A DNA stretch of 64,000 nucleotides from a virus. The DNA is taken from positions 6,432 to 70,431 of IMG/VR virus record IMGVR_UViG_3300042731_002249; one strand, written 5' to 3'. Each line of letters opens with the position of its first letter. The first letter of the stretch is position 1. The notes beneath the pieces were generated by a model. The model had not been told where the DNA came from. It ran no database searches and saw only the letters and a list, made by a program, of their open reading frames with translations. Shown in pieces: positions 1 to 64,000 of the stretch. The translations under genes and the position numbers were made by a program.

Positions 1-2
1 AA

Positions 3-2789
3 TACCAAGTCACCAGCATCATCGACACAAGCAATTACACCATCGTGGATGATGAGACAGCCTCGGCATCGGCCAACGGTGGCGGCATTGTCGGGTACGA
101 ATACGACATCTCAGCAGGCGCTGAGAGCGTCAAGACGGCCACCGGCTACGGAACCGGACCCTACGGCAGGGAAGGCTACGGAAACGCCCGTACAGGCTCC
201 ACGCTGACCATAGGCATCCGTACATGGTCACTCGACACGTGGGGTGAGGACTTGCTGGCCTGTCCGCGTGGCGGCGCGATTTACTGGTGGGATCGCTCCA
301 AAGGCACTGGTTCGCGTGCTGTGGCGCTGGGCGGTGATGCCCCACCCAACAACGAGTATATGCTGGTTTCGCAGCGAGACAGGCATGTGTTGGCTCTGGG
401 GGCCTACGATTACTTCAACAATGCCTTCGATCCGCTCCTGATCCGCTGGTCCTCGACTGAGGACCTGAACGACTGGGTGCCGACCAGCACCAACACATCC
501 GGCGATCTCAGGCTGTATGCAGGCTCAAAGATCGTCTGCGGAGTGCGCTCACGTCTGGAGACCGTGATCTTCACTGACGTGTCGGTGCATACGCTGCCGT
601 TCGTCGGTGGCTCCATTGTGTTTGGCCTGAACATCGTGGGCGAGAACGTCTCGATTCTTGGCCCGAACTGCGCCGTGCCCATCGATCACCGGGTGCTGTT
701 CATGGCTGAGGCCGATTTCTACATGTATGACGGTGTGGTCCGGGTGGTGCCGTGTGACGTAAGGAATTACGTCTACGAGAACCTGAACGTGCAGCAGCGC
801 GACAAGATTTACGGTGGACTCAATCGCGAGTTCAACGAGGTGTGGTGGTTCTACCCAAGCTACGACCCGAACTCGTGGGTGCAGCAGGACTTCTCGCTGG
901 GCCTGCCGACCGGGTTCTCGCTGGCGAATGGATCAAACACGCCGCCGAACCTGTACGACGATGTGCTGTTCCAAGGTGATTTCGAGGGCAGCAATGGATC
1001 GACCACGTACACGGAAGAGTCCAGCTATGCAGCGGTGGCGACCTTCAACGGCGCTACCCAGATCAGCACTACCAGCCCAATCTTGGATACCTCGTCGCTT
1101 GATCTTGGGTCGGCAGCGGTCAGCGAGTTTGTCTCGTTCCCAATTCAGACAGGAGACCTGCCTGACTGGGATGGCACTGGCCAGTATCTGACTGCCGAAT
1201 ACATCTTCAGACTGGATACGCTGCACAGCTTTGGTGACAAGGACATTTGCCTTGTTGGTGATTCGGATTACAACATTTGTCGCCTTGCAGTAAACCGTTC
1301 ATCTGGCACTTCCCGGCTTCGTGCCGGATTTGCCCAGACAGGCAGTTTAACACCGGCTGTTACCATCAATGCAGGCACAAACTACGTAGTTATCGTTGAG
1401 GCAGATTACACTGGCGGCGCTGGCAACGGTGTCGAGCGCATCTGGTTTGGTGAGCAAGGTGGTGCCGCATCGCTGCTCTCCACGAATACGGGGCTGACGG
1501 CGAAGGACCCGACAATTCTGTTTACCCAACAAATTCTATTTGGCGGCACAAGCGGCTTGTTCGGCACGGATGGTCACGTCGATCACGTGCGCATCACCAA
1601 CTCAACAACTGGGCGCTATGGAACTGCTGCAACAGTAACAATCGATGACCCGTACCCGACCACGAGCAGTCCGGGTGGCCCTGCCGACATTGGTTACGTG
1701 TACGCCTTCGATTCATCAGGATTCACTGAGCGTGTTCCCAGTGCAGCGAATGTCTACGAGCATGATTACTTCATGACCAACTCGACACCCATCATCACGC
1801 CGCTGGAGAGCGAGTACGCGGTCGAGATCGACGTAAATCCAAACATCGCTGCGGGAACCGGTCAGGCAGGCGTGTGCTTCCTGAGAACAGACCTTGTTGG
1901 CACCGGCAATACTCATGCCGATGATTGTCAGCAGTTCATGGTGAGCCTGAACTATTCGTCCAACAGCGTTGTTGTCCAGAAGAAGGAAGGCGCTGCACCG
2001 ACCAACCCTGACAACCAAGTCTCCAACAGCGTGGACTTCACTACGCTGACCGGCAGCGCCATGGCACTTGGCACCAAGTACATCATCACGGTGCAGTACG
2101 ACGCGCCGCAGATGACGGTCTGGGTGGATGGTAATCAGGCATTTCAGTTCAACCTGTCTACAGCTGAAGAAGCACTGTTCACGTCAGGAACGGCTGGTCT
2201 GCACGCCTCGCCGGATACAACCGGAGACCAGTACCGGTTCTACAATTTTGCAACCGGCCCGGTCGGTACATTGACCGCAGCTGACTTCGATATTTCACCC
2301 ATCGAGGTGAATCGTTACGTGGCATTCAATTATGAAGAGGGAACATGGACCACAGGCAAGCTATCTCGAACTGCATGGGCTGACAGATCACCCTTGCTGG
2401 AGAAGCCGTATGCGGCAAGTCGCGATGGATACTTGTATCAGCATGAAACAGGTACAGACGATAATGGCGCAGCGATGGAAGCCTACATCGAGTCGTTTGA
2501 TATGGAGATACCGGAAGCAGGAGAAGAGCTGATACACATCGATCAGCTGATCCCAGACTTCCTTGAGCTGGAAGGGTCGGTTGACGTTTACCTGACAGGG
2601 CTGAAGTATCCACAGGATATGAACAGAATATCCAAGGGTCCGTACACGGTTTCACCGGGAACTCGCAAGCTATCGACCCGGATGAGAGCGAGGCAGGTTG
2701 CGTTGCGCGTCGAGTCAGATGCGCTGGGTGATCTGTGGCGCATGGGCACATGGCGAGGCAGGGGAGGTCCACACGGTAAGCGGGGATGA
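3..2789 (+). CDS. Tail nozzle/head-stabilisation protein (P22 gp10/T7 gp12-like), 5'-truncated, with a large internal insertion
   Basis: Frame is open from position 3 (YQVTSIID...). Motifs WSLDTWGEDL, DPLLIRWS, FNEVWWFYPS, RYVAFNY..W..G.L.RTAW and W(R)MGTWR match this family in aquatic podoviruses as I recall it. Confidence 0.75.
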   Translation, partial: YQVTSIIDTSNYTIVDDETASASANGGGIVGYEYDISAGAESVKTATGYGTGPYGREGYGNARTGSTLTIGIRTWSLDTWGEDLLACPRGGAIYWWDRSKGTGSRAVALGGDAPPNNEYMLVSQRDRHVLALGAYDYFNNAFDPLLIRWSSTEDLNDWVPTSTNTSGDLRLYAGSKIVCGVRSRLETVIFTDVSVHTLPFVGGSIVFGLNIVGENVSILGPNCAVPIDHRVLFMAEADFYMYDGVVRVVPCDVRNYVYENLNVQQRDKIYGGLNREFNEVWWFYPSYDPNSWVQQDFSLGLPTGFSLANGSNTPPNLYDDVLFQGDFEGSNGSTTYTEESSYAAVATFNGATQISTTSPILDTSSLDLGSAAVSEFVSFPIQTGDLPDWDGTGQYLTAEYIFRLDTLHSFGDKDICLVGDSDYNICRLAVNRSSGTSRLRAGFAQTGSLTPAVTINAGTNYVVIVEADYTGGAGNGVERIWFGEQGGAASLLSTNTGLTAKDPTILFTQQILFGGTSGLFGTDGHVDHVRITNSTTGRYGTAATVTIDDPYPTTSSPGGPADIGYVYAFDSSGFTERVPSAANVYEHDYFMTNSTPIITPLESEYAVEIDVNPNIAAGTGQAGVCFLRTDLVGTGNTHADDCQQFMVSLNYSSNSVVVQKKEGAAPTNPDNQVSNSVDFTTLTGSAMALGTKYIITVQYDAPQMTVWVDGNQAFQFNLSTAEEALFTSGTAGLHASPDTTGDQYRFYNFATGPVGTLTAADFDISPIEVNRYVAFNYEEGTWTTGKLSRTAWADRSPLLEKPYAASRDGYLYQHETGTDDNGAAMEAYIESFDMEIPEAGEELIHIDQLIPDFLELEGSVDVYLTGLKYPQDMNRISKGPYTVSPGTRKLSTRMRARQVALRVESDALGDLWRMGTWRGRGGPHGKRG

Positions 2790-4618
2790 CAACACGAATC
2801 ATCTTTCCTGCGTTCTCCAGTGATGCGTATCAGCCGTTTGAGATGCGCCAGCTGGTCTCTGCGCTTGAGCTGCGGTTTCAGCAGCTTGAGGACTCCAGCA
2901 TTGGCTCGACAATTCCTACCGTCGAAGATTCTCTTGGCGAGTTTGCCCCGTTGGAGCATACGCATGTCGAGGCTGACATACTCGATCTTCAGGACTACCT
3001 GCTCGACATAACAAACCAGTCAATCTTTGATCTGATCGATACGCCGGGTGCTGCTGGTGAAGGCGACGTACTGGTGTACCGTACCGGGCTTGGTGCGTTT
3101 GCCGCTGAACCGCAAGGTGCCAGCTCGCTGAATGATCTGACTGATGTCAGTGTGCCGTTGCCGAATGATGGTGATGTACTTACGTATAACGCCATAGCCA
3201 GTCAATGGGAGGCGCTTGGCTCTGGCACTGGTATCACCTCGCTGGCCGACCTGACCGATACCGACCTTACCGGGCAGATTCAGTTCGACATGCTGTACAA
3301 CGCGACAGGCACAGAGTGGCGTGATACTGCTGGTGCCCTTCAGTGGAACCCTGTGCTTCAGTTCCTGTCGCTGGCTTTTGATTACTCGATCAACTGGTAC
3401 GACTCAACAGGGTCGATAGTCGAGATGCTGGTAATGGAGGGTGACCCTTCTGTTGTTTCCAGCGAATGGGGAACGGTAGGCACTGACTGGACCTATGTTG
3501 GTCCTTACAACATTACCACCATGCGTTCGACTGGTGTCTATCAGAGCTTCACCGCAACATTCGGCGCAGACATCTTTCATGTTTCTGATGATGGCCTTCA
3601 GGTCCTTATCGGCGGCAACGCAGATGACGATGTTTACAGCTTCACGCTCGATAGCCCTTACGATTTTGAGAATGCCACACAGACAGGTTCGCGTGCGCTG
3701 ACCAACCCATGGTACTCAGGGCAGTGGATCAACAGCGGCAACGCCTACATGATTCAGGTGGCTGCTAACTCCGTATCCACGTACCCTTGCCCCTCGCCAT
3801 ACACAGTGGACAGTAGCGCTGCGTCCGCGACTGTTACAAACGCTGCGCTGGGCTTCCCCACATCAGGCGAGACTTCGTACTGGATGCCCCGCGATGGAAC
3901 GCTGCTGATTGGCTGTGGTGACGATGGCACGAATAATGTGTTCAGGGTGTTCAGCCTCAGCACGCCATACGACATCACTTCCTATTCGCTGCTTTACAAT
4001 CAGCGCATGGATAACCTGACCAACGGCCCTACTGGGCAGTTTCAGGGATACCAGTTTTCTGATGATGGTCTGACGGTCATCGGCATCTTCAATCGTCGTT
4101 TCTGGATTGGCACGATGAGTGCCGCTTACGATGTCACGACGCTGAGTTTTGCGGTCGGGGCTGATAGAAATGTACAGACTGACTCAGGCGATTCCTTTGC
4201 TGCTCAGGTACATGTCTCACCAGACGGCAATAGCCTGTATGTCCTGAGCGATGAAAATGTTAATGGCACGATCTATGAGTACACCAAAACAACGCCAAAC
4301 CCGGCGCTGCTTGGTGAGGGACTTACGGTTGGCGATGAGAATTATATAACCCGGATTGATGGTAGCAGTGTTGATGTGACTGCTACGGACTTTAATGTCA
4401 CAGCAACCAATGTGGACATCAATGGTGTCGATCCATCCATACACCTTGGGGAGGTTACAGGTGGGCAGTCTTTGACTGTTGAAGTGACCTCGATTACAAA
4501 TAGGACTGACATCGGTGTGGAGTGTGATCCTGCTGATGATCTTGCTATTCACGATGACGATGTTGGTGATCTGAAACGACTCAACGCGAGCGTCATCACT
4601 GATGCAGGGAACTTCTAA
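2786..4618 (+). CDS. Tail fibre/tail-associated protein with LxDLTD repeats and a beta-propeller-like region
   Basis: ATGA overlap with the upstream gene; N-terminal helix (MRQLVSALELRFQQL); SLNDLTDV..PNDGDVLTY fibre repeats; repeated (F/Y)xLxxPYD(I/F) blades; ends DAGNF. Confidence 0.7.
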   Translation: MTTRIIFPAFSSDAYQPFEMRQLVSALELRFQQLEDSSIGSTIPTVEDSLGEFAPLEHTHVEADILDLQDYLLDITNQSIFDLIDTPGAAGEGDVLVYRTGLGAFAAEPQGASSLNDLTDVSVPLPNDGDVLTYNAIASQWEALGSGTGITSLADLTDTDLTGQIQFDMLYNATGTEWRDTAGALQWNPVLQFLSLAFDYSINWYDSTGSIVEMLVMEGDPSVVSSEWGTVGTDWTYVGPYNITTMRSTGVYQSFTATFGADIFHVSDDGLQVLIGGNADDDVYSFTLDSPYDFENATQTGSRALTNPWYSGQWINSGNAYMIQVAANSVSTYPCPSPYTVDSSAASATVTNAALGFPTSGETSYWMPRDGTLLIGCGDDGTNNVFRVFSLSTPYDITSYSLLYNQRMDNLTNGPTGQFQGYQFSDDGLTVIGIFNRRFWIGTMSAAYDVTTLSFAVGADRNVQTDSGDSFAAQVHVSPDGNSLYVLSDENVNGTIYEYTKTTPNPALLGEGLTVGDENYITRIDGSSVDVTATDFNVTATNVDINGVDPSIHLGEVTGGQSLTVEVTSITNRTDIGVECDPADDLAIHDDDVGDLKRLNASVITDAGNF

Positions 4619-6624
4619 TGGCTAACACAATCAGGATCAAACGATCTGCTTCAACGAATGAGCCGACTTCGCTCTTGCAGGGCGAGCTTGCTAACTCCGA
4701 GGTAGGCTCTCCCAGTGGTATCAATGAGCTATGGATCGGCACGACTGGTCCGACCGTATTCAAGCTCATTCGCAACCTTAATGGTTCACCGGCTGAACCG
4801 ACTGCTGGCCTTGCAGCTGCCACTCCTGTCACCGCTGACTACATGGTCTTTGAGGATGTCACTGACAGCCAAGGCAAGCGTGTGCTATTTAGCGCCACGC
4901 CGCTGAGCATCTTCAATAACGATAGCGGCTGGGAAGCTAACCAGACCATTACCACCGGTCTTGCTATTGACGGTGCCGATGCCGGATCGACCGGTAACAT
5001 TACTCTCGACTTTGCTCCTGTCGAACTCACCAACGTAGCACCTGTGGCTGCTGACCAGTTCGTCTTCAACGACGCAACTGATGATACGCCGAAGAAACAG
5101 GTCGCCAGCTCCATTGCCCTGTCGATCTTCAATGATGACTTGGTAAAGGTAGACAGTCTTACGGCTGGCGTTGGCATCATCAACAATGGTACGGCAGCGG
5201 ACCCAGACATTGCGCTGGACTTCTCTGAGCTGACGGACATGACTGGAGCAATCAGTGGAACGACTGAGCTGATTCTTCAGGATGGCACAACTGAAAGTCG
5301 CAAAGCAGCCAGCGAAATCGAGCTGCGACACTTCGACAACGACCTGTTCGGCACGACCGCTACCTTCGCATTTGACTCAACCACAACAGCAGGTGATCCG
5401 GGTCCGGGTGAGCTTCGCTACGACAATGCGACTCCAGCCAGTGTTACCAATCTGTATATCGATGACTTGGAAGAAAACGGCAACGATTTTGCTTGGATTC
5501 TCAGCAACCTTGCCGTCAACGACATTATCGTCATCAAGAGCATTGATGATCCTGCGGACTACATGATCTGTCAGGTGGATGCGGCAACCACTGACAACAC
5601 TGGCTACTGGACTGTGCCGGTCAATCCGCTATTCACTGGTACTGTTCCTACAGCAGCTGATCGTCTTTCGTTCGAGGTGCAGTGGTTCAGTCAGGGTACG
5701 GCTGGCACAGTGACTTCAGTCACGGCTGGCACCGGTCTGGTCAATAGCGGTACAGCCTCGGCTGTTGTGCTGGACTTTGATTTCAGCGAACTCACCGACA
5801 TGACCGGTGCGATTGCAGGCACCACCGAGTTTATCTTGCAGGACGGCACCACTGAGAGCCGCAAAGCCGCGAGCGAGATCGACCTCGGCACGATGAACAA
5901 CAACCTCGGCTGGGAAGCAAACCAGACGATCACCACCGGCACGGGTATCGATGGTGCTGATGCTGGCTCCAGCGGCAACATCACGTTGTCTCTGGCCCTT
6001 GATGAGCTGGGCGTGACCACGCCTACTGGCGCGGACTGGCTGGCGTTTGACGACGCAGGCACGTCGAGTAAGGCGCTAATCAGCTCGTTCGATGTTGGCC
6101 TGTTCAACAACGCCACGGCTGAGTACGTCAGCGAGAATGACACCATTGTTGTGGCTGACTGGAACTGGGTACTCGATGAAGACACCCTGTCGTCTGACTC
6201 TGATGTTCATGTGCCTACGCAGCAGTCTGTCAAGGCGTATGTTGACGCGGCAGTCACTGGCGGTCTTGTCTACAAGGGTGGCTTCGACCCGACTGCGAGC
6301 GCAGGCGCAGGTAGCCCTGATCTCGACTCGATCACTTCCACAACGGGTGATACCTACACGGTCACGGTCGCAGGCACGTACAACTGGACCACGGGTTCGG
6401 CGGTACTGGAAGTCGGTGATGTCCTGATCGCTGAAGCTGACGGCGTACTGAACAACGTCAACCAGTGGACCATCGTGCAGAACAACATTGGCCAAGCATC
6501 CGAGTCCGCAGCAGGTTATGCTGAGCTGGCAACGCAGACCGAGACCGACAACGCGACTGACGACCTGCGCATTGTCACTCCGCTGAAGTTGCACAACACA
6601 ACATTCGATGGTGGCACGTTCTAA
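4618..6624 (+). CDS. Tail fibre protein
   Basis: N-terminus MANTIRIKRS..P.SL.QGELA; T/G/D-rich with internal duplications; GYAELATQTET fibre repeat; ends DGGTF. Confidence 0.75.
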   Translation: MANTIRIKRSASTNEPTSLLQGELANSEVGSPSGINELWIGTTGPTVFKLIRNLNGSPAEPTAGLAAATPVTADYMVFEDVTDSQGKRVLFSATPLSIFNNDSGWEANQTITTGLAIDGADAGSTGNITLDFAPVELTNVAPVAADQFVFNDATDDTPKKQVASSIALSIFNDDLVKVDSLTAGVGIINNGTAADPDIALDFSELTDMTGAISGTTELILQDGTTESRKAASEIELRHFDNDLFGTTATFAFDSTTTAGDPGPGELRYDNATPASVTNLYIDDLEENGNDFAWILSNLAVNDIIVIKSIDDPADYMICQVDAATTDNTGYWTVPVNPLFTGTVPTAADRLSFEVQWFSQGTAGTVTSVTAGTGLVNSGTASAVVLDFDFSELTDMTGAIAGTTEFILQDGTTESRKAASEIDLGTMNNNLGWEANQTITTGTGIDGADAGSSGNITLSLALDELGVTTPTGADWLAFDDAGTSSKALISSFDVGLFNNATAEYVSENDTIVVADWNWVLDEDTLSSDSDVHVPTQQSVKAYVDAAVTGGLVYKGGFDPTASAGAGSPDLDSITSTTGDTYTVTVAGTYNWTTGSAVLEVGDVLIAEADGVLNNVNQWTIVQNNIGQASESAAGYAELATQTETDNATDDLRIVTPLKLHNTTFDGGTF

Positions 6625-6633
6625 GGAGAACCT

Positions 6634-9576
6634 GTGGCCAACACGTTCATACTGAAGCGCAGCAACACGCTGAGCGATGTTCCCACGGCTGGCCAGCTGG
6701 TCGAGGGCGAGCTTGCGATCAACACCAATCCCGCCGACCGGAAGCTCTACTCGAAGGATTCCGGTGGCACGGTGTTCGAGATTGGCGCATTTCAGACTTA
6801 TGCCGATACCGGCTTTGAGATTCGCAGTGCTACCAACACCGATGCCGAAGACCGCCTTATAGAGTTCACTTACTCTGATAGTACGGTACGTGGCTTGATC
6901 GGTTATACCGCTGGCTCTGAACTTGAGATCACTAACCGAGTCCACGGCGCAGACATCGTGATGTTTGCTGAGGACAACGCTGGTAACGAGAAGCGTGCAT
7001 TCCTTTATGACCCCGACACAGGCAACACTTTTCTTGGTGATGACGGCTGGGAGTTTGCGACTTCGCAAGGCCCGACTGTTGCAGAGGATAATTATGTTCT
7101 GACCTACGATCATACGTCTGGTGTGATAGGACTTGAACCAGTAGCTGGCGGCGGTAATGTTTCCAATACCGGGACACCTGTTGATGGACAGATTGCGGTC
7201 TGGACTGATGCCACGACGATTGAGGGCACGGCAGAACTGACATTGACAGTCGGCGCTACCACGATCCTTGAGCTGAGAGATAACCCAGAGCAAGCAAGGG
7301 CGCAGCTTCGCGTGGCAGATAACCGGATCGAGCTTGGCTCTGTTGCTGACGAAGCAATCCTTCTTGATACGGATGATTTGCTGGTTGGGACAGGGGTAGG
7401 TACAAATTTCGACCTACAAATGTCAGACAGCCCGAGCAACGCAAAAACCGGCGTTAGCGGCTATGGTTTGTGGTGGGCAGATTCATCAACATGGTCGAGT
7501 CAGTACCCTGCATTCACCGACGAGAACAGCAACAACTACATCATGGTGGACTTGCATCAGTTGCCGATGCAGTTCTCGACACTTACTACTGCTGGTGATC
7601 CTTCGACTGGCTATTTCCGCTTTAATAATGCGACCCCCGCCAGTGTCACAGCCATTTATGTCGATGACTTGGATCACCATGCTGACGCGATTCAGCAGTG
7701 GGCGCTGCTGTCTGCTGGCGATCTCATCACGATTCGCAATGGCAATGACAGAACGAAATACTGGCAGGGCACGGTTGACTCTACCGTTGACAATACCGGC
7801 TGGTGGACAATCAACGTCACTCATGTCTCGTCGAACACGCTGTTCACCAGTACCACGTTCTGCGAATTTGATATTCAGTATCTTAGTCAAGCAGGTAGCG
7901 GCAATGTTTCCAATACTGGCACACCAGCCAATAATCAAGTTGCTGTCTGGACTGATGCGACAACGATTGAAGGTGATCCCGATTTTACGTGGACCGGAAC
8001 TACGCTCAGCATTGGCAACAACATATTTCAGCTCTCAGATGGGACCGACACATTTTCTTTAAGCGCGACCTCTGGTGTCCTCGATCTGACGACTACAGGC
8101 GGCGCTACATCTTTTGATATTGGCCTGAATGTATTTGCTAGCACTCTACGCTTGACGCAGCGCGGTACTGCGCCGACAAATACAGCAGCTACTGGTTACT
8201 TCTGGGTCCGTGACGATGACCCAACCACGCCATGGTTTACCGACGATGTTTCCGGTGATTTGCCACTTGGTTACAACGCCATGCCGCCTGTCACTATCAG
8301 CGCCAGCCAGAACTTCCTACTGGCAGAGGTCGGCAAGCTGCTGCATAAGTCTTCAGGCGGCGCTGTAACGCTGACCTGCGCCCAAGACGCTGACACGTGG
8401 GATGGCGCGACATGGGTGGTGCATAACGATGACACCGAAGACCTGACCATCGCAGCCGGTGCATCAGTCACTGTGTACTGGATAGAGGCCGGATCAGCCC
8501 CAGCGGCTGGCAGCGTTACTGTGTCGCAGGGCGGCATAGTCACCGTGTACAAGCTCAGCAATACCGAGTTCTGGGTATGGGGAGCAAAAGAAGCGGCAGC
8601 TGGTGGCGGCATATCGAACGTGGTCGAGGATACCACTCCGCAGCTGGGTGGCACCCTCGACTCGAACACGCACGACATCTGGATGAAAGACAATGACCAG
8701 ATTCAGTTCGGTTCGGCTACAGGCGGCGATGCCATCATGTATTTTGATGGTGTCGATGATCTACGTATTGTCCTCGATGATACTCAGAATTTCCGCGTTC
8801 TTGGCGGTACATCAAGCGCTGAGGCGATGCTTAACTGCCTTGCAAATGGTGAAGTCGGCATTTACTACAATGGCGCAATAAAGCTATCGACAACAAACAC
8901 TGGAGTTAATGTCACTGGCACGATCACCGCTGATGGCCTTGACATGGATGACAACCAAATCCTTACGCTGGGAACTGGTGACGATGTAGATATTTACTTC
9001 AACACAGTCGATCTTCAGATTGACATGAACTCTGGTGTTGACTTCCGTGTACGCGGTGGTGCTGCCCTTGATGACATGATTGTCGCTCTTGCTGACGCTG
9101 GTGTTGAGCTGTATTGGAACGACGTTAGGGCGCTTTACACTCAGCAATACAATGCTAATGGGAACACGTCATCAGCAGCGATTGAAGATCACGTTGGGGT
9201 AGAGCGCGATGTTGGTTTCAATGATCTGCGCTTGGTGTCAAACAACCCGGCATCCGTATCGGTAAGTGAGGCTCACATTGGGGGTGTCATCTACGCGGAT
9301 GACAACACAGGGTTCACGGTGACGTTGCCTTCCAGCACAACCTCTTTCCCGATTGGTGGTGTGATCACGATTATCAATGCCAACACGTCTGTTGCGATCA
9401 CGGTGGCAGATCAGGCTTCGTACACCTGCTTCTATCTGGATGGAAGCACGAGAACCGATATTGCTGGTACAGCTACGATTGCAGCGGGTGGCGTAGCAAC
9501 CATCTGGAGACAAACCACGGGTGGAACGTCAACAGAGCGCACGTACCTAATGTGGGGCAACGGGATCACTCCATGA
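6634..9576 (+). CDS. Long tail fibre protein
   Basis: AGGAG RBS before a GTG start; N-terminus MANTFILKRS..PTAGQLVEGELAIN; GNVSNTGTP..Q.AVWTDATTIEG twice; two copies of a beta-sandwich-like domain ending WG. Confidence 0.75.
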   Translation: MANTFILKRSNTLSDVPTAGQLVEGELAINTNPADRKLYSKDSGGTVFEIGAFQTYADTGFEIRSATNTDAEDRLIEFTYSDSTVRGLIGYTAGSELEITNRVHGADIVMFAEDNAGNEKRAFLYDPDTGNTFLGDDGWEFATSQGPTVAEDNYVLTYDHTSGVIGLEPVAGGGNVSNTGTPVDGQIAVWTDATTIEGTAELTLTVGATTILELRDNPEQARAQLRVADNRIELGSVADEAILLDTDDLLVGTGVGTNFDLQMSDSPSNAKTGVSGYGLWWADSSTWSSQYPAFTDENSNNYIMVDLHQLPMQFSTLTTAGDPSTGYFRFNNATPASVTAIYVDDLDHHADAIQQWALLSAGDLITIRNGNDRTKYWQGTVDSTVDNTGWWTINVTHVSSNTLFTSTTFCEFDIQYLSQAGSGNVSNTGTPANNQVAVWTDATTIEGDPDFTWTGTTLSIGNNIFQLSDGTDTFSLSATSGVLDLTTTGGATSFDIGLNVFASTLRLTQRGTAPTNTAATGYFWVRDDDPTTPWFTDDVSGDLPLGYNAMPPVTISASQNFLLAEVGKLLHKSSGGAVTLTCAQDADTWDGATWVVHNDDTEDLTIAAGASVTVYWIEAGSAPAAGSVTVSQGGIVTVYKLSNTEFWVWGAKEAAAGGGISNVVEDTTPQLGGTLDSNTHDIWMKDNDQIQFGSATGGDAIMYFDGVDDLRIVLDDTQNFRVLGGTSSAEAMLNCLANGEVGIYYNGAIKLSTTNTGVNVTGTITADGLDMDDNQILTLGTGDDVDIYFNTVDLQIDMNSGVDFRVRGGAALDDMIVALADAGVELYWNDVRALYTQQYNANGNTSSAAIEDHVGVERDVGFNDLRLVSNNPASVSVSEAHIGGVIYADDNTGFTVTLPSSTTSFPIGGVITIINANTSVAITVADQASYTCFYLDGSTRTDIAGTATIAAGGVATIWRQTTGGTSTERTYLMWGNGITP

Positions 9577-10439
9577 GTGTTAGTTCATTTCCTCACGGGA
9601 TCATGGCGGCTGCTGGCGCAGGAGGCGGCGCTGCTACAGTTAGTCTAAACACAACCAACATCTCAAGGCAAAGCGCGATCAGCACGACTTATGCCAACTT
9701 GCAATACAACTCCAGCGGAGAAGAGTTTACTAACAGCAGTTACACGGACAACTTCAACACCAGTCGTGGTGACTGGCTTGATTCTGGCAGTGCGTCAAAT
9801 GTTTGGCTGGAGCGAACAATCAACAGCGGCTCGTTGTTTTCTGATCCCGGCAGTGGGCGATTAAACATGGCGACAACCCGATCCTTCAAGGTTCGTGATA
9901 CCAATATCGGATCGGGTAGCGTATCTGCCAATTTGGACATTGAGATGTGGGATGCTGCATCTGGCGGCAGTACACTTGATAGTGTTGCTGGCCTGACCTT
10001 GACTGCTAACTATTTTGATCCGTGTCCACTTTGCTGTTTCCCGCCAGAAACGATGATATGGATGGGAGATGAGACGCATAAGCCTATTGGCAAGATTAAG
10101 GCTGGTGAGACCATTCGGCTTCAGAATTGTTTAGAAAAGGTTGGCGAAGTCATCGTGCGCGAGAACAGACCAATGGCCAAACTCAGGTTTGCTGATGACC
10201 GTGAGCTTATTCTGTCGGTCGATCACCCGATCTACGTGAAAGGGAAAGGCATGGCAGCGATCAACACAGAGACTCACTACAAGGGTGATCTGGCGAAGGA
10301 GCTTGAAGTTGGTGACTATGGTCTGACGGAATCAGGCTTGCTCATCAAGCTGGTGTCCATTGAGACCTACGACTACCCCGGCAAGGTTTATACGTTTAGC
10401 AACTCGCGGTTTTTTGCGAATGGGATCATGGTGTACTGA
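9573..10439 (+). CDS. Putative tail-tip protein with a C-terminal Hint (intein-like) domain
   Basis: ATGA overlap gives start 9573. CFPPETMIWMGD (block A), LSVDHPIYV (block B His) and VYTFS..FFANGIMVY (blocks F/G) are Hint signatures. Confidence 0.8.
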   Translation: MSVSSFPHGIMAAAGAGGGAATVSLNTTNISRQSAISTTYANLQYNSSGEEFTNSSYTDNFNTSRGDWLDSGSASNVWLERTINSGSLFSDPGSGRLNMATTRSFKVRDTNIGSGSVSANLDIEMWDAASGGSTLDSVAGLTLTANYFDPCPLCCFPPETMIWMGDETHKPIGKIKAGETIRLQNCLEKVGEVIVRENRPMAKLRFADDRELILSVDHPIYVKGKGMAAINTETHYKGDLAKELEVGDYGLTESGLLIKLVSIETYDYPGKVYTFSNSRFFANGIMVY

Positions 10440-10639
10440 TGCCGCAGATAATCATTGATCGGCAAAGGTTGGATTCTGGCGATCCACCGGTTGTCGTCAT
10501 TACCGCAAACAAAGTTGAGTATGCCAATGAAGTTGTAATCGAAGGCACGTGCCGGATCACTGGCGTTGCTGCTGGCAAGCCGCAAATTGGCAGCGCAAGA
10601 GTTTGGATCGAAACCGACTCGGCGGTGAAGTGCTTATGA
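10439..10639 (+). CDS. Hypothetical protein (66 aa)
   Basis: Translationally coupled at both ends; ARVWIET motif. Confidence 0.6.
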   Translation: MPQIIIDRQRLDSGDPPVVVITANKVEYANEVVIEGTCRITGVAAGKPQIGSARVWIETDSAVKCL

Positions 10640-11241
10640 GCATCATGCACGCATCATCCACGGTTGCTAATGCTGCTGGAGCAGTCGGATTTAGCCCAAC
10701 CATTTTCGGCAGGATAAATGCGAATGGTTTGGTTGCTGAAGGCCGTGATCAGGAATTTGCTGTCGGCGCTCCCGGCCCGAATGCTTCATGCGACGTTGCT
10801 ATCTGGGTCATCCAGACATCGGATAACTGCTACATTCGAGTCGGCATCAATGACGATCCTAATCTTGTAAACACTTGGTACAACACAAGTGGCACATCAC
10901 AAGGTGATCCGGGCAATACCAATACCACAGGCGCGACCGTCTACGAGCTTGGTGAGCAGTGCGACACTGTTACGATTGATCACACTGAGACCACAGATTC
11001 TGGAAGCCCAACTTTTACAAACCCACCCAGCGGCGGCACATACACCGACAACTCGTCCTTCAGTCCGACAACGGATACCAAGTACGGCAGGGAGATTCAG
11101 GTGCTGGACGTGTCTTCGACCAGCCTGCTTGCCGAAGAAGGAACTTGCACGTTCGCGGTCACGTTTGCCAAGACTGGCTACGACAACGCTACCGTTACTT
11201 TTTCAATCAAAGCGAGAGCGCTCGCAAACTGGGAACCATAG
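10636..11241 (+). CDS. Putative tail-tip/adhesin protein
   Basis: ATGA overlap gives start 10636 (MSIMHASSTVANAAG); T/S/G-rich beta composition; N-terminus resembles that of the 9573 gene. Confidence 0.6.
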   Translation: MSIMHASSTVANAAGAVGFSPTIFGRINANGLVAEGRDQEFAVGAPGPNASCDVAIWVIQTSDNCYIRVGINDDPNLVNTWYNTSGTSQGDPGNTNTTGATVYELGEQCDTVTIDHTETTDSGSPTFTNPPSGGTYTDNSSFSPTTDTKYGREIQVLDVSSTSLLAEEGTCTFAVTFAKTGYDNATVTFSIKARALANWEP

Positions 11242-11250
11242 GAGAAAACC

Positions 11251-11424
11251 ATGGATATGTTGATGCAGGAATACGCTGGAATGCCACTGTTGGGTTGGGC
11301 TGCGCTGGGGGCATTCGTCCTCTTCGTGGGCTACCGGATTTACAAATCGAAGAGTCGTAAGCGTGGTGGCACTGGCGGCAGCGGTGGCGGCAGCGGTGGA
11401 AACCGCCCGACTCACCACAAGTAG
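11251..11424 (+). CDS. Small single-pass membrane protein (57 aa)
   Basis: AGGAG RBS; MDMLMQEYAGMPLLGWAALGAFVLFVGYRIYKSKSRKRGGTGGSGGGSGGNRPTHHK; absent from the ORF track. Confidence 0.65.
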   Translation: MDMLMQEYAGMPLLGWAALGAFVLFVGYRIYKSKSRKRGGTGGSGGGSGGNRPTHHK

Positions 11425-11433
11425 GAGACGGCT

Positions 11434-11553
11434 ATGTTTATGTTTATACTTGGAATGGTGGCAGGTGGGCTGATTGTGGCCCTCACCCCACCCGAAATCG
11501 AAGACAAGCTACGGGTCTGGATTATCAGCCAGTGGCAAAAAGTCACCAAATAG
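11434..11553 (+). CDS. Small membrane protein (39 aa)
   Basis: AGGAG RBS; MFMFILGMVAGGLIVALTPPEIEDKLRVWIISQWQKVTK; fills the gap before the GNAT gene. Confidence 0.55.
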   Translation: MFMFILGMVAGGLIVALTPPEIEDKLRVWIISQWQKVTK

Positions 11554-11560
11554 GGGTAAA

Positions 11561-12073
11561 ATGACAACTGTAAAGATCAGACCGGCTAAGCCCTTGGACA
11601 CCTCGAATATCGCTCGACTCCTGATCGAGTGCCATGAAGGGGGAAGCGCTTACCCACCCGTTGATCAACCCACCGGAATCCGGTGGATAACACAGACCCT
11701 CACCGAAGGCTTCGTGGTTGTAGCCGATGTGTCTGGCAGGCTGGTGGGTTCACTGGCTCTTACAAACTACCAATTTCCGTGGTCACCCAAGTGGTATTTG
11801 TATTTGGAGTGGCTTTACGTGCAGAGGAAGTTTCGTAAGGGTGGAGCGTTCGAGGCGCTGTTGACAGCTGCTCACGCCTACGCTGATGAACACGATGCAC
11901 CTTTGTTGGCCGGTGTGTCAGCTGGGGATGCCAGAGTGCTGCTAAAGGACAGGATGTTCGAGCAGCACGGCTACCAGTACATCGGCGGCGACTTCATCAG
12001 GAGTGAAGCCAGTGGGCAGCAGCAAGTCCAAGAAGAAAACAACCTCGACGTACACGCCACCAGCATGGGTTGA
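11561..12073 (+). CDS. GNAT-family acyltransferase (T7 gp13-like position)
   Basis: KIRPA at the N-terminus, WLYVQRKFRKGG motif A, FEQHGYQYIGG motif B; GGGG RBS before ATG 11561. Confidence 0.85.
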   Translation: MTTVKIRPAKPLDTSNIARLLIECHEGGSAYPPVDQPTGIRWITQTLTEGFVVVADVSGRLVGSLALTNYQFPWSPKWYLYLEWLYVQRKFRKGGAFEALLTAAHAYADEHDAPLLAGVSAGDARVLLKDRMFEQHGYQYIGGDFIRSEASGQQQVQEENNLDVHATSMG

Positions 12074-13067
12074 GGACGCTTCTCGGCAAGCCATTGGTAT
12101 CGGTCGAAGCATCGGTAACCAACAGTTTAGGGCATTCGGTGGAGAGCGGGTCGCAGGGCTTTCCGAAAACGAGCGCATGGGTATGCAGATGGCCCGTGAC
12201 TCTGTTGGTGTGGGCGACCCCTACTTCGACAAATCAGCCATGTACGCTGACCGAGGTGCGCAGTCATGGACTGATGCCGACCAGTCCAAGTTCATCAATC
12301 CCTACATCAAGGGCGCACTCGATCCTGCCGCCCGTGAAATCCGAGAACAGGGGCAACGTGCCCTGACAGATGTAACTGACCGAGCTGCGTCGATGGACGC
12401 ATTCAGCGGTAGACGTTCCCAGCTCGCGCAGGCCGACATCCAAGAAAAGACCATGCAGGAGCTGGGCGACATGTATGGCGAAGGCTATGCACGTGCCTAC
12501 GAGTGGGGCGCTCAGATGTTTGGTCAGGAACGGGCGCGTGACATGGAAGCAGCTGGTCGCTTCGCCCAGCTTGGTGGGCTGAAGATCGACGCTGCCCAGA
12601 CCGACATCTCCACCCTGATGACCACTGGCGCAACCGACCGATCAATCCAGCAGGCAATGCGTGACTTCGACTGGCAGCAGTTTGTCGAAGAGCGCGACTG
12701 GGGCTTCCGACAGCTGATGGGCGTGGTCTCTGCACTGGAAGGCAGCAAGGGTTCCTATTCGACCACGCAGACCACCAAAGAGGTGGTGAAGAAAGACAAC
12801 ACGGCTGAGGTGGTCGGCGCTATTGCCCAGATTGTGTCAGCAGCTTATGCAGGCGGCAGTGACGCACGCCTCAAGACCAACATCACTTACATCGGCACAT
12901 ACATGGGCCGCAAGCTCTATGCGTGGACATGGAAGCCGATTGCCTATGCTCTGGGTCTTGCTGGCCCGAACATTGGCATCATCGCTCAGGAGAACCCGGA
13001 TGTCTCGATGCGCGGTTTGCATGGCTTCCTGATGGTCAACTACCGCGCAGCGTTTGGAGATAAATGA
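12012..13067 (+). CDS. Internal virion/ejection (pilot) protein with a C-terminal Peptidase_S74-type autocleaving chaperone domain
   Basis: GGAG 8 nt before GTG 12012 gives MGSSKSKKK; Q/A/G-rich helical body with FINPY; SDARLKTNI...GIIAQE...VNY S74 signature. Confidence 0.75.
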   Translation: MGSSKSKKKTTSTYTPPAWVEDASRQAIGIGRSIGNQQFRAFGGERVAGLSENERMGMQMARDSVGVGDPYFDKSAMYADRGAQSWTDADQSKFINPYIKGALDPAAREIREQGQRALTDVTDRAASMDAFSGRRSQLAQADIQEKTMQELGDMYGEGYARAYEWGAQMFGQERARDMEAAGRFAQLGGLKIDAAQTDISTLMTTGATDRSIQQAMRDFDWQQFVEERDWGFRQLMGVVSALEGSKGSYSTTQTTKEVVKKDNTAEVVGAIAQIVSAAYAGGSDARLKTNITYIGTYMGRKLYAWTWKPIAYALGLAGPNIGIIAQENPDVSMRGLHGFLMVNYRAAFGDK

Positions 13068-13861
13068 TGCCTACGAAAGACCCGATGGCTGGCGCACTCC
13101 CCGCACAGAAAGACCCTCGCTCACCCGCACTTACAGGCCAACCAGAATCGGTAACCGGTCAGGGCGGCATGGGCGCAGCGCTTACCGGCAACATTCCGAA
13201 AACACAGTCAATGGCACCCGCGTCACCCCCTGTAGGTAATGCTGAAGTTGGTGGCGCACCCCTGTCCAGCAACGGAGCAAATGAACAGCAGGGTGGCGCG
13301 GGAGCCAACCCCATGGCCGAACTCGATCTGGTGCAGGACCGGGGCACGCCGGAAGAGTACTGGAAAAAGAACATCAAGAATCTGGGCAGCAAAGACTCGC
13401 TGCGGCTGCTTGGTGATGCCGCTATGGGATCGTCAAGCAGGACCGGCAAGCTGGCGCAGGAAGACCCGGAAGAGGTTCGTCGCATGGGTACGCGCATGAA
13501 CGAGGCGATGGGACTTGGTGACCCTGAGCAGCAGGATGCCATTGTCGAGAGCATGATCTTCAAGCCCATGCAGGACTCGATTCAGTATGAAGTCCAGAAG
13601 GGTGTCATTGACGAAGACGAAGGCGTGATGCGCATGGCCATGGCGATGGCGAATGTGCAAGGCGCGGCAGACGAAGACGAACTGGCCAGCATCCTTGGCG
13701 AAGCTCGTGCCCGTATAAAGGGGATAATTGGCCCGGAAGGAGAGCAGTTTGTTGACTTTGTTCAAGGGGCAAAGGAATTCAATGATGAATTGGAAAGCGG
13801 CAACAAGCTGAAAGATTACAACTCGATGAGACGACCGCGACCTCAGCGGAGGGAACAGTGA
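13064..13861 (+). CDS. Putative internal virion protein
   Basis: Lies in the ejection-protein cluster; coupled start; low-complexity N-terminus and helical C-terminus. Confidence 0.6.
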   Translation: MMPTKDPMAGALPAQKDPRSPALTGQPESVTGQGGMGAALTGNIPKTQSMAPASPPVGNAEVGGAPLSSNGANEQQGGAGANPMAELDLVQDRGTPEEYWKKNIKNLGSKDSLRLLGDAAMGSSSRTGKLAQEDPEEVRRMGTRMNEAMGLGDPEQQDAIVESMIFKPMQDSIQYEVQKGVIDEDEGVMRMAMAMANVQGAADEDELASILGEARARIKGIIGPEGEQFVDFVQGAKEFNDELESGNKLKDYNSMRRPRPQRREQ

Positions 13862-14919
13862 TGGCTATTGGCGCACTTCCAGAAGAAGAGCTTGAGCAGG
13901 GCGGCGCACTGACACCGCAACCGGGTGACGTAGATGTTGGCGCTGGTGCTGACCAGATGGCGGCACTGGAGCTTGCTAAACGGTCTGAAGAGACCGGCAC
14001 CATGATCGAGGACCCAGCGGCGCTGGCTGAGTACAAGCAGAAGCGAGAGCTGGAGCGCAGCGTCGATGAGGCGTTCGCACGCCGCAAGGATTACAACCGC
14101 GATGGCAAGAAGGACAACCTGTGGCAGCGCTTCAAGGGTTGGGGCAGTCGTGCGTGGAACAAAGGCAAAGACGACCCACTGACTCCTGAGCGCGAGGACA
14201 AGACCGAAGAGGTCACCAAGTTCATGGGCGGCATGACCCGGCAGGAGCTGTCGATGTTCCTGTTCGAGTGGGGTGGCCTGATGATGGCGAACTCAGAGAA
14301 GGGTCTTGGCGGTGCCGCTGGTGCCGCTGGTCTCGGTGCGATGCAGGGTCATCAAGGACGGCAAGCGCTGGCACTTTCTACCGAAGGCGAAGCGCAAGAG
14401 CGTGCATTGCGTGAGCGAGAAGTCTCAGCCAAAGAATACGAAACCAAGGTCGGAAAGAATAACGAGTTGCTGGAGCGTATTCGTCAGCCAGATGGTTCGT
14501 TCAGGTGGGAACCTGTAACGGACAAGGACGGCAAAATCATCACAATCAAGGACCCCGGCAACAGGCCGTACCAAGGTCAGGGAGTCTGGGAGCAGTCACA
14601 GTGGCAAGAGCTTGGCTATAGCGATGACATGATCGCTGAGATTCAGCAAGGTGGTCTGTCGCCATCGGCCATGTATGACCGGATGCACGAAGACTTGTTG
14701 CAACAGAAAGCTCGCGCTCAGGAAAAAGAGAAGATGAGTCAGCTGCCGGATAACATGAAGCAGAAGATCGAAAACCTGAACGGCGAGATGGTGCCGATCA
14801 CAACGATCTCGAACAACGAGCTGGCGAAGATTGCAAGAAGAGATGCGGATTTCGCGCTTGGGCAGCGCGGCGCATTAAGGCCGAATGCACCGAAGCGTGG
14901 CGAAGACTATATCCAGTAG
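13858..14919 (+). CDS. Putative internal virion/ejection protein
   Basis: Position; GLGGAAGAAGLG glycine-zipper segment followed by coiled coil. Confidence 0.6.
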   Translation: MMAIGALPEEELEQGGALTPQPGDVDVGAGADQMAALELAKRSEETGTMIEDPAALAEYKQKRELERSVDEAFARRKDYNRDGKKDNLWQRFKGWGSRAWNKGKDDPLTPEREDKTEEVTKFMGGMTRQELSMFLFEWGGLMMANSEKGLGGAAGAAGLGAMQGHQGRQALALSTEGEAQERALREREVSAKEYETKVGKNNELLERIRQPDGSFRWEPVTDKDGKIITIKDPGNRPYQGQGVWEQSQWQELGYSDDMIAEIQQGGLSPSAMYDRMHEDLLQQKARAQEKEKMSQLPDNMKQKIENLNGEMVPITTISNNELAKIARRDADFALGQRGALRPNAPKRGEDYIQ

Positions 14920-14929
14920 AGGATGACAG

Positions 14930-17900
14930 GTGGCAGACTACACCCGCGAACAGCTGGAGGACGCGATTGAGAGAGCGCGTGCCGACAATAACCCTTCGGC
15001 TGTTGCCGAGCTGGAAGACATGCTGTCGAAGCAGCAGGGGGCACTTCCGGCTGACTACGTGCCCGGAAAAAAGACCGCTGAGATAGAGGCTCAGTCTGAC
15101 CCGATTGGCCCAGCCCTTATGGGGCCACCCGCTCCTACCGAGCAGCAACTTGATCAATCTCTTGATGCGCGGCAAAGCCGTGCGCTGGCCGAGCAGAAGG
15201 TAGATTACCGCGACCCGGAACAATACGCGGCGGCGGGTAAACGTCAGCAACAGCGTGAGCGTGAGCTGGCCCAAAGCCAGTACGAGGCAGACATGGAATT
15301 GGCCAGAGACCCGGCCAACCGTCCAAACCGCGCTCAGATGAACGAGTTCATCAAGGACAACACCAACACCCGGTACGGCGCAAGCATGGTCAATTCCATG
15401 CGCCAGCAGATGATCGTTGATCCGAAGACCGGCAAGGTTCGCTGGACAGCGATGGACCCGGAGATGATGGACCGCATTGATGATGCCGGAAAAACAACTT
15501 TTGGTGCCATTGGTCAGCTTGCCTATGGTTCAACGCGAGGTGTCGGTGCTGCGCTGGAGAACAAGGAAGCCGAGATCGCATCTCGGAACGCCTTCCAGAG
15601 TTTTCTGCTGACCAGCGAGAAGGGTCTGCCGAAGTCGGAGCAGGAACGTATTCTTGCTGGGCTTGCCGAGCGATATGGCGAGGACCACCGCTTCGTCAAG
15701 AATCCGGGCGAAGCACCGGCCAACGAGGTCATGAAGCTGCTTCAGCAGAACCCTGATTATGAGCAGGAGCTGGATCGCATTAAGGGTGATGAGTGGTGGG
15801 CAGAGCGCAAGGAGTTCGCCAAGCGACTTGGCAACCGGGCAAGCGCACTGATACCCGGTATGCCGCTGAACATTTTCGGCGCTGATGAAACCATGGGAGC
15901 GCTGACAGGACGAGGCGCATTCGAGGGGATCGAGTACGACGAGGGTGAAGTAGCCCCGGCATACCCCGGCGCATCGATGGACCTGCGCGAGTGGAAAGCA
16001 GAGGCCGAGAGAAGCCCAAGCATCTACGAGCATGTCGTGCTGCCACTGGTAACGCGGCAGTCTGGAAAGACACCGGGGCAGGTGGCCAGCGAGGGTGCTG
16101 ATAACCTGCGCAAGGCGTTCACCACCGAAGAGCAAGAGGCTGAGCGCAAGATGCCCTTGCTCAATCCTGACAAAGAGATCGAAGGGCTGAAGACGTTCTT
16201 TGAGCTGGACACTTACACGAACCCAGAATCAAAGATTGCAAACCCAGAGTCGCTGTTTTTCATGTTCCTTGAAAACCTGCCAGAGATGGCAGGCAGCATG
16301 TTGCTGACTCGTGGCGCTGGTGCCGCTGCTGCACGCAGGGCTGCTGGTGAAAGCTATGGCATGTCGGCCACGGCTATGAATGCGGCTCGTGAGAAAGCAG
16401 CACAGAACGCCGGTATGTTGGTTGGCGGTGCCAGCGAAGGGCTGCTGGTTGCTACGCACCTTGAGAAAGAAACACGCGACATTCTCGCGCAGATTCCTGA
16501 AGAGACGTGGCAGAAGCATCCGCTTTATCAGGCGTACCTCGAAGCTGACATGACCCCAGAAGCTGCCAAGCAGCTGATGATTCAGGACGCTGCCAGTAAA
16601 GCGGCGACCACCGCTCAGGTAATCACCATGCTGACCGGCGCACCGATGAATCGGTTTGCAGCAAAAAGCGCAGCAGGTCGATTGATTCAGGAAAGCCCAG
16701 CAGCACGTCGCACTGTTGGCATGGTTGGTGAGCCGGTGACTGAGGCCGGTCAGGAAGTCATGGAGCTGTTGCAGACTGAGGCGGCAGTTCGTCCTATTGA
16801 TCCTGACAATCCGATCTTTAAGGACCCCAACCGGTACTGGGAAACCGGGCTGTCGGCATTTATTGTTTCAACCCCCATGGGCGCGTATGCAGCGTTGGAG
16901 CCGTCTCAGCCGGAAGGTATTCCCAAAGAGCATGTGGACGCAGCACGTGGTGCCGTCAATTTCAAGAAGGCGACCAACGAGCGCTTCATCTTCGAGGCGA
17001 AGATCACCGACCCAGAATACGTAGCGAACACCTCGCCTAACCAGCGCCTGCAAGACCTGTCGAAGCTGGAGTCGCTGCAACGGGCAGAGGCTCAGGCCAT
17101 CCTCGATGCTGAGCCAGCCATGCGCACGTTCCTCGAAGGGCAGGGAACAAAGACGGCAGAGACTGAGCTAAAGATGCTCAACCGTCTGGTAATGCGTGCC
17201 AACGCGATGAAGAACGACATCGCAGTCGCTGAGTCACGGCGCACGACAGCCGCTGAGATACAGGATGCTGAGCGTCAGGTTCTGACGGACAGGGCTGAGC
17301 TACAACGCAAGGTCAACGAGAACATCATCAAGCTCGAAGACATTGAGCGGATGACCGGTGCCATCGAAACTGTGCAGGACCTTGGTGCAATCAGCGCCGA
17401 GCAAGAAGCTGAATTAGCCAGAGAGGGCTACGCCAGACGCACGAAGGAAGGCAACCTTGTGATCACGCCGAAGGGCAGGCGTGCCACCAAGGAGCTGAAT
17501 CGTCAGGCCCGTGGTTTGCGTAGCCGCATCGAGGGTGGTTACACAGGGCCAGAGCGTCGTGCCGACATGGTGCGCCGCGAAGCTATCGATGCCGGTGGTC
17601 CACAGCAGCGTGAGCAACTGCTGTACAGCGATCCTCTGACCGAAGTGCAGAACCGTCGCGCCTTCAATGAGCGGCAGGAAAACATCGATGTCAAGGGCGA
17701 TCAGGAGCCAGCGCAGATCGAGAACGCGATGCCAGCGGTCGCCAGCGTCGATATTGACTCTCTGAAGTGGGTCAACGACAACATGACCCACGCTGCCGGG
17801 GATCGGCTCATCACGGCTGTCTCAGACGCTCTCAGCGAACAGCAGGGCGTAGAGGTGTATCGCATGGGCGGCGACGAGTTTGCGGTCGCTGGTGCGTCTC

Positions 17901-20900
17901 AGGAGGCGCTGGAGACGGCCCTACAGGCCGCAGCCCAGAAGCTATCCGAGACCCCCATCGTTGCCGGAAACGACGAGGTAACGCCACAGATTACGTGGGG
18001 CAAGGGCGAGACCTACGCTGAGGCCGATGCTGAGGCCATCGCCATGAAGGGCGACCGGATTCGCCGGGGGGTGACAGCAGACCGAACAGGCAAGCCTGCC
18101 ACGTACAAAGTGCGGTCACAGGGTGGCTTGTTCCAGATGGACACGGACAGGGAGCTACCCGGTTCATGGAATCGAATCAGGAACAGCGTCAAGAAGGGTG
18201 ACATCGTTGAAATCCTCACGCCAGACGGCGCGACCTTTGGGCTGGTTCGCGCTCAAACGCGCAACCGTGGCAGGCCAAGAATATACGTTTCGGTACAGGG
18301 CAAGATATTCAAGTTCAACCCTGACAAGAATCACCTGATCGTAGACAAGTTCACTACGCCATCTGACCTCGCATGGATCAGCGGCGATGCTGAGTATGCT
18401 CAGCCGGGTCGTGAGACTTTCCCGCAGACCCTTTCCGATGTGCGCATAGGTCACATAGGCGATGCTACTGGCAGCTGGTATGCCGATCTCGACAAGGATT
18501 TGGATTACACGGTTCCTGATCCATGGTGGGACATGGAACCCGGCTGGTCTGATCAGGGCTTCGACAAGAAGGTTTTCGGTGTCAAGCCGTTGCCGGTCGC
18601 CAGTGACGAGCAGATGGAAGAGGCGAACACGGTTGCTGCCGAGCTGACGCAGGACTACAACAACCTGCCGCCAATCCATATTGTGCAGAGCTGGGAACAG
18701 CTTGAGGCCGACGCGCCAGACATCGTAGCGCAAATCAGAGCCGAGGGTGGCTCACCAACCGGCGTGCGCGGCTACATGGATCACCTTGGCCACACCGGCA
18801 TCTACATCATCGTGCCGAACATTCGGGCGATTGCTGGCGCTCAGAACTTCAAGCAGTCGCTGGTAGAGACGGTCATGCACGAGATGATCGGTCACTATGG
18901 CGTGCGCGGATTCTTTGGAGACGAGATCGAGCTGCGTGAGTGGATGCACCAGACGGTCGATATGTTCCCGCAGCTGGCCAGACACTTCTCTGGCAGGCTG
19001 GGGCTGAACATCGCTGACCCGGCAGACAAGCAGCTGCTAGGCGAAGAGATGGTCGCCTATGTCGCTGGTGAAGTGTATGCAGGCAAGATCGCTGACCTCA
19101 CGCCGAAGCAAAAGAGTTTCTGGCAGCGCTTCGTTGCATGGGTGAAAGAGTTTATTCGGCGCAAGGGCTGGGACAAATACGCGCCGCTGCGCAAGGTCAC
19201 ACGCGAGAACATCAACGACACGAAGGTCGAGTTCTGGAACGACGAGCGCATCGCTGAGCTGGTGTCCAGAGCGCAGGACTTCGTGCGTAACGGAAACGCT
19301 TTCGAGTGGCGTGCGATTAACGGCAGCTCGATTTTGTACATGCGTGACGGCGACATCTTCCAGTCAGGCGTAGTCACCGCCATCATGACCGGAACCAAGA
19401 AGCTGAGCCGCAACGAGCGCAACCAGCTCAAGGGCAAGTACGGTGGTGATATTCAGAATGTGCCGAAAGAGACGGCGCTGTTCCCTGACGAGGCATCACC
19501 GAACGCCTACAAGCAGGCGATCATCGAAGCGAAGAAGCAGGGCTACGTTACAGATCGTGACCTTGAGCTGTCTGGCTTGTCGGAAAGCTCCGACTTTTTC
19601 CTGTTGCAGGACGGCACCTACGGCACGCTGGAGACATACGTCGCCCAGATGAACGGCGGCAATCTTCCTGAGCGCTGGTACGCGAATTATCTGCCGAAGA
19701 ATCTGGTACAAGAGCTGGACGACATCAACGCTGCGATGGAGAAAAACTACATTGCAGGCCCACTGATGCACCAAGGTTATGAAGGTGGGTACGATGGCGA
19801 AGAGAGGGTGTATCAGTTCCCCGACAGGCCGGTCACCAACAAGACCAGTGCTGATCTCATGCGCACGCGCATCTCCGAGATCATGGCCATGAAGATCGAT
19901 CCGAAGAAAGCGCGGCTTAGCAAGGAACTGTTGCTGGCGCACATGACTTCGCAGAACGTGTTCCGTGTCTACGTGGAGCAACAGGGCGGTAACCCGCGAA
20001 TCACTCAGGATCAGGCGATACAAAGAGCGCTTGGTCAAGAGGCGTATCAGGAAATCATCAACGGCGAAAGAAACCTCACCGATGATGAGAAGGAAATGGT
20101 CAACGCCGAGAAGAAGGCAGCGCAGCAGCGCGGACCATGGATCGGTTACGACGAAGAGCAGGACCGCTGGCTCGACTGGAATGGTTACCGTGAGGGATAC
20201 AGCGAGTGGGCACCGCAGGGATCGCGATACACGCGGGATTATCGAATCGCGCTCATCAAGACCGCAGGCAGAGGCGGCGAGATGGGCATGGGCAACCATT
20301 CGCACTTCGATAAAAACTTAGTCCACATCCGAACTGGCGAAGCCGAATTGCTTGACCCGGATCAGATGGACATGTCGTCGGAGATGACGTGGCCAAACCC
20401 GGACAAGCGAGGCAAGCTGCTGTCGTTGATCGAGCTTCAGTCGGACTGGTTGCAGGCGCTACGTAAAGGATTTACCAGCGGCAACGAAAAAGATCAGGCG
20501 CAGCAAAAGATTCGCGATAACCGAAACACCCTGCAAATGGTTGGCAACCAGATGGGCCTGAACATCGGTGAGGACTTCTACGAGAAGGCCGTCGAGATTG
20601 TTACGCCGCTGGCAAACCTGCCGTCCAATGTTCGTGGTGATGCGCGAGGCCAGCTGTTCAACGATCTTAACGAGCGCACCAAGACGATGTTCGGTGCCGA
20701 GTGGTTCGATGATCGCATCACGGATGATAACCGACAAAGTGCGTGGAGAGCCTTTATTCAGGACAAGCTGAATGAGGCCGCGCAGCCGCTGATCAAAGCC
20801 CGTGACGAACTTCAGATATGGATAGACAACCTGCCGAAGATGGACCAACTGGCGGGTGGTGTTGATGCCAGAGCATTCGAGGCATTAGATGCCGTTGCCG

Positions 20901-23900
20901 CACGTCGCATGGGCAACGTACTCAGGGGTGAGTTAAACCAGATCATTGACCAGATGACCAACAACATGGCTTATGCGCAAAGCCAGACTGAGTTTGTTGA
21001 GCAGGCCAATTACCTGAAAGGCATGATCTCGCAGCGGATGAAGACGCTGGCGAGTGGCAGCGAATACGCTGACGGACTGCGCCTGCCAATGACGCAGTAT
21101 CTGATCAAGCCAATGCTTGACCAGCTATATGAAACCATGGGCCTAAACACGGCTAAGGTTGCTGAGTACATGTCGGCTCTGACCTTGCGTGAGCAGGCCA
21201 CGGTGCGCATCCCTGCGCAGACCTTGAAGGATTTGCTGACATCGATGCAGAGCCAGATGGACCTGACTGCGCTGGTAGAGGAAATGGTCAACGGCGCACG
21301 CATCAGCCGACATAGCGACATTCCACCGGGGCGGTTGTTGATGCAGCCTGTTAGGGCTGGCGACAAGTTCGTTGACGTGAAAGTGACTGGCAACAAGGCT
21401 GACGTAGCTAAAGCCAAAGACTTGGTGCCGAAGTTGATTGATACGTGGATCAGTAATCACGCAGCAGACAAGCTAAAGGTCAACCATCGCGTTAGGCGTG
21501 GTGCCGATGACTGGCTGCGCGACCCAGATGAATACACGTACCGCGATCTGGTAGATGAGCTGGCTCTGGAAGAGGGCGACATTGAAGAAGGTGACAGCCT
21601 TACATCCGATTATGGAGTCACCACGTTCTATCAGTTCGAGGAAAACGAACTGCCTGAGATTGAATCTGAGTTATTGAACGATGCCTTCGACAACATCAGC
21701 GAAGAAGAGTGGAACAGCCTTGATGATGATCACCCCGGCGTTGGTCGTGGCGGCGACACTTATCGTTCCGAGCTAATCGTTGATGAAGACGGTGACGTAG
21801 ATAACGATCAAGCAGAGCGCAACCTGTCGTCAGCGCGTGAAGACTATCGAGTCAACGTACTGCTGGACGACGAAGACCTGCGGATGCAGGCATACGATCA
21901 AATTCGAGAACTGTGGTACGAACGTGGCCCGACAGCTGTTATCAGTGGCAGCTTGCCGGTGCAATGGGATGAAGACGGCGAACCAACCGACTACGTAAGC
22001 GTCATGATTCTCGCCAAAGAACCCGGTGATGCTTATGACATTATCATCGACGGCGAAGAGATGGACTACAACTACAGCCTCGATGACTCAAAGGGAGGTT
22101 TGTCTCGGCAGATATACAACTACTACGACAACGAAAACATCAAGCCGCCGCCCGGTTCCCTTATGGGTCCAGAGCTTTTGGAGCGACCGCCGACAGCAAA
22201 CATTCCTGAGCCGAACTGGGAAATTGTAAAGGGCAACATCATGGAGAACCTGTCCATGATGAGTGACAAGCCGGTGGAAATGTCCAAGCTGTTTGAGGAA
22301 ATGGTCACGCTGGAGAAAAAGAGCGGCGTGTATCAGGACTCACCACTGAGCAAAGATGAGCTGTGGCGACCGATTGCCCTGAAGTACCTGATTGCCGACG
22401 CAGTGCGTCGTGGTCTTGGTGGCGTAATGTGGAACAACGGTTTGTCATCGTCATCCCGTGGCGGCTGGACTATGGACATCCGTCCATCTGAGCGCATCAC
22501 ATGGTCGAAAGAAAAGGTTGAGATTCGCGGCGAAGAGAAAGAGGTCTACCTGATTCATCAGCCAGACTTTTCGTCACCGCTGGTTGTTGACCCGAACAGG
22601 ATGGCCCCTGTCGTTGGCTACAACGTGGCCACCATGATCCGCAAGCAAGAGCAGGGCAAGCTGGAGATGCCAGAGGTCAAGCGGCGTGACGCTGACGAAG
22701 AGGTCGCTGATCCACGAGACAACTACATCAGGGCAGGAACGCCGAGCGGACACATCGCCGTCTACCGCCGCTCTGACAACGAGTTCCTTGGCTTTGCTGA
22801 GGACGAAGATGCGGCAACTTCGCGCATCTACGAGGACCTGCGTAATTACGGCAGGGAGTTTATTCCTGATCGCCCCACAGACCCGACTGCCATAGAACAA
22901 GTCGAGGCCATGGGCGAGGTTATCTCGCGTGGCACGATCACTCAGGAAATGGTTGGCGCACCAATTTATGTCGCTGGCCGGGGTAACGTGCGTGGATACT
23001 CGCACACGTTGGCGCAGCCACGAGCAGTTAGCGCTCGTCAGTCTTATGAAGACATCACGGTTCGCTTGTTCAACAAGGAACTGAAAAAGTACGGCACGTA
23101 TATCCAAGAGACTTACGTCAAGGCGAACGATCTGCGCAAAGCCAAAGCAGAAGGTCAGCCTATCGCACCAAACCTTGAGCGCGAAGAAAAGATCAAGGAA
23201 GAACACGGTCGCTTGTTTGTCGCAGAGACCAGTGGGCCAGTGCATCACTGGATCATCATGAGCGAGAAGAAAGGCCCCATCGTCAACGATGTGTTCGACA
23301 ACCGAAGTTATGCCGAGGATCGTCTTGCGTCATGGATCGAAGACAACTACGGCACTGACGCTGCTGGCGTGCGGGTCATGTACTTCCCGATCACTGAGCA
23401 AATGCGCGAAGAGTTCTCTGGGCCTGTCGCCCCGTTCCATTATGACCCGAACGAAGACCCGGTACTCAAGGATGTAGCGAAAAAGATTGGCCCAGCCAAT
23501 CGAATGCCGCTGACCGAGCGTGCCAAACAGTTCCGCATGGGCATTGGTGCCGAGATGCGGCAGGGCATGGTGGACAAATTCTATGGTCTGAAGAGAGCGT
23601 TGCGAGAAGCAGGTGTGGACGATGGCGCTTATATCAGCGCACGCCTGACGACTTCGCTCGACTCGATGATGAAGGCCGTGCTGTTTTACGGTCACCCAAC
23701 ATGGAAAGACGGCATCATGCAGACCGAGGGTCGCGGTTTGATGGACGTGCTGACCCCCATCCTGAATGACCCAGATACATGGGGCATGTACATGGCAGGC
23801 AAGCGTGCGAAGGGCTTGCTGCTGGAAGGCTACGACAACCTGACCCCAGAGCAGCAGGCAAACATCGATGCAGCTGCCGAAGCGTTAGCCGAGAACCGTG

Positions 23901-26773
23901 GGAAGCGCCACAAGGAACACATGGACAACGTGTTCGAGTTGTTGGTCGCCCATACGTCTGATCAGATGTTCCGTCACTACGAGGTGACGGCTGACAGGTT
24001 TACAGAAGACGATCTTGCTGGATTGTCTGAGCTGGAGAAGGAATACCTTCCGATCTTTCTCCCGCACATGAAGAAGAGTCAGGGCAAGATCAAAGCGAAG
24101 AATCGACCACGCTCTGGACGCTGGCGTGTCTGGGACTGGCGCAAGCCTGACACTCGCAACACACCAGAGAACATCGATCTCAAATACAAGCAAGGTGAGC
24201 GCTGGTTCCGTGAGCGCGGCGTGACTGACACCAAGCAGGCACGAGCCAGCATGGACAAGGTGACCGAGGTCATCCTGAAAAAATCGGCTGAGTTCGACGC
24301 TCGTCAAAGACAGGTAGCAGAGTCTCGAAAGGACGTTGACAAAATTGCCCAAAAGGGGCGTGAGCATTTATTCGAGGCTCACGAGATCAAGGCGATGGTT
24401 GCTCTGGGTGATAAGTTCCCGCACTTCGAGAGGGTGGCCAAAGACTATGCCGAATTCAACAAGAAGGTGCTGGACTTTGCTGAGGCATCGGGCTTAATCG
24501 ATCCAGAGTCACGCAAGACATGGGAGAATGCTGATTACGTTCCGTTCTACCGCGTCGATGATGACCGGCTGGTTGGTTCAGGTATGTCACCGCAAGCTGG
24601 TATCTCGAACCAGCGTGCGCCAATCAAACGCTTGAAAGGTGGTGAGGCCAACGTCAACGACATCGTTGCCAACATCTTCATGAACACCACCAAGCTGATC
24701 GATGCTTCAGTCAAGAACAACGCGGCACTGGAAGCGATTGATGCGCTGCGTGGTTCTGGCATTATCCAGAATCAGCCCCTTCCATACGAACAAAAAGTCG
24801 TTCCGACTGCACAGATCAAAAAGATTCTTATCGACAGGGGGGTGATTGTTCCTGACGACGAAAAAGGCATACACCTGAGTGACATCCCGCAGGGAGCATT
24901 GGATGGTTTCTCGAAGATGTTTGCGGTAACCGCGCCGTCAGGTCCGGGTGATATTGCTGTCATGCGCAACGGCAAGCGTGAGTACTACCACACTGACGAC
25001 ATGCTGTTGTATCGGGCGATGACCAACATCAATCGCAAGCAGTTTGGTGAGTGGATCAACATGTTCCGCGCACCGAAGCGATTGCTGACTACGATGATCA
25101 CGATTGATCCATCGTTCATGGTCGCCAACTTCATCCGCGACACAGGCTCAGCGTTTGTCATTGGCAGAGACCAAGGGAACATTCCAGTGCTATCGGCGCT
25201 GAAGGGTTTCAACAAAGCGTTGTTTGAGAGCGAAGAGCTGCGCACTATGATGGCAGCAGGTGCTGCGTTCGAGAACGGATACGTCACTGGCGGTGATCCG
25301 CGTCAGGTGGAGCGCATCATCTCTGAGGCCGTAGATGCAACGATCCTGAATACGCCGAAGAAGCTGCTCAGGGCATGGATGCACATTGGCTCAGCGGTCG
25401 AGAACTCGAACCGTATTGCCATTTTCAATGCGGCACTGAAAGCTGGCAAATCGATTAAGCAGGCAGCGTTCGAGGCCAAAGACCTCATGGACTTTTCCAT
25501 GGGCGGCGACTGGGCCGCTGTGCAGTTCCTGATCCAGACTGTGCCGTTTATGAACGCACGGTTGCAGGGCCTGTACCGACTTGGCCGTGGAGCGGTTGAG
25601 CATCCGGTTAGCTTTACTCTCAAGGGGATGCTGATTGGCATGGCTGGCATGGCCGTCTACTTGATGTTCAAGGATGACGAGCGCTACAAAGATTTGGAGC
25701 CATGGGATAGGCAGGCGTACTACCACTGGTGGATTGGCGATGTGCATTACCGCTTGCCGAAACCATTCGAGGTCGGCGCGATTTTCAACACGATCCCCGA
25801 AATCGCGATGGACTATTACAACTCGAAAGAGACGGACGCAGGCAAGGTGTTGTTGCGCGAGTTTGGCCACATGCTTGGTGAGACGTTTAGCATGAACCCG
25901 ATTCCGCAGACGGTCAGGCCGCTGGTTGAATCTGGCATCAATTACAGTTTCTTCAAGCAGTCACCGATTGTCAGCTATTACGAGCAACAGCGTCTGCCAC
26001 CTGACCAGTATCGCTATCGAACCAGCCCGTTTTTCATTGAGGTTGGCAAGCGCCTGCCATCAGAGTTGGACACCCTAAGCGGCAAGATCAGGTCACCGCT
26101 GCACTTACAAAACCTGTGGGCTGGGTACACCGGCACCATCGGTCGTTACATGTTGCAGGGCGCTGACTATCTGGTGACCCGCTCCCTTGATTACCCGCTG
26201 CCGCCAGCCATGGAGACGCAGGATATTCCTGTTTACGGTCGGTTCGTTCGTGGTGATGATCCGCAGCGAGTGACCAAGTATCAGGGAGAGGTCTACAGGC
26301 TGCTTGAAAAGACTACAGCGATCCAAGGCTCACTCGCGTTTCATGAGAAGCAGGGCAACGTCGAGGAATACCTGAAGACTCACTCCGAATATGAGCCATA
26401 CATTCGTGCCGCCGAACCACTGAAAGATGTTCGCGATCAAATCCGTGAAGTAAACACGGCTATCCAAATGGTCTACCGGAACACGGAGATAAGCAGGGAA
26501 GAGAAGGACACGCAGATAGATCAGCTGGAAGAGGTCAAGAACACCCTGTTCAAGGAAGCATGGAAGCTGCGTCCGGGTGGTGAATACAATCCGCTGGATG
26601 CAGAGCCAGTATCGAAAAACCAGATCATCAACATGATCGAAAACTGGGGAACGGAAAGCGTTGCACAGCGCATCCAAGATAGCGCACCTGACACGGCGCG
26701 GCTGCTGAAGATCGTGGACGAAAACTTGAATGCGAAACAGTTGGCCTCGCTGGCCAGAGTAGGAGAAGAATAA
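14930..26773 (+). CDS. Giant (3947 aa) internal virion/large polyvalent protein with GGDEF, zincin-like, split GNAT-like and LPD38-like domains
   Basis: GAGG RBS; last gene of the ejection cluster before the endolysin; DPLT..NRRAF/DID.LK.VND/HAAGD/RMGGDEF; HEMIGH; C-terminal Y.DL..WDR..Y.H...RLPKPFE.G (LPD38-like). Confidence 0.85.
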   Translation: MADYTREQLEDAIERARADNNPSAVAELEDMLSKQQGALPADYVPGKKTAEIEAQSDPIGPALMGPPAPTEQQLDQSLDARQSRALAEQKVDYRDPEQYAAAGKRQQQRERELAQSQYEADMELARDPANRPNRAQMNEFIKDNTNTRYGASMVNSMRQQMIVDPKTGKVRWTAMDPEMMDRIDDAGKTTFGAIGQLAYGSTRGVGAALENKEAEIASRNAFQSFLLTSEKGLPKSEQERILAGLAERYGEDHRFVKNPGEAPANEVMKLLQQNPDYEQELDRIKGDEWWAERKEFAKRLGNRASALIPGMPLNIFGADETMGALTGRGAFEGIEYDEGEVAPAYPGASMDLREWKAEAERSPSIYEHVVLPLVTRQSGKTPGQVASEGADNLRKAFTTEEQEAERKMPLLNPDKEIEGLKTFFELDTYTNPESKIANPESLFFMFLENLPEMAGSMLLTRGAGAAAARRAAGESYGMSATAMNAAREKAAQNAGMLVGGASEGLLVATHLEKETRDILAQIPEETWQKHPLYQAYLEADMTPEAAKQLMIQDAASKAATTAQVITMLTGAPMNRFAAKSAAGRLIQESPAARRTVGMVGEPVTEAGQEVMELLQTEAAVRPIDPDNPIFKDPNRYWETGLSAFIVSTPMGAYAALEPSQPEGIPKEHVDAARGAVNFKKATNERFIFEAKITDPEYVANTSPNQRLQDLSKLESLQRAEAQAILDAEPAMRTFLEGQGTKTAETELKMLNRLVMRANAMKNDIAVAESRRTTAAEIQDAERQVLTDRAELQRKVNENIIKLEDIERMTGAIETVQDLGAISAEQEAELAREGYARRTKEGNLVITPKGRRATKELNRQARGLRSRIEGGYTGPERRADMVRREAIDAGGPQQREQLLYSDPLTEVQNRRAFNERQENIDVKGDQEPAQIENAMPAVASVDIDSLKWVNDNMTHAAGDRLITAVSDALSEQQGVEVYRMGGDEFAVAGASQEALETALQAAAQKLSETPIVAGNDEVTPQITWGKGETYAEADAEAIAMKGDRIRRGVTADRTGKPATYKVRSQGGLFQMDTDRELPGSWNRIRNSVKKGDIVEILTPDGATFGLVRAQTRNRGRPRIYVSVQGKIFKFNPDKNHLIVDKFTTPSDLAWISGDAEYAQPGRETFPQTLSDVRIGHIGDATGSWYADLDKDLDYTVPDPWWDMEPGWSDQGFDKKVFGVKPLPVASDEQMEEANTVAAELTQDYNNLPPIHIVQSWEQLEADAPDIVAQIRAEGGSPTGVRGYMDHLGHTGIYIIVPNIRAIAGAQNFKQSLVETVMHEMIGHYGVRGFFGDEIELREWMHQTVDMFPQLARHFSGRLGLNIADPADKQLLGEEMVAYVAGEVYAGKIADLTPKQKSFWQRFVAWVKEFIRRKGWDKYAPLRKVTRENINDTKVEFWNDERIAELVSRAQDFVRNGNAFEWRAINGSSILYMRDGDIFQSGVVTAIMTGTKKLSRNERNQLKGKYGGDIQNVPKETALFPDEASPNAYKQAIIEAKKQGYVTDRDLELSGLSESSDFFLLQDGTYGTLETYVAQMNGGNLPERWYANYLPKNLVQELDDINAAMEKNYIAGPLMHQGYEGGYDGEERVYQFPDRPVTNKTSADLMRTRISEIMAMKIDPKKARLSKELLLAHMTSQNVFRVYVEQQGGNPRITQDQAIQRALGQEAYQEIINGERNLTDDEKEMVNAEKKAAQQRGPWIGYDEEQDRWLDWNGYREGYSEWAPQGSRYTRDYRIALIKTAGRGGEMGMGNHSHFDKNLVHIRTGEAELLDPDQMDMSSEMTWPNPDKRGKLLSLIELQSDWLQALRKGFTSGNEKDQAQQKIRDNRNTLQMVGNQMGLNIGEDFYEKAVEIVTPLANLPSNVRGDARGQLFNDLNERTKTMFGAEWFDDRITDDNRQSAWRAFIQDKLNEAAQPLIKARDELQIWIDNLPKMDQLAGGVDARAFEALDAVAARRMGNVLRGELNQIIDQMTNNMAYAQSQTEFVEQANYLKGMISQRMKTLASGSEYADGLRLPMTQYLIKPMLDQLYETMGLNTAKVAEYMSALTLREQATVRIPAQTLKDLLTSMQSQMDLTALVEEMVNGARISRHSDIPPGRLLMQPVRAGDKFVDVKVTGNKADVAKAKDLVPKLIDTWISNHAADKLKVNHRVRRGADDWLRDPDEYTYRDLVDELALEEGDIEEGDSLTSDYGVTTFYQFEENELPEIESELLNDAFDNISEEEWNSLDDDHPGVGRGGDTYRSELIVDEDGDVDNDQAERNLSSAREDYRVNVLLDDEDLRMQAYDQIRELWYERGPTAVISGSLPVQWDEDGEPTDYVSVMILAKEPGDAYDIIIDGEEMDYNYSLDDSKGGLSRQIYNYYDNENIKPPPGSLMGPELLERPPTANIPEPNWEIVKGNIMENLSMMSDKPVEMSKLFEEMVTLEKKSGVYQDSPLSKDELWRPIALKYLIADAVRRGLGGVMWNNGLSSSSRGGWTMDIRPSERITWSKEKVEIRGEEKEVYLIHQPDFSSPLVVDPNRMAPVVGYNVATMIRKQEQGKLEMPEVKRRDADEEVADPRDNYIRAGTPSGHIAVYRRSDNEFLGFAEDEDAATSRIYEDLRNYGREFIPDRPTDPTAIEQVEAMGEVISRGTITQEMVGAPIYVAGRGNVRGYSHTLAQPRAVSARQSYEDITVRLFNKELKKYGTYIQETYVKANDLRKAKAEGQPIAPNLEREEKIKEEHGRLFVAETSGPVHHWIIMSEKKGPIVNDVFDNRSYAEDRLASWIEDNYGTDAAGVRVMYFPITEQMREEFSGPVAPFHYDPNEDPVLKDVAKKIGPANRMPLTERAKQFRMGIGAEMRQGMVDKFYGLKRALREAGVDDGAYISARLTTSLDSMMKAVLFYGHPTWKDGIMQTEGRGLMDVLTPILNDPDTWGMYMAGKRAKGLLLEGYDNLTPEQQANIDAAAEALAENRGKRHKEHMDNVFELLVAHTSDQMFRHYEVTADRFTEDDLAGLSELEKEYLPIFLPHMKKSQGKIKAKNRPRSGRWRVWDWRKPDTRNTPENIDLKYKQGERWFRERGVTDTKQARASMDKVTEVILKKSAEFDARQRQVAESRKDVDKIAQKGREHLFEAHEIKAMVALGDKFPHFERVAKDYAEFNKKVLDFAEASGLIDPESRKTWENADYVPFYRVDDDRLVGSGMSPQAGISNQRAPIKRLKGGEANVNDIVANIFMNTTKLIDASVKNNAALEAIDALRGSGIIQNQPLPYEQKVVPTAQIKKILIDRGVIVPDDEKGIHLSDIPQGALDGFSKMFAVTAPSGPGDIAVMRNGKREYYHTDDMLLYRAMTNINRKQFGEWINMFRAPKRLLTTMITIDPSFMVANFIRDTGSAFVIGRDQGNIPVLSALKGFNKALFESEELRTMMAAGAAFENGYVTGGDPRQVERIISEAVDATILNTPKKLLRAWMHIGSAVENSNRIAIFNAALKAGKSIKQAAFEAKDLMDFSMGGDWAAVQFLIQTVPFMNARLQGLYRLGRGAVEHPVSFTLKGMLIGMAGMAVYLMFKDDERYKDLEPWDRQAYYHWWIGDVHYRLPKPFEVGAIFNTIPEIAMDYYNSKETDAGKVLLREFGHMLGETFSMNPIPQTVRPLVESGINYSFFKQSPIVSYYEQQRLPPDQYRYRTSPFFIEVGKRLPSELDTLSGKIRSPLHLQNLWAGYTGTIGRYMLQGADYLVTRSLDYPLPPAMETQDIPVYGRFVRGDDPQRVTKYQGEVYRLLEKTTAIQGSLAFHEKQGNVEEYLKTHSEYEPYIRAAEPLKDVRDQIREVNTAIQMVYRNTEISREEKDTQIDQLEEVKNTLFKEAWKLRPGGEYNPLDAEPVSKNQIINMIENWGTESVAQRIQDSAPDTARLLKIVDENLNAKQLASLARVGEE

Positions 26774-27204
26774 TGCCAAGGTTCGGAACAAGATCGCTGC
26801 GTGAGCTGAGTACCTGCTGCCCTGAGATCGTGGAGACCCTGAACGAGGTGATCAAGGAATACGACATCACCGTACTGGAGGGCAGGCGTTCGTGGGAGCG
26901 GCAGCGTGAACTGTTGAATCAGGAACCACCTGCAACCAAGGTCGGGCCGGGTGAGTCAAAGCATAATCCACCGACCGAGGGTGACACCACGTGGCTGTCC
27001 AATGCCGTCGATGTAGCGCCGCACCCGATTGACTGGGATGATGCGAAGCGCTTCATCTACATGGCAGGCATTATCATTGGCACCGGCAGGGCGCTGGGCC
27101 ACAATTTCCGCTGGGGCGGCAACTGGGACGAAGATCAGGTCATCCTCGATGATCAGAACTTCGATGACCTTCCACACTTTGAGTATCTGGGGCCAATCGA
27201 ATGA
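26773..27204 (+). CDS. Endolysin, M15-family L-Ala-D-Glu peptidase
   Basis: EGRRS.ERQ, SKH, AVDVAP, RWGGNW and DLPHFE Zn-peptidase motifs. Confidence 0.9.
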   Translation: MPRFGTRSLRELSTCCPEIVETLNEVIKEYDITVLEGRRSWERQRELLNQEPPATKVGPGESKHNPPTEGDTTWLSNAVDVAPHPIDWDDAKRFIYMAGIIIGTGRALGHNFRWGGNWDEDQVILDDQNFDDLPHFEYLGPIE

Positions 27205-27401
27205 ACAAAGTAACGCAGACAGCCGGGAAGCTGGTGCCCGGAACCAATCAGGTAAAAATCAACCCCATTGTGACAATGGTGATGACGGTCATCGCGTGGG
27301 GTGTTACCACGTACACGGAGGTCAGCCCGACTCCTGAAGTCTGGGTAGCGCTGTCAGGCATTATCTCTTACGGTCTTCAGTACTGGCACGGTCCAAGGTA
27401 A
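27201..27401 (+). CDS. Putative holin
   Basis: 66 aa with two hydrophobic segments, directly after the endolysin. Confidence 0.6.
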   Translation: MNKVTQTAGKLVPGTNQVKINPIVTMVMTVIAWGVTTYTEVSPTPEVWVALSGIISYGLQYWHGPR

Positions 27402-27670
27402 TGACAGAAAACATGGTCATGTTCTTAGTGGCCCAAGGTCTGGTTATTCTTGCTGGTGTCCTTGGTTCACATATCAGCACCCGAACTCAGATTGCTGAGT
27501 TGCGGGGAATGCTGACGCAGAGCCTGATACAGGTCGAGGGCCTGAAGACTGATCATGCCAATCTTGGTGAGAAGGTGGACGGTATCAGCCGCCACGTCGC
27601 TCACATAGAAGGCATGGAAGAAGCACGAGGGCGATTTTGCCGAGCGATAAGGAAGCAGCAAGAGGGCTGA
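27401..27670 (+). CDS. Membrane-anchored coiled-coil protein (holin/antiholin-like)
   Basis: N-terminal TM segment plus heptad repeats, inside the lysis cassette. Confidence 0.55.
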   Translation: MTENMVMFLVAQGLVILAGVLGSHISTRTQIAELRGMLTQSLIQVEGLKTDHANLGEKVDGISRHVAHIEGMEEARGRFCRAIRKQQEG

Positions 27671-28068
27671 TGATGAAAAGAGCGATACAGGCAGCTGTGA
27701 TGTTGGTGCTACTTGGTAGCCTGACTATCCAAGCCGATCCGTTTAAGGAGTGGAACTGGACCGGGCCAACGGAATACGAAAATGGCACCCTGATTCCAGC
27801 TGAAGACGACCTTAGCTTTAACCTGTACTGCGGCACGACCGAGGGTGGTCCGTATGACCAGTACAGCGCATTGCTTACCGAGCCGCCGCCTGACGTTCAG
27901 GACATGGGGCCTTTGGTGATGAACACACCCGGCACGTACTACTGCGTATCGACTGCAACCTCGTCGTTGTGGAACTCTGAGAGCGCTTACTCCAATGAAG
28001 TGGCTTTCACTGTGCTTCCGTCCGATCTGGGTCTAAGGCCGAAGCCACCTGTGTTGTCACTCCAGTAA
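27670..28068 (+). CDS. Secreted fibronectin type III-like protein
   Basis: Signal peptide MMKRAIQAAVMLVLLGSLTIQA; W.W..P, FNLYCG..GGPY, GTYYCV.TA, ESAYSNEV FnIII pattern. Confidence 0.7.
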   Translation: MMKRAIQAAVMLVLLGSLTIQADPFKEWNWTGPTEYENGTLIPAEDDLSFNLYCGTTEGGPYDQYSALLTEPPPDVQDMGPLVMNTPGTYYCVSTATSSLWNSESAYSNEVAFTVLPSDLGLRPKPPVLSLQ

Positions 28069-28084
28069 AACCCAAAGGATCAGG

Positions 28085-28540
28085 ATGCTCAGCATGGTAA
28101 GCGGAAAAGTAATAGGGTGTGCAGTGGTCGGCGTGATACTTGTCGTCCTTGGCTGGCAGCTCAAGGCTGCGCTTCAGAAGGTCGGTGAGCTGGAGGCCAA
28201 GCTGGAGCAGCAAGCCAGAGAGACCGAAGAGTGCGTTACCGCAAACGGGACCAACCAGACCACAATCACTGATCTGGAGTCACAGATCGCAACCATGGTC
28301 GAAGAGCGCCGCGCCGATGCAGAGCGCCGCGAGCAGGTGCTGACCGAGCGAGAGAGAGAACTCGAAGAAGCTCGTGCCCGTGCCGACAGACTGGAGAGAG
28401 AACGCGAAAATGAGATCGCAAGCAACGACGACTGCGCTGCGCTTATGCAGCTTGACCTTGATTCTTTTTGCCCTGCCACTGCTCACCAGCTGCGCCAGCG
28501 AACCATCGGTGCAAGTGGTGACGGAGACGCGAACCATTGA
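28085..28540 (+). CDS. i-spanin (Rz-like)
   Basis: N-terminal TM segment, long coiled coil, C-terminal cysteines; overlapped by a lipoprotein gene. Confidence 0.8.
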   Translation: MLSMVSGKVIGCAVVGVILVVLGWQLKAALQKVGELEAKLEQQARETEECVTANGTNQTTITDLESQIATMVEERRADAERREQVLTERERELEEARARADRLERERENEIASNDDCAALMQLDLDSFCPATAHQLRQRTIGASGDGDANH

Positions 28541-28754
28541 GGTCCCGGTAGAGGTGGTCAAGCCTCTACCGGAAACCCTGACCAGACCGCTCAACTATCC
28601 TGAGAGCGTAGTGTTTGGCGTTGACGGTGCGATCACGGTCAACGAGCTGCTGAACATGGTGTTTGATCTGCTGGATACCGTGGACACGGCGAACGCCGAC
28701 CGGGCAAAGGCTGAAGCGCTTACGCAGCCTTCCGGGGAACCTGTTCCTCAGTGA
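28410..28754 (+). CDS. o-spanin (Rz1-like lipoprotein)
   Basis: Lipobox LLTS-C; Pro/Val-rich mature part; overlaps the i-spanin 3' end in another frame. Confidence 0.8.
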   Translation: MRSQATTTALRLCSLTLILFALPLLTSCASEPSVQVVTETRTIEVPVEVVKPLPETLTRPLNYPESVVFGVDGAITVNELLNMVFDLLDTVDTANADRAKAEALTQPSGEPVPQ

Positions 28755-28902
28755 AGCTGATTTGAGGCTTGCCGTGCGTGGCGCACTGAACTCGCGGCAG
28801 GTGGTTACGTTCCACGTGGAACGTCCGCACGCAGCCGCACTCGTAGGCGACGTGGACAACCTTCTCAAGTAGCGTCAAAACTTTAGCATTGAGCGTGTTC
28901 AT
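28720..28902 (-). CDS. Small hypothetical protein, possibly Zn-binding
   Basis: MNTLNAK...ECGC...CATHG; last gene of the leftward operon. Confidence 0.5.
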   Translation of the reverse strand: MNTLNAKVLTLLEKVVHVAYECGCVRTFHVERNHLPRVQCATHGKPQISFTEEQVPRKAA

Positions 28903-28942
28903 ATTCACACCTTGTGTGAATATCTTCACGCTGTCAAGTAAA

Positions 28943-29161
28943 TCAGCCTATCGGCAAATCGTCGTCATGCGTCCTGAGAAGCCGCAGGAGCGCGACTTTC
29001 TCTTCGAGTACCGCCAGCTGCTCCTTGGCCAGATACTCCAGCAGGCGATCATACGCTTCGACCTGCGGCCATCCTTCGGGGGTCCGCTCCTTGATCCTGA
29101 TGACCTCGCCGCCGATCAGGTTGCTCAGGTGGGTGTAGTCAGCCACTTGCGTGTTCCTCAT
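28943..29161 (-). CDS. Hypothetical protein
   Basis: Fits the packing of the leftward operon. Confidence 0.55.
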   Translation of the reverse strand: MRNTQVADYTHLSNLIGGEVIRIKERTPEGWPQVEAYDRLLEYLAKEQLAVLEEKVALLRLLRTHDDDLPIG

Positions 29162-30161
29162 GAGTAATCAATTCAATGTCGCGCCTGACCACGCCAAGGC
29201 TTTCGTCACCTCGCCAGTGGGGTTTGACCCATACTTTCTTGCCCGACTTCTTGTAATGCCGATAGAAGCCACGGACTTGGTGCAGCCGCTTGTGCGGCTG
29301 GAATATCGAGCGGCCAGTTTGCGACGGCTCAGGGGCATCCACTTCGAGCTGAATAATCGTATGCTCGAACTGCGGATGCTGGTGACGCTTGCGCAGGCGC
29401 TTGGGCCGATACGACATCGGTGGCCGACCACCCGCTATGGTCTTGTGGCGCAGCACCGACTGAAGCTGAAACTGCTCCAACCAGATCAGAATGAAGGCAC
29501 GGAAAATGTTGATGGCATCCTGCCCCTTCTTCGTTACTACTACGCCGGGTGTCGTTGCTGTGACAAAGCCCGTGTCTTCCCAGACCTTGCCCTTTTGGAA
29601 GTGAAGTTCGACAGGGACATACGACAGCCGTTGCTCCGAATGCACTTGACCATCTGCCATCAGCTCTACGCCGCGAGTCCTGTGCAGGCACAGGTTGGCG
29701 CATATCCATGGCTCGTCGCCATCTACGTCCAGCTCAGGGTAGCGCTCACCGGTCTTGGTGGTCGTCTCCTGTAGCGAGATCAGGTAAGTGTCATCGCCCC
29801 ACTCCACCATCAACGTACACCACTCGTGTGGCAAATTGATTGGCGTGGTCTTACGGATGTAGCGCAGCTCGTCTTCGTAATGGTGAACCAGACCAGCGAA
29901 TGTTTCAGCATCGACCTTGTACTTCACAGATGAGCGAACGCATCGCGCCAGCCACGCATCGACTGGCAGCGCGTCGTTCATCATGAGGGTGAAGTCAGCA
30001 TCATCCTTGACCTTGAACAGGGTATCGTTCAGGGCCATGTGCTTCGGCTTGCCGGTCATTTTCTTGTCCAGCACTAAAGCCTCGGCGTATTCCAGCCACT
30101 CCAGCCATTCATGAAAAGCAGGGCCGAGATGGCCCTGCTTCTGTTGCTGTCGTTTCCTCAT
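29139..30161 (-). CDS. Phage protein with a C-terminal H-x-VRG..W..PHWRGD motif
   Basis: HKRLHQVRGFYRHY...VWVKPHWRGDESLG is a motif I recognise from phage hypothetical proteins. Confidence 0.7.
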   Translation of the reverse strand: MRKRQQQKQGHLGPAFHEWLEWLEYAEALVLDKKMTGKPKHMALNDTLFKVKDDADFTLMMNDALPVDAWLARCVRSSVKYKVDAETFAGLVHHYEDELRYIRKTTPINLPHEWCTLMVEWGDDTYLISLQETTTKTGERYPELDVDGDEPWICANLCLHRTRGVELMADGQVHSEQRLSYVPVELHFQKGKVWEDTGFVTATTPGVVVTKKGQDAINIFRAFILIWLEQFQLQSVLRHKTIAGGRPPMSYRPKRLRKRHQHPQFEHTIIQLEVDAPEPSQTGRSIFQPHKRLHQVRGFYRHYKKSGKKVWVKPHWRGDESLGVVRRDIELITHEEHASG

Positions 30162-30328
30162 GACTTCGCTCCTATTCGTCGTTGCAGAGCCTCTCGGTCT
30201 GCGATGGCTTTGCGAATGTCATCCCGGCACGTGGACAAAATGCCCAGTGCTTCGTGCAGCCTGTCGTCGTTGATCTTTTCGATCACAATGTTCAGGTTGC
30301 TGATGGCTATCTGCTTGTTCGTTTTCAT
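30158..30328 (-). CDS. Hypothetical protein (56 aa)
   Basis: MKTNKQIAISNLNIVIEKINDDRLHEALG...; ATGA-coupled at both ends; absent from the ORF track. Confidence 0.55.
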   Translation of the reverse strand: MKTNKQIAISNLNIVIEKINDDRLHEALGILSTCRDDIRKAIADREALQRRIGAKS

Positions 30329-31176
30329 GACGCTACCACCTCGGCCTTGACCGCATCACGTGCGTACAGTCGCAGCATGTTGTACTTGGCAACAGCGTTG
30401 CGCTTGGCCAACTTGCTGTACGTGCGCCGCACGTTCTTCAGAACCTCATGAGGATTCTGCGTATCGATCAGGTCTCGCATGGCAGCAGAGAAAGCGTAGT
30501 TCGACTCATCGACCATCCACTGCTCTGTGTCGGACGTGCCGATCAGAGTAGCTTCGCTGGTGTCGCTGATGAACATGCCAGTGTAAAACCCAGATAGGTT
30601 GTTCCACTCCATGAACTGGTCAGCGTTGCACCAGATAGCCGTCAACCGCTTGCCACGCAACCGGTCAACCATGCTGTCGTCAATGACGTAGCCGGTTGTC
30701 AGGCTCTTGTAGCTCGAACCACCGTAGTTGCTGTAGCCGCCATAGCTGCTGTAGCCACCGTAATTGCCGTACCGGTTGCCACCAACTTGGCGATTAGAGA
30801 ACCAGTCGTCTTCGTCGTCGCAGCCGGGTTCGCGATCAGGCAGCTGATCGAGCAAGCTCTTGGCCTCGCTGGGCGTGTAAAAATCTTTCACGTCCTTCGA
30901 GGTCACGGGCTTGTTGCCCTGCCGGATGGCTTCACTGGGTTTCATGGCAGGCTTGGCCTTGACTACAGGCTTGGGCTTACCATTGAACTGGCCGACAGCC
31001 AGCAGGCCCTGCGGTGTGCCGTGACCCATCATAATGATGTGATCATGCTCATCGATGGCCTTGCCAACGTCTTCCTTCGTGCAGCCACCCGTTATGACCG
31101 TATAGCCACGGCCATGGTAGATAGACTTCAGAAAATCTGTCGTCTTATCTTTCGGGTGAATAACTAAAGTTTTCAT
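30325..31176 (-). CDS. Putative clan-CD (caspase/CHAT/C25-like) protease-fold protein with a low-complexity insertion
   Basis: IIMMGHG and LTAIWC potential His/Cys dyad; AGGAG RBS; first gene after a strong promoter. Confidence 0.55.
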   Translation of the reverse strand: MKTLVIHPKDKTTDFLKSIYHGRGYTVITGGCTKEDVGKAIDEHDHIIMMGHGTPQGLLAVGQFNGKPKPVVKAKPAMKPSEAIRQGNKPVTSKDVKDFYTPSEAKSLLDQLPDREPGCDDEDDWFSNRQVGGNRYGNYGGYSSYGGYSNYGGSSYKSLTTGYVIDDSMVDRLRGKRLTAIWCNADQFMEWNNLSGFYTGMFISDTSEATLIGTSDTEQWMVDESNYAFSAAMRDLIDTQNPHEVLKNVRRTYSKLAKRNAVAKYNMLRLYARDAVKAEVVAS

Positions 31177-31214
31177 GATTGTCTCCTTCATCAAAATCCC
31201 ATTGGGATGTGGCT

Positions 31215-31242
31215 ATTATACCACACTGACAAAGGAAGGCAA
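31215..31242 (-). promoter_or_regulatory. Sigma70-like leftward promoter
   Basis: TTGCCT-16 nt-TATAAT on the minus strand; CACTGACA/TGTCAGTG inverted repeat flanks the -35 box. Confidence 0.7.
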
Positions 31243-31257
31243 CCCCTGTGTCAGTGG

Positions 31258-31677
31258 CTAGAAGGGGATGTCGTCATCAAACTCTTTCTGCTGCGTGTCG
31301 GATGAATCCCTCGGTGGGGCGCTGGGGCCTCGCTCCTGCTTGTTGCTGAGAAACTGGACCTGATCGGCACGCACCTTCGTGCGGTATCGATTCTGCCCGG
31401 TCTCCTTGTCCTGCCACTTGTCGGTGCGCCAGCGCCCCTCGACGTAAACCGGACTGCCCTTCTGGAGATACTTGGCACAGGCTTCGGCTACGCCGCCCCA
31501 TGCCTCGATGTCGATCCACTCGGTGGATTCCTTCTGCTCACCTGTGGTCTTGTCTTTCCACGTCTCGGTGACCGCGATACTGAACTTGGTCACAGCTGCG
31601 CCTGACGGCAGGTAGCTGGTGTCCGGGTCCATGCCGAGGTTCCCGATCAAAATTACTTTGTTTACTCCGCGTGCCAT
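31258..31677 (-). CDS. ssb: Single-stranded DNA-binding protein
   Basis: MARGVNKVILIGNLG.DP, KGSPVYVEG, acidic C-terminus DDDIPF. Confidence 0.97.
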   Translation of the reverse strand: MARGVNKVILIGNLGMDPDTSYLPSGAAVTKFSIAVTETWKDKTTGEQKESTEWIDIEAWGGVAEACAKYLQKGSPVYVEGRWRTDKWQDKETGQNRYRTKVRADQVQFLSNKQERGPSAPPRDSSDTQQKEFDDDIPF

Positions 31678-31943
31678 TAGTAGATTCTCCTGATCTGAGC
31701 TTGCTTTGCTTCGTTGACGGTTACCTGATACTCGCGCACGATCTTGTCGCACCAGTCGCAGCGCTGCACGCGGCGACCACCTACCATGTCACGCACCGGG
31801 CCGGGGTCATGCTTGCCGAACACACAGCGAATGCGGCGCTTGATCCTCATCCACCGATAGGCAGTCATGTACCCAGACATCCAGTAACCAAATGCCAGCC
31901 CTGTGAAAGCGCACAGGGCCATCGTGATGCTATTCGTTTCCAT
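31677..31943 (-). CDS. Membrane protein with a C/H motif
   Basis: N-terminal TM segment; CVFGKH...CDWC. Confidence 0.6.
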   Translation of the reverse strand: METNSITMALCAFTGLAFGYWMSGYMTAYRWMRIKRRIRCVFGKHDPGPVRDMVGGRRVQRCDWCDKIVREYQVTVNEAKQAQIRRIY

Positions 31944-32142
31944 CCTCGAACTCCTTGGTCTGCATCAGGAACTCATTCAGCCTGCCGTAGTCTTGCAGGG
32001 CGCACGTTCCTACATTGGGCAGGAAGTCATCAACGACCGCCCTGCCCATTCTGACCAGCTCTTTCAGCCGCTCAATTTCCATGTCCTTCTCGGTGAGCGC
32101 TTTGCGGGTGCCGGTTTCAGTTACCTCAAAGTCAGGTGTCAT
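31930..32142 (-). CDS. Hypothetical protein
   Basis: Start MTPDFEV with GGGAG RBS; overlaps both neighbours. Confidence 0.55.
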   Translation of the reverse strand: MTPDFEVTETGTRKALTEKDMEIERLKELVRMGRAVVDDFLPNVGTCALQDYGRLNEFLMQTKEFEDGNE

Positions 32143-33082
32143 TGCCTTCTCCCGTATCCAGCAGTGCCGTTCGCATCTTCTTGTACGTGATGCGAGCCTG
32201 CACCTGATCCTCTTCGCTGAGGAACTTCGCAGCCTTGGCAGCATCGAGCAGGTCAGCCATGCTGTCGCTCTGGTGCATGGCGCGTTCGACGCTCGACAGC
32301 GTTACCTCTTCGACACCATCACCGAAGACCTCACGTGCCTGATCGAGTAGCGGGTTGCTTTCCGCTGGCTGCTCCTTTTCAGGCAGCTTGTAGTCAGTCA
32401 CAGGCGGCGGCGTATCATCGTGGTCCTGCATCTCTTCCACCATGCCCAGACCCTTGAGCAGGTCAGGGTAGGCATCGCGCAGGCAATACGAACGGGCACG
32501 CATCTGGAGCATCCGCGTGGGGTGCTTCTGCCAGTTGAACTTCGTGTGGATGCCTGCCTGTACGGCGTTGTCCATGGAATACGAAGCGCTAATTGGTTTC
32601 GGGTCACCTTTACGTTGCGTTGTGCAGGTGGCAGTCAATCCGTCCTCAGAGATTGTCTCCTGAATCCATTCGCACTTACTTGATGCTCTTACGACACCTA
32701 TCAATCCATCACCGTACAGGCAGGGCTTTCCGTCGATGACAGCGATGGACTGGATCGCCTGAAACGGCTCCATGCCCAGCTCTGCCCCCATGTTGATCGC
32801 CACGAAGCAGTCGTTCGGTCGGCCACGGTAAGCATCTGGCACAAGGTTCGACTGTGCCAGCGTGTGCGCGATGCGCTTGGCGATCTCGAATTTCTGGAAC
32901 TCCGGGTTGGCGCTGATCAGGTCTACCTGATACGTCGCTTGCGGAGCGTCCGCTTCGATCACGTCAAGGTGTTCGCGTTCGTCCTCGAAGTTCATTACCT
33001 CATCAGCTTTCTTGGCTGCGGTTTTTTTCTTCGCGGCTTTTTTCTTGGTGACCTTTTTCTTGCTTGCTTTCTTAGTCGTCAT
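32132..33082 (-). CDS. RecT/Redbeta-like single-strand annealing protein
   Basis: SNLVP.AYRG.P, G.ELGM.P.QA.Q.I.VI.GKP, W.KHP.RML..RA...CLRDAYPD; adjacent to YqaJ. Confidence 0.85.
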   Translation of the reverse strand: MTTKKASKKKVTKKKAAKKKTAAKKADEVMNFEDEREHLDVIEADAPQATYQVDLISANPEFQKFEIAKRIAHTLAQSNLVPDAYRGRPNDCFVAINMGAELGMEPFQAIQSIAVIDGKPCLYGDGLIGVVRASSKCEWIQETISEDGLTATCTTQRKGDPKPISASYSMDNAVQAGIHTKFNWQKHPTRMLQMRARSYCLRDAYPDLLKGLGMVEEMQDHDDTPPPVTDYKLPEKEQPAESNPLLDQAREVFGDGVEEVTLSSVERAMHQSDSMADLLDAAKAAKFLSEEDQVQARITYKKMRTALLDTGEGNDT

Positions 33083-34040
33083 TTGTCTTCTCCAGCGTCA
33101 TGACCTTTGCGTCATGCGACAGTACAGTTCCAGCCTCGATGGCATCGGTGGCCAGCTTTGGCAGTTTCTTCACGCGGCGCGTATCGATGTACTTCGACTC
33201 TGCGACCGTGTATTCCTTGCGCGTCACTTCCTTGCGGGTTATGGCAGTCTCGTCAGGCAGCAGGCCCACGGCACATTCGCCCATGAGCATGGCCAGACGG
33301 TTCTTGCAGCCAGTCACAACGTCATCGAATATCTTGCGCTGTGCCATGGCATCGTCCATCACGTCCTGATACTTCTGTGCCACGTCAGGCAACTGGACAA
33401 CCTGCCCGTTGGTGCCGGGGTACAGGTCTTTCAGGAGCCGCGTAGTGGCCGCTGATTGCCAGTCAGGCTCAGGGGCTACCCCATGCTCGACTCGATCCCA
33501 GAACTCCTGCTCAGCCTCAACCAGCGTATCGATGATGTGCTGGATAGGAGTGATGCGGTACATGCGGTAGTCGCGGTTGCCGATCAGGACTGCGAGGTCC
33601 CACAGATCGTACCCGGTGACAGCGAGGTAGTGCTGACACTGGAGCATGATGTATGGCGGTATCTCGGCAGACCCAGACTCGCCCCACCCATCGGGACGTG
33701 CAGCGGTCTTCGCCTCGAAGCCAATGCGACGATCTTCACCGACCACCTTGCGGTCGATGTTAGCAATCATGAACGGGTGTTCTTTGGACCTGATGAGCTG
33801 GTTGCTCTTTTGGATTTTGTATCCGGTCTCTTCGGCGTACCGATCAGCGACAGGCTGTTCGAGAACGCTACCCCAGTACCGCGACTCCTTGAGGAAGTTT
33901 TCGTCTTCGGGTGGCGCTTCGCCGCGCTTGTCCAGATACAGGCCATAGACATCCTTGAATGGATTGAGGCCGAGAATAACAGCAGCATCTGATCCACCTA
34001 TGCCGCTGCGTCGTTCTTCGAGTTGTTCTTTGGTAAGCAT
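33072..34040 (-). CDS. YqaJ-like (lambda exonuclease-type) exonuclease
   Basis: RRSGIGGSDAAVILG.NP, WG..LE, ANIDR, EAKTA, QCQHYLAVTG. Confidence 0.93.
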   Translation of the reverse strand: MLTKEQLEERRSGIGGSDAAVILGLNPFKDVYGLYLDKRGEAPPEDENFLKESRYWGSVLEQPVADRYAEETGYKIQKSNQLIRSKEHPFMIANIDRKVVGEDRRIGFEAKTAARPDGWGESGSAEIPPYIMLQCQHYLAVTGYDLWDLAVLIGNRDYRMYRITPIQHIIDTLVEAEQEFWDRVEHGVAPEPDWQSAATTRLLKDLYPGTNGQVVQLPDVAQKYQDVMDDAMAQRKIFDDVVTGCKNRLAMLMGECAVGLLPDETAITRKEVTRKEYTVAESKYIDTRRVKKLPKLATDAIEAGTVLSHDAKVMTLEKTNDD

Positions 34041-34086
34041 TGCACTCTCCTGTCAATGATGCGCCGCTCAACCAGCGCATATAAAT

Positions 34087-34202
34087 GTGCGGGGGTGGGA
34101 ATCCAACCCACTTCGCCCTTCGGGCCAGCTCTATGAAGACCTGTACAGCTCGTAGTTCGCCGGGTAATCCCGGTTACTTTGCCTGCTGATAGTCACCCGC
34201 AC
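34087..34202 (-). ncRNA. Aberrant tRNA-like element
   Basis: Acceptor stem GTGCGGG/CCCGCAC, T-arm GTGGG-TTGGATT-CCCAC, variable hairpin GCCC-GAA-GGGC, imperfect anticodon arm, extra CCGGG-ATTA-CCCGG hairpin. Confidence 0.5.
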
Positions 34203-34212
34203 CGCCAGAGTC

Positions 34213-34240
34213 ATTGTATCGCAACCCTTCCCAAAGTCAA
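34213..34240 (-). promoter_or_regulatory. Sigma70-like leftward promoter
   Basis: TTGACT-16 nt-TACAAT on the minus strand, about 10 nt upstream of the tRNA-like element. Confidence 0.7.
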
Positions 34241-34286
34241 CACTCAGTGGTAACATTTCACCCTTCCCTGATAAAGCAGAGCAGCC

Positions 34287-34541
34287 ATGATGCCAGACCC
34301 TTATGGCCCGAATCAGCGACCTGACGCAAAGCCACCTCACGAGAATGTGATCCGTCGCTTTCGAGAAGAACTGAGAATGGACCGCCCGGAGTTTGCCGAC
34401 TTACTCGACGTGAAGATCGACACACTCAGAGTCTGGGAAGCAGGCAAGTCGAGACCACGTGGCCCTGCCGCATTGAAGATCATCGAGGTTGCGTCGAGGA
34501 ACGATTACCCACTGACGCTTGAACAAATCTTCGAGAAGTAG
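34287..34541 (+). CDS. XRE-family helix-turn-helix regulator (Cro-like)
   Basis: IRRFREEL.M....FA.LL.V...TLRVWEAGKSRP; transcribed divergently from the recombination operon. Confidence 0.85.
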   Translation: MMPDPYGPNQRPDAKPPHENVIRRFREELRMDRPEFADLLDVKIDTLRVWEAGKSRPRGPAALKIIEVASRNDYPLTLEQIFEK

Positions 34542-34548
34542 TACAAAG

Positions 34549-34584
34549 AAAAAAGCCCGACCGCGTGGACGCAAGTCGGGCTTT
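34549..34584. terminator. Hairpin/possible intrinsic terminator
   Basis: AAAGCCCGAC ... GTCGGGCTTT inverted repeat preceded by an A-run. Confidence 0.5.
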
Positions 34585-34922
34585 AGAAACTGGTTTGGGT
34601 TGCGCCGCTAACCAGTCACAAGCGAAGAATACCACTCCCTGTGAAAATGACGCAACCCACCAGCGCTGGGTTGTCGGTTACATGTACGCTCGCCCAGTTG
34701 AAGATGCCCACCTTCCGGGTCGAACGCTGCGGGATCAGGTGGGAAGAGGGAAAGCAGCAGCGCGTCGTGTACCGGCTCTCGAAGCCTCTCAGGGCAGCAC
34801 AGACGAGACGTTATGAGCTTAGCGGCTCAGGGTCTCGTCTGCCCGGATCGAACATCAGGACTGCAAAGCTAACCAATACCAGAGAGTGGTAATACTTTCA
34901 CACTCTGTGGTAATATCTATTG

Positions 34923-36467
34923 ATGGCTTTTACGCTTCGACAATACCAACTCGACATCATTCACAAGGTGCGACAATCGATCCTTGCCGGGTCTCGTCGC
35001 ATCCTCGTCGTGCTGCCCACTGGTGGTGGCAAGACAGTCGTCGCAGCTGAGATCGTAAAACTTGCTGCGGAGAAGTTTCGCCGTTCGATGTTTCTCGCCC
35101 ATCGCCGCGAGCTTATTTACCAGTGTGCTGACAAGCTCGTGAAGTTCGGCGTGGACCACGGCATTCTGATGGCCGGTGAATACCCATACGGCGCAGCGGA
35201 TTGTCAGGTCGCCAGTATCGACACGCTCCGTGCCAGATGTATCACAACGGATAAGATGCCGCTCCCCTATGCGGACGTAGTTATCGTTGATGAGGCGCAC
35301 CGCTCGCTCGCACCGACTTACGTCACCCTGATCAACCACTACGGTGAACGTGTCGTCATAGGACTGACGGCGACACCCATCCGTGGCGACGGCAAAGGTT
35401 TGGGTCACGTGTACGATGACATGGTTCAGGGTCCGACTATCCGGTGGATGATCGATCATGACTTCCTCGTTGAGCCACGCACATTCGCTCCTACGATCAC
35501 TGACCTGACCGGCGTGAGAGTAAAGGGTGGAGACTATGACCCGAAGGAGCTGGAGCGTGCGATGGATCGGCGTTCATTGGTTGGGGATATTGTTAGTCAC
35601 TGGCACAGGCTTGCCAGCGACCGGCCAACTATAGTGTTTGCGAGTGGGGTCAAACATTCGATTCACCTGCGCGACGAGTTCAGGAAGGCAGGTGCTGTAG
35701 CTGCGCACGTAGATGGAGATACGCCCCTTCCTGAGCGCAAGCAAATCATAGCCGACCTTCACGCTGGCAAGGTACAGGTTATCTGCAACTACGCGGTACT
35801 GACTGAGGGGTTCGATGAGCCACCGCTCTCCGCGTGCGTGCTTGCTCGTCCGACGAAGAATCTTGGCCTGTATCTCCAGATGGCAGGCCGTACCCTCAGA
35901 CCAGCCGACAACAAGGAAGACACCTACATCATCGACCATAGCGGTAACGTCTACGAACACGGCTTCGTCCAAGATGAGCGCCGCTGGGTGCTGGAAGAGG
36001 GCCGTGCCCTGACAACCACCACTGAAGAGCGGCAGCGTGAGTTCGATGAGAAGAAGCCTATCACATGCGTGAACTGCGCGACCGTGTACAGCGGTCAGCT
36101 GCCCTGTCCGCACTGTGGTCACATACCAGAGAAGAAGGGTCGCTGGGTGCAGTCCAGATCGGGCGACCTCATGGAAGTACGAGCCGAGGCACGGAGAACA
36201 GCCAAGGCCAGAAAGTTCACGCCTGACCAGCGTGAGCTGTGGTACAGGTCGCTGCTACGGATAGGCATCGACCGACCGAAAGTGAAGAAGGTCTATGGGT
36301 GGGCTGCTCACAAGTACAAGACGAAGATGGGTGAGTGGCCTGAAGATTGGTTCAGCAAACAGGCACTGGACACACCTCTGCCAGAGGTGAAGTCGTGGTG
36401 CAGGGGTATGGATATTCGATATGCAAAAGGACGCGAGAAGGCAGAAGCTGCGAATGCTGGTGGATAG
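34923..36467 (+). CDS. Superfamily 2 DEAH helicase with a C-terminal Zn finger (RadD/YejH-like)
   Basis: LRQYQ, PTGGGKT, DEAH, TAT, LTEGFD, QMAGRTLR, CxxC...CPHC. Confidence 0.93.
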   Translation: MAFTLRQYQLDIIHKVRQSILAGSRRILVVLPTGGGKTVVAAEIVKLAAEKFRRSMFLAHRRELIYQCADKLVKFGVDHGILMAGEYPYGAADCQVASIDTLRARCITTDKMPLPYADVVIVDEAHRSLAPTYVTLINHYGERVVIGLTATPIRGDGKGLGHVYDDMVQGPTIRWMIDHDFLVEPRTFAPTITDLTGVRVKGGDYDPKELERAMDRRSLVGDIVSHWHRLASDRPTIVFASGVKHSIHLRDEFRKAGAVAAHVDGDTPLPERKQIIADLHAGKVQVICNYAVLTEGFDEPPLSACVLARPTKNLGLYLQMAGRTLRPADNKEDTYIIDHSGNVYEHGFVQDERRWVLEEGRALTTTTEERQREFDEKKPITCVNCATVYSGQLPCPHCGHIPEKKGRWVQSRSGDLMEVRAEARRTAKARKFTPDQRELWYRSLLRIGIDRPKVKKVYGWAAHKYKTKMGEWPEDWFSKQALDTPLPEVKSWCRGMDIRYAKGREKAEAANAGG

Positions 36468-36651
36468 GCTTTCCTATCACCTCGCAGTCAACGCAATTCA
36501 GAACGGTGGCATTGAACCGTTTTTCGCTGAGCGTTTTTACAGCGAAGACAACGAGCTGTTCAGGTTCATCACGACCACACCGGAATACAAAGAGGCGCAG
36601 CAGGTGGTCAGGCACTGGCTGAGGAAGCAGGAGCAGGAGAGCAAGCCATGA
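36454..36651 (+). CDS. Hypothetical protein
   Basis: Fills the operon gap and is coupled to the next gene. Confidence 0.5.
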   Translation: MLVDRLSYHLAVNAIQNGGIEPFFAERFYSEDNELFRFITTTPEYKEAQQVVRHWLRKQEQESKP

Positions 36652-37025
36652 GTGACGCATTCGACCGCTATTATCACCGCGACAACATCCCTGATCGGCT
36701 AATAGGAAAACTCAGCATTCAAGATATGCGTGAATTAGCGCAGCCATTAGCAGGCCGCATCGCTGAACTGGAAGCACAAAACAGGCGACAGTCAGATGAG
36801 GTTAATTTCTCTCGGCAGCGCAGCATAGACGATGGGAAGCGAATCGAAGAACTGGAGGCCGAAAACGCCAAGCTGTTAGACAGAGAGCGCGAGCTTAATG
36901 AGCATGGGCGAATGCTAAAGATTGAGAACGCCAAGCTGCGGGATGCGATAAACGATTACTTGCGCTATGCAAAAGGCGGCGCACTCGATGTGCTGATAAA
37001 AGCCGTGCAGGAGGACAAGGCATGA
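36648..37025 (+). CDS. Coiled-coil hypothetical protein
   Basis: RI(A/E)ELEA.N repeats. Confidence 0.6.
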   Translation: MSDAFDRYYHRDNIPDRLIGKLSIQDMRELAQPLAGRIAELEAQNRRQSDEVNFSRQRSIDDGKRIEELEAENAKLLDRERELNEHGRMLKIENAKLRDAINDYLRYAKGGALDVLIKAVQEDKA

Positions 37026-37690
37026 GTGATATCGCATACAGCGCTGACGTGGAACTGCACGAGGCGAAGTGGACAGACAAGGACGGCAGCACGGTGACAT
37101 TCAAGCTGCCGATGGCTGGCATGGAAGGTCAGCGCAACCCGTTCGAGAAATGGACCAAACGCAGGAAAGGGCACGCCGGGACACGTTTCATGATGGCGTG
37201 TCAGCACGTCAAGGGCATGGTGCCTGTGTATGCCGACGAGGTGATGCTGACCGGGTGGAACGACAGCCAGACCACAGGGCACACCGTGAAGTTCTGGCTG
37301 GTGTCGGACACGCTGGGTCACCCGTTCGAGGGTTTCGAGCGCGGCAAGGATCGCTTCGCCATCTCTCTGGTTGAACTGGACGACGATCAGGAGCCGATTG
37401 ACCAAGAGATGAGGGACAAGGTGGAGTCATCCAGAAAGCGTTCCTCAGAGCGCCTGAGCTACGCTGCGGCGATGATGTGCAAGAACGAAGGCTTCTGGAC
37501 GTACATCAACGAAACGCAAAATGGACCAGTACAGGTAGGCGGCGAGAACGGCGCACGCATCTGGTTGTGCATGATGTGCAACATCGACAGCAGGGCGCAG
37601 CTCGATGACCCAGAAGAGTCGCTGGCCATCGAGGCATTCCATGACATCAGGCACAAGTTTCTCGACTGGCAGCAAGAGGGCTACTCATGA
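37022..37690 (+). CDS. Phage hypothetical protein
   Basis: C-terminal A..MC....FW...LC..C.I.SRA.LD motif that I recognise from phage proteins. Confidence 0.65.
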   Translation: MSDIAYSADVELHEAKWTDKDGSTVTFKLPMAGMEGQRNPFEKWTKRRKGHAGTRFMMACQHVKGMVPVYADEVMLTGWNDSQTTGHTVKFWLVSDTLGHPFEGFERGKDRFAISLVELDDDQEPIDQEMRDKVESSRKRSSERLSYAAAMMCKNEGFWTYINETQNGPVQVGGENGARIWLCMMCNIDSRAQLDDPEESLAIEAFHDIRHKFLDWQQEGYS

Positions 37691-38160
37691 CAACGGAAAG
37701 GCTGACCAGAACCGAGGTGCTTATGGGCGCTCAGGTTGGCGTGATGCGTAGGATTGCGTCTTATCTCAAACTGCGAGACAACAACAGAGACCCAAAGGGC
37801 GACGAGCTGACGTGGGACAGGGATATTGAGGGGGCGCTGGGTGAGCTGGCGTTCTGCAAGTGGGCAGATATACACTGGACTGGCAGCATCAATACATTCC
37901 ATGATCCAGATGCCGGGGTAGACATTCAGGTCAGGACAACAAAGCTGTCATCAGGTTGCCTGATAGTCAGGGCAGATGACAAACGAGAAGACAAGTACGT
38001 TCTTGTTACTGGCATCCATCCCACCTATCAAATCAGGGGTTGGGTGTATGGGCATGAAGCACAGAAGCCAGAGTTCGTAAGAGATGATGAGTCATGGTTC
38101 GTTCCGATCACAAAGCTGAGACCATTGGAGTCTCTGTCAGTAGCCACGAAAAAGCCCTGA
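37687..38160 (+). CDS. Putative PD-(D/E)XK-like nuclease
   Basis: GALGELA...PD...IQVRTT pattern. Confidence 0.5.
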   Translation: MTTERLTRTEVLMGAQVGVMRRIASYLKLRDNNRDPKGDELTWDRDIEGALGELAFCKWADIHWTGSINTFHDPDAGVDIQVRTTKLSSGCLIVRADDKREDKYVLVTGIHPTYQIRGWVYGHEAQKPEFVRDDESWFVPITKLRPLESLSVATKKP

Positions 38161-38492
38161 GAGGACTGAGGTGCGCCGTCTGTCGCAGTACAGCAGTCAC
38201 TCTGCATCACTGTCATGGTGGTTCGATGAAGGACCATGGCTGGCACGTAGGTGTCGGCCAAAAGCAAAACCCGTTTCTGCAAATCCCGCTGCACCACCTG
38301 TACCACACTGGCGATCTGGGCATCGACTACGGCTATGGGGTAGAGTCATGGGAAGCAGCGTTCGGCACTCAAGTGGAGCATTTACGATGGGTCAACGGAC
38401 AGCTTGGCTACGACATATTCGAGGAAGCGCAGCGGTGGGCAAAAGAAAACCGGCCAAATACCACAACAAGAAAGTCCACTGGGGAGGAATGA
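38094..38492 (+). CDS. Ref/DUF968-like HNH-type nuclease
   Basis: CAVC, LHH, IPL...YH.G..GI, G..SWE..FGT. Confidence 0.65.
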   Translation: MVRSDHKAETIGVSVSSHEKALRGLRCAVCRSTAVTLHHCHGGSMKDHGWHVGVGQKQNPFLQIPLHHLYHTGDLGIDYGYGVESWEAAFGTQVEHLRWVNGQLGYDIFEEAQRWAKENRPNTTTRKSTGEE

Positions 38493-38785
38493 CGTTCGAC
38501 TCCATCAGGGAGTTCGAGCGGTATCAGGAGCTGGCCCTCATGGAGAAGGCCGGGGTGATCGATGACCTGCGCTGTCAGGAGAGGATCAACCTCACCTGTG
38601 GCGGCGCACCAGTCAAGTCCAAGAAAGGAAGGCAGCTGTCCTACATCGTGGACTTCAAGTACTACGACAGGGAGCTGAAGCGCTGGCGGCTGGAAGATGT
38701 CAAAGGGTACAACACAAGGGTGGGCGATCTGAAGATCGCGGTGGTCGAGGCAGAGACTGGTATCGAGGTAGAGATTGTGAGATAG
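38435..38785 (+). CDS. DUF1064-family endonuclease
   Basis: KYHNKK...FDS.RE..RY.EL, YIVDF.Y, EDVKG. Confidence 0.85.
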   Translation: MGKRKPAKYHNKKVHWGGMTFDSIREFERYQELALMEKAGVIDDLRCQERINLTCGGAPVKSKKGRQLSYIVDFKYYDRELKRWRLEDVKGYNTRVGDLKIAVVEAETGIEVEIVR

Positions 38786-38841
38786 TCAGCACTGGTCTTT
38801 CCAAACCCAAGGCCAAACTCATTGTCTTCTTCACAATGATG

Positions 38842-38871
38842 AAGGGGGTCCTCGCGGACCCCCTTTTTATT
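38842..38871. terminator. Intrinsic terminator between convergent operons
   Basis: AAGGGGGTCC-TCGC-GGACCCCCTT followed by a T-run. Confidence 0.85.
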
Positions 38872-38872
38872 G

Positions 38873-39400
38873 TCAGTCAAGGACTGACTTGACCATCTCC
38901 ATCAGAGCGTGGGAGCTGTATAACAGCCTGCCGTCCTTTGGCTCTGCACCGAACACTCGCAGCGCTTCGATGAGCAGGCCAAGGTCTTTCTCGCTCAGGG
39001 CGAAGTTGATCTGTTTGGCTTCCTTGAGCATCTTATCAATGGCGTTGCCGACAGCCCGTTTGCCAACCTTTTGGCTGAGCGTTGGCAGGACTTTAGCCAT
39101 GTGCGTAAAGCTAAACTCGTTGATGAGTTCAAGGGCTTCGTTCTTGGTGTAACCAAGCGCTTGGAAGCGCCTGAACGTGTGCAGGTATCGAAATCCCTGA
39201 CCACGCGAGAACGACAGCTCTTCATCAATCAGCCCACCCATGGACTCGTAGCCCAACAGGTCGTACAGCTTTCCGTGAGCGAGAGCGGACAGTATGCGTC
39301 CCATCTCCCAGTATGCGCCATGGACGGTAGCGTCGAGGTCTCGAAGCTGGTCCAGCATCCGGCGTGCGTATTCGTCTGACTTGCGGTTCATTAGTGCCAT
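38873..39400 (-). CDS. Hypothetical protein, possibly HTH-containing
   Basis: YWEMG..L...LY..LGY.S......EEL.FS pattern; AGGAG RBS. Confidence 0.6.
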   Translation of the reverse strand: MALMNRKSDEYARRMLDQLRDLDATVHGAYWEMGRILSALAHGKLYDLLGYESMGGLIDEELSFSRGQGFRYLHTFRRFQALGYTKNEALELINEFSFTHMAKVLPTLSQKVGKRAVGNAIDKMLKEAKQINFALSEKDLGLLIEALRVFGAEPKDGRLLYSSHALMEMVKSVLD

Positions 39401-39411
39401 AGTCTTCTCCT

Positions 39412-39585
39412 TCAATGCACAGTGGCGAGTACGTTGTCGAGGTGTATGAGCAGGTACTTGGCGAAATCTACCAGCACCTCGTTGCCCTCAAACTCGAACA
39501 CGTCTTCGCCGTTCTCTACTGCCTCGTTGTAGGCAGCGCGAAACTGGTCACGCTTCTCTGGCGTGAATGTAATTTGGTTGCTCAT
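39412..39585 (-). CDS. Hypothetical protein
   Basis: MSNQITFTP...F.FEG.E.LV.FAKYL; GAGG RBS. Confidence 0.6.
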   Translation of the reverse strand: MSNQITFTPEKRDQFRAAYNEAVENGEDVFEFEGNEVLVDFAKYLLIHLDNVLATVH

Positions 39586-39586
39586 A

Positions 39587-39982
39587 TCACAAACCTCTCT
39601 TCTTCTTGTCAAAGCACTCGATGGCATAGTCCAGAGACTTCTCATCATCAATGTTGCAGATGAGGCCACGTCGCCGCGCATGGAAGGCGCACTCGCCAGT
39701 ATCGAAGTCTTTCCGGTACTCGCAGTCGCCAGACCATATCGAGGCAAACATCTCCGTGCCATCGGCGTGCTGTACGTGAATCAGACGACCGTCAGCGATC
39801 TCTTCGATGGGCGTATCGGAGCGCACCAGATCAGGTGCTTCCCATTGATCGGGAGTGTCCTTGATAAGCTGGTCCTGATACGCAGCGTTGGTGTCCTCGG
39901 CCTTGCCATGGAAGTAAATCCATGACCAGAAGTGAGGCAGGTCACGCTGGCTCAGAGGCCCTACTTTGATCGTCTTCTTCAT
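39587..39982 (-). CDS. Hypothetical protein
   Basis: GGAG RBS before MKKTIKVG. Confidence 0.6.
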   Translation of the reverse strand: MKKTIKVGPLSQRDLPHFWSWIYFHGKAEDTNAAYQDQLIKDTPDQWEAPDLVRSDTPIEEIADGRLIHVQHADGTEMFASIWSGDCEYRKDFDTGECAFHARRRGLICNIDDEKSLDYAIECFDKKKRGL

Positions 39983-39992
39983 TGTCTTCTCC

Positions 39993-40038
39993 AAAAAAAC
40001 TGGAGCCGAGGGGAAAGGAGGTAAACCCCTCGGCTCCA
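39993..40038 (-). terminator. Intrinsic terminator
   Basis: TGGAGCCGAGGGG...CCCCTCGGCTCCA stem followed by a T-run on the minus strand. Confidence 0.75.
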
Positions 40039-40045
40039 CTTCAGG

Positions 40046-41173
40046 TTACGCTGCTGCGGGAACAGCTTCGGCAACCCGGTTCCATGACCGCATCTGCATG
40101 TCGATGATCTGTGCGCCAATGTTCTCCAGCTCACAGGCCCTGTCGTAGTCCACGGCTTCCGTGTTGGCTACCTTGGTGACAGCGTTCAACATACCCCACC
40201 GGCTCATGTCGCCATCAGTCAGCAGGTTCTCGATGATGCTTTCTTTCTCACCGTCGCGGATAGGAACTTCCTTGGCCAGCTGATCAACAGCGGCGAAGGC
40301 GTTCTGCACCTGCGGACCTTCCTTAGTGGCCCTCAGAGCATCGCCCATCTTCTGGACGTTCTCTGGGTCCGTGACAGCCGTCAGGCTATCGGTCAGCTCA
40401 GCGATCAGAAGCTCGTTCTGCTTGCGCTTCGTCTCGTCGGTGAAGACCTCAAAGTCTCCGTTGACCGTAGCGATCTTGCCGCCCACGTGCCTGCGGTTGT
40501 AGTTGAAGATGTCCATCTTGCCGAACACACAACCATTCAAGCAGTAGCTCCGGTAGAAGAAGCCATCGATCTCCATCGAGCCGTGCCCAGTTTCGCTGTT
40601 GCGAATCAGAGCGCCGGGGCGAACGATGTCAGGCGTTCCATCCCGCGTCGTGCCGATCTCCTGTGCCAGCTCGTCGCCCGTGAACAGTACTTTGATGTAC
40701 ATGTTGTTCTCGGTGACGTTGCTGCTCAGCAGTTGACTGGGCACGTCGCCCTTGACGATAGGCGGCAGGACCTGCTCGATAACTTCGTCGTTATCAATCG
40801 TCCGGTAGCGATCCGAAAGGAAAGCTCGTGCCTTGCCGTCGAGGGTCCGAAGCAGGCGAGTCTGCGGCTCACGCTCGAACAGAGCGTTGACCTGAGACAT
40901 CACCAGATCGGGGTGGTCTTCGAGCAACCGGTTGTAGTACTTCCACGGTATCTGAAGCCTGCTTGCGATCTGCCGGTGACAATTCTCGGTGATCGTGAAG
41001 CGCTCCAACTCGGTGCTACCTTCCTTGCGCAATACAAGGGCAACCTTTTCAGCGAGGTCCGGGGCTTCGACCATGGCAATGCTTTCCTTGGTGTTGGCCA
41101 CGAAATCACGCTTACGCTCACGTTGCTCGATCACGGTGGTGAGAAGGTTTTCGAGTGACATTCCACGTTTCAT
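40046..41173 (-). CDS. DUF932/DUF945-like phage protein
   Basis: RAFLSDRYRTIDN, NSETGHGS, C.NG, RRHVG, WG.LNAVT. Confidence 0.8.
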   Translation of the reverse strand: MKRGMSLENLLTTVIEQRERKRDFVANTKESIAMVEAPDLAEKVALVLRKEGSTELERFTITENCHRQIASRLQIPWKYYNRLLEDHPDLVMSQVNALFEREPQTRLLRTLDGKARAFLSDRYRTIDNDEVIEQVLPPIVKGDVPSQLLSSNVTENNMYIKVLFTGDELAQEIGTTRDGTPDIVRPGALIRNSETGHGSMEIDGFFYRSYCLNGCVFGKMDIFNYNRRHVGGKIATVNGDFEVFTDETKRKQNELLIAELTDSLTAVTDPENVQKMGDALRATKEGPQVQNAFAAVDQLAKEVPIRDGEKESIIENLLTDGDMSRWGMLNAVTKVANTEAVDYDRACELENIGAQIIDMQMRSWNRVAEAVPAAA

Positions 41174-41220
41174 GATGTTCTCCTGTTAGTGCTGGTCGGC
41201 CATCCCGACCAGATATGCTT

Positions 41221-41249
41221 ATCTTAGTGTCACTGTCAGAGGAAGTCAA
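41221..41249 (-). promoter_or_regulatory. Sigma70-like leftward promoter
   Basis: TTGACT-17 nt-TAAGAT; near copy of the 31215 and 44404 promoters. Confidence 0.7.
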
Positions 41250-41264
41250 CCCCTGTGTCAGTGT

Positions 41265-41495
41265 TTATTCGTCTTTTTTGATACCCGGCATCATGTTGTG
41301 CTTGTCCATGCACATCAGCAGGTTCACTGCCATGTCGGGCATCTTCCTATGGCTGACTTTTCGTGGTGGGGTAAGCCACCTATCGACCGCGCTCAGGTTG
41401 ACAGAGCAAGCCGCAGCGATTTGTGGTCGCGTCAGGCCGCGCTCTTTCATGAAGCGCTTCAGCCATGCGTTGTTGTTCCTCGGTCGAGGGGCCAT
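41265..41495 (-). CDS. HTH DNA-binding protein
   Basis: LKRFMKERGLTRPQIAAACSVNLSAVDRWL. Confidence 0.75.
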   Translation of the reverse strand: MAPRPRNNNAWLKRFMKERGLTRPQIAAACSVNLSAVDRWLTPPRKVSHRKMPDMAVNLLMCMDKHNMMPGIKKDE

Positions 41496-41516
41496 ATCAA
41501 TCTCCGTTCTATTGGT

Positions 41517-41548
41517 AAAAAAAAGGCCCTACCCCGAAGGGCAGGGCC
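41517..41548 (-). terminator. Intrinsic terminator
   Basis: GGCCCT...AGGGCC stem followed by a T-run on the minus strand. Confidence 0.7.
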
Positions 41549-41556
41549 GGTGAGTG

Positions 41557-41793
41557 TTACCCGAAGGTGCGGTTGAGGATCGCCAGACCCTCGCGAACCT
41601 TGGAAACGTCCGAGTCAGTGATCTCGACTGCGGGGCCGACATCCCTCAGCGCCAGTGCGCGGAGATCAACTCCCAGCTCGTTAGCGATCTTGGTGACGGC
41701 CTCTTCCGGGTTCAGTCCAGCTTCGCGCAAAACGTCGCTGGTCGATACACCTACTTCGTTCGCCAGTGCGGCGATCAGTGCTGCAATACTCAT
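41557..41793 (-). CDS. Hypothetical protein
   Basis: AGGAG RBS; ANE(V/L)GV internal repeat. Confidence 0.6.
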   Translation of the reverse strand: MSIAALIAALANEVGVSTSDVLREAGLNPEEAVTKIANELGVDLRALALRDVGPAVEITDSDVSKVREGLAILNRTFG

Positions 41794-41804
41794 GGTCTTC
41801 TCCT

Positions 41805-42080
41805 TCACGCAGCCTTCTGTGCTTCTGTCAGGAATGACTTGGCTGCTTTGGTCATTCCCAACCTGTTGCCGATGCCCCGGTACTGGCGCACGACACCTTT
41901 CATCGTCTTGCGACCAGCGAGGGGAGCATCCCTCATGTAGCGCTGCTCTGACAGCGGTAGCTTCCGCAGCGTCAGGCCAGAGCCTTCGATCAACAGAACT
42001 GGCAGGAGCTTCCTGCCGGGTGGTCCGACCAATACAGTCTTTTCACCCGTTTCAGTCCGGTAGTGCTTCAGTTCATACAT
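41805..42080 (-). CDS. Hypothetical early protein
   Basis: GGAG RBS; first gene after a consensus promoter. Confidence 0.6.
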   Translation of the reverse strand: MYELKHYRTETGEKTVLVGPPGRKLLPVLLIEGSGLTLRKLPLSEQRYMRDAPLAGRKTMKGVVRQYRGIGNRLGMTKAAKSFLTEAQKAA

Positions 42081-42108
42081 CGTCTTCTCCACTTGATGAA
42101 CACCTGCC

Positions 42109-42137
42109 ATTATACATGACAATGGCAGGGGTGTCAA
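42109..42137 (-). promoter_or_regulatory. Perfect-consensus sigma70 promoter
   Basis: TTGACA-17 nt-TATAAT on the minus strand. Confidence 0.85.
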
Positions 42138-42146
42138 CGTCAGTGG

Positions 42147-42713
42147 TCAGACTTCGGCCTCGCTAACGTAGTCCATCATGTCGCTCAGCGCCACGCTTAT
42201 TGCTTCCTGCTCAGCTTCCTCGCGGTTCTGATTCCATTCAGCTTTTGCGTCTTGGAACTCGATGTCACCATCCTCGTCCTCATCGAACTCGTCGCGCTCA
42301 GGCTCGTCCTCATCGAACTCCCATTCCTCATCGATCATGTCCAGCTCGCTGATGGCGCTGTCCAGTGCATCGACTCGTTCCTGAAGCAGCTCACCCGTGG
42401 GCGAGTACTGCAACTGGTCTGGCATGTTGTCCAGTGATCCCTGAGTCTCGTCACGCAGGTTCTCCAGCTCGTTGATGATGTCTTCCTTGAGGCCCTGTAT
42501 GTCCTCGTAGGATGACGTGCTGAAATCCTCGATCTGCTCAACCAGAGAGCGAACCTGTGAGTAGTACGCGCTCTGCGTCAGCTGACTGGGCCGTGGCCGA
42601 GTCTTCGAGTAACGCTTGCCGCCATAGCGGAACTTCCACCAGTAGTACGACTCACCTTTCTTGGCAACGGGGTTGTCCTTCCGTGCCGACTTCACAAATG
42701 TAACCCTTGGCAT
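42147..42713 (-). CDS. Protein with a basic N-terminus and a highly acidic coiled-coil C-terminus
   Basis: KKGESYYWWKFRYG.KRYSK..P..SQLT; AGGAG RBS. Confidence 0.7.
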   Translation of the reverse strand: MPRVTFVKSARKDNPVAKKGESYYWWKFRYGGKRYSKTRPRPSQLTQSAYYSQVRSLVEQIEDFSTSSYEDIQGLKEDIINELENLRDETQGSLDNMPDQLQYSPTGELLQERVDALDSAISELDMIDEEWEFDEDEPERDEFDEDEDGDIEFQDAKAEWNQNREEAEQEAISVALSDMMDYVSEAEV

Positions 42714-42728
42714 GATCCTTCTCCTTCC

Positions 42729-43022
42729 TCAGTAAACTTGAGGGAAATTGTCAATCGACTCCGCAGTCCTGCGGTTGGTCTCGCAGCCCATAAAGAACTC
42801 GATGCACCGCTTGCGGTCCTCGACCACGCTGCGACCGTCGAGCAGGCTCACCATCAGGTGTGCGTACTCCCGGCTGATGCCGGTCATGACGACCTCGCGA
42901 CTGTCGTCACGAGGCCAGCCATTGACCCACGTCTGTTCGCAGCGCACTACGTCATACACGTCAGGAGCATTGTCCTTGTGCTGACTCACGTAGTGGTGAA
43001 ACGACTTGATGTCTTTCATCAT
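42729..43022 (-). CDS. Hypothetical protein
   Basis: AGGAG RBS before MMKDIK. Confidence 0.55.
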   Translation of the reverse strand: MMKDIKSFHHYVSQHKDNAPDVYDVVRCEQTWVNGWPRDDSREVVMTGISREYAHLMVSLLDGRSVVEDRKRCIEFFMGCETNRRTAESIDNFPQVY

Positions 43023-43029
43023 CTTCTCC

Positions 43030-43257
43030 TTACCTTCGGTCGGCGCGTCTGCCGATGTTGTATTCCTTGCCAAGTTTCCTCAGCTCTTCACCGCGCTCCA
43101 TCCAGATCGCACCGTAGTTGTTGTCACGGTTGTGCTTGGTCTCTGCGATGTCATCACAGACATCACCGATGGTCTCAAGCAGCCCATTGATGCCACGCTC
43201 AGCAATCATCAGCCGAAGTGCAGCCTTGTCTTTCTCATAGTCACTCAGCCTCATCAT
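43030..43257 (-). CDS. Hypothetical protein
   Basis: AGGAG RBS; operon packing. Confidence 0.55.
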   Translation of the reverse strand: MMRLSDYEKDKAALRLMIAERGINGLLETIGDVCDDIAETKHNRDNNYGAIWMERGEELRKLGKEYNIGRRADRR

Positions 43258-44128
43258 CTTCTCCTTCAGTCTTCACAACCTTGACCTTGCTGTAGTTGTA
43301 CTGGTCGCCAACCATCGAGCGCAGCTCAGAGACGAACTTCTGTCTTGCGACAAGACGATCATCGAGCGTGAACCCAAAGTTGAAGAACCGGTCAACCTCG
43401 CGGCGCGTGACGTACTGCAAGAACGCCTGCGCAACCTCGGCCTCGGACTTCAGTTCTGCGCCATCCTCAATGGTCAGGCGCGTGCCATTACGGAACGACT
43501 CAAGCAGCTTAACCAGCTGACCCAGCACGTTCTCGGCCATCTCTGTCAGCTCAAGGCCGACATTGATCTCGCCACCTTCCATACGAATAGCCATGCGCTT
43601 GGCAATCCACTCGAAGTTATCGACGGTGATCTCTTTACCCTCGAACTCCTTCATGGCGAACGTCACCTTCGACTTGCCCTGCTCAGCCATTTTGACCAGC
43701 GGCTTGATGTACTTCTTTTGCACATCTTCGTCAGTGATGCCCGTGGTGCCGTACTTCTCACGCAGGGCCTGTTCTTCGGCACGAGCCTTCGCAGCTGCTT
43801 CGTTCTCAGCCTGCTCCTGCTCACGCACGGTTTCTTCGATGTCTTTCAGGCGCTCTTCAGTAGCACGCTCAGCACGCCAACCGGTCCAGCGATCACCGTC
43901 GCCAACACGCTTGCCAATAGAACGCAGGTAGCGCTGAGGCGTTGCGTCGATCTTGGGCGTATCGTCATTCTGCTCTTCAGCAGGTACGATAGGCTCAAGC
44001 GTGAACTGCGTCTTCGTGACCTTGATTACTTCCAGCGGTCGCGTCCAAGTCGTCTTACGAAAGCCGGGACGGTTCACAACGAACTTGTCACCGACCTCGA
44101 TGTTCTTGTAATCCCATCCAATGTACAT
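43241..44128 (-). CDS. Hypothetical protein
   Basis: AGGAG RBS before MYIGWD; SH3-like beta N-terminus (EVIKVTKTQF). Confidence 0.65.
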   Translation of the reverse strand: MYIGWDYKNIEVGDKFVVNRPGFRKTTWTRPLEVIKVTKTQFTLEPIVPAEEQNDDTPKIDATPQRYLRSIGKRVGDGDRWTGWRAERATEERLKDIEETVREQEQAENEAAAKARAEEQALREKYGTTGITDEDVQKKYIKPLVKMAEQGKSKVTFAMKEFEGKEITVDNFEWIAKRMAIRMEGGEINVGLELTEMAENVLGQLVKLLESFRNGTRLTIEDGAELKSEAEVAQAFLQYVTRREVDRFFNFGFTLDDRLVARQKFVSELRSMVGDQYNYSKVKVVKTEGEDDEAE

Positions 44129-44153
44129 GACTAACTCCTTTGCCTTCTTCATC

Positions 44154-44188
44154 AAAAAAGCCCCCCGGCAAACGTGTTACCGAGGGGC
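44154..44188 (-). terminator. Intrinsic terminator after the tRNA pair
   Basis: GCCCCTCGG...CCGGGGGGC followed by T6 on the minus strand. Confidence 0.75.
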
Positions 44189-44195
44189 CGGAATT

Positions 44196-44282
44196 TGGTG
44201 GATGCGGTAGGACTCGAACCTACACGTCCCATAGGGAGCCAGATTTACAGTCTGGTGAGCCAGCCAGTTGCTCAACGCATCC
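44196..44282 (-). tRNA. tRNA-Tyr (GTA)
   Basis: GGATGCG/CGCATCC acceptor stem plus ACCA; anticodon arm CCAGA-CTGTAAA-TCTGG; long variable arm; GTAGG-TTCGAGT-CCTAC T-arm. Confidence 0.93.
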
Positions 44283-44283
44283 T

Positions 44284-44369
44284 TGGTGGACGAGGTAGGA
44301 ATCGAACCTACAAAGCACTTAGGCTACTGGGTTACAGCCAGCGGAACTCACCACCTGTTCAACTCGTCC
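44284..44369 (-). tRNA. tRNA-Tyr (GTA), second divergent copy
   Basis: GGACGAG/CTCGTCC acceptor stem plus ACCA; anticodon arm GCTGG-CTGTAAC-CCAGT; long variable arm; GTAGG-TTCGATT-CCTAC T-arm. Confidence 0.92.
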
Positions 44370-44403
44370 AGTTTGTGGCCGGTCAGTGCCAACCACGGAA
44401 CGA

Positions 44404-44431
44404 ACTATACACCACTGACAGAGGAAGTCAA
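44404..44431 (-). promoter_or_regulatory. Promoter for the tRNA pair
   Basis: TTGACT-16 nt-TATAGT on the minus strand, with CACTGACA in the spacer. Confidence 0.7.
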
Positions 44432-44438
44432 CCCCCTT

Positions 44439-44467
44439 TTGCTATTTTTTTCACACTCAGTGATAAT
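44439..44467 (+). promoter_or_regulatory. Rightward promoter for terS
   Basis: TTGCTA-17 nt-GATAAT; CACTCAGTG palindrome abuts the -10 box. Confidence 0.6.
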
Positions 44468-44473
44468 TCGACC

Positions 44474-45118
44474 ATGGGCCTGACCACCAAACAGCGTGAC
44501 TTCTGCCGATTCTACGTGGAAAACCAGAGTGCGCACCGCTCTGCCATACAGGCTGGCTATAGCGAACAGTACGCGAAATCGAAGAGCGGAACGCTACTGG
44601 ATAATCTGGACGTGGTTGCCGAAATCAAACGCCTGCGAGACCGCATGAACGAGCGTGCCGAGAAGTCAGCGACTGATGTGGTGAATGAGTATGCCCGTGT
44701 CGCTTTCACTGATCGCACCAGCTTCCTGAAAGAGGACCCGCTGCGCCCCGGTGAGCTGATGTTCAAGGCACCTGACGAGCTGACAGATGACCAGAAGGCA
44801 CTGGTAGAAAGGGTCAACGTGTCGCGCCGGGAGATTGACACAGAGCAGGGCAAGGTATGGCGACAGGAGTACAGTTACGTCCTGCTCGACAAGGCCAACG
44901 CGCTGCAACAGATGGGCAGGCACTTCGGTATATTTGATGACAAGCTGAAGCTGATCCAGTCTCAGCAAAACCCATTCAAGAACGCATCACCACAGCAGCT
45001 GGAGCAGCTGAAAAAATCATTCGTTGGAATCATGTCTGGAGAAGCCATTGACGGAGAATACAAAGAAGTTACGCACGTGTTACCTCATGATAAGGGACGT
45101 GCCGGGACAGGAAGATGA
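44474..45118 (+). CDS. terS: Terminase small subunit
   Basis: LTTKQRDFC..Y......SAIQAGYS; DK..AL..MGRH.GIF. Confidence 0.9.
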   Translation: MGLTTKQRDFCRFYVENQSAHRSAIQAGYSEQYAKSKSGTLLDNLDVVAEIKRLRDRMNERAEKSATDVVNEYARVAFTDRTSFLKEDPLRPGELMFKAPDELTDDQKALVERVNVSRREIDTEQGKVWRQEYSYVLLDKANALQQMGRHFGIFDDKLKLIQSQQNPFKNASPQQLEQLKKSFVGIMSGEAIDGEYKEVTHVLPHDKGRAGTGR

Positions 45119-45308
45119 GGCGGCAGTCGAGTTCGGTGTCAGCTACGGGCTGGAAGAGGGGGAGACCCTGCCAACCGATGTTGAAGAACTGACCGAAGCC
45201 CAGTACTCCGTGTTCTGCATGATGCAGACCCTGAAGGGCACGCTGGAAGACGCGAAGCCGCAGGACATTAAAGGTGAGGCTGGCTCTGGCCTGATAGTAC
45301 CTAATTGA
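45024..45308 (+). CDS. Hypothetical acidic protein (start uncertain)
   Basis: Overlaps the terS 3' end; ends SGLIVPN. Confidence 0.5.
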   Translation: MESCLEKPLTENTKKLRTCYLMIRDVPGQEDEAAVEFGVSYGLEEGETLPTDVEELTEAQYSVFCMMQTLKGTLEDAKPQDIKGEAGSGLIVPN

Positions 45309-45353
45309 CTATACTGGCGCGACAGGGGTGCTTTCACACAATAGGAGACCAGC

Positions 45354-45989
45354 ATGTTTTACAACTGGCCGAAAGACCTTGATACGCAAAGCGCTACCTA
45401 CAAATCTGAAGGTGTCCACAAGAACCGTGACTCGACTGCCAAGATGCAGGTTGAGGCCAAGAATCGTGATGGGCAGACCGATGCCGAGTTAGCGGCTGAG
45501 CGCACCGCCGCCGCCATGGAAAAGAACATTGATTCGATGCCCAAGGGAATCGGTGTCGATGAACCCATGAAAATCGCCAAGGGCGAAAAAGACGTGACCC
45601 AAGAGCAGCAGAAGATGGTCAACAAGGCCAGCGCTGCAAACATCTCCAGCGTAGAGCCGGGTCATATTGCGTGGTATCCAACGCCAATGCAGGGCACGCA
45701 GGCCAGCTACGGCGATGGCGCACCCAAAGGCTCGAACGCACAGAAGATCAACCAAGACGAAGCAATGTCCGGTCTCATGTCAGCCGGTGCCGAAGGCTAT
45801 ATGTCGGGCGGCATGTCTGGTGCTGGGTCGGCTATGGGTGGCGCTGGCATGGGAATGATCTCATCGTCAATCGGTCAGGACATCGCGTCGAAAGACGACT
45901 CAGTAGATCAGGCGACCGAAGCCCTGTTTCAGGATGACTCAGTGGGCGAAGCTCACCGGGCACTTGGAGAAAAACTGCAAGGGAGATAG
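45354..45989 (+). CDS. Hypothetical protein, possibly virion-associated
   Basis: AGGAG RBS; G/M-rich segment. Confidence 0.65.
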   Translation: MFYNWPKDLDTQSATYKSEGVHKNRDSTAKMQVEAKNRDGQTDAELAAERTAAAMEKNIDSMPKGIGVDEPMKIAKGEKDVTQEQQKMVNKASAANISSVEPGHIAWYPTPMQGTQASYGDGAPKGSNAQKINQDEAMSGLMSAGAEGYMSGGMSGAGSAMGGAGMGMISSSIGQDIASKDDSVDQATEALFQDDSVGEAHRALGEKLQGR

Positions 45990-45991
45990 CC

Positions 45992-46174
45992 ATGCCGCTC
46001 ACCAGCAAAGGCAAAAACATCCAACGCCGCATGAAAGAGCAGTACGGCGAAAAGAAGGGCGAGCAGGTCTTCTACGCCAGCAAGAACAAGGGCACAATCA
46101 AGGGCGTAGACAGGCCCAAAGGCCATGGCGGCATGAAGCGCAACAGGCACGGCGCAACCAAGTGTGAGAAATGA
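45992..46174 (+). CDS. Small basic phage protein
   Basis: MPLTSKG..I...MKEQYG.KKGEQVFYASKNKG.I.GV, a family I recognise from podoviruses with this gene order. Confidence 0.75.
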   Translation: MPLTSKGKNIQRRMKEQYGEKKGEQVFYASKNKGTIKGVDRPKGHGGMKRNRHGATKCEK

Positions 46175-46581
46175 ACCTCGGCTACGAGATCAATCTCGAA
46201 GCGGTGTGCCGAAAAGAGAGATTTAAGCCAGAGGAAGTGGTACAATCTGATCTGGTGTTCCCCAAGGGTGCCGTGCCCAACGCCCAGATAATCTGGGTCC
46301 GCGTTTTGCTGAAAAACGGAGAGCGCAGATTTGTCACGCTGCCCCTGAGAGACTTCTACGAGTTTGTCGATCTGCCAGTGTCCAGCATTGGTGGCTGGAC
46401 AGACGGAGAAGTTGGGACTGACGAAAGTGGAATGAAGGCGCACCTTGACCGCTATGGCAGCGACGGATCAGATATTCCAAGACTTGACACCCGGTATGAA
46501 ATTGACCATATCGGGAGCGATGTCGCGTTACCGGATGAGCTACAGCACAGCTCAGAAAGCGATGCGTCACCTGTGGATTGA
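46171..46581 (+). CDS. Hypothetical protein
   Basis: ATGA-coupled to the previous gene. Confidence 0.5.
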   Translation: MNLGYEINLEAVCRKERFKPEEVVQSDLVFPKGAVPNAQIIWVRVLLKNGERRFVTLPLRDFYEFVDLPVSSIGGWTDGEVGTDESGMKAHLDRYGSDGSDIPRLDTRYEIDHIGSDVALPDELQHSSESDASPVD

Positions 46582-46651
46582 AGGTTTCCTGAAACGGCAG
46601 AAAGTGGGCAGGGTGCTTGAGTACGAGGGCAAGCAGGAGAGGCTTGTATGA
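46454..46651 (+). CDS. Putative winged-HTH protein
   Basis: [34 protein letters not shown] is GntR-like; ATGA-coupled to the next gene. Confidence 0.5.
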
Positions 46652-47613
46652 AGACGAGAATAGCTGCGGCGCTACTGGCAGTGGCGCTGTTTTGGTTCAC
46701 CTGCATCCAGATGGCCTACGCGACCAACTGGGGAGAGTGTGAGCATCCACGTTTTGTAGAGCAGGGCTGTCAAGAGCCGGGGCCAGCAGGCCCACCGGGA
46801 CCGCAGGGTCCACCGGGACATCCGGGACCTGAAGGACCGCCCGGACCTGAAGGCCCACCGGGACCAGAAGGACCACCGGGGCCAGAGGGACCACCGGGGC
46901 CACAAGGGCCACCGGGACCTGAAGGACCGCCCGGACCCATGGGGCCAGAGGGACCACAAGGCCCACCGGGTGAAGTACCCACCGAATGGATTACTGAGAC
47001 TCGCACCGATTTCAACACGCTGTACAAGTGGCGCGAAGACATGCGCGAATCTGCTGCTGCAATGGCAGCGATGGAAACTCACCTGCCGCAGTACATGAAG
47101 CAGCGGCTGCACCTGAACATGGCAACCGTCGAAGGCAAGACAGCCATTGGCTTCGGCTATGCGTACATGCTGGACAGTGACCGCAACGCTGGCCTGACGT
47201 TCTCCATGGGCCACTCAGGTGGAGAGACAGCAGCACGCGCCAGCTTCGGCTTCGAGTTTGGTGACGACCGCCCGATGAAGATCGACCTGACTGGCATCGC
47301 TGCATACTCAGCAGCGCCTGAGCCAGAAGAGGGCGTGTATGTTACGCACGAAGAGTACAACCAGCTGACGATGGCGCAGGTTTCCAAGGAAGAGCTGGAA
47401 GACCTTGCCGAGCAGCAGGAGTACCGATACGCACAGCAGCAGAACCTGATTAACTCCCTCAAGGCCGAGCATGAAGACAAGCAGGCTGAACTTGAGCGAC
47501 TAAAGCGGGAAGCGGCCAGACTCCGGGCCGAACAGAAAAAGCAGGAGGAAGATGATGCCGCACGTCGCGCTGCCGCACTCAAGGCACTGGGCAAAAAGGA
47601 TGAGGGCGGCTGA
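46648..47613 (+). CDS. Secreted collagen-like protein with a YadA-type anchor and a C-terminal coiled coil
   Basis: Signal peptide; about 22 Gly-Pro-X-type triplets; SAAAMAA..LPQ plus four beta-strands ending FGFEF; then about 115 further residues. Confidence 0.75.
46778..46972 (+). repeat. Collagen-encoding imperfect 9/18-bp tandem repeats
   Basis: GGACC(A/G)CCGGG(A/G)CC(A/T)GA(A/G)-type units. Confidence 0.9.
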
Positions 47614-47912
47614 TGGACAGGAAGACGATCATATCGACTGCGGTGACGACCTTCGTTGCCGTAGCGGTGACAGGTGCGGTGGGCTGGCTCACGGGCGTGT
47701 GGAACCAAGGCAGCGAAGCCATAGCCAGAGATCAAATTGAAGCGATTGCTAAAGAAGTGATCGCTGAAGAGATGACCACGGACGAGGGCATCACTCAAGC
47801 ACAGGCGCTGGTACAGATCAGTCAGGCGCTGGTGCGCATCGAGACGAAAGTCGAGGGCGTGGAGGATGACGTTGCCGACATACGTCAAGCAGTGAGAGCT
47901 TTGGCACAATGA
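47613..47912 (+). CDS. Membrane-anchored coiled-coil protein
   Basis: N-terminal TM segment; LVRIETKVEG heptads. Confidence 0.65.
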   Translation: MDRKTIISTAVTTFVAVAVTGAVGWLTGVWNQGSEAIARDQIEAIAKEVIAEEMTTDEGITQAQALVQISQALVRIETKVEGVEDDVADIRQAVRALAQ

Positions 47913-48100
47913 CAAAAATAATCATGTTGTTCTGGGTGATGACAGCCGAGGGCCAGATCACAGAGCCACAACAGTTCGACGGTTTCCTGAGCATGGAAGC
48001 CTGCGAGGTGGCAGCGGAGAGCCTGACGGAGAGTAACCCGAAAGAGCAACGAACTTACGGCTACGCAGTGGTAGCCACCTGCATGGAGGTTCCGAAGTAA
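47909..48100 (+). CDS. Small hypothetical protein
   Basis: F.SMEACE.AA...C motif. Confidence 0.6.
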   Translation: MTKIIMLFWVMTAEGQITEPQQFDGFLSMEACEVAAESLTESNPKEQRTYGYAVVATCMEVPK

Positions 48101-48222
48101 TGGCATTGTCAATCGCATTTCAGAGAGTAGTGAAAGCCCTCGGTGGCAAGCGTGCCGCCAAGAAAATACTGGGCGATGCGTACTGGGACATTCAATGGCA
48201 GATCATGACCGAAGAGAGCTGA
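48100..48222 (+). CDS. Hypothetical protein (40 aa)
   Basis: TAATG coupling with GGAGG RBS; absent from the ORF track. Confidence 0.45.
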   Translation: MALSIAFQRVVKALGGKRAAKKILGDAYWDIQWQIMTEES

Positions 48223-48301
48223 AAGCCATCTGGATGTGGCGTGGGTTCCTGTACGGCCTGATCATTGCCCTCGGCGTGTTCATCCACTGCGTAACGATAC
48301 G

Positions 48302-48505
48302 ATGAGCAACCGACTTGAGACTGGCCCATACAGGCCAGCCGAGGATGACTGGACCGGGGTGTTCATCCGGGGCGACGAAGCCGCGTGGTACGCCAGTATG
48401 CTCAGGACAGCCATGGCATCAGAGAGGGACGAGAACCCCATTGCCAACGCGGCCATGTCCGGGCTACTGACCATCCTTGAGTCCTGCGACGAGCGCAAGC
48501 AATGA
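48302..48505 (+). CDS. Hypothetical protein
   Basis: RLETGP....DDWTGVFIRGD.A motif. Confidence 0.6.
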   Translation: MSNRLETGPYRPAEDDWTGVFIRGDEAAWYASMLRTAMASERDENPIANAAMSGLLTILESCDERKQ

Positions 48506-48822
48506 GCGACATCGACCTCACCAAGCAGCCAGCCTACATGAGCGTGGCAGAACTGCGCCGTGAGGTAGTGGCCAGCCGCCAGCGCATCAGGGAGCTGGAA
48601 GAGTTCATCGAAGAGATAGACCACCAGTACGATGCCATGCAGCAGATTGACTCGTGGTGCAAAGCCTATCCACACGACATCTTCCCTGAGCCTGACTGGG
48701 TAGAAGCACGGGAGAAGCTGGGAGACAGCCTGTTGTCCCGTGTATCAGCAGCCAACATGCGTCATGTCACTGAGGGCATTATCAGAATTATCACCGGGTG
48801 TGAAAGAAATAACACTCAGTGA
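48502..48822 (+). CDS. Hypothetical protein
   Basis: W.KAYP.DIFPEPD motif; coupled start. Confidence 0.6.
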   Translation: MSDIDLTKQPAYMSVAELRREVVASRQRIRELEEFIEEIDHQYDAMQQIDSWCKAYPHDIFPEPDWVEAREKLGDSLLSRVSAANMRHVTEGIIRIITGCERNNTQ

Positions 48823-48840
48823 GGTAGGAGCAAGGTAGGA

Positions 48841-49098
48841 ATGATCCAGTGGAGCGTGTTGCAAGACCCTGACAGCTGGGACACCATGCCCACCATGAGC
48901 AAGAGAATGCCCATCAATCAACTGACCGGTGACGTGAATCTGTACGAGCTGTGCCCTGAGCAGGGCGACAGCATTCTCGTGGTGAACTGTGGCACGCACT
49001 ACGAGATCAGGTATCACAGGTGGGACTTGGGCCACCCTGCCGCGCTCACCGATCAGGACATTGATGACATCAGGCATGGCCGCATTACGTGGCATTAG
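48841..49098 (+). CDS. Hypothetical protein
   Basis: AGGA RBS. Confidence 0.5.
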   Translation: MIQWSVLQDPDSWDTMPTMSKRMPINQLTGDVNLYELCPEQGDSILVVNCGTHYEIRYHRWDLGHPAALTDQDIDDIRHGRITWH

Positions 49099-49287
49099 TA
49101 CTGGCATTGTTCACACTCAGTGGTATAAACTTCACACACTGCACAAAGTCTCCGAACAGCCTGTGACGATGGGTCGCGTGAGACACAAGTTGACGAACGA
49201 GCCAGATGCAGTGGAGTGGGTGAGGCGACCGACAAACCGCGACTCCGTGAACGCATGTCCCTGCCAATGGGTGGCGACTCGATAGGA

Positions 49288-49312
49288 ACAGGGGCACCTA
49301 CGGGTGCCCTGT
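49288..49312 (+). terminator. Hairpin, possible terminator or processing site
   Basis: ACAGGGGCACC-TACG-GGTGCCCTGT; weak T-tail. Confidence 0.5.
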
Positions 49313-49328
49313 CTGTATTGGGGGCCGT

Positions 49329-49931
49329 ATGGCTTATTCGGGACAAGCAAAGATAGCGTTCGATACGGGCTTCAACGAAGCTCTGTTTGGCCGTCCCAAT
49401 GCCAACCCCTATGACCAAACTGTAGTCGGTAAGTCGTGGCAGGCTTACGAAGAGGGCTACGAGCTTGGTCTCATCTCCGATCAACCACCACGTGGACCAC
49501 AGGGCGAAGAAGGCCCAGCTGGCCCAGTGGGTCCGCAAGGGCCTGCCGGGACGGACGGCACAGATGGTGTAGATGGCAATCAGATACTCGTAGGTGCAGG
49601 CGCACCCGGCTCTGGCATCGGCAATGACGATGACCAGTACATCGACAGCGATAGCGGCGATATCTACACCAAGGTTGCTGGCACGTGGAACCTGCAAGGG
49701 AACATAGGCGAAGTGGCACAGACATCACGCATCGATCAGGTAGACCCTGACGCAACCCCTGAGATCATCTACCGTGGCAGAGCGCTACCCGGCACACTGG
49801 AGAGCGTAGCTGCATGGCGCATTGAGCGAATCACCATTGCAGCTGACGGTGATGTGGAAACACTGTTCGCTGATGGCGATGACCTCTTCAACAACATCTG
49901 GACGAACCGAGCGTCCCTTTCATACTCGTAA
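49329..49931 (+). CDS. Collagen-containing structural protein with an Rmf/CrpP-like N-terminal motif
   Basis: AF..GF...L.G....NPY.....W.AY.EGY; short G-X-Y run; G.DDDQYID...GDIY.K..G.W; YRG.A.PG.....WRI.RI...ADG...F..IW..R.SL.Y. Confidence 0.65.
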   Translation: MAYSGQAKIAFDTGFNEALFGRPNANPYDQTVVGKSWQAYEEGYELGLISDQPPRGPQGEEGPAGPVGPQGPAGTDGTDGVDGNQILVGAGAPGSGIGNDDDQYIDSDSGDIYTKVAGTWNLQGNIGEVAQTSRIDQVDPDATPEIIYRGRALPGTLESVAAWRIERITIAADGDVETLFADGDDLFNNIWTNRASLSYS

Positions 49932-49943
49932 CAGGAGAGCAGC

Positions 49944-50096
49944 ATGAGCAAGATCAAACAGGCAGAGCAGGACATCCGTGTGGCCAAGGGCCTTGACGAG
50001 GCACCGGCAGAAGAGACGATTGCCGAGGCCGCTGAAGCAGCAGCTGAAGCAGTAGTCGAAGAGCCTGTGGTTGAGCCTGAGCCAGAAGCAGAGTAG
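49944..50096 (+). CDS. Small acidic protein (50 aa)
   Basis: AGGAG RBS; E/A/P-rich; absent from the ORF track. Confidence 0.6.
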   Translation: MSKIKQAEQDIRVAKGLDEAPAEETIAEAAEAAAEAVVEEPVVEPEPEAE

Positions 50097-50102
50097 TGGC
50101 CA

Positions 50103-50300
50103 ATGAGCCTAAACACACTGAGGCTCGAAGTTGAGGCACTGGATGCAGAGCAGGGTTACCTGCTACGCGGCAAGATGACAATCAACGGCGAGCGCACGGA
50201 AATCGCAGAACACTACGACACCGAAGCGGACCTGCGCACAAGGCTGGGCACTGGCTTCGATATATGGGCAGCACAGGTAGACGCGGAGCCAATACCATGA
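50103..50300 (+). CDS. Hypothetical protein
   Basis: Operon packing. Confidence 0.55.
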   Translation: MSLNTLRLEVEALDAEQGYLLRGKMTINGERTEIAEHYDTEADLRTRLGTGFDIWAAQVDAEPIP

Positions 50301-50635
50301 GCAGCAGATCATTGAAGGACATGAAGTGTGGCCACACCGGCTACACCATCGAGACAGGTCACGGTGGCCTGAAGAAGAACAAAGACGACAAGATAATTAA
50401 CACTGGCGACAAGTCCGGGGTAACCGTCAAGGGCGCAGAGTCAAGCGGCATGGCGCGTGCTAATGCACAGAAGGGCAAGCCCAAGGCAGCATCGAACAAG
50501 CCAGAGGCGGCAAAGCCCATGGATGACCGTCAAGCTGAACCGGGCTGGGATCAGATCGGCAAGTCAGGCGCTGACATCGTGAAGACCTACAAGTCCAAGA
50601 AGAGCAGCGGTGGCACCAGTGGTGTTCCTGCGTGA
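50297..50635 (+). CDS. Basic low-complexity protein
   Basis: ATGA coupling; K/G/S-rich. Confidence 0.55.
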   Translation: MSSRSLKDMKCGHTGYTIETGHGGLKKNKDDKIINTGDKSGVTVKGAESSGMARANAQKGKPKAASNKPEAAKPMDDRQAEPGWDQIGKSGADIVKTYKSKKSSGGTSGVPA

Positions 50636-51039
50636 TCAAAGTCATCACATGGTGGGACACGGTGCAGCTCGAACCTGAGATCGAGTGGCGCATGTGGCGG
50701 CAACTCAGAGGCGCATTCGACATCCAGTCGGACAACATGCACTTCCTGCCCGTGATCCCAGAGATGGAGAGCTACACCTTCCATCAGCACAACACGCTGG
50801 CCGAGGCACTGGCAGCAGCTGGTGATGGTGTGCGCTGTTTCCTCGAACCGGGTGGCACACAGACTGTGGCCGACATGCCTGCCGGTGGTGACATCATTCT
50901 GATACTGGGCAGCACCTCAGAGTCCAATGCAGCGTTAGCACAGGCAAGCGAGATGTACCGCATCGACAGCCCAGCACCGACTGACCTGTATGGCGTGAAT
51001 GCCGCAGCAATAGCCTTGGCAATACGACACGGGCAATGA
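50632..51039 (+). CDS. SPOUT (SpoU/TrmL-like) fold protein
   Basis: CFLEPGG, ILILGS, YRIDSP...LYGVNAAAIAL..R resembles the SPOUT trefoil-knot C-terminus. Confidence 0.55.
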   Translation: MIKVITWWDTVQLEPEIEWRMWRQLRGAFDIQSDNMHFLPVIPEMESYTFHQHNTLAEALAAAGDGVRCFLEPGGTQTVADMPAGGDIILILGSTSESNAALAQASEMYRIDSPAPTDLYGVNAAAIALAIRHGQ

Positions 51040-53087
51040 CCACAGACAACCGCACCACGTTGAACGCTTGCGATGCCAACACCAACTGGACTGGTGATGA
51101 CGGCACGCCTACGTCGGTGACGGCTGCTGGCCTGTTCTACGAGAACGGCAACTCACTCAGCTTCCAGCACACCAACGCACCGGAGCATACGTACTACACC
51201 GATGGCACTGGCTGGGATTTATCCGATGCCAGCGTGTGGCTGATCGTCAAGGTGAACCAGCAGGACACGCAGCTCAACGGTGGGATGCAGTACGTTCTCG
51301 GTGATGGCACGAATCGATTTGGTGTCGAGATCGGTGGTTCTGACAATACGGGCGTGGGCCTGAGCAAACTGTTCTACGGGCTGATGGTGGACGTGACGAA
51401 CCGCGCCTCATTCACCTTGCAGAACTACGCTGGCGTGAATGGTAACTACACGCCAGCAACTACCACGCAGGTTGGCTATGGCTCCAATCATCTTGCCAAG
51501 GCCGTAGGTGCAGTCGATAACATCTACCTTGACCGGCTGAGCTTTATTGCCAACGACTCAGCAGCGATAACCATCAACGGTGGCACAGTCGGCACGCCAG
51601 AGACGTGGACAGATGTAGCAGGTGACGACGATACCAATGGCTGGGGTGTGTGCGGTAACCCGAAGGCCAGCCAGTTCGAGATCAACTGCTCGTTCGACAT
51701 GGGCGACAGTGCAGCAGCTGACTCGTACTTTGAGATGTCAGGTGTGCAGCTCTACCTGCTTGGTCAGGGCTACGGTGCGACCCATGCCTTCTGGTCGCTG
51801 GTCAGCAACGTAGGGCAGACCAACCAGCTGGTGATCGATGGTTCGCAGATCATCTCGGTCGCAGGCACTACCGGGTCACCCTATGACCTCATCTGGACGG
51901 ACACCAACTTCAACAACCTTCAGATAGATGGCGCGTTGTTCGTGGACGTGGGCAACGTCACCCTGCCAGCCGACAGCGTTACACGCTGGATCAGAACCAC
52001 CACGTTCGACAACCCAACAACGATCACGCCGAACACGTTTGAGCTGACTGATTGCGTACTGGCCTGTGGCACCAATACCAGCGCTGATGGGCTGCTGGTG
52101 CTGGACACGGCTGGCGACTCAGACAACATGAGCGGCATCAGCTTCGTGGATGATGGAGCAGGCCACGCGATCCTCATCACGGCGACTGGCACCTACGACT
52201 TCAACGACTTCACTTACACCGCTGGCTTCACTGGCACTGGCACGAACGCTGCGGTCTACAACAACTCAGGTGGCGCAGTGACCATCAACGTACTGGGTGG
52301 TGATACGCCAACCGTGCGCAATGGTACTGGCGCATCCACCACGGTGAACAACTCGGTGACGGTCACGGTGAATGGCGTAGCTGAGGGCACAGCGGTCAAG
52401 GTCACGGCCAACGAGACCGCAGGCACAGTTACGGCAGGCGACGTACTGCAACAGGGTCTGGCTGACTCCACAGGCGCACTGTCGTTCTCGCTCAACTACG
52501 AGGGTGCGTTCGGTGCTGGACTGGACGTGCTGATCAGCGCACGCAATCAGGGACTGCCAACAGCAGCGATTGCTGATGACGGTGGCGTGCAGACAGATGA
52601 GACCACCGCAGCGAACAGCGGCACCACCGATGACATGACGCTCACGCCGACGACACCGGCAGTGAACGATGCGTACTACTGGGGTCACCCGGAAGAGCCA
52701 GCAGGTCTCAAGATCAACATCTCCAGCGCCAGCACCGACACGGGACAGACGATCACGTGGGAATACTGGAACGGCGCATGGACTTCATTGACAGGGGTGA
52801 CGGACGGCACCAATAGCTTCCAGAACAGCGGTCTCAACAAGGTAACGTGGACAGCGCCCACTGATTGGGCTACAACCACTGAGAACGGTCAGGGGCCGTA
52901 TTACTACATTCGTGCAAGGGTTAGCGCTGTCGGTGGAACGCCTAACCAAGCACTCGGCAGATGGTCATCACTCGATGTGACGCGCTATCTCCCAATACCA
53001 CCGCAGGGCGTGCTACAGCGCACCATAACCTCAACCGGTCTCACCGCCACGCTCACGCAGGCCGTGGACACAATTTCTACGTTCTAA
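51036..53087 (+). CDS. Virion structural/fibre protein
   Basis: T/G/D/N-rich multi-domain beta protein; WEYWNGAW..L..V.DGT...W..P.DW......GPYYYIR module. Confidence 0.65.
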   Translation: MTTDNRTTLNACDANTNWTGDDGTPTSVTAAGLFYENGNSLSFQHTNAPEHTYYTDGTGWDLSDASVWLIVKVNQQDTQLNGGMQYVLGDGTNRFGVEIGGSDNTGVGLSKLFYGLMVDVTNRASFTLQNYAGVNGNYTPATTTQVGYGSNHLAKAVGAVDNIYLDRLSFIANDSAAITINGGTVGTPETWTDVAGDDDTNGWGVCGNPKASQFEINCSFDMGDSAAADSYFEMSGVQLYLLGQGYGATHAFWSLVSNVGQTNQLVIDGSQIISVAGTTGSPYDLIWTDTNFNNLQIDGALFVDVGNVTLPADSVTRWIRTTTFDNPTTITPNTFELTDCVLACGTNTSADGLLVLDTAGDSDNMSGISFVDDGAGHAILITATGTYDFNDFTYTAGFTGTGTNAAVYNNSGGAVTINVLGGDTPTVRNGTGASTTVNNSVTVTVNGVAEGTAVKVTANETAGTVTAGDVLQQGLADSTGALSFSLNYEGAFGAGLDVLISARNQGLPTAAIADDGGVQTDETTAANSGTTDDMTLTPTTPAVNDAYYWGHPEEPAGLKINISSASTDTGQTITWEYWNGAWTSLTGVTDGTNSFQNSGLNKVTWTAPTDWATTTENGQGPYYYIRARVSAVGGTPNQALGRWSSLDVTRYLPIPPQGVLQRTITSTGLTATLTQAVDTISTF

Positions 53088-53100
53088 CGGAGAGCAACAA

Positions 53101-55644
53101 ATGACAACCCTCGCAATTCTGAACGGTGATTGGGAAATCCTGTTCGCTGACGAGACGGTTGGCACGGCGACGACTGGAATGCGGATGGTTCGCCGCGCAG
53201 CCGGTGCAAGTGCAACCATCTACTCGTCGTTGGAGCTGTACTCTGCCATCGCAGACGCAGCTGATGAGTTCACGGCCATGGGCTTCAGGAACCCGGCACT
53301 GCCGGTAACGCCGAACGCCTTCACGCTGGAGAACAAATACTTCATGCCTCGGTCCTCGACAGAATGGCTGAAAGAAGGCACATGGACCGCTGACTGGTCG
53401 TACACGGCATCGCCTGACTCAGTAGGCAATGGCGTGGTGTGCGTCGAATACTCAGGCGGCACGCCCCCGGTTGCTGGCGACATCGGCAGGCTCATCACGC
53501 AGGGCGACACGGGTGATACCGGCACGCTGCTGGACTACGAGACGCTGCCAGATGGCACGACCACCGTAGTGTGGATCAGGCCGGATGACTCGACCCCGAC
53601 CACGGGCGACGTGTTCGATGGCACTGGCACGCTGATTGTCACGGGCGGCACCATGTCAGCAACCACGTCTGGCAACGCCCTGATCGGCAACACCCGCTAC
53701 ACGGCCATTCAGGCTATCGGTAGCGTACCGACAGCCACTGAGGTCTATGTCTATCAGGACCGCTTCAAGCTCACGGACTGGGAAGGCAATTTCCAGTGGT
53801 GGGCAACCGATCCGAATGTGTCTCTGGGCATCATCTCGGTACTGATCAGGACGCACTTGCAGGCTGCATCGATATCGGCAACCACTGGTATTGCGGACTC
53901 TGACCTTGAGGTCTTTGCTCGACGCTACACCTCGCTGTACGACAACTTCCGACTGAACGTCGCGGGTGGTGGCTTCTCGGCGCTCCCGCTGGCATCAAGC
54001 CCGGACATCAACAACACCACTGGCTACTTGCAGGTGACCACGGACGCTGAGACAGGCGCATGGACTCCAGCCGTAGGCGACATCTTCCAGCTGGTGGCAG
54101 ATACTGCACAGAAGGGTGTGATCACAGCAATCAGTGGCACAGGCCCGAACTACACCATCGAGGGCTACCGCACCGGTAACCTCGTGGCATTTGCAGACAA
54201 CGATGTCATCGAAGACGTTGCCCAGACAGGCACGTTGACGCTCAGCTCGAACGAGACAGTGGTGTCTGGTGGTCCGACTGACACAGCCTCTGGCGAAGGC
54301 GGCACGGTCACCATTGCAGTGGGCAGCACCACGTCTGACTTTGACGGTGACGGCACGGCAGAGCCTTTCTCGATCACGGTCAACGCACAGACCAACGTAC
54401 TACCGGCCAAGGTGTACGAGCGCATCAAGTACGTCACGAGGCGCGGCGCTGACGAGGCTGACCTGTTCGGTGCTGGTGTCAACATTCCCGGTGAGTCGTA
54501 TCGAGGTATCGAGGCGCTGTACTACACGGTGTCGCATTCAGCCTCGCTGACAGAAGGCGACGACCTGACGCAGACGGTCGGTGGTAACTGGACGGCCAGA
54601 CTGATCGGCTCGAACCAGACTGGCACGGGTCAGGATGTGGCGCAGTCGTACATCACGGTCACGGACCAGCAGACCTCGCTTGAGTCGCTGGTTGATGCTG
54701 ATGTCGTGCAGGACGAGACCGCAGATTCAGCCACTATCGATACGGGTGGCGCTGGTGGTGCCTCGCTATCGATCAGCTCACCGAAGTCCAGCCCACTGGG
54801 TACGTTCACCGGTACGACGATCTTCGGCGCACCGGGCGTGCTGTTCACTGGCATTGATGCTGCACCGCAGGCATACACGCTGACGGATGACCTCGGTACG
54901 CTGCGCACGCCGCCGAACACGGTCACCATCCTCGTGGACAACACCGCAGGCTTCGACCGGGTGTACTTGGCACGTGATACCGGTACTGCTGGTGTGATCG
55001 ACAAGGATCGCTTCGGTGGCATGACGGTCACAGCTGCATCGGCTACCTCGATCACGGTCGCTGGCTCAATCGACAGTGAGGTTGCTGATGCCGCGTGGGT
55101 CAGGGTCATCGCAGTGGATGAGCAGCAGGAGCATCACTACAAGTACGACAGCCGAACCACGGGCGCAGGTGGCACGTTCACCCTTACGCCGATCACGCCG
55201 GGAACGGCAACGGCTGGCACGTCCGACACAGCGCTTGAGGACACGGGTTCTACGTTCGTGACCGAGGGCGTTGAGCCGGGAATGCTGATCTACGTCGCCA
55301 CTCGCACGTCCACCTACGAGGTGGTGAGTGTGACCGACGAAGACTCGCTGGTGATCCAGCTGCTGTTCGGCGCAGGTGGCTTCGTGTCAGGCGACACCTA
55401 CACCATCAACGAGACGATCCAAGCCTACGACACGAACGACAACATCCATGACCTGATCATCGATACCGAGGCAACGACGACGAGTACGTCCAACACCATC
55501 GTCAAGACCCCGGCATCGCCGTTCGGCGTGGTAGTCAACGTGCGGCAGGGCAAGGTAATCCTGCCGTTCACTCAGAACGCAACAGTCGGTGATTCCGGTG
55601 TGACCGTGACAGTGGTCAGGCAGGAAGACACCATCGCCGTTTAA
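53101..55644 (+). CDS. Virion structural protein
   Basis: 847 aa, T/G-rich; VRQGK..LPF and ...EDTIA C-terminal motifs. Confidence 0.65.
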   Translation: MTTLAILNGDWEILFADETVGTATTGMRMVRRAAGASATIYSSLELYSAIADAADEFTAMGFRNPALPVTPNAFTLENKYFMPRSSTEWLKEGTWTADWSYTASPDSVGNGVVCVEYSGGTPPVAGDIGRLITQGDTGDTGTLLDYETLPDGTTTVVWIRPDDSTPTTGDVFDGTGTLIVTGGTMSATTSGNALIGNTRYTAIQAIGSVPTATEVYVYQDRFKLTDWEGNFQWWATDPNVSLGIISVLIRTHLQAASISATTGIADSDLEVFARRYTSLYDNFRLNVAGGGFSALPLASSPDINNTTGYLQVTTDAETGAWTPAVGDIFQLVADTAQKGVITAISGTGPNYTIEGYRTGNLVAFADNDVIEDVAQTGTLTLSSNETVVSGGPTDTASGEGGTVTIAVGSTTSDFDGDGTAEPFSITVNAQTNVLPAKVYERIKYVTRRGADEADLFGAGVNIPGESYRGIEALYYTVSHSASLTEGDDLTQTVGGNWTARLIGSNQTGTGQDVAQSYITVTDQQTSLESLVDADVVQDETADSATIDTGGAGGASLSISSPKSSPLGTFTGTTIFGAPGVLFTGIDAAPQAYTLTDDLGTLRTPPNTVTILVDNTAGFDRVYLARDTGTAGVIDKDRFGGMTVTAASATSITVAGSIDSEVADAAWVRVIAVDEQQEHHYKYDSRTTGAGGTFTLTPITPGTATAGTSDTALEDTGSTFVTEGVEPGMLIYVATRTSTYEVVSVTDEDSLVIQLLFGAGGFVSGDTYTINETIQAYDTNDNIHDLIIDTEATTTSTSNTIVKTPASPFGVVVNVRQGKVILPFTQNATVGDSGVTVTVVRQEDTIAV

Positions 55645-55654
55645 GGAGACCGCA

Positions 55655-56197
55655 ATGACAAGTAACGTGGGGCAGACAGGGGTGTCTTCGATCAGGCTGA
55701 AAGGCAAGAAGGTCGAAGAGCTGCCCCTCGGTACTAACAACGACGCGAAAGAACAGCTGCTTCTGGCGCAGGAAACAGAGCGCCTGAACCAGATTGCTGA
55801 GGTCAACGCGAAGTATCCATCGCAGCGCATCGACTATCTGGTCTCCCGCATCAACGAGTGCGAAGAGAACAAGAACCGGATGCGCAAGATGATCGCTGAG
55901 ACTCGCGCTCGTATCCACGAATATGAGGGTCTGGTGATGCGCTGCGGCGTGCGCGACAAAATGCTGGCTGATGAGGAAGACCCTGAGAAGATCAGGGCGA
56001 TCCACAAAGAGTGGGGCCGCTGGGACGTGGACGCGCTCAAGCAGCAGATCATGCAGGACCACGAGGCCATCGAGCGCTTCGAGAATGTGATTGCTCAGGA
56101 GGACGAGTCCATCAAGGAACACAGCGAGACGGTCGCCCTGTGCAAGCAGCGTGACAAGGAACTGGCAGCACTGGGAGCTGTAGCAGCAGGTAGCTAA
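55655..56197 (+). CDS. Coiled-coil protein
   Basis: AGGAG RBS; charged heptad repeats. Confidence 0.65.
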   Translation: MTSNVGQTGVSSIRLKGKKVEELPLGTNNDAKEQLLLAQETERLNQIAEVNAKYPSQRIDYLVSRINECEENKNRMRKMIAETRARIHEYEGLVMRCGVRDKMLADEEDPEKIRAIHKEWGRWDVDALKQQIMQDHEAIERFENVIAQEDESIKEHSETVALCKQRDKELAALGAVAAGS

Positions 56198-56979
56198 TGG
56201 CAGTACGTGACGACATCAGCATCGACCAATCGCTCTCACCGAGAGTGATTACAGTGGCTGCGCCATCGACTACGTTGTCCTTGCAGGACTTCGTGGATAC
56301 GGTGCGCACGCTCGAAGATGATTTCGTCAACATGGGCTTCCCGTTCCTGATCAGCGCGGCTGGCAAAGAGGACCTTGGCGACGGCGTGTCGGTTGCCATC
56401 ACCGTGCAGAACAACAACGCACGAGTGGCATTCGAGGCACGTCGCACGCCAGCCATTGATGAAAGCACGGTCACCACGGCATCCGGCGCACCCAACATAG
56501 TGGGCCGGTACACGTTCATTGACACTGGTGCGGACTTCGTGACAGCCGATGTGCAGCCCGGTTCACTGGTGGTGAACTGGAGCGACCGCAGCATTGGTGA
56601 CGTGGTAGAGGTCATCAGCTCAACTGAGCTGCGCATGGAAGCGCTGGTCAATGGCACGGACAACCAGATGGAGCTGGGCGATACCTACTCGATCTTCAAC
56701 GTCGAGCAGGTGCGTATTTCGGCAGGTAACCTGACAGCTGTGGACGATCTGGCTGCTGCCATCAACGCAGTGCAGCCGACTGCATTCACTCAGGTGGTGG
56801 TGGCGCAGTCATCCAGTGCCACGTTGCTGACCGACGAGGGCCTGACCCCAGCTGAAATCAGCGACATCACCGACGCGGTGTGGGATGCACCTACAACCGG
56901 TCATTCACTACCGGGCACGTTCGGCCAGTTTATCCAGAAGAAGCTGCTGACCGTGGCCAAGTTCTTGGGGCTGAGCTGA
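56197..56979 (+). CDS. Virion structural protein
   Basis: DTGADFVT..V.PG module shared with the 53101 gene; AVWD....H..PGTFG C-terminal motif. Confidence 0.6.
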   Translation: MAVRDDISIDQSLSPRVITVAAPSTTLSLQDFVDTVRTLEDDFVNMGFPFLISAAGKEDLGDGVSVAITVQNNNARVAFEARRTPAIDESTVTTASGAPNIVGRYTFIDTGADFVTADVQPGSLVVNWSDRSIGDVVEVISSTELRMEALVNGTDNQMELGDTYSIFNVEQVRISAGNLTAVDDLAAAINAVQPTAFTQVVVAQSSSATLLTDEGLTPAEISDITDAVWDAPTTGHSLPGTFGQFIQKKLLTVAKFLGLS

Positions 56980-58643
56980 TGAACGAAATCATACTGCCCC
57001 AGTACTCAACACCCGAAGACTTCCATCAGGGCTGGACCATGCTGGAAGCAGAGGCCATGCGTCGTGAGTTCCGTGAGTTCGTCAAGGGCGCATGGCACGT
57101 GGTCGAGCCGGGTAAAGACTTCAAGTCGGGCTGGCATATTGACGCTATCTGCGATCACCTCACATACGTCAGTCTGGGCGACATCGATGACTTGGTAATC
57201 AACATCCCCCCACGGCACTCCAAGTCAACCATCGTCGCCGTGATGTGGCCAGCATGGGAATGGACGTGGAAGCCAGAGACGCAGTGGCTCTTCGCCACCT
57301 ATGCACTCGCACTCACCCTGCGAGACTCCGTGAAGTGCCGTCGCTTGATCCAGTCTCCGTGGTATCAGGAACGCTTTGGCACGGCCTTTTCACTCAGCTC
57401 CGACTTGAACCAAAAGGGCCGCTTCGACAACGATGCCATGGGCTATCGTCTGGCCACAGCTGTCGCCGGTACGGCAACGGGTGAAGGTGGCGACAGGATC
57501 GTAGTGGACGACGCGCACAACATGAAGGAGATCAACTCCGACACGATTCGTGCAGGCGTGATCGAGTGGTGGCGAGATGTCATGTCAACCCGTGGCAATG
57601 ACCCGAAGAACCTCGGTCGCGTGATCATCGCTCAGCGTGGCCATCACATGGACCTTCCCGGTCATGTGCTGTCACAGGGCACGTGGATACATCTCAACCT
57701 GCCGGGTTACTTCGTGCCGAAGACGCGCTGCGTCACCAAGGCAAAGAAGGACAGTCAACGTGAAGTTCCGGCAGTGCCGGGTCAGTTCACTTACGGTGAC
57801 CAAGTGCCGCCGCTGAAGAAGGATCAGGTGATCTTTGTTGATCCGCGTCGCCAAGAGAACGAGCTGCTGACCCCGGATCGCTTCGGCCCGGAAGAGATGG
57901 CCAAGCTGTCGGTCGAGCTGACTGAGCGTGGCTTCGAGGCGCAGATTCAGCAGAACCCAAGCGCCAAGGGCGGCAACATCATGAAGGTCCATCACTGGCG
58001 TGAATGGATTGAGCCTGAGCTGCCATCGATCCAGATGATCATTCAGAGCTACGACACGGCCTTTGAGGAAGAGGAAGAGCATGATTACTCTGCTCGTACC
58101 ACGTGGGGCGTGTTTGAGTACGAAGAACGACTCGATCCCAAGCTGCCATGGACTGCGGCTTACAAGGGCCAGAAAAGGCTGTGCCTGATTCTCTTGGAGC
58201 GCATGAATCGTCGCCTCGATTATCCCGACTTGCGCACCAATGCTATTGATGCAGCTCAGCTCTGGAAGCCGGATAAAGTGCTGATTGAGAAGAAGGCATC
58301 CGGCCATTCTCTGGCGCAGGAGCTGCGGCGTGCTGGGCTACCCGTAGCTCGAATCAAAGTCACGGACAGCAAGTTCGTGCGTGCCCACGCAGCCTCGCTC
58401 GTTCTTGAACGGGGCTGCGTCTTTTATGTGCGGCGTAACTGGGCGATGGAAGTAATCAACCAGTGCGGCAACTTCCCGGCTGACGACCATGACGACATGG
58501 TTGATACCTGCACCATGGCGATGCTGTGGCTCAGGAAACGCTGGTCCACCGACTTCCTCGATGAGGATGACGACAACGATAACCTGATGAATCATGTCAC
58601 TAAGCCAGTGCGGACCTACGGTGGTGTGAGAGGACAAATGTAA
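56979..58643 (+). CDS. terL: Terminase large subunit
   Basis: Walker A NIPPRHSKS, Walker B IVVDD, nuclease motifs QSYDTA, IEKKASG and HDDMVD. Confidence 0.95.
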   Translation: MNEIILPQYSTPEDFHQGWTMLEAEAMRREFREFVKGAWHVVEPGKDFKSGWHIDAICDHLTYVSLGDIDDLVINIPPRHSKSTIVAVMWPAWEWTWKPETQWLFATYALALTLRDSVKCRRLIQSPWYQERFGTAFSLSSDLNQKGRFDNDAMGYRLATAVAGTATGEGGDRIVVDDAHNMKEINSDTIRAGVIEWWRDVMSTRGNDPKNLGRVIIAQRGHHMDLPGHVLSQGTWIHLNLPGYFVPKTRCVTKAKKDSQREVPAVPGQFTYGDQVPPLKKDQVIFVDPRRQENELLTPDRFGPEEMAKLSVELTERGFEAQIQQNPSAKGGNIMKVHHWREWIEPELPSIQMIIQSYDTAFEEEEEHDYSARTTWGVFEYEERLDPKLPWTAAYKGQKRLCLILLERMNRRLDYPDLRTNAIDAAQLWKPDKVLIEKKASGHSLAQELRRAGLPVARIKVTDSKFVRAHAASLVLERGCVFYVRRNWAMEVINQCGNFPADDHDDMVDTCTMAMLWLRKRWSTDFLDEDDDNDNLMNHVTKPVRTYGGVRGQM

Positions 58644-61063
58644 TGGCAAGACGACCAGACGACTTGGATATAGGGCGCAGCCCAGAAATGCCGGAAATGC
58701 CTGATCCGGGCTTTGACGGCATGGTGGGTGATGCCAAGGTACAGCGTCGTGGCAATCGTGCCGTGGTGGACTTCAACCCCGGCATGGCCCGGTACTCGCA
58801 GGATGACAGTGACGATCATGCTGGCAACATCATGTTCCAGCTGGACATCCGTGAGCAGGCAGACCTTGCCAACAAAGTCATCGAGTGGGTGGACGTTGAC
58901 ATCGAGTCACGCAAGGACTGGGAAGAGCGCATGGATCAGGCCATGGAGTTACTGGGCCTGAACAACGTGCCGAAGGAAGAGCTGGCCTTTGATGGTGCGA
59001 GTGCCGTGGTGTACCCGCTCATCGCTGAGGCAGTGGTGCAATTCCAAGCACGCGCCATCGAAGAGGTGTTCCCCAGCGAAGGCCCGGTGAAGGTCAAGAC
59101 GGTTGGCCAGTTCACACGCGAAAAAGAAGAGCAGGCAGAGCGTGTCAAGAACCACATGAACTACCAGATTCTGGATCAGGATCGATCCTACTTCTGGGAG
59201 GTGGACTCGATGCTGTTCGCCTTGCCGCTGACTGGCAGCGCGTTCAAGAAGACGTACTGGGACAGCGTGTCCGAGATGACCGTCTCGCGCTTTATTCAGT
59301 CATCCGATTTCATTGTGCCGTACATCGCGACTGACCTTGCGAGTGCGCCACGTTATACCCACCGCATGTACAAAAACGAGTCGGAGATGCGCAAGCTCTT
59401 CGAGTCAGGTTTTTACGAAGAAGTACAACTTCCAGAGACCACGCCTTACGCAGCCGATACGGATAGTGAAGATCATCAGCACAGGGACCGCGCTGATGAT
59501 CGCTCACCCGATATGCACGCTGAGGACAACGTGTACACGATCCTCGAATGTCACTGCGACCTGTCGCTGGACTTCGATCAGGATCGCTATGGCCGTAATG
59601 CGCCACTGCCGTACATCGTCACCATCCTGCGCGAGACACGCGAGGTGCTGGCGATCCGGCGCAACTGGAAGGAAGACGATCCTCTGGCGCAGAAGCGTAT
59701 CTGGTTCACGCACTACAAGTACCTGCCGGGGCTGGGCTTCTACGGCTTCGGGCTGCTGCATCTTATCGGTTCGCTGGCCGAGGCAACGAGTGGCACGCTG
59801 CGTGCGCTGCTGGACTCGGCTGCGTTCGCAAACATGCAAGGTGGCTACGTATCCAACGATGCGAAGCTGCAACCGGGTACGGAACATATCGATCCGGGCG
59901 TGTACAAAGAGGTCAACATGACAGCCGAAGAGCTGGCACGCGCCTTCTACACGCCACCGTTCAAGGAGCCGTCACCGGCACTGGCGCAGCTGCTTCAGGT
60001 ACTTGTTGATGCAGGCAAGTCGTTCTCGTCGGCCACGGAAGTTCTAACTGGTGAGGCCAAAAATACTGGTCCGGTGGGAACGACCATTGCTTTGATCGAG
60101 CAAGGATCGAAACCATTCTCCGCGATCCACCGTAGACTCCACATGGCAGCAGCCGAGGAATTTAAGCTCAGGGCCGAGCTTAACTACGAGTTCCTGCCGG
60201 ATCAGTACCCGTACAAGGTTGAGGACGAAGAGAGCGTCGTATTGCGTGAGGATTACGATGGCCGGGTCGATGTCATCCCGATCAGTGACCCGAACATCTT
60301 CAGCTCGACGCAGCGTATCGCGCAGGGTCAGGCACTGGTCGAACTGGCTGATTCTCACCCGCAGCTGTACAACCAGATGGAGGTGCATGAGCGCTTCCTG
60401 AAGGCGATCCGCATCCCTGACCCTGAAGGCGTTCTCAACAAGCAAGAGAAGGTCAGGCTGGACCCCGTGACCGAGAACATGGGCATGATGCAAGGGCAGG
60501 GTGCCAATGCGTTTATCGATCAGGATCACGACGCGCACCTCGCTGTCCACATGAACTTCCTCAACGGACTCAACGAGGAAGCGATAGCGCTGATGGGACC
60601 GATTATGCAGGCGCACATGGCCGAGCATTACGCCTTCAAGTACTACGTCGAGATGCAGCGCCAACTGGGTGGCCAGCTGCCGCAACCCGGCGAGTTCAAC
60701 GCGCAGAACGTGCTGCCGCCAGAGGTGGATGCACAGATTGCGCAGATGGCTGCACAGGTGCCGCAGATCGAGATCATGCCGCCGAGCGAGGAAGAGGAAG
60801 ATGACTTCGAGCGCGAGCAGGCACGACTGGACGATGCGCACATGCGCGAGATGCAGCGTAAAGACGAAGCAGCGCTGGCCGAAATCGAGCGTCAGGACAT
60901 GGCCTCGATGAGCAGGGATCAGCGCGAAACCTTCATGGCTAAGCAAAAGGAAGAGCGTGAAGCGAGAGCCAACGAAGCCAAGATCGAACGAGAGAACAAG
61001 CTGGCAGCGGCAAAAGCTGCGAATCAGAAAAAGGCACGACCGAGTGGCACAAGTAAAACCTAA
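58643..61063 (+). CDS. Portal protein
   Basis: D..SRK.W, P.IAEA.VQFQA.A..E..P..GPVK, LPL.GSAFKK, GFYG.GL; follows terL. Confidence 0.9.
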   Translation: MARRPDDLDIGRSPEMPEMPDPGFDGMVGDAKVQRRGNRAVVDFNPGMARYSQDDSDDHAGNIMFQLDIREQADLANKVIEWVDVDIESRKDWEERMDQAMELLGLNNVPKEELAFDGASAVVYPLIAEAVVQFQARAIEEVFPSEGPVKVKTVGQFTREKEEQAERVKNHMNYQILDQDRSYFWEVDSMLFALPLTGSAFKKTYWDSVSEMTVSRFIQSSDFIVPYIATDLASAPRYTHRMYKNESEMRKLFESGFYEEVQLPETTPYAADTDSEDHQHRDRADDRSPDMHAEDNVYTILECHCDLSLDFDQDRYGRNAPLPYIVTILRETREVLAIRRNWKEDDPLAQKRIWFTHYKYLPGLGFYGFGLLHLIGSLAEATSGTLRALLDSAAFANMQGGYVSNDAKLQPGTEHIDPGVYKEVNMTAEELARAFYTPPFKEPSPALAQLLQVLVDAGKSFSSATEVLTGEAKNTGPVGTTIALIEQGSKPFSAIHRRLHMAAAEEFKLRAELNYEFLPDQYPYKVEDEESVVLREDYDGRVDVIPISDPNIFSSTQRIAQGQALVELADSHPQLYNQMEVHERFLKAIRIPDPEGVLNKQEKVRLDPVTENMGMMQGQGANAFIDQDHDAHLAVHMNFLNGLNEEAIALMGPIMQAHMAEHYAFKYYVEMQRQLGGQLPQPGEFNAQNVLPPEVDAQIAQMAAQVPQIEIMPPSEEEEDDFEREQARLDDAHMREMQRKDEAALAEIERQDMASMSRDQRETFMAKQKEEREARANEAKIERENKLAAAKAANQKKARPSGTSKT

Positions 61064-61220
61064 AGATGTGCGTGCGGCACGCGAGTTCCTGCGCAAGCGG
61101 GGTGTTCGTGGTGTATCCCCTCGACAGTTCGCCCGTTCCTCAGTGGAGACCGGCGTTTCATATCAAACACTGCTCGATAAACTGGCAGGAGTAGCAAGGA
61201 GAAAGTTGAATGAGAATTAG
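61044..61220 (+). CDS. Small basic hypothetical protein
   Basis: VRAAR.FL.......SPR.FA motif; overlaps the portal 3' end. Confidence 0.55.
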   Translation: MAQVKPKDVRAAREFLRKRGVRGVSPRQFARSSVETGVSYQTLLDKLAGVARRKLNEN

Positions 61221-61482
61221 GCAATTCGTGAAGCACGCTGGTGAGCTGGTTGCCCAGCAAAAAGGCAACATGGCGCTAAAGCTGGCGAAGGGGTCATGCG
61301 CAAGCATGGAAGCATACAATCGCGAAGTTGGCCGCATGGAGGGTCTGGACATAGCCGTTGGCATGTTGAAAGACATGGTGCAGCAGCTGGAGGATCAGGA
61401 AGAAGAGAAGAGCAAAGGCTTGCCTGAGATGCCGCCGATAACGCCGCCGCCCGGTATGCCAAAGCCGGGAGATGCGACATGA
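61210..61482 (+). CDS. Small head-region protein
   Basis: LAKG...MEAYNR.VG..EGL, typical of genes between portal and GroES. Confidence 0.7.
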   Translation: MRIRQFVKHAGELVAQQKGNMALKLAKGSCASMEAYNREVGRMEGLDIAVGMLKDMVQQLEDQEEEKSKGLPEMPPITPPPGMPKPGDAT

Positions 61483-61877
61483 CGGAAGTCAATTTCATTC
61501 CACCGGCACAGGAGATTGAGGCAGAGCTGCCCATGATCCCGCTTGGCTGGCGCATTCTGGTCAGGCCATACGAGCCAAAGAACACGTGGGGCGAGACTGA
61601 ACTGCTGATCGCTGATGAAGCATTGGAGTCGGAGAAGCTGCTGACGTGCGTCGGGCAGATCGTTGCCATGGGTGATCAGTGCTTCAAGGCTGTCACTCGC
61701 TCTGGCATCGAGCTGGCAAACATTGATCCCAAGCCGAAGGTCGGTGACTGGATCATGTATGGAACCTATGGTGGCCAAACCATCTACACCAAGTCAGGCA
61801 CGAAGTACTTGGTGATGAACGATGACGGCATCATGGGTTTCGTTACAGACCCCGAAGCAATTCGGGCGTATATTTAA
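61479..61877 (+). CDS. groES: GroES-like co-chaperonin
   Basis: PLGWRILVRP, GQIVAMG, KVGDW...YGG, YLVMNDD.I.G. Confidence 0.9.
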   Translation: MTEVNFIPPAQEIEAELPMIPLGWRILVRPYEPKNTWGETELLIADEALESEKLLTCVGQIVAMGDQCFKAVTRSGIELANIDPKPKVGDWIMYGTYGGQTIYTKSGTKYLVMNDDGIMGFVTDPEAIRAYI

Positions 61878-61889
61878 CAGGGGTACACT

Positions 61890-62924
61890 ATGGCTAATGA
61901 CAACATTGTTTTCGAGGACCTGCACGGTGCGCAGGAAGACGAAAACATAACCGTTGATTTGGACGCTGGGTCGAAAGACGATGGCATCGAACGCGCTCCC
62001 GCTGAGCAAGCGGCAGACGTTGATGTCAAGGATGACGACAGCATCAGATTTGACAACCTGCGCTCCGCTGATGACTCAGCCGATGAGCAGGTGGTCGAGG
62101 AAGAGGCTGCAAGTAAACCCAGTGAGGATGATGACTACTCGAAGAAGGTCAAGGCACGTATCGAGCGCGAACAACGCGCTAAGCGTAAGGCGAAGCAGGA
62201 AGCTGACTACTGGAGACAGCAGGCAGAAAAGCTCGCCAAGGAAACATACGAGCGTGACAAGACGTACCTGAAGCGAGACATCGAACAGGTTGACTCGGAG
62301 ATTGAGTCGATTCAGTCGGACCTCGAACGCGCAATCGAGGAAGGGCAAACCAAGGATCAGGTGCGGTTGACGAACCGTCTCACCGATCTGAAGGCGAAGA
62401 AAGCTCGCTCCGAAGTCAGCCTCGACAACTTATCAGAGGATGGTATTGTTCCACCATTCGATGATAAGATTACCCCAGAGGCCGAGAAACCCACGAAGAG
62501 CAAGGCTCAGGAGTGGATGGATGGGCACTCTGACTGGTACAAGCAGGGCGGTTTCGAGAGGGCTACCCGGCTTGCCAATCGTCTGGACAAAGAGGTCTTT
62601 GACGAGGGCTATGATCCAAACACCGACGAGTACTTTGAGGAACTTGATCGGCGTATCAAGGAGAAGATGCCCGAACTTTATGACGATCTGGATGCTGCCG
62701 ATAGTGGCGGCGACGAAGGCGGGAAGGAGAGGAAGCGTCCTACGCAATCTCCGGTCGCTGGAGTCAACCGACAGGATAGCCAGCGTACAGGTCGTGGCAG
62801 CAAGGTCGAGCTTACGGAGGATGACTTCGCGACGATGAGGCAATTCAATCTCGACACCAATGATCCAGAGGTGTTGAAAGAGTTCGCCAGAAACAAACGT
62901 GAAGCCGAAGGAGCGAGACGATGA
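61890..62924 (+). CDS. Capsid scaffolding protein (putative)
   Basis: Acidic coiled coil; YSKKV..RI, W...WY, GYDP.TDEYF.ELD.R, SPVA, V.LT. Confidence 0.75.
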   Translation: MANDNIVFEDLHGAQEDENITVDLDAGSKDDGIERAPAEQAADVDVKDDDSIRFDNLRSADDSADEQVVEEEAASKPSEDDDYSKKVKARIEREQRAKRKAKQEADYWRQQAEKLAKETYERDKTYLKRDIEQVDSEIESIQSDLERAIEEGQTKDQVRLTNRLTDLKAKKARSEVSLDNLSEDGIVPPFDDKITPEAEKPTKSKAQEWMDGHSDWYKQGGFERATRLANRLDKEVFDEGYDPNTDEYFEELDRRIKEKMPELYDDLDAADSGGDEGGKERKRPTQSPVAGVNRQDSQRTGRGSKVELTEDDFATMRQFNLDTNDPEVLKEFARNKREAEGARR

Positions 62925-63475
62925 CTGTCAAAAAGAAAGCAAGCAAGAAGGTAACCGCACCCGCTGTTACCGACCATGGCGTAGACCATGGACACGAGTC
63001 TCGTGTGGACGAGATGTCGGAGTACGATGCCACCCACCAGCAGAGCGCGGCAGCATGGGTTCGCCCAAGCAGCCTCGACGCTCCAGACCCAAGGCCGGGG
63101 ATGACCCAGCGTTGGGTGAGGAAGTCGCTGTTCGGTGCGGACGATCCCAAGAACTTGAACCGCAGCTGGCGGGAAGGATGGAGGCCACGGCCTGCTGACT
63201 CCCTGCCGGAAGACTGGCGAATCTACGCTCAGTTCGCGGACAAGAACGAAGGGATGATTGTGGTGGATGATCTGATCCTGATGGAAATCGACTCTGGCGT
63301 TCTTGCTCAACGAAAGGCTCAACAGCAGCGTGATACGCAGCTGCAAGTCCAAAGTGTTGAACATGACCTTGAGTCAGCTCAGGTGGCCGGTCATCCGATT
63401 GTGAAAGAGCATAAAACATCGGTGACCCACCCGCCTATGCGGATACAACCCGCAGGGGTGGCTGACGATGAATAG
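62921..63475 (+). CDS. Conserved head-region protein
   Basis: W.RPSSLDAP.P.PG...RWVR...G..D..N......EGW. Confidence 0.75.
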   Translation: MTVKKKASKKVTAPAVTDHGVDHGHESRVDEMSEYDATHQQSAAAWVRPSSLDAPDPRPGMTQRWVRKSLFGADDPKNLNRSWREGWRPRPADSLPEDWRIYAQFADKNEGMIVVDDLILMEIDSGVLAQRKAQQQRDTQLQVQSVEHDLESAQVAGHPIVKEHKTSVTHPPMRIQPAGVADDE

Positions 63476-63486
63476 AGGAATGTTCA

Positions 63487-64000
63487 ATGCCAAACTTAGA
63501 CGCACCTAACGGGTTCGTACCCGTTCGCCACATGAATGGTGGCACCGTGCGGTACACGGGTGGCTACACAATCGCTTCAGGTGAGACGACCGACATCTTC
63601 GCAGGAGATGCGGTTATTCTCGATGGCACCCCAGCAGGCGACGGAAACAACATCGCAGTAGCCGTGGCAGGCGGCGACATCGTAGGCATTTTTGCCGGGT
63701 GTCAGTACGTTGCTGCGAACGGTGATGTTGTCTGGTCCAATCGCTGGGTGGCCAATACCGTAACGTCAGGCGCTCAGCCTGCGGAAGCGTTCGTGTACAC
63801 CGATACCGACATCGTGTTCTCCGTTCAGATGGGCACGGCAGCTGGTGTTATCACCAATGCTGCAATCGGACAGTTCGCTGATCTCGATGCCACGACCAGT
63901 GGCAACGCGGCGACTGGTATCTCTGGTATGGAGCTTGGCACTCCGGGCGCGGGTATCGCGCAGTTCCAGATTCTCGGCCTCGCCAAAGGTCCTGACGGCA
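63487..64000 (+). CDS. Capsid decoration/minor capsid protein, 3'-truncated
   Basis: GAGG RBS; MPNLDAPNGFVPVRH..GG...YTIASG....IF.GD.V...GIFAGCQY; open to the window end, so absent from the ORF track. Confidence 0.75.
   Translation, partial: MPNLDAPNGFVPVRHMNGGTVRYTGGYTIASGETTDIFAGDAVILDGTPAGDGNNIAVAVAGGDIVGIFAGCQYVAANGDVVWSNRWVANTVTSGAQPAEAFVYTDTDIVFSVQMGTAAGVITNAAIGQFADLDATTSGNAATGISGMELGTPGAGIAQFQILGLAKGPDG

Follow-up and report, generated by a model that had tools for sequence, protein, structure and literature searches.

Does a phage carry in its virion an enzyme that would synthesize a cyclic dinucleotide in the host ahead of any phage gene expression? The question arose from a 64,000-nucleotide window (positions 6,432 to 70,431 of the IMG/VR record IMGVR_UViG_3300042731_002249) of a 70,431-bp podovirus-type phage genome, in which an earlier note had recognized a GGDEF diguanylate cyclase lacking an I-site (17545 to 18065, or residues about 873 to 1045) inside a giant virion ejection protein. 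Coordinates refer to the window and are summarized in Table 1.

Carrier protein and its gene

As the earlier note had proposed, the giant gene is the last of an internal-protein cluster; an acetyltransferase-like gene, a phrog_4287 ejection protein gene and two unknown ORFs precede it in this order and an endolysin gene comes next. From the N to the C terminus, its product comprises a module resembling the N-terminal domain of N4-type virion RNA polymerase (vRNAP), the GGDEF domain, an HExxxH peptidase candidate, about 1,700 residues without recognized function and a module including LPD38; no enzymes other than the GGDEF domain and the HExxxH candidate are recognizable in it. Its N-terminal module, HExxxH motif and LPD38 module mark the carrier as one of the polyvalent internal proteins of phages.

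Table 1. Features of the giant gene and its neighbors
Feature	Window position	Residues	Strand	Remark
Acetyltransferase-like gene	11474-12073		+	upstream cluster
DNA ejection protein gene, phrog_4287	12003-13067		+	upstream cluster
Two unknown ORFs	13064-13861, 13858-14919		+	upstream cluster
Giant polyvalent internal/ejection protein gene	14930-26773	3947 aa	+	open throughout, GTG start
N-terminal module, related to N4-type vRNAP N-terminal domain	16205-17416	426-829	+	
Conserved extension before GGDEF	17507-17626	860-899	+	contains G-Y-T-G-P-E-R-R
GPERR		873-877		
GGDEF domain	17627-18070	Pfam match 900-1027	+	last helix (K1040, R1043) runs to 1047
DPLT		901-904		
NRRAF		908-912		
DIDSLKWVND	17750-17779	941-950	+	metal-binding D941 (and D943), K946, guanine-binding N949
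HAAGD	17789-17803	954-958	+	D958 at guanine-specifying position, PleD D344
QQGV	17840-17851	971-974	+	where RxxD inhibitory site would lie
GGDEF active-site hairpin	17867-17881	980-984	+	
MKGDRIRRG		1039-1047		
Putative zincin-like metallopeptidase region	18632-19279		+	
HEMIGH (HExxxH)	18878-18895		+	invariant in alignment columns
E1372 and E1373	19043-19048		+	invariant in alignment columns
Conserved C-terminal module	24944-26566	3339-3879	+	includes LPD38
Transmembrane-like segment	25607-25669	3560-3580	+	sole strongly hydrophobic one, Kyte-Doolittle scan
LPD38, PF18857	25676-26233	3583-3768	+	E 3.5e-34
Endolysin gene	26773-27204		+	directly 3′ of giant gene; ATG overlaps its stop codon

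The N-terminal module matched phrog_2206 (“virion RNA polymerase”) with an E value of 2.7e-9, and a family profile of residues 400 to 860 matched residues 279 to 441 of N4 gp50 (35.3 bits; hhalign, 95.2%); tblastn with this module against the phage collection returned no matches. These profile matches show homology of the module with a portion of the N-terminal domain of N4 vRNAP. The zincin-like region, whose HExxxH form is described by Iyer et al. in 2017 (J Bacteriol, PMC5512222), was modeled by AlphaFold2 at a pLDDT of 72.5, and VIA-align gave weak best Z scores of 5.0 to 5.7 against YbeY-type and zincin-like chains, with no Foldseek matches. The PF18857 match bore out the LPD38-like C terminus described in the earlier note, and tblastn with residues 3301 to 3947 revealed matches in 256 phage records; relatives of the C-terminal module bear the annotation DarB-like antirestriction protein or methylase (e.g., JC1 gp69). 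One relative, 56% identical, comes from a contig that binning placed with a Desulfuromonadales MAG, the sole hint of a host.

Identity and conservation of the GGDEF domain

The Pfam GGDEF profile (PF00990; cut-off, 23.8 bits) matched residues 900 to 1027 with an E value of 7.8e-12 and 45.7 bits over profile positions 3 to 131 of 161, and a six-frame search of the whole genome revealed this GGDEF domain as the single one (E 3.1e-15). In phmmer, 42 diguanylate cyclase sequences in the PDB matched the domain (best, 1.8e-9). AlphaFold2 yielded a confident GGDEF fold (mean pLDDT 84.9; core blocks, 93 to 98), for which Foldseek returned 98 PDB matches (E ≤ 1e-3); those listed are GGDEF domains, including those of SiaD, T. 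maritima, DosC, WspR and PleD, with diguanylate cyclases as the top PDB hits. The HMM and structure checks advised in the earlier note thus agreed with its assignment, and it is virtually certain that the GGDEF domain is real.

All cyclase motifs quoted in the earlier note were found where it had placed them (roles within DIDSLKWVND follow the available text of PMC7288161). D958 occupies the position of PleD D344, where Hypr enzymes have Ser according to the same review, and this argues for guanine specificity, in line with the note, which had taken the Asp of HAAGD to point to c-di-GMP. QQGV sits 9 to 6 residues before GGDEF, the exact place of RxxD, and the absence of the I-site extends to nearly all giant relatives: RxxD was present in 3 of 66 giant proteins with a recognizable GGDEF-type motif versus 38 of 108 other proteins. 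The C-terminal end of the domain is non-canonical, since the Pfam match ends at position 131 of the profile and the last strand is only rudimentary in the model; R1043 follows K1040 by 3 residues, whereas PleD K442 and R446 are spaced by 4. The profile, motif and fold data support a GGDEF domain with an intact fold and active-site set, and both sequence and model indicate that it is probably complete and catalytically competent. We consider it likely to yield a nucleotide product, and c-di-GMP is, with somewhat less assurance, the predicted one.

The GGDEF domain is among the best-conserved parts of the 3,947-residue protein, residues 951 to 1000 showing a mean identity of 71% over 32 homologues, equal to that of the LPD38 region and above that of most of the protein. 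Across 72 giant proteins that have related domains, residues that bind metal, guanine or phosphate were kept in 63 to 72 (D941 in 71, D943 in 70, N949 in 72, D958 in 65, G981 in 71, D982 in 71, E983 in 72, K1040 in 68 and R1043 in 63), and D958 was replaced in the remaining seven by N (5), T (1) or S (1). The K946 position was Ala in 20 of the 72; in PleD, this Lys contacts the phosphates through its main chain alone (PMC7288161, available text). Both metal-binding acids and GDEF were retained in relatives down to about 30% identity. The same N-terminal, HExxxH and C-terminal modules occurred in 42 of 71 proteins of at least 2,000 residues (this one included), and GGDEF and LPD38 were found together in 32 of 38 long homologues.

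In the extension preceding the domain, R877 and R883 were invariant across 42 full-length relatives. The extension was modeled with low pLDDT, residues 861 to 898 forming short broken helices rather than one long helix, and in a crude heptad scan residues 771 to 807 alone were mildly heptad-like (score 0.48; protein-wide 95th and 99th percentiles, 0.44 and 0.52). The long coiled coil and GPERR linker of the earlier note were therefore found in part: GPERR is present, and the coiled coil is reduced to this mild signal. c-di-GMP synthesis requires two GGDEF domains. The upstream heptad signal, as a putative dimerizing element, is weak.

Delivery, activity and competing readings

Proteomics has placed giant podovirus proteins of this kind in virions: JC1 gp69, with LPD38 at residues 4195 to 4401, gave 51 unique peptides in CsCl-purified particles (PMC9144972), and phi24B gp47, also an LPD38 protein, was detected in virions and proposed to be an ejection protein (bioRxiv 10.64898/2026.04.10.717836). 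The N4 virion holds 4 ± 1 copies of gp50, which after its ejection refolds and is active in the cytoplasm (PMC13434306, available text). These analogies support assignment of the carrier to the class found in virions, and its own presence there is likely. Some polyvalent proteins, such as P1 DdrB as cited in Iyer et al. (PMC5512222), are cut before packaging, so the GGDEF part might be missing from the virion.

Our best reading, held tentatively, is a packaged and ejected diguanylate cyclase without product feedback, for which we infer packaging, ejection, product and benefit alike. In this view, the giant polyvalent protein would reside inside the virion of a phage of about 70 kb and have the GGDEF domain as one of its cargo modules. 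Synthesized late and taken into the capsid in few copies, the protein would be the last of the ejection proteins to leave, preceding or accompanying the DNA. Its GGDEF part, perhaps freed by the HExxxH candidate, would arrive in the cytoplasm, pair with a second copy and turn GTP into c-di-GMP, unchecked by feedback and ahead of all phage gene expression. The pay-off would likely be early host takeover or counter-defense, matching other cargo domains of polyvalent proteins. We put the chance that the domain is active in a newly infected cell at about even. A search of the phage genome for PilZ, EAL and the Rfam c-di-GMP riboswitch found none, leaving the product without such a link to a function of the phage, a point against this reading.

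An active synthase might instead matter through a product other than c-di-GMP as a lifestyle signal, be it another oligonucleotide (cGAMP, c-di-AMP, pppGpG; cyclic or linear) or c-di-GMP as decoy or competitor, and jam CBASS, type III CRISPR or Panoptes-kind guards at injection. Polyvalent cargo is mostly counter-defensive, and such interference was proposed by Iyer et al. (PMC5512222, available text); the DarB-like and methylase annotations of C-terminal-module relatives point the same way, as do the KlcA antirestriction gene adjoining the stand-alone GGDEF gene gp43 of Yuavirus MP1412, the seven relatives altered at D958, one with the Hypr Ser, and the other dinucleotides made by palm-domain relatives, e.g., 2′,3′-c-di-AMP by Panoptes OptS (PMC12657218, available text). 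We nevertheless judge this improbable, as the two guanine determinants (N949 and D958) have their canonical identities here, ordinary diguanylate cyclases top the sequence and fold matches, and the idea names no specific defense target or host.

The cyclase could also work mainly in the producing cell, late and before packaging, altering surface, aggregation or lysis, with ejection incidental. Its gene is part of the late structural operon, beside a lysis gene; lacking an I-site, the enzyme would be at work as soon as it was in GTP-containing cytoplasm; and hyper-biofilm was seen in lysogens of a Bordetella phage whose genome has a separate GGDEF gene, an effect linked only indirectly to that gene (PMC8471281, available text). 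Activity in the producing cell and after ejection is inseparable because the protein is made late in such cytoplasm. This explanation is unlikely, however, given that in IMG/VR the GGDEF subtype lies in an ORF of at least 2,000 residues on 42 of the 63 contigs carrying it and in one of <400 residues on only 6, and that its place right after the vRNAP-like module is constant in 42 full-length relatives, which suggests that delivery matters. Least plausible to us is a catalytically silent domain, a GTP-binding or structural part of the ejection machinery serving, e.g., cytoplasm sensing or refolding. Degenerate GTP-binding sensor GGDEF domains exist (PMC7288161, available text), and the atypical domain end and weak heptad signal would fit, but the GGDEF motif itself is non-degenerate and retention of the full catalytic set to about 30% identity is unexpected for a mere binding module.

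Comparison with known systems

A packaged, ejected cyclase, our preferred reading, is not new as a kind, having been predicted on paper in 2017. In the available text of Iyer et al. (PMC5512222), GGDEF is listed in polyvalent proteins and interference with host nucleotide signaling is proposed; delivery of such proteins at invasion is predicted, and LPD38 is listed as phage-type-specific. Those proteins, like this one, are giant multidomain phage proteins in which GGDEF accompanies a zincin-like peptidase and LPD domains. Their Acetonema longum example (WP_004096050.1) combines GGDEF with an SNF2 ATPase, a methyltransferase and ART, whereas here the HExxxH candidate is its only recognizable enzymatic companion, and GGDEF is called “not very widespread” there, whereas the 42 of 63 IMG/VR contigs and 42 proteins of the same architecture were found here. 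Literature searches retrieved no biochemical, proteomic or infection experiment on GGDEF-bearing polyvalent proteins; the earlier note's remark that no characterized example was known thus holds for experiments and not for description. Of its interpretation as a whole, the cyclase fold, active site, guanine-specifying Asp, absent I-site and virion-protein class were supported; support for the long coiled coil was weak, and the remark on known examples has to be qualified.

N4 gp50 (Schitoviridae) is likewise giant (3,500 versus 3,947 residues), is encoded in a genome of about 70 kb, and shares homology in part of its N-terminal domain with this protein, whose gene ends an ejection-protein cluster. 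The likeness is confined to the N-terminal region: neither the C-terminal region nor the HExxxH region matches N4, and this protein has no RNA polymerase domain, its enzymatic cargo being GGDEF. The C-terminal LPD38 module is shared with the “DarB-like” JC1 gp69 and Bcep22 gp75 and with Stx phage phi24B gp47. In the Burkholderia phage JC1, the LPD38 gene also lies between structural and lysis genes, with an acetyltransferase gene (gp63) a few genes upstream; its cargo comprises a lytic transglycosylase, methyltransferase, helicase and LPD3, and that of phi24B gp47 LPD5, LPD1 and a MuF-C peptidase, GGDEF being reported in neither.

Stand-alone GGDEF proteins of Yuavirus/Vojvodinavirus siphophages (MP1412 gp43, 156 aa; Bordetella FP1 and LK3) are about 36 to 40% identical by tblastn and of the same subtype (DSLKW[VI]ND, SGDEF, AD..K..R, no RxxD). 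They are small, free and encoded in early or host-interaction regions, whereas this GGDEF sits in the virion operon, and the ERR extension and a stretch in the middle of the domain are missing from them; the biofilm phenotype of LK3 lysogens bears on the gene only indirectly. In cellular diguanylate cyclases, sensor domains control dimerization and an RxxD I-site is common. The fold and active-site residues of PleD, WspR, DgcZ, DosC and SiaD are those of this GGDEF domain, which differs in having neither a recognizable sensor nor an I-site, and in carrying a disordered insert of 17 to 25 residues between helix 1 and strand 1 together with a shortened C-terminal end.

GGDEF domain of the giant protein: motifs, fold and active site

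The giant protein, encoded by an ORF of 3947 codons without a stop, carries an intact, conserved GGDEF active site that lacks the I-site, and the modules at its N- and C-terminal ends have homologues in proteins known to be packaged or ejected. Pfam matched two domains on it, GGDEF and LPD38. The GGDEF match (PF00990, residues 900-1027; 45.7 bits, the curated cut-off being 23.8; E 7.8e-12) spanned profile positions 3-131 of 161, and a search of the whole genome in six frames returned this GGDEF match and no other, at 51.8 bits. Among PDB sequences, phmmer matched 42 diguanylate-cyclase chains, the best being MorA (1.8e-9). The earlier note had quoted a set of cyclase motifs from the sequence alone, and every one of them was found at its place. 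Its claim that the inhibitory RxxD is replaced was borne out, as QQGV aligned exactly at the RxxD position in the phmmer alignments to PDB chains, and its reading of the HAAGD motif as pointing to c-di-GMP agrees with residue 958, which is Asp, without the Ser that Hypr enzymes have at the position of PleD D344.

The note had also asked for HMM and structural confirmation, and both the Pfam match and the predicted fold provided it. The AlphaFold2 model of residues 860-1090, built from a 28-row alignment, reached a mean pLDDT of 84.9 with core blocks at 93-98, and Foldseek returned 98 PDB matches at E ≤ 1e-3; those shown were GGDEF domains, including SiaD, the T. maritima cyclase, DosC, WspR, DgcZ and PleD. 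Isolated GGDEF-domain chains gave target-normalised TM-scores of 0.59-0.70 and rmsd values of 3.5-5.1 Å. The GGDEF motif sits on a hairpin of the model (strands E115-121 and E124-129). Two departures from a canonical GGDEF domain were seen in the model, an insert around residues 913-937 that is disordered and a rudimentary last strand, the latter in agreement with the early end of the Pfam alignment. Relatives differ in the loop that joins helix 1 to strand 1, and three related proteins (working handles P0020, P0021 and P0033) hold a proline-run insert there (GRGPPPPPG).

In PleD, D327 and E370 bind Mg ions, N335 and D344 contact guanine, and K442 and R446 on the last helix are the phosphate-binding Lys and Arg, while a change of D344 to Ser is described as the hallmark of the cGAMP-making Hypr enzymes (PMC7288161). 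From the register of the motifs we infer that D327, E370, N335, D344, K442 and R446 correspond to D941, D982, N949, D958, K1040 and R1043, respectively, and S944, L945 and K946 were likewise assigned to PleD functional positions. The metal-binding Asp (D941) and the guanine-contacting residues (N949 and D958) are thus present as in PleD. In the model, helix H170-187 carries K1040 and R1043 at a K+3 spacing, versus K+4 for the PleD pair. Residues 700-1070, predicted as a two-copy complex together with GTP and Mg, scored 0.00, a result that is neutral on dimerisation.

Coordinates of features in the window and in the giant protein
Feature	Window	Strand	Residues	Remark
Giant protein ORF	14930-26773	+		3947 codons
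G-[YF]-[TA]-G-x-[ED]-[RK]-R	17537-17578		870-883	ERR extension
GPERR			873-877
DPLT			901-904
NRRAF			908-912
DIDSLKWVND			941-950
HAAGD			954-958
QQGV			971-974	RxxD I-site position
GGDEF			980-984
MKGDRIRRG			1039-1047
Q-x-G-L-F-Q	18116-18136		1063-1069
Invariant polar cluster	20303-20440		1792-1837
Hydrophobic segment			3560-3580
LPD38 (PF18857)			3583-3768
RecT and YqaJ recombination genes	32132-34040	-
Small-terminase ORF	44174-45118
Tandem tRNA-Tyr (GTA) genes	44196-44369	-
Collagen-repeat protein	46648-47613
Two large ORFs	51036-55644	+		683 and 847 aa
Large terminase gene	56880-58643
Large terminase and portal	56880-61063

Spread and conservation of the family

A length-restricted search with residues 880-1060 yielded 38 long proteins, and 32 of them combine GGDEF with LPD38, the combination for which the earlier note had proposed a survey in viral databases. 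A profile-free search, run exhaustively, yielded 56,169 matches with E-values up to 1e-3, of which 519 reached 1e-10 and 13 reached 1e-30; giant proteins account for many of the top 150. At least 42 proteins share the same architecture. In IMG/VR, the GGDEF subtype, defined by the pattern D[SG]L[KA]W[VI]ND, was present on 63 contigs. The ORFs carrying it, measured from stop to stop and partial in several cases where they run off locus ends, were at least 2000 aa long on 42 contigs, 1000-2000 aa on 13, 400-1000 aa on 2 and shorter than 400 aa on 6, and the same C-terminal module was detected in 10 of them by single-sequence phmmer (E ≤ 1e-30). Megablast of the giant gene against the phage collection gave no match.

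Among siphophages, Yuavirus and Vojvodinavirus members encode small, free versions of the GGDEF domain (89 phage records). One of these, MP1412 gp43, has DSLKWIND, SGDEF and AD..K..R and adjoins KlcA. In Pseudomonas phage BL8, a tblastn match to the domain at 5001-5396 overlaps a CDS annotated as 'anti-restriction protein' at 5161-5901 (region 5001-5901). We considered BL8 as a GGDEF-KlcA fusion and dropped this candidate, for the annotated CDS translation did not align to the domain, which leaves the neighbourhood with KlcA in MP1412 alone standing; the GGDEF reading frame seems to lack annotation in that record.

Conservation within the giant protein is pronounced at the active site, where residues 951-1000 average 71% identity over 32 full-length homologues, equal to the LPD38 region and well above most of the protein. 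We then took a residue census of 183 domains; members of the same cluster, for example P0181, are counted in it, and so is one multidomain protein that is cellular (P0034). Among its 72 proteins of at least 2000 aa, D941 was retained in 71, D943 in 70 and N949 in all 72; G981, D982 and E983 were kept in 71, 71 and 72, and the G-D-E-F positions overall in 68-72. K1040 and R1043 were kept in 68 and 63 of these proteins, respectively. Of the giant proteins whose motif is recognisable, 3 of 66 have an RxxD at the right place, versus 38 of 108 others. On a FastTree phylogeny of the 183 domains, the label 'giant' required 19 changes, versus a mean of 56.8 after shuffling (0 of 500 shuffles as low), so the GGDEF domains of giant proteins are clustered on the tree, yet do not form one clade.

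Two short motifs flank the domain. The ERR extension lies about 25 residues ahead of it, and its R877 and R883 are invariant in the 42 full-length relatives and present in 64 and 60 of the 72 giant proteins, respectively; the motif was found too in polyvalent proteins of other architectures, and pLDDT is low there in the model. It is possible that the extension serves as a substrate contact, a regulatory site or a cleavage site. About 15 residues past the last GGDEF helix, Q-x-G-L-F-Q is kept in most close relatives and could be where the putative HExxxH peptidase nearby processes the protein. The subtype with DSLKW[VI]ND, no RxxD and the ERR extension seems to be specialised for phage use.

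Modules of the carrier, a probable virion protein, and other parts of the genome

The 70,431-bp IMG/VR record, a phage known only from a metagenome, is 100% complete according to CheckV, and the window spans its bases 6432-70431. Virion and tail-fibre-like proteins come first in the neighbourhood, then an acetyltransferase-like protein, phrog_4287 (annotated 'DNA ejection protein') and a pair of unknown ORFs; the giant gene is next, with an endolysin after it, and the structural module, with large terminase and portal, runs on across the arbitrary record start. The giant gene is the last of an internal-protein cluster, as the earlier note had placed it, and the LPD38-like C-terminus described there is a nearly complete PF18857 domain (positions 1-188 of a 189-position profile; E 3.5e-34), directly preceded by the one hydrophobic segment. 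With GGDEF, an HExxxH region and LPD38 in 3947 aa, encoded between ejection-protein and lysis genes, the product has the make-up of a phage-type polyvalent protein in the sense of Iyer et al. (2017).

The C-terminal 650 residues matched 256 phage records, all below 60% identity, including Stx, Ralstonia, Vibrio, Pelagibacter and Bacillus phages, with annotations such as 'DarB-like antirestriction'. Neither among these nor among the records with small GGDEF versions did any named phage prove to have GGDEF within a giant protein. Two LPD38 proteins have been detected in virions by mass spectrometry, namely JC1 gp69, with 51 unique peptides and the second-highest score (PMC9144972), and phi24B gp47, a proposed ejection protein (bioRxiv 10.64898/2026.04.10.717836). 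JC1 also has a gene order similar to that of the window, with acetyltransferase, giant protein and lysis genes (PMC9144972). By homology to JC1 gp69 and phi24B gp47, the giant protein would be packaged in the virion and delivered.

At the N-terminal side, a family profile of residues 400-860 matched residues 279-441 of N4 gp50 (35.3 bits; 95.2% in hhalign), and phrog_2206 agreed with this link (E 2.7e-9), its match being confined to residues 426-829. The homology covers only part of the N-terminal (ejection/membrane) domain of the N4 vRNAP and was seen by profiles alone, as tblastn of residues 400-860 against phages gave no match. When N4 gp50 was compared with the proteins P0001-P0039 by phmmer, the alignment was consistent only at about N4 residues 240-520, three other stretches having domain E-values of at least 0.12. 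Neither profiles nor phmmer matched the rest of N4 gp50, including the polymerase domain, to the giant-protein family, and profiles of the HExxxH and C-terminal regions gave no significant match to N4 gp50. We therefore rejected the giant protein as an N4-type vRNAP, since the matches are confined to the N-terminal part and a central single-subunit RNA polymerase domain was not found. N4 gp50, the third ejection protein, is described as having 4 ± 1 copies and as being ejected and refolding in the cytoplasm (PMC13434306). Homology to this ejected polymerase and to virion proteins confirmed by proteomics supports delivery of the giant protein.

The central part holds a putative zincin-like region, in which H1317, E1318, G1321, H1322, E1372 and E1373 are invariant in the 42 full-length relatives; Iyer et al. 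(2017) know the HExxxH form from one clade of polyvalent-protein peptidases. The model of this region (pLDDT 72.5) has three strands preceding the motif helix and aligned weakly in VIA-align to YbeY-type and zincin-like chains (Z 5.0-5.7), while Foldseek against the PDB gave nothing at E ≤ 1e-3. Pfam searches at E up to 10 with five pieces of the giant protein returned GGDEF and LPD38 only, phmmer of residues 1051-1800 against the PDB gave chance-level matches only, and residues 1640-1900 had no usable match in the ESM Atlas. Further on, H1792, H1799, R1801, E1835 and Q1837 form an invariant polar cluster with no match in Pfam, PDB or the Atlas, and this could be a further unrecognised enzymatic domain.

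Elsewhere in the window, the small-terminase ORF shares its 5′ part with the tRNA-Tyr pair, which lies on the other strand, so that the true start of the ORF is probably further downstream. The small and large terminase genes lie about 12 kb apart, and Bcep22-like phages likewise have them apart according to the JC1 paper (PMC9144972). For the two large ORFs, located 1.2 kb 5′ of the large terminase, neither PHROG nor Pfam gave a match. Among species genomes, a contig of 64,954 bp is the nearest relative; it was binned with a Desulfuromonadales MAG, binning of phage contigs being weak evidence of host.

Proposed mode of action and its alternatives

We propose that the giant protein would be packed in few copies per virion and would exit the capsid as the last ejection protein, whereupon its GGDEF part would arrive in the cytoplasm, pair with a second copy and produce, as predicted, c-di-GMP free of feedback. 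One molecule in a cell of ~1 fL amounts to roughly 1-2 nM, so by order-of-magnitude reasoning a few uninhibited enzymes at about one turnover per second could bring the messenger to an effector-relevant level within minutes, unless host phosphodiesterases keep up. Candidate benefits are a block of motility or pili and of superinfection, a change of the cell surface, and counter-defence.

Alternatively, the GGDEF domain may be non-catalytic. Against this reading stand the metal- and nucleotide-binding residues retained across the giant relatives. K946 (PleD K332, the Lys of DSLKW) is Ala in 20 of the 72, including P0009 and P0014; the other active-site residues are intact in these proteins, and the replacement is compatible with activity if just the main chain of the Lys matters (PMC7288161). 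The domain may also make another product or act as a decoy, a reading to be weighed with position 958, where Asp is kept in 65 of the 72 giant relatives and is otherwise Asn (5), Thr (1) or Ser (1). Searches for a c-di-GMP receptor or turnover enzyme found no PilZ or EAL in the phage, and an Rfam search that covered the window and the genome's first 6600 bases gave no c-di-GMP riboswitch. Finally, the cyclase may act in the producing cell.

The giant protein is of a kind already known on a purely computational basis, as Iyer et al. (2017) list GGDEF among the domains of polyvalent proteins, as 'not very widespread', and propose interference with host nucleotide signalling. The finding thus adds a member to a known kind, and the earlier note's remark that it knew of no characterised example stands for experiments, none being found in full-text searches, and needs qualifying for computational prediction. 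The closest experimental datum is indirect, a biofilm phenotype of Bordetella LK3 lysogens (PMC8471281). The present analysis adds how large and coherent the family is, that nearly all of it lacks the I-site, that the ERR extension is conserved and that the N-terminal module is homologous to the N4 vRNAP.

Testing is practical, with at least 42 same-architecture proteins and 63 IMG/VR contigs at hand, conserved catalytic residues, a systematically absent I-site and GGDEF boundaries (~860-1070) defined well enough to express. A more far-reaching reading, which we consider improbable, is that this GGDEF clade, found almost only in giant ejected-type proteins, is a virion-delivered 'signal jammer': a feedback-free synthase that, in the first seconds and before transcription, would make so much of a (cyclic) dinucleotide that host cyclic-nucleotide immunity or surface remodelling is blocked, saturated or mis-triggered, with the ERR extension and the putative HExxxH peptidase as parts of an activation-on-arrival device. 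Removal or sequestration of host signalling nucleotides by phages is known. Injecting a ready-made second-messenger synthase would be a different tactic, one that changes how the host behaves or defends itself before any phage gene is read, and, if the 'signal jammer' reading were true, counter-defence by messenger synthesis would mirror the known phage sponges and nucleases, which take messengers away.
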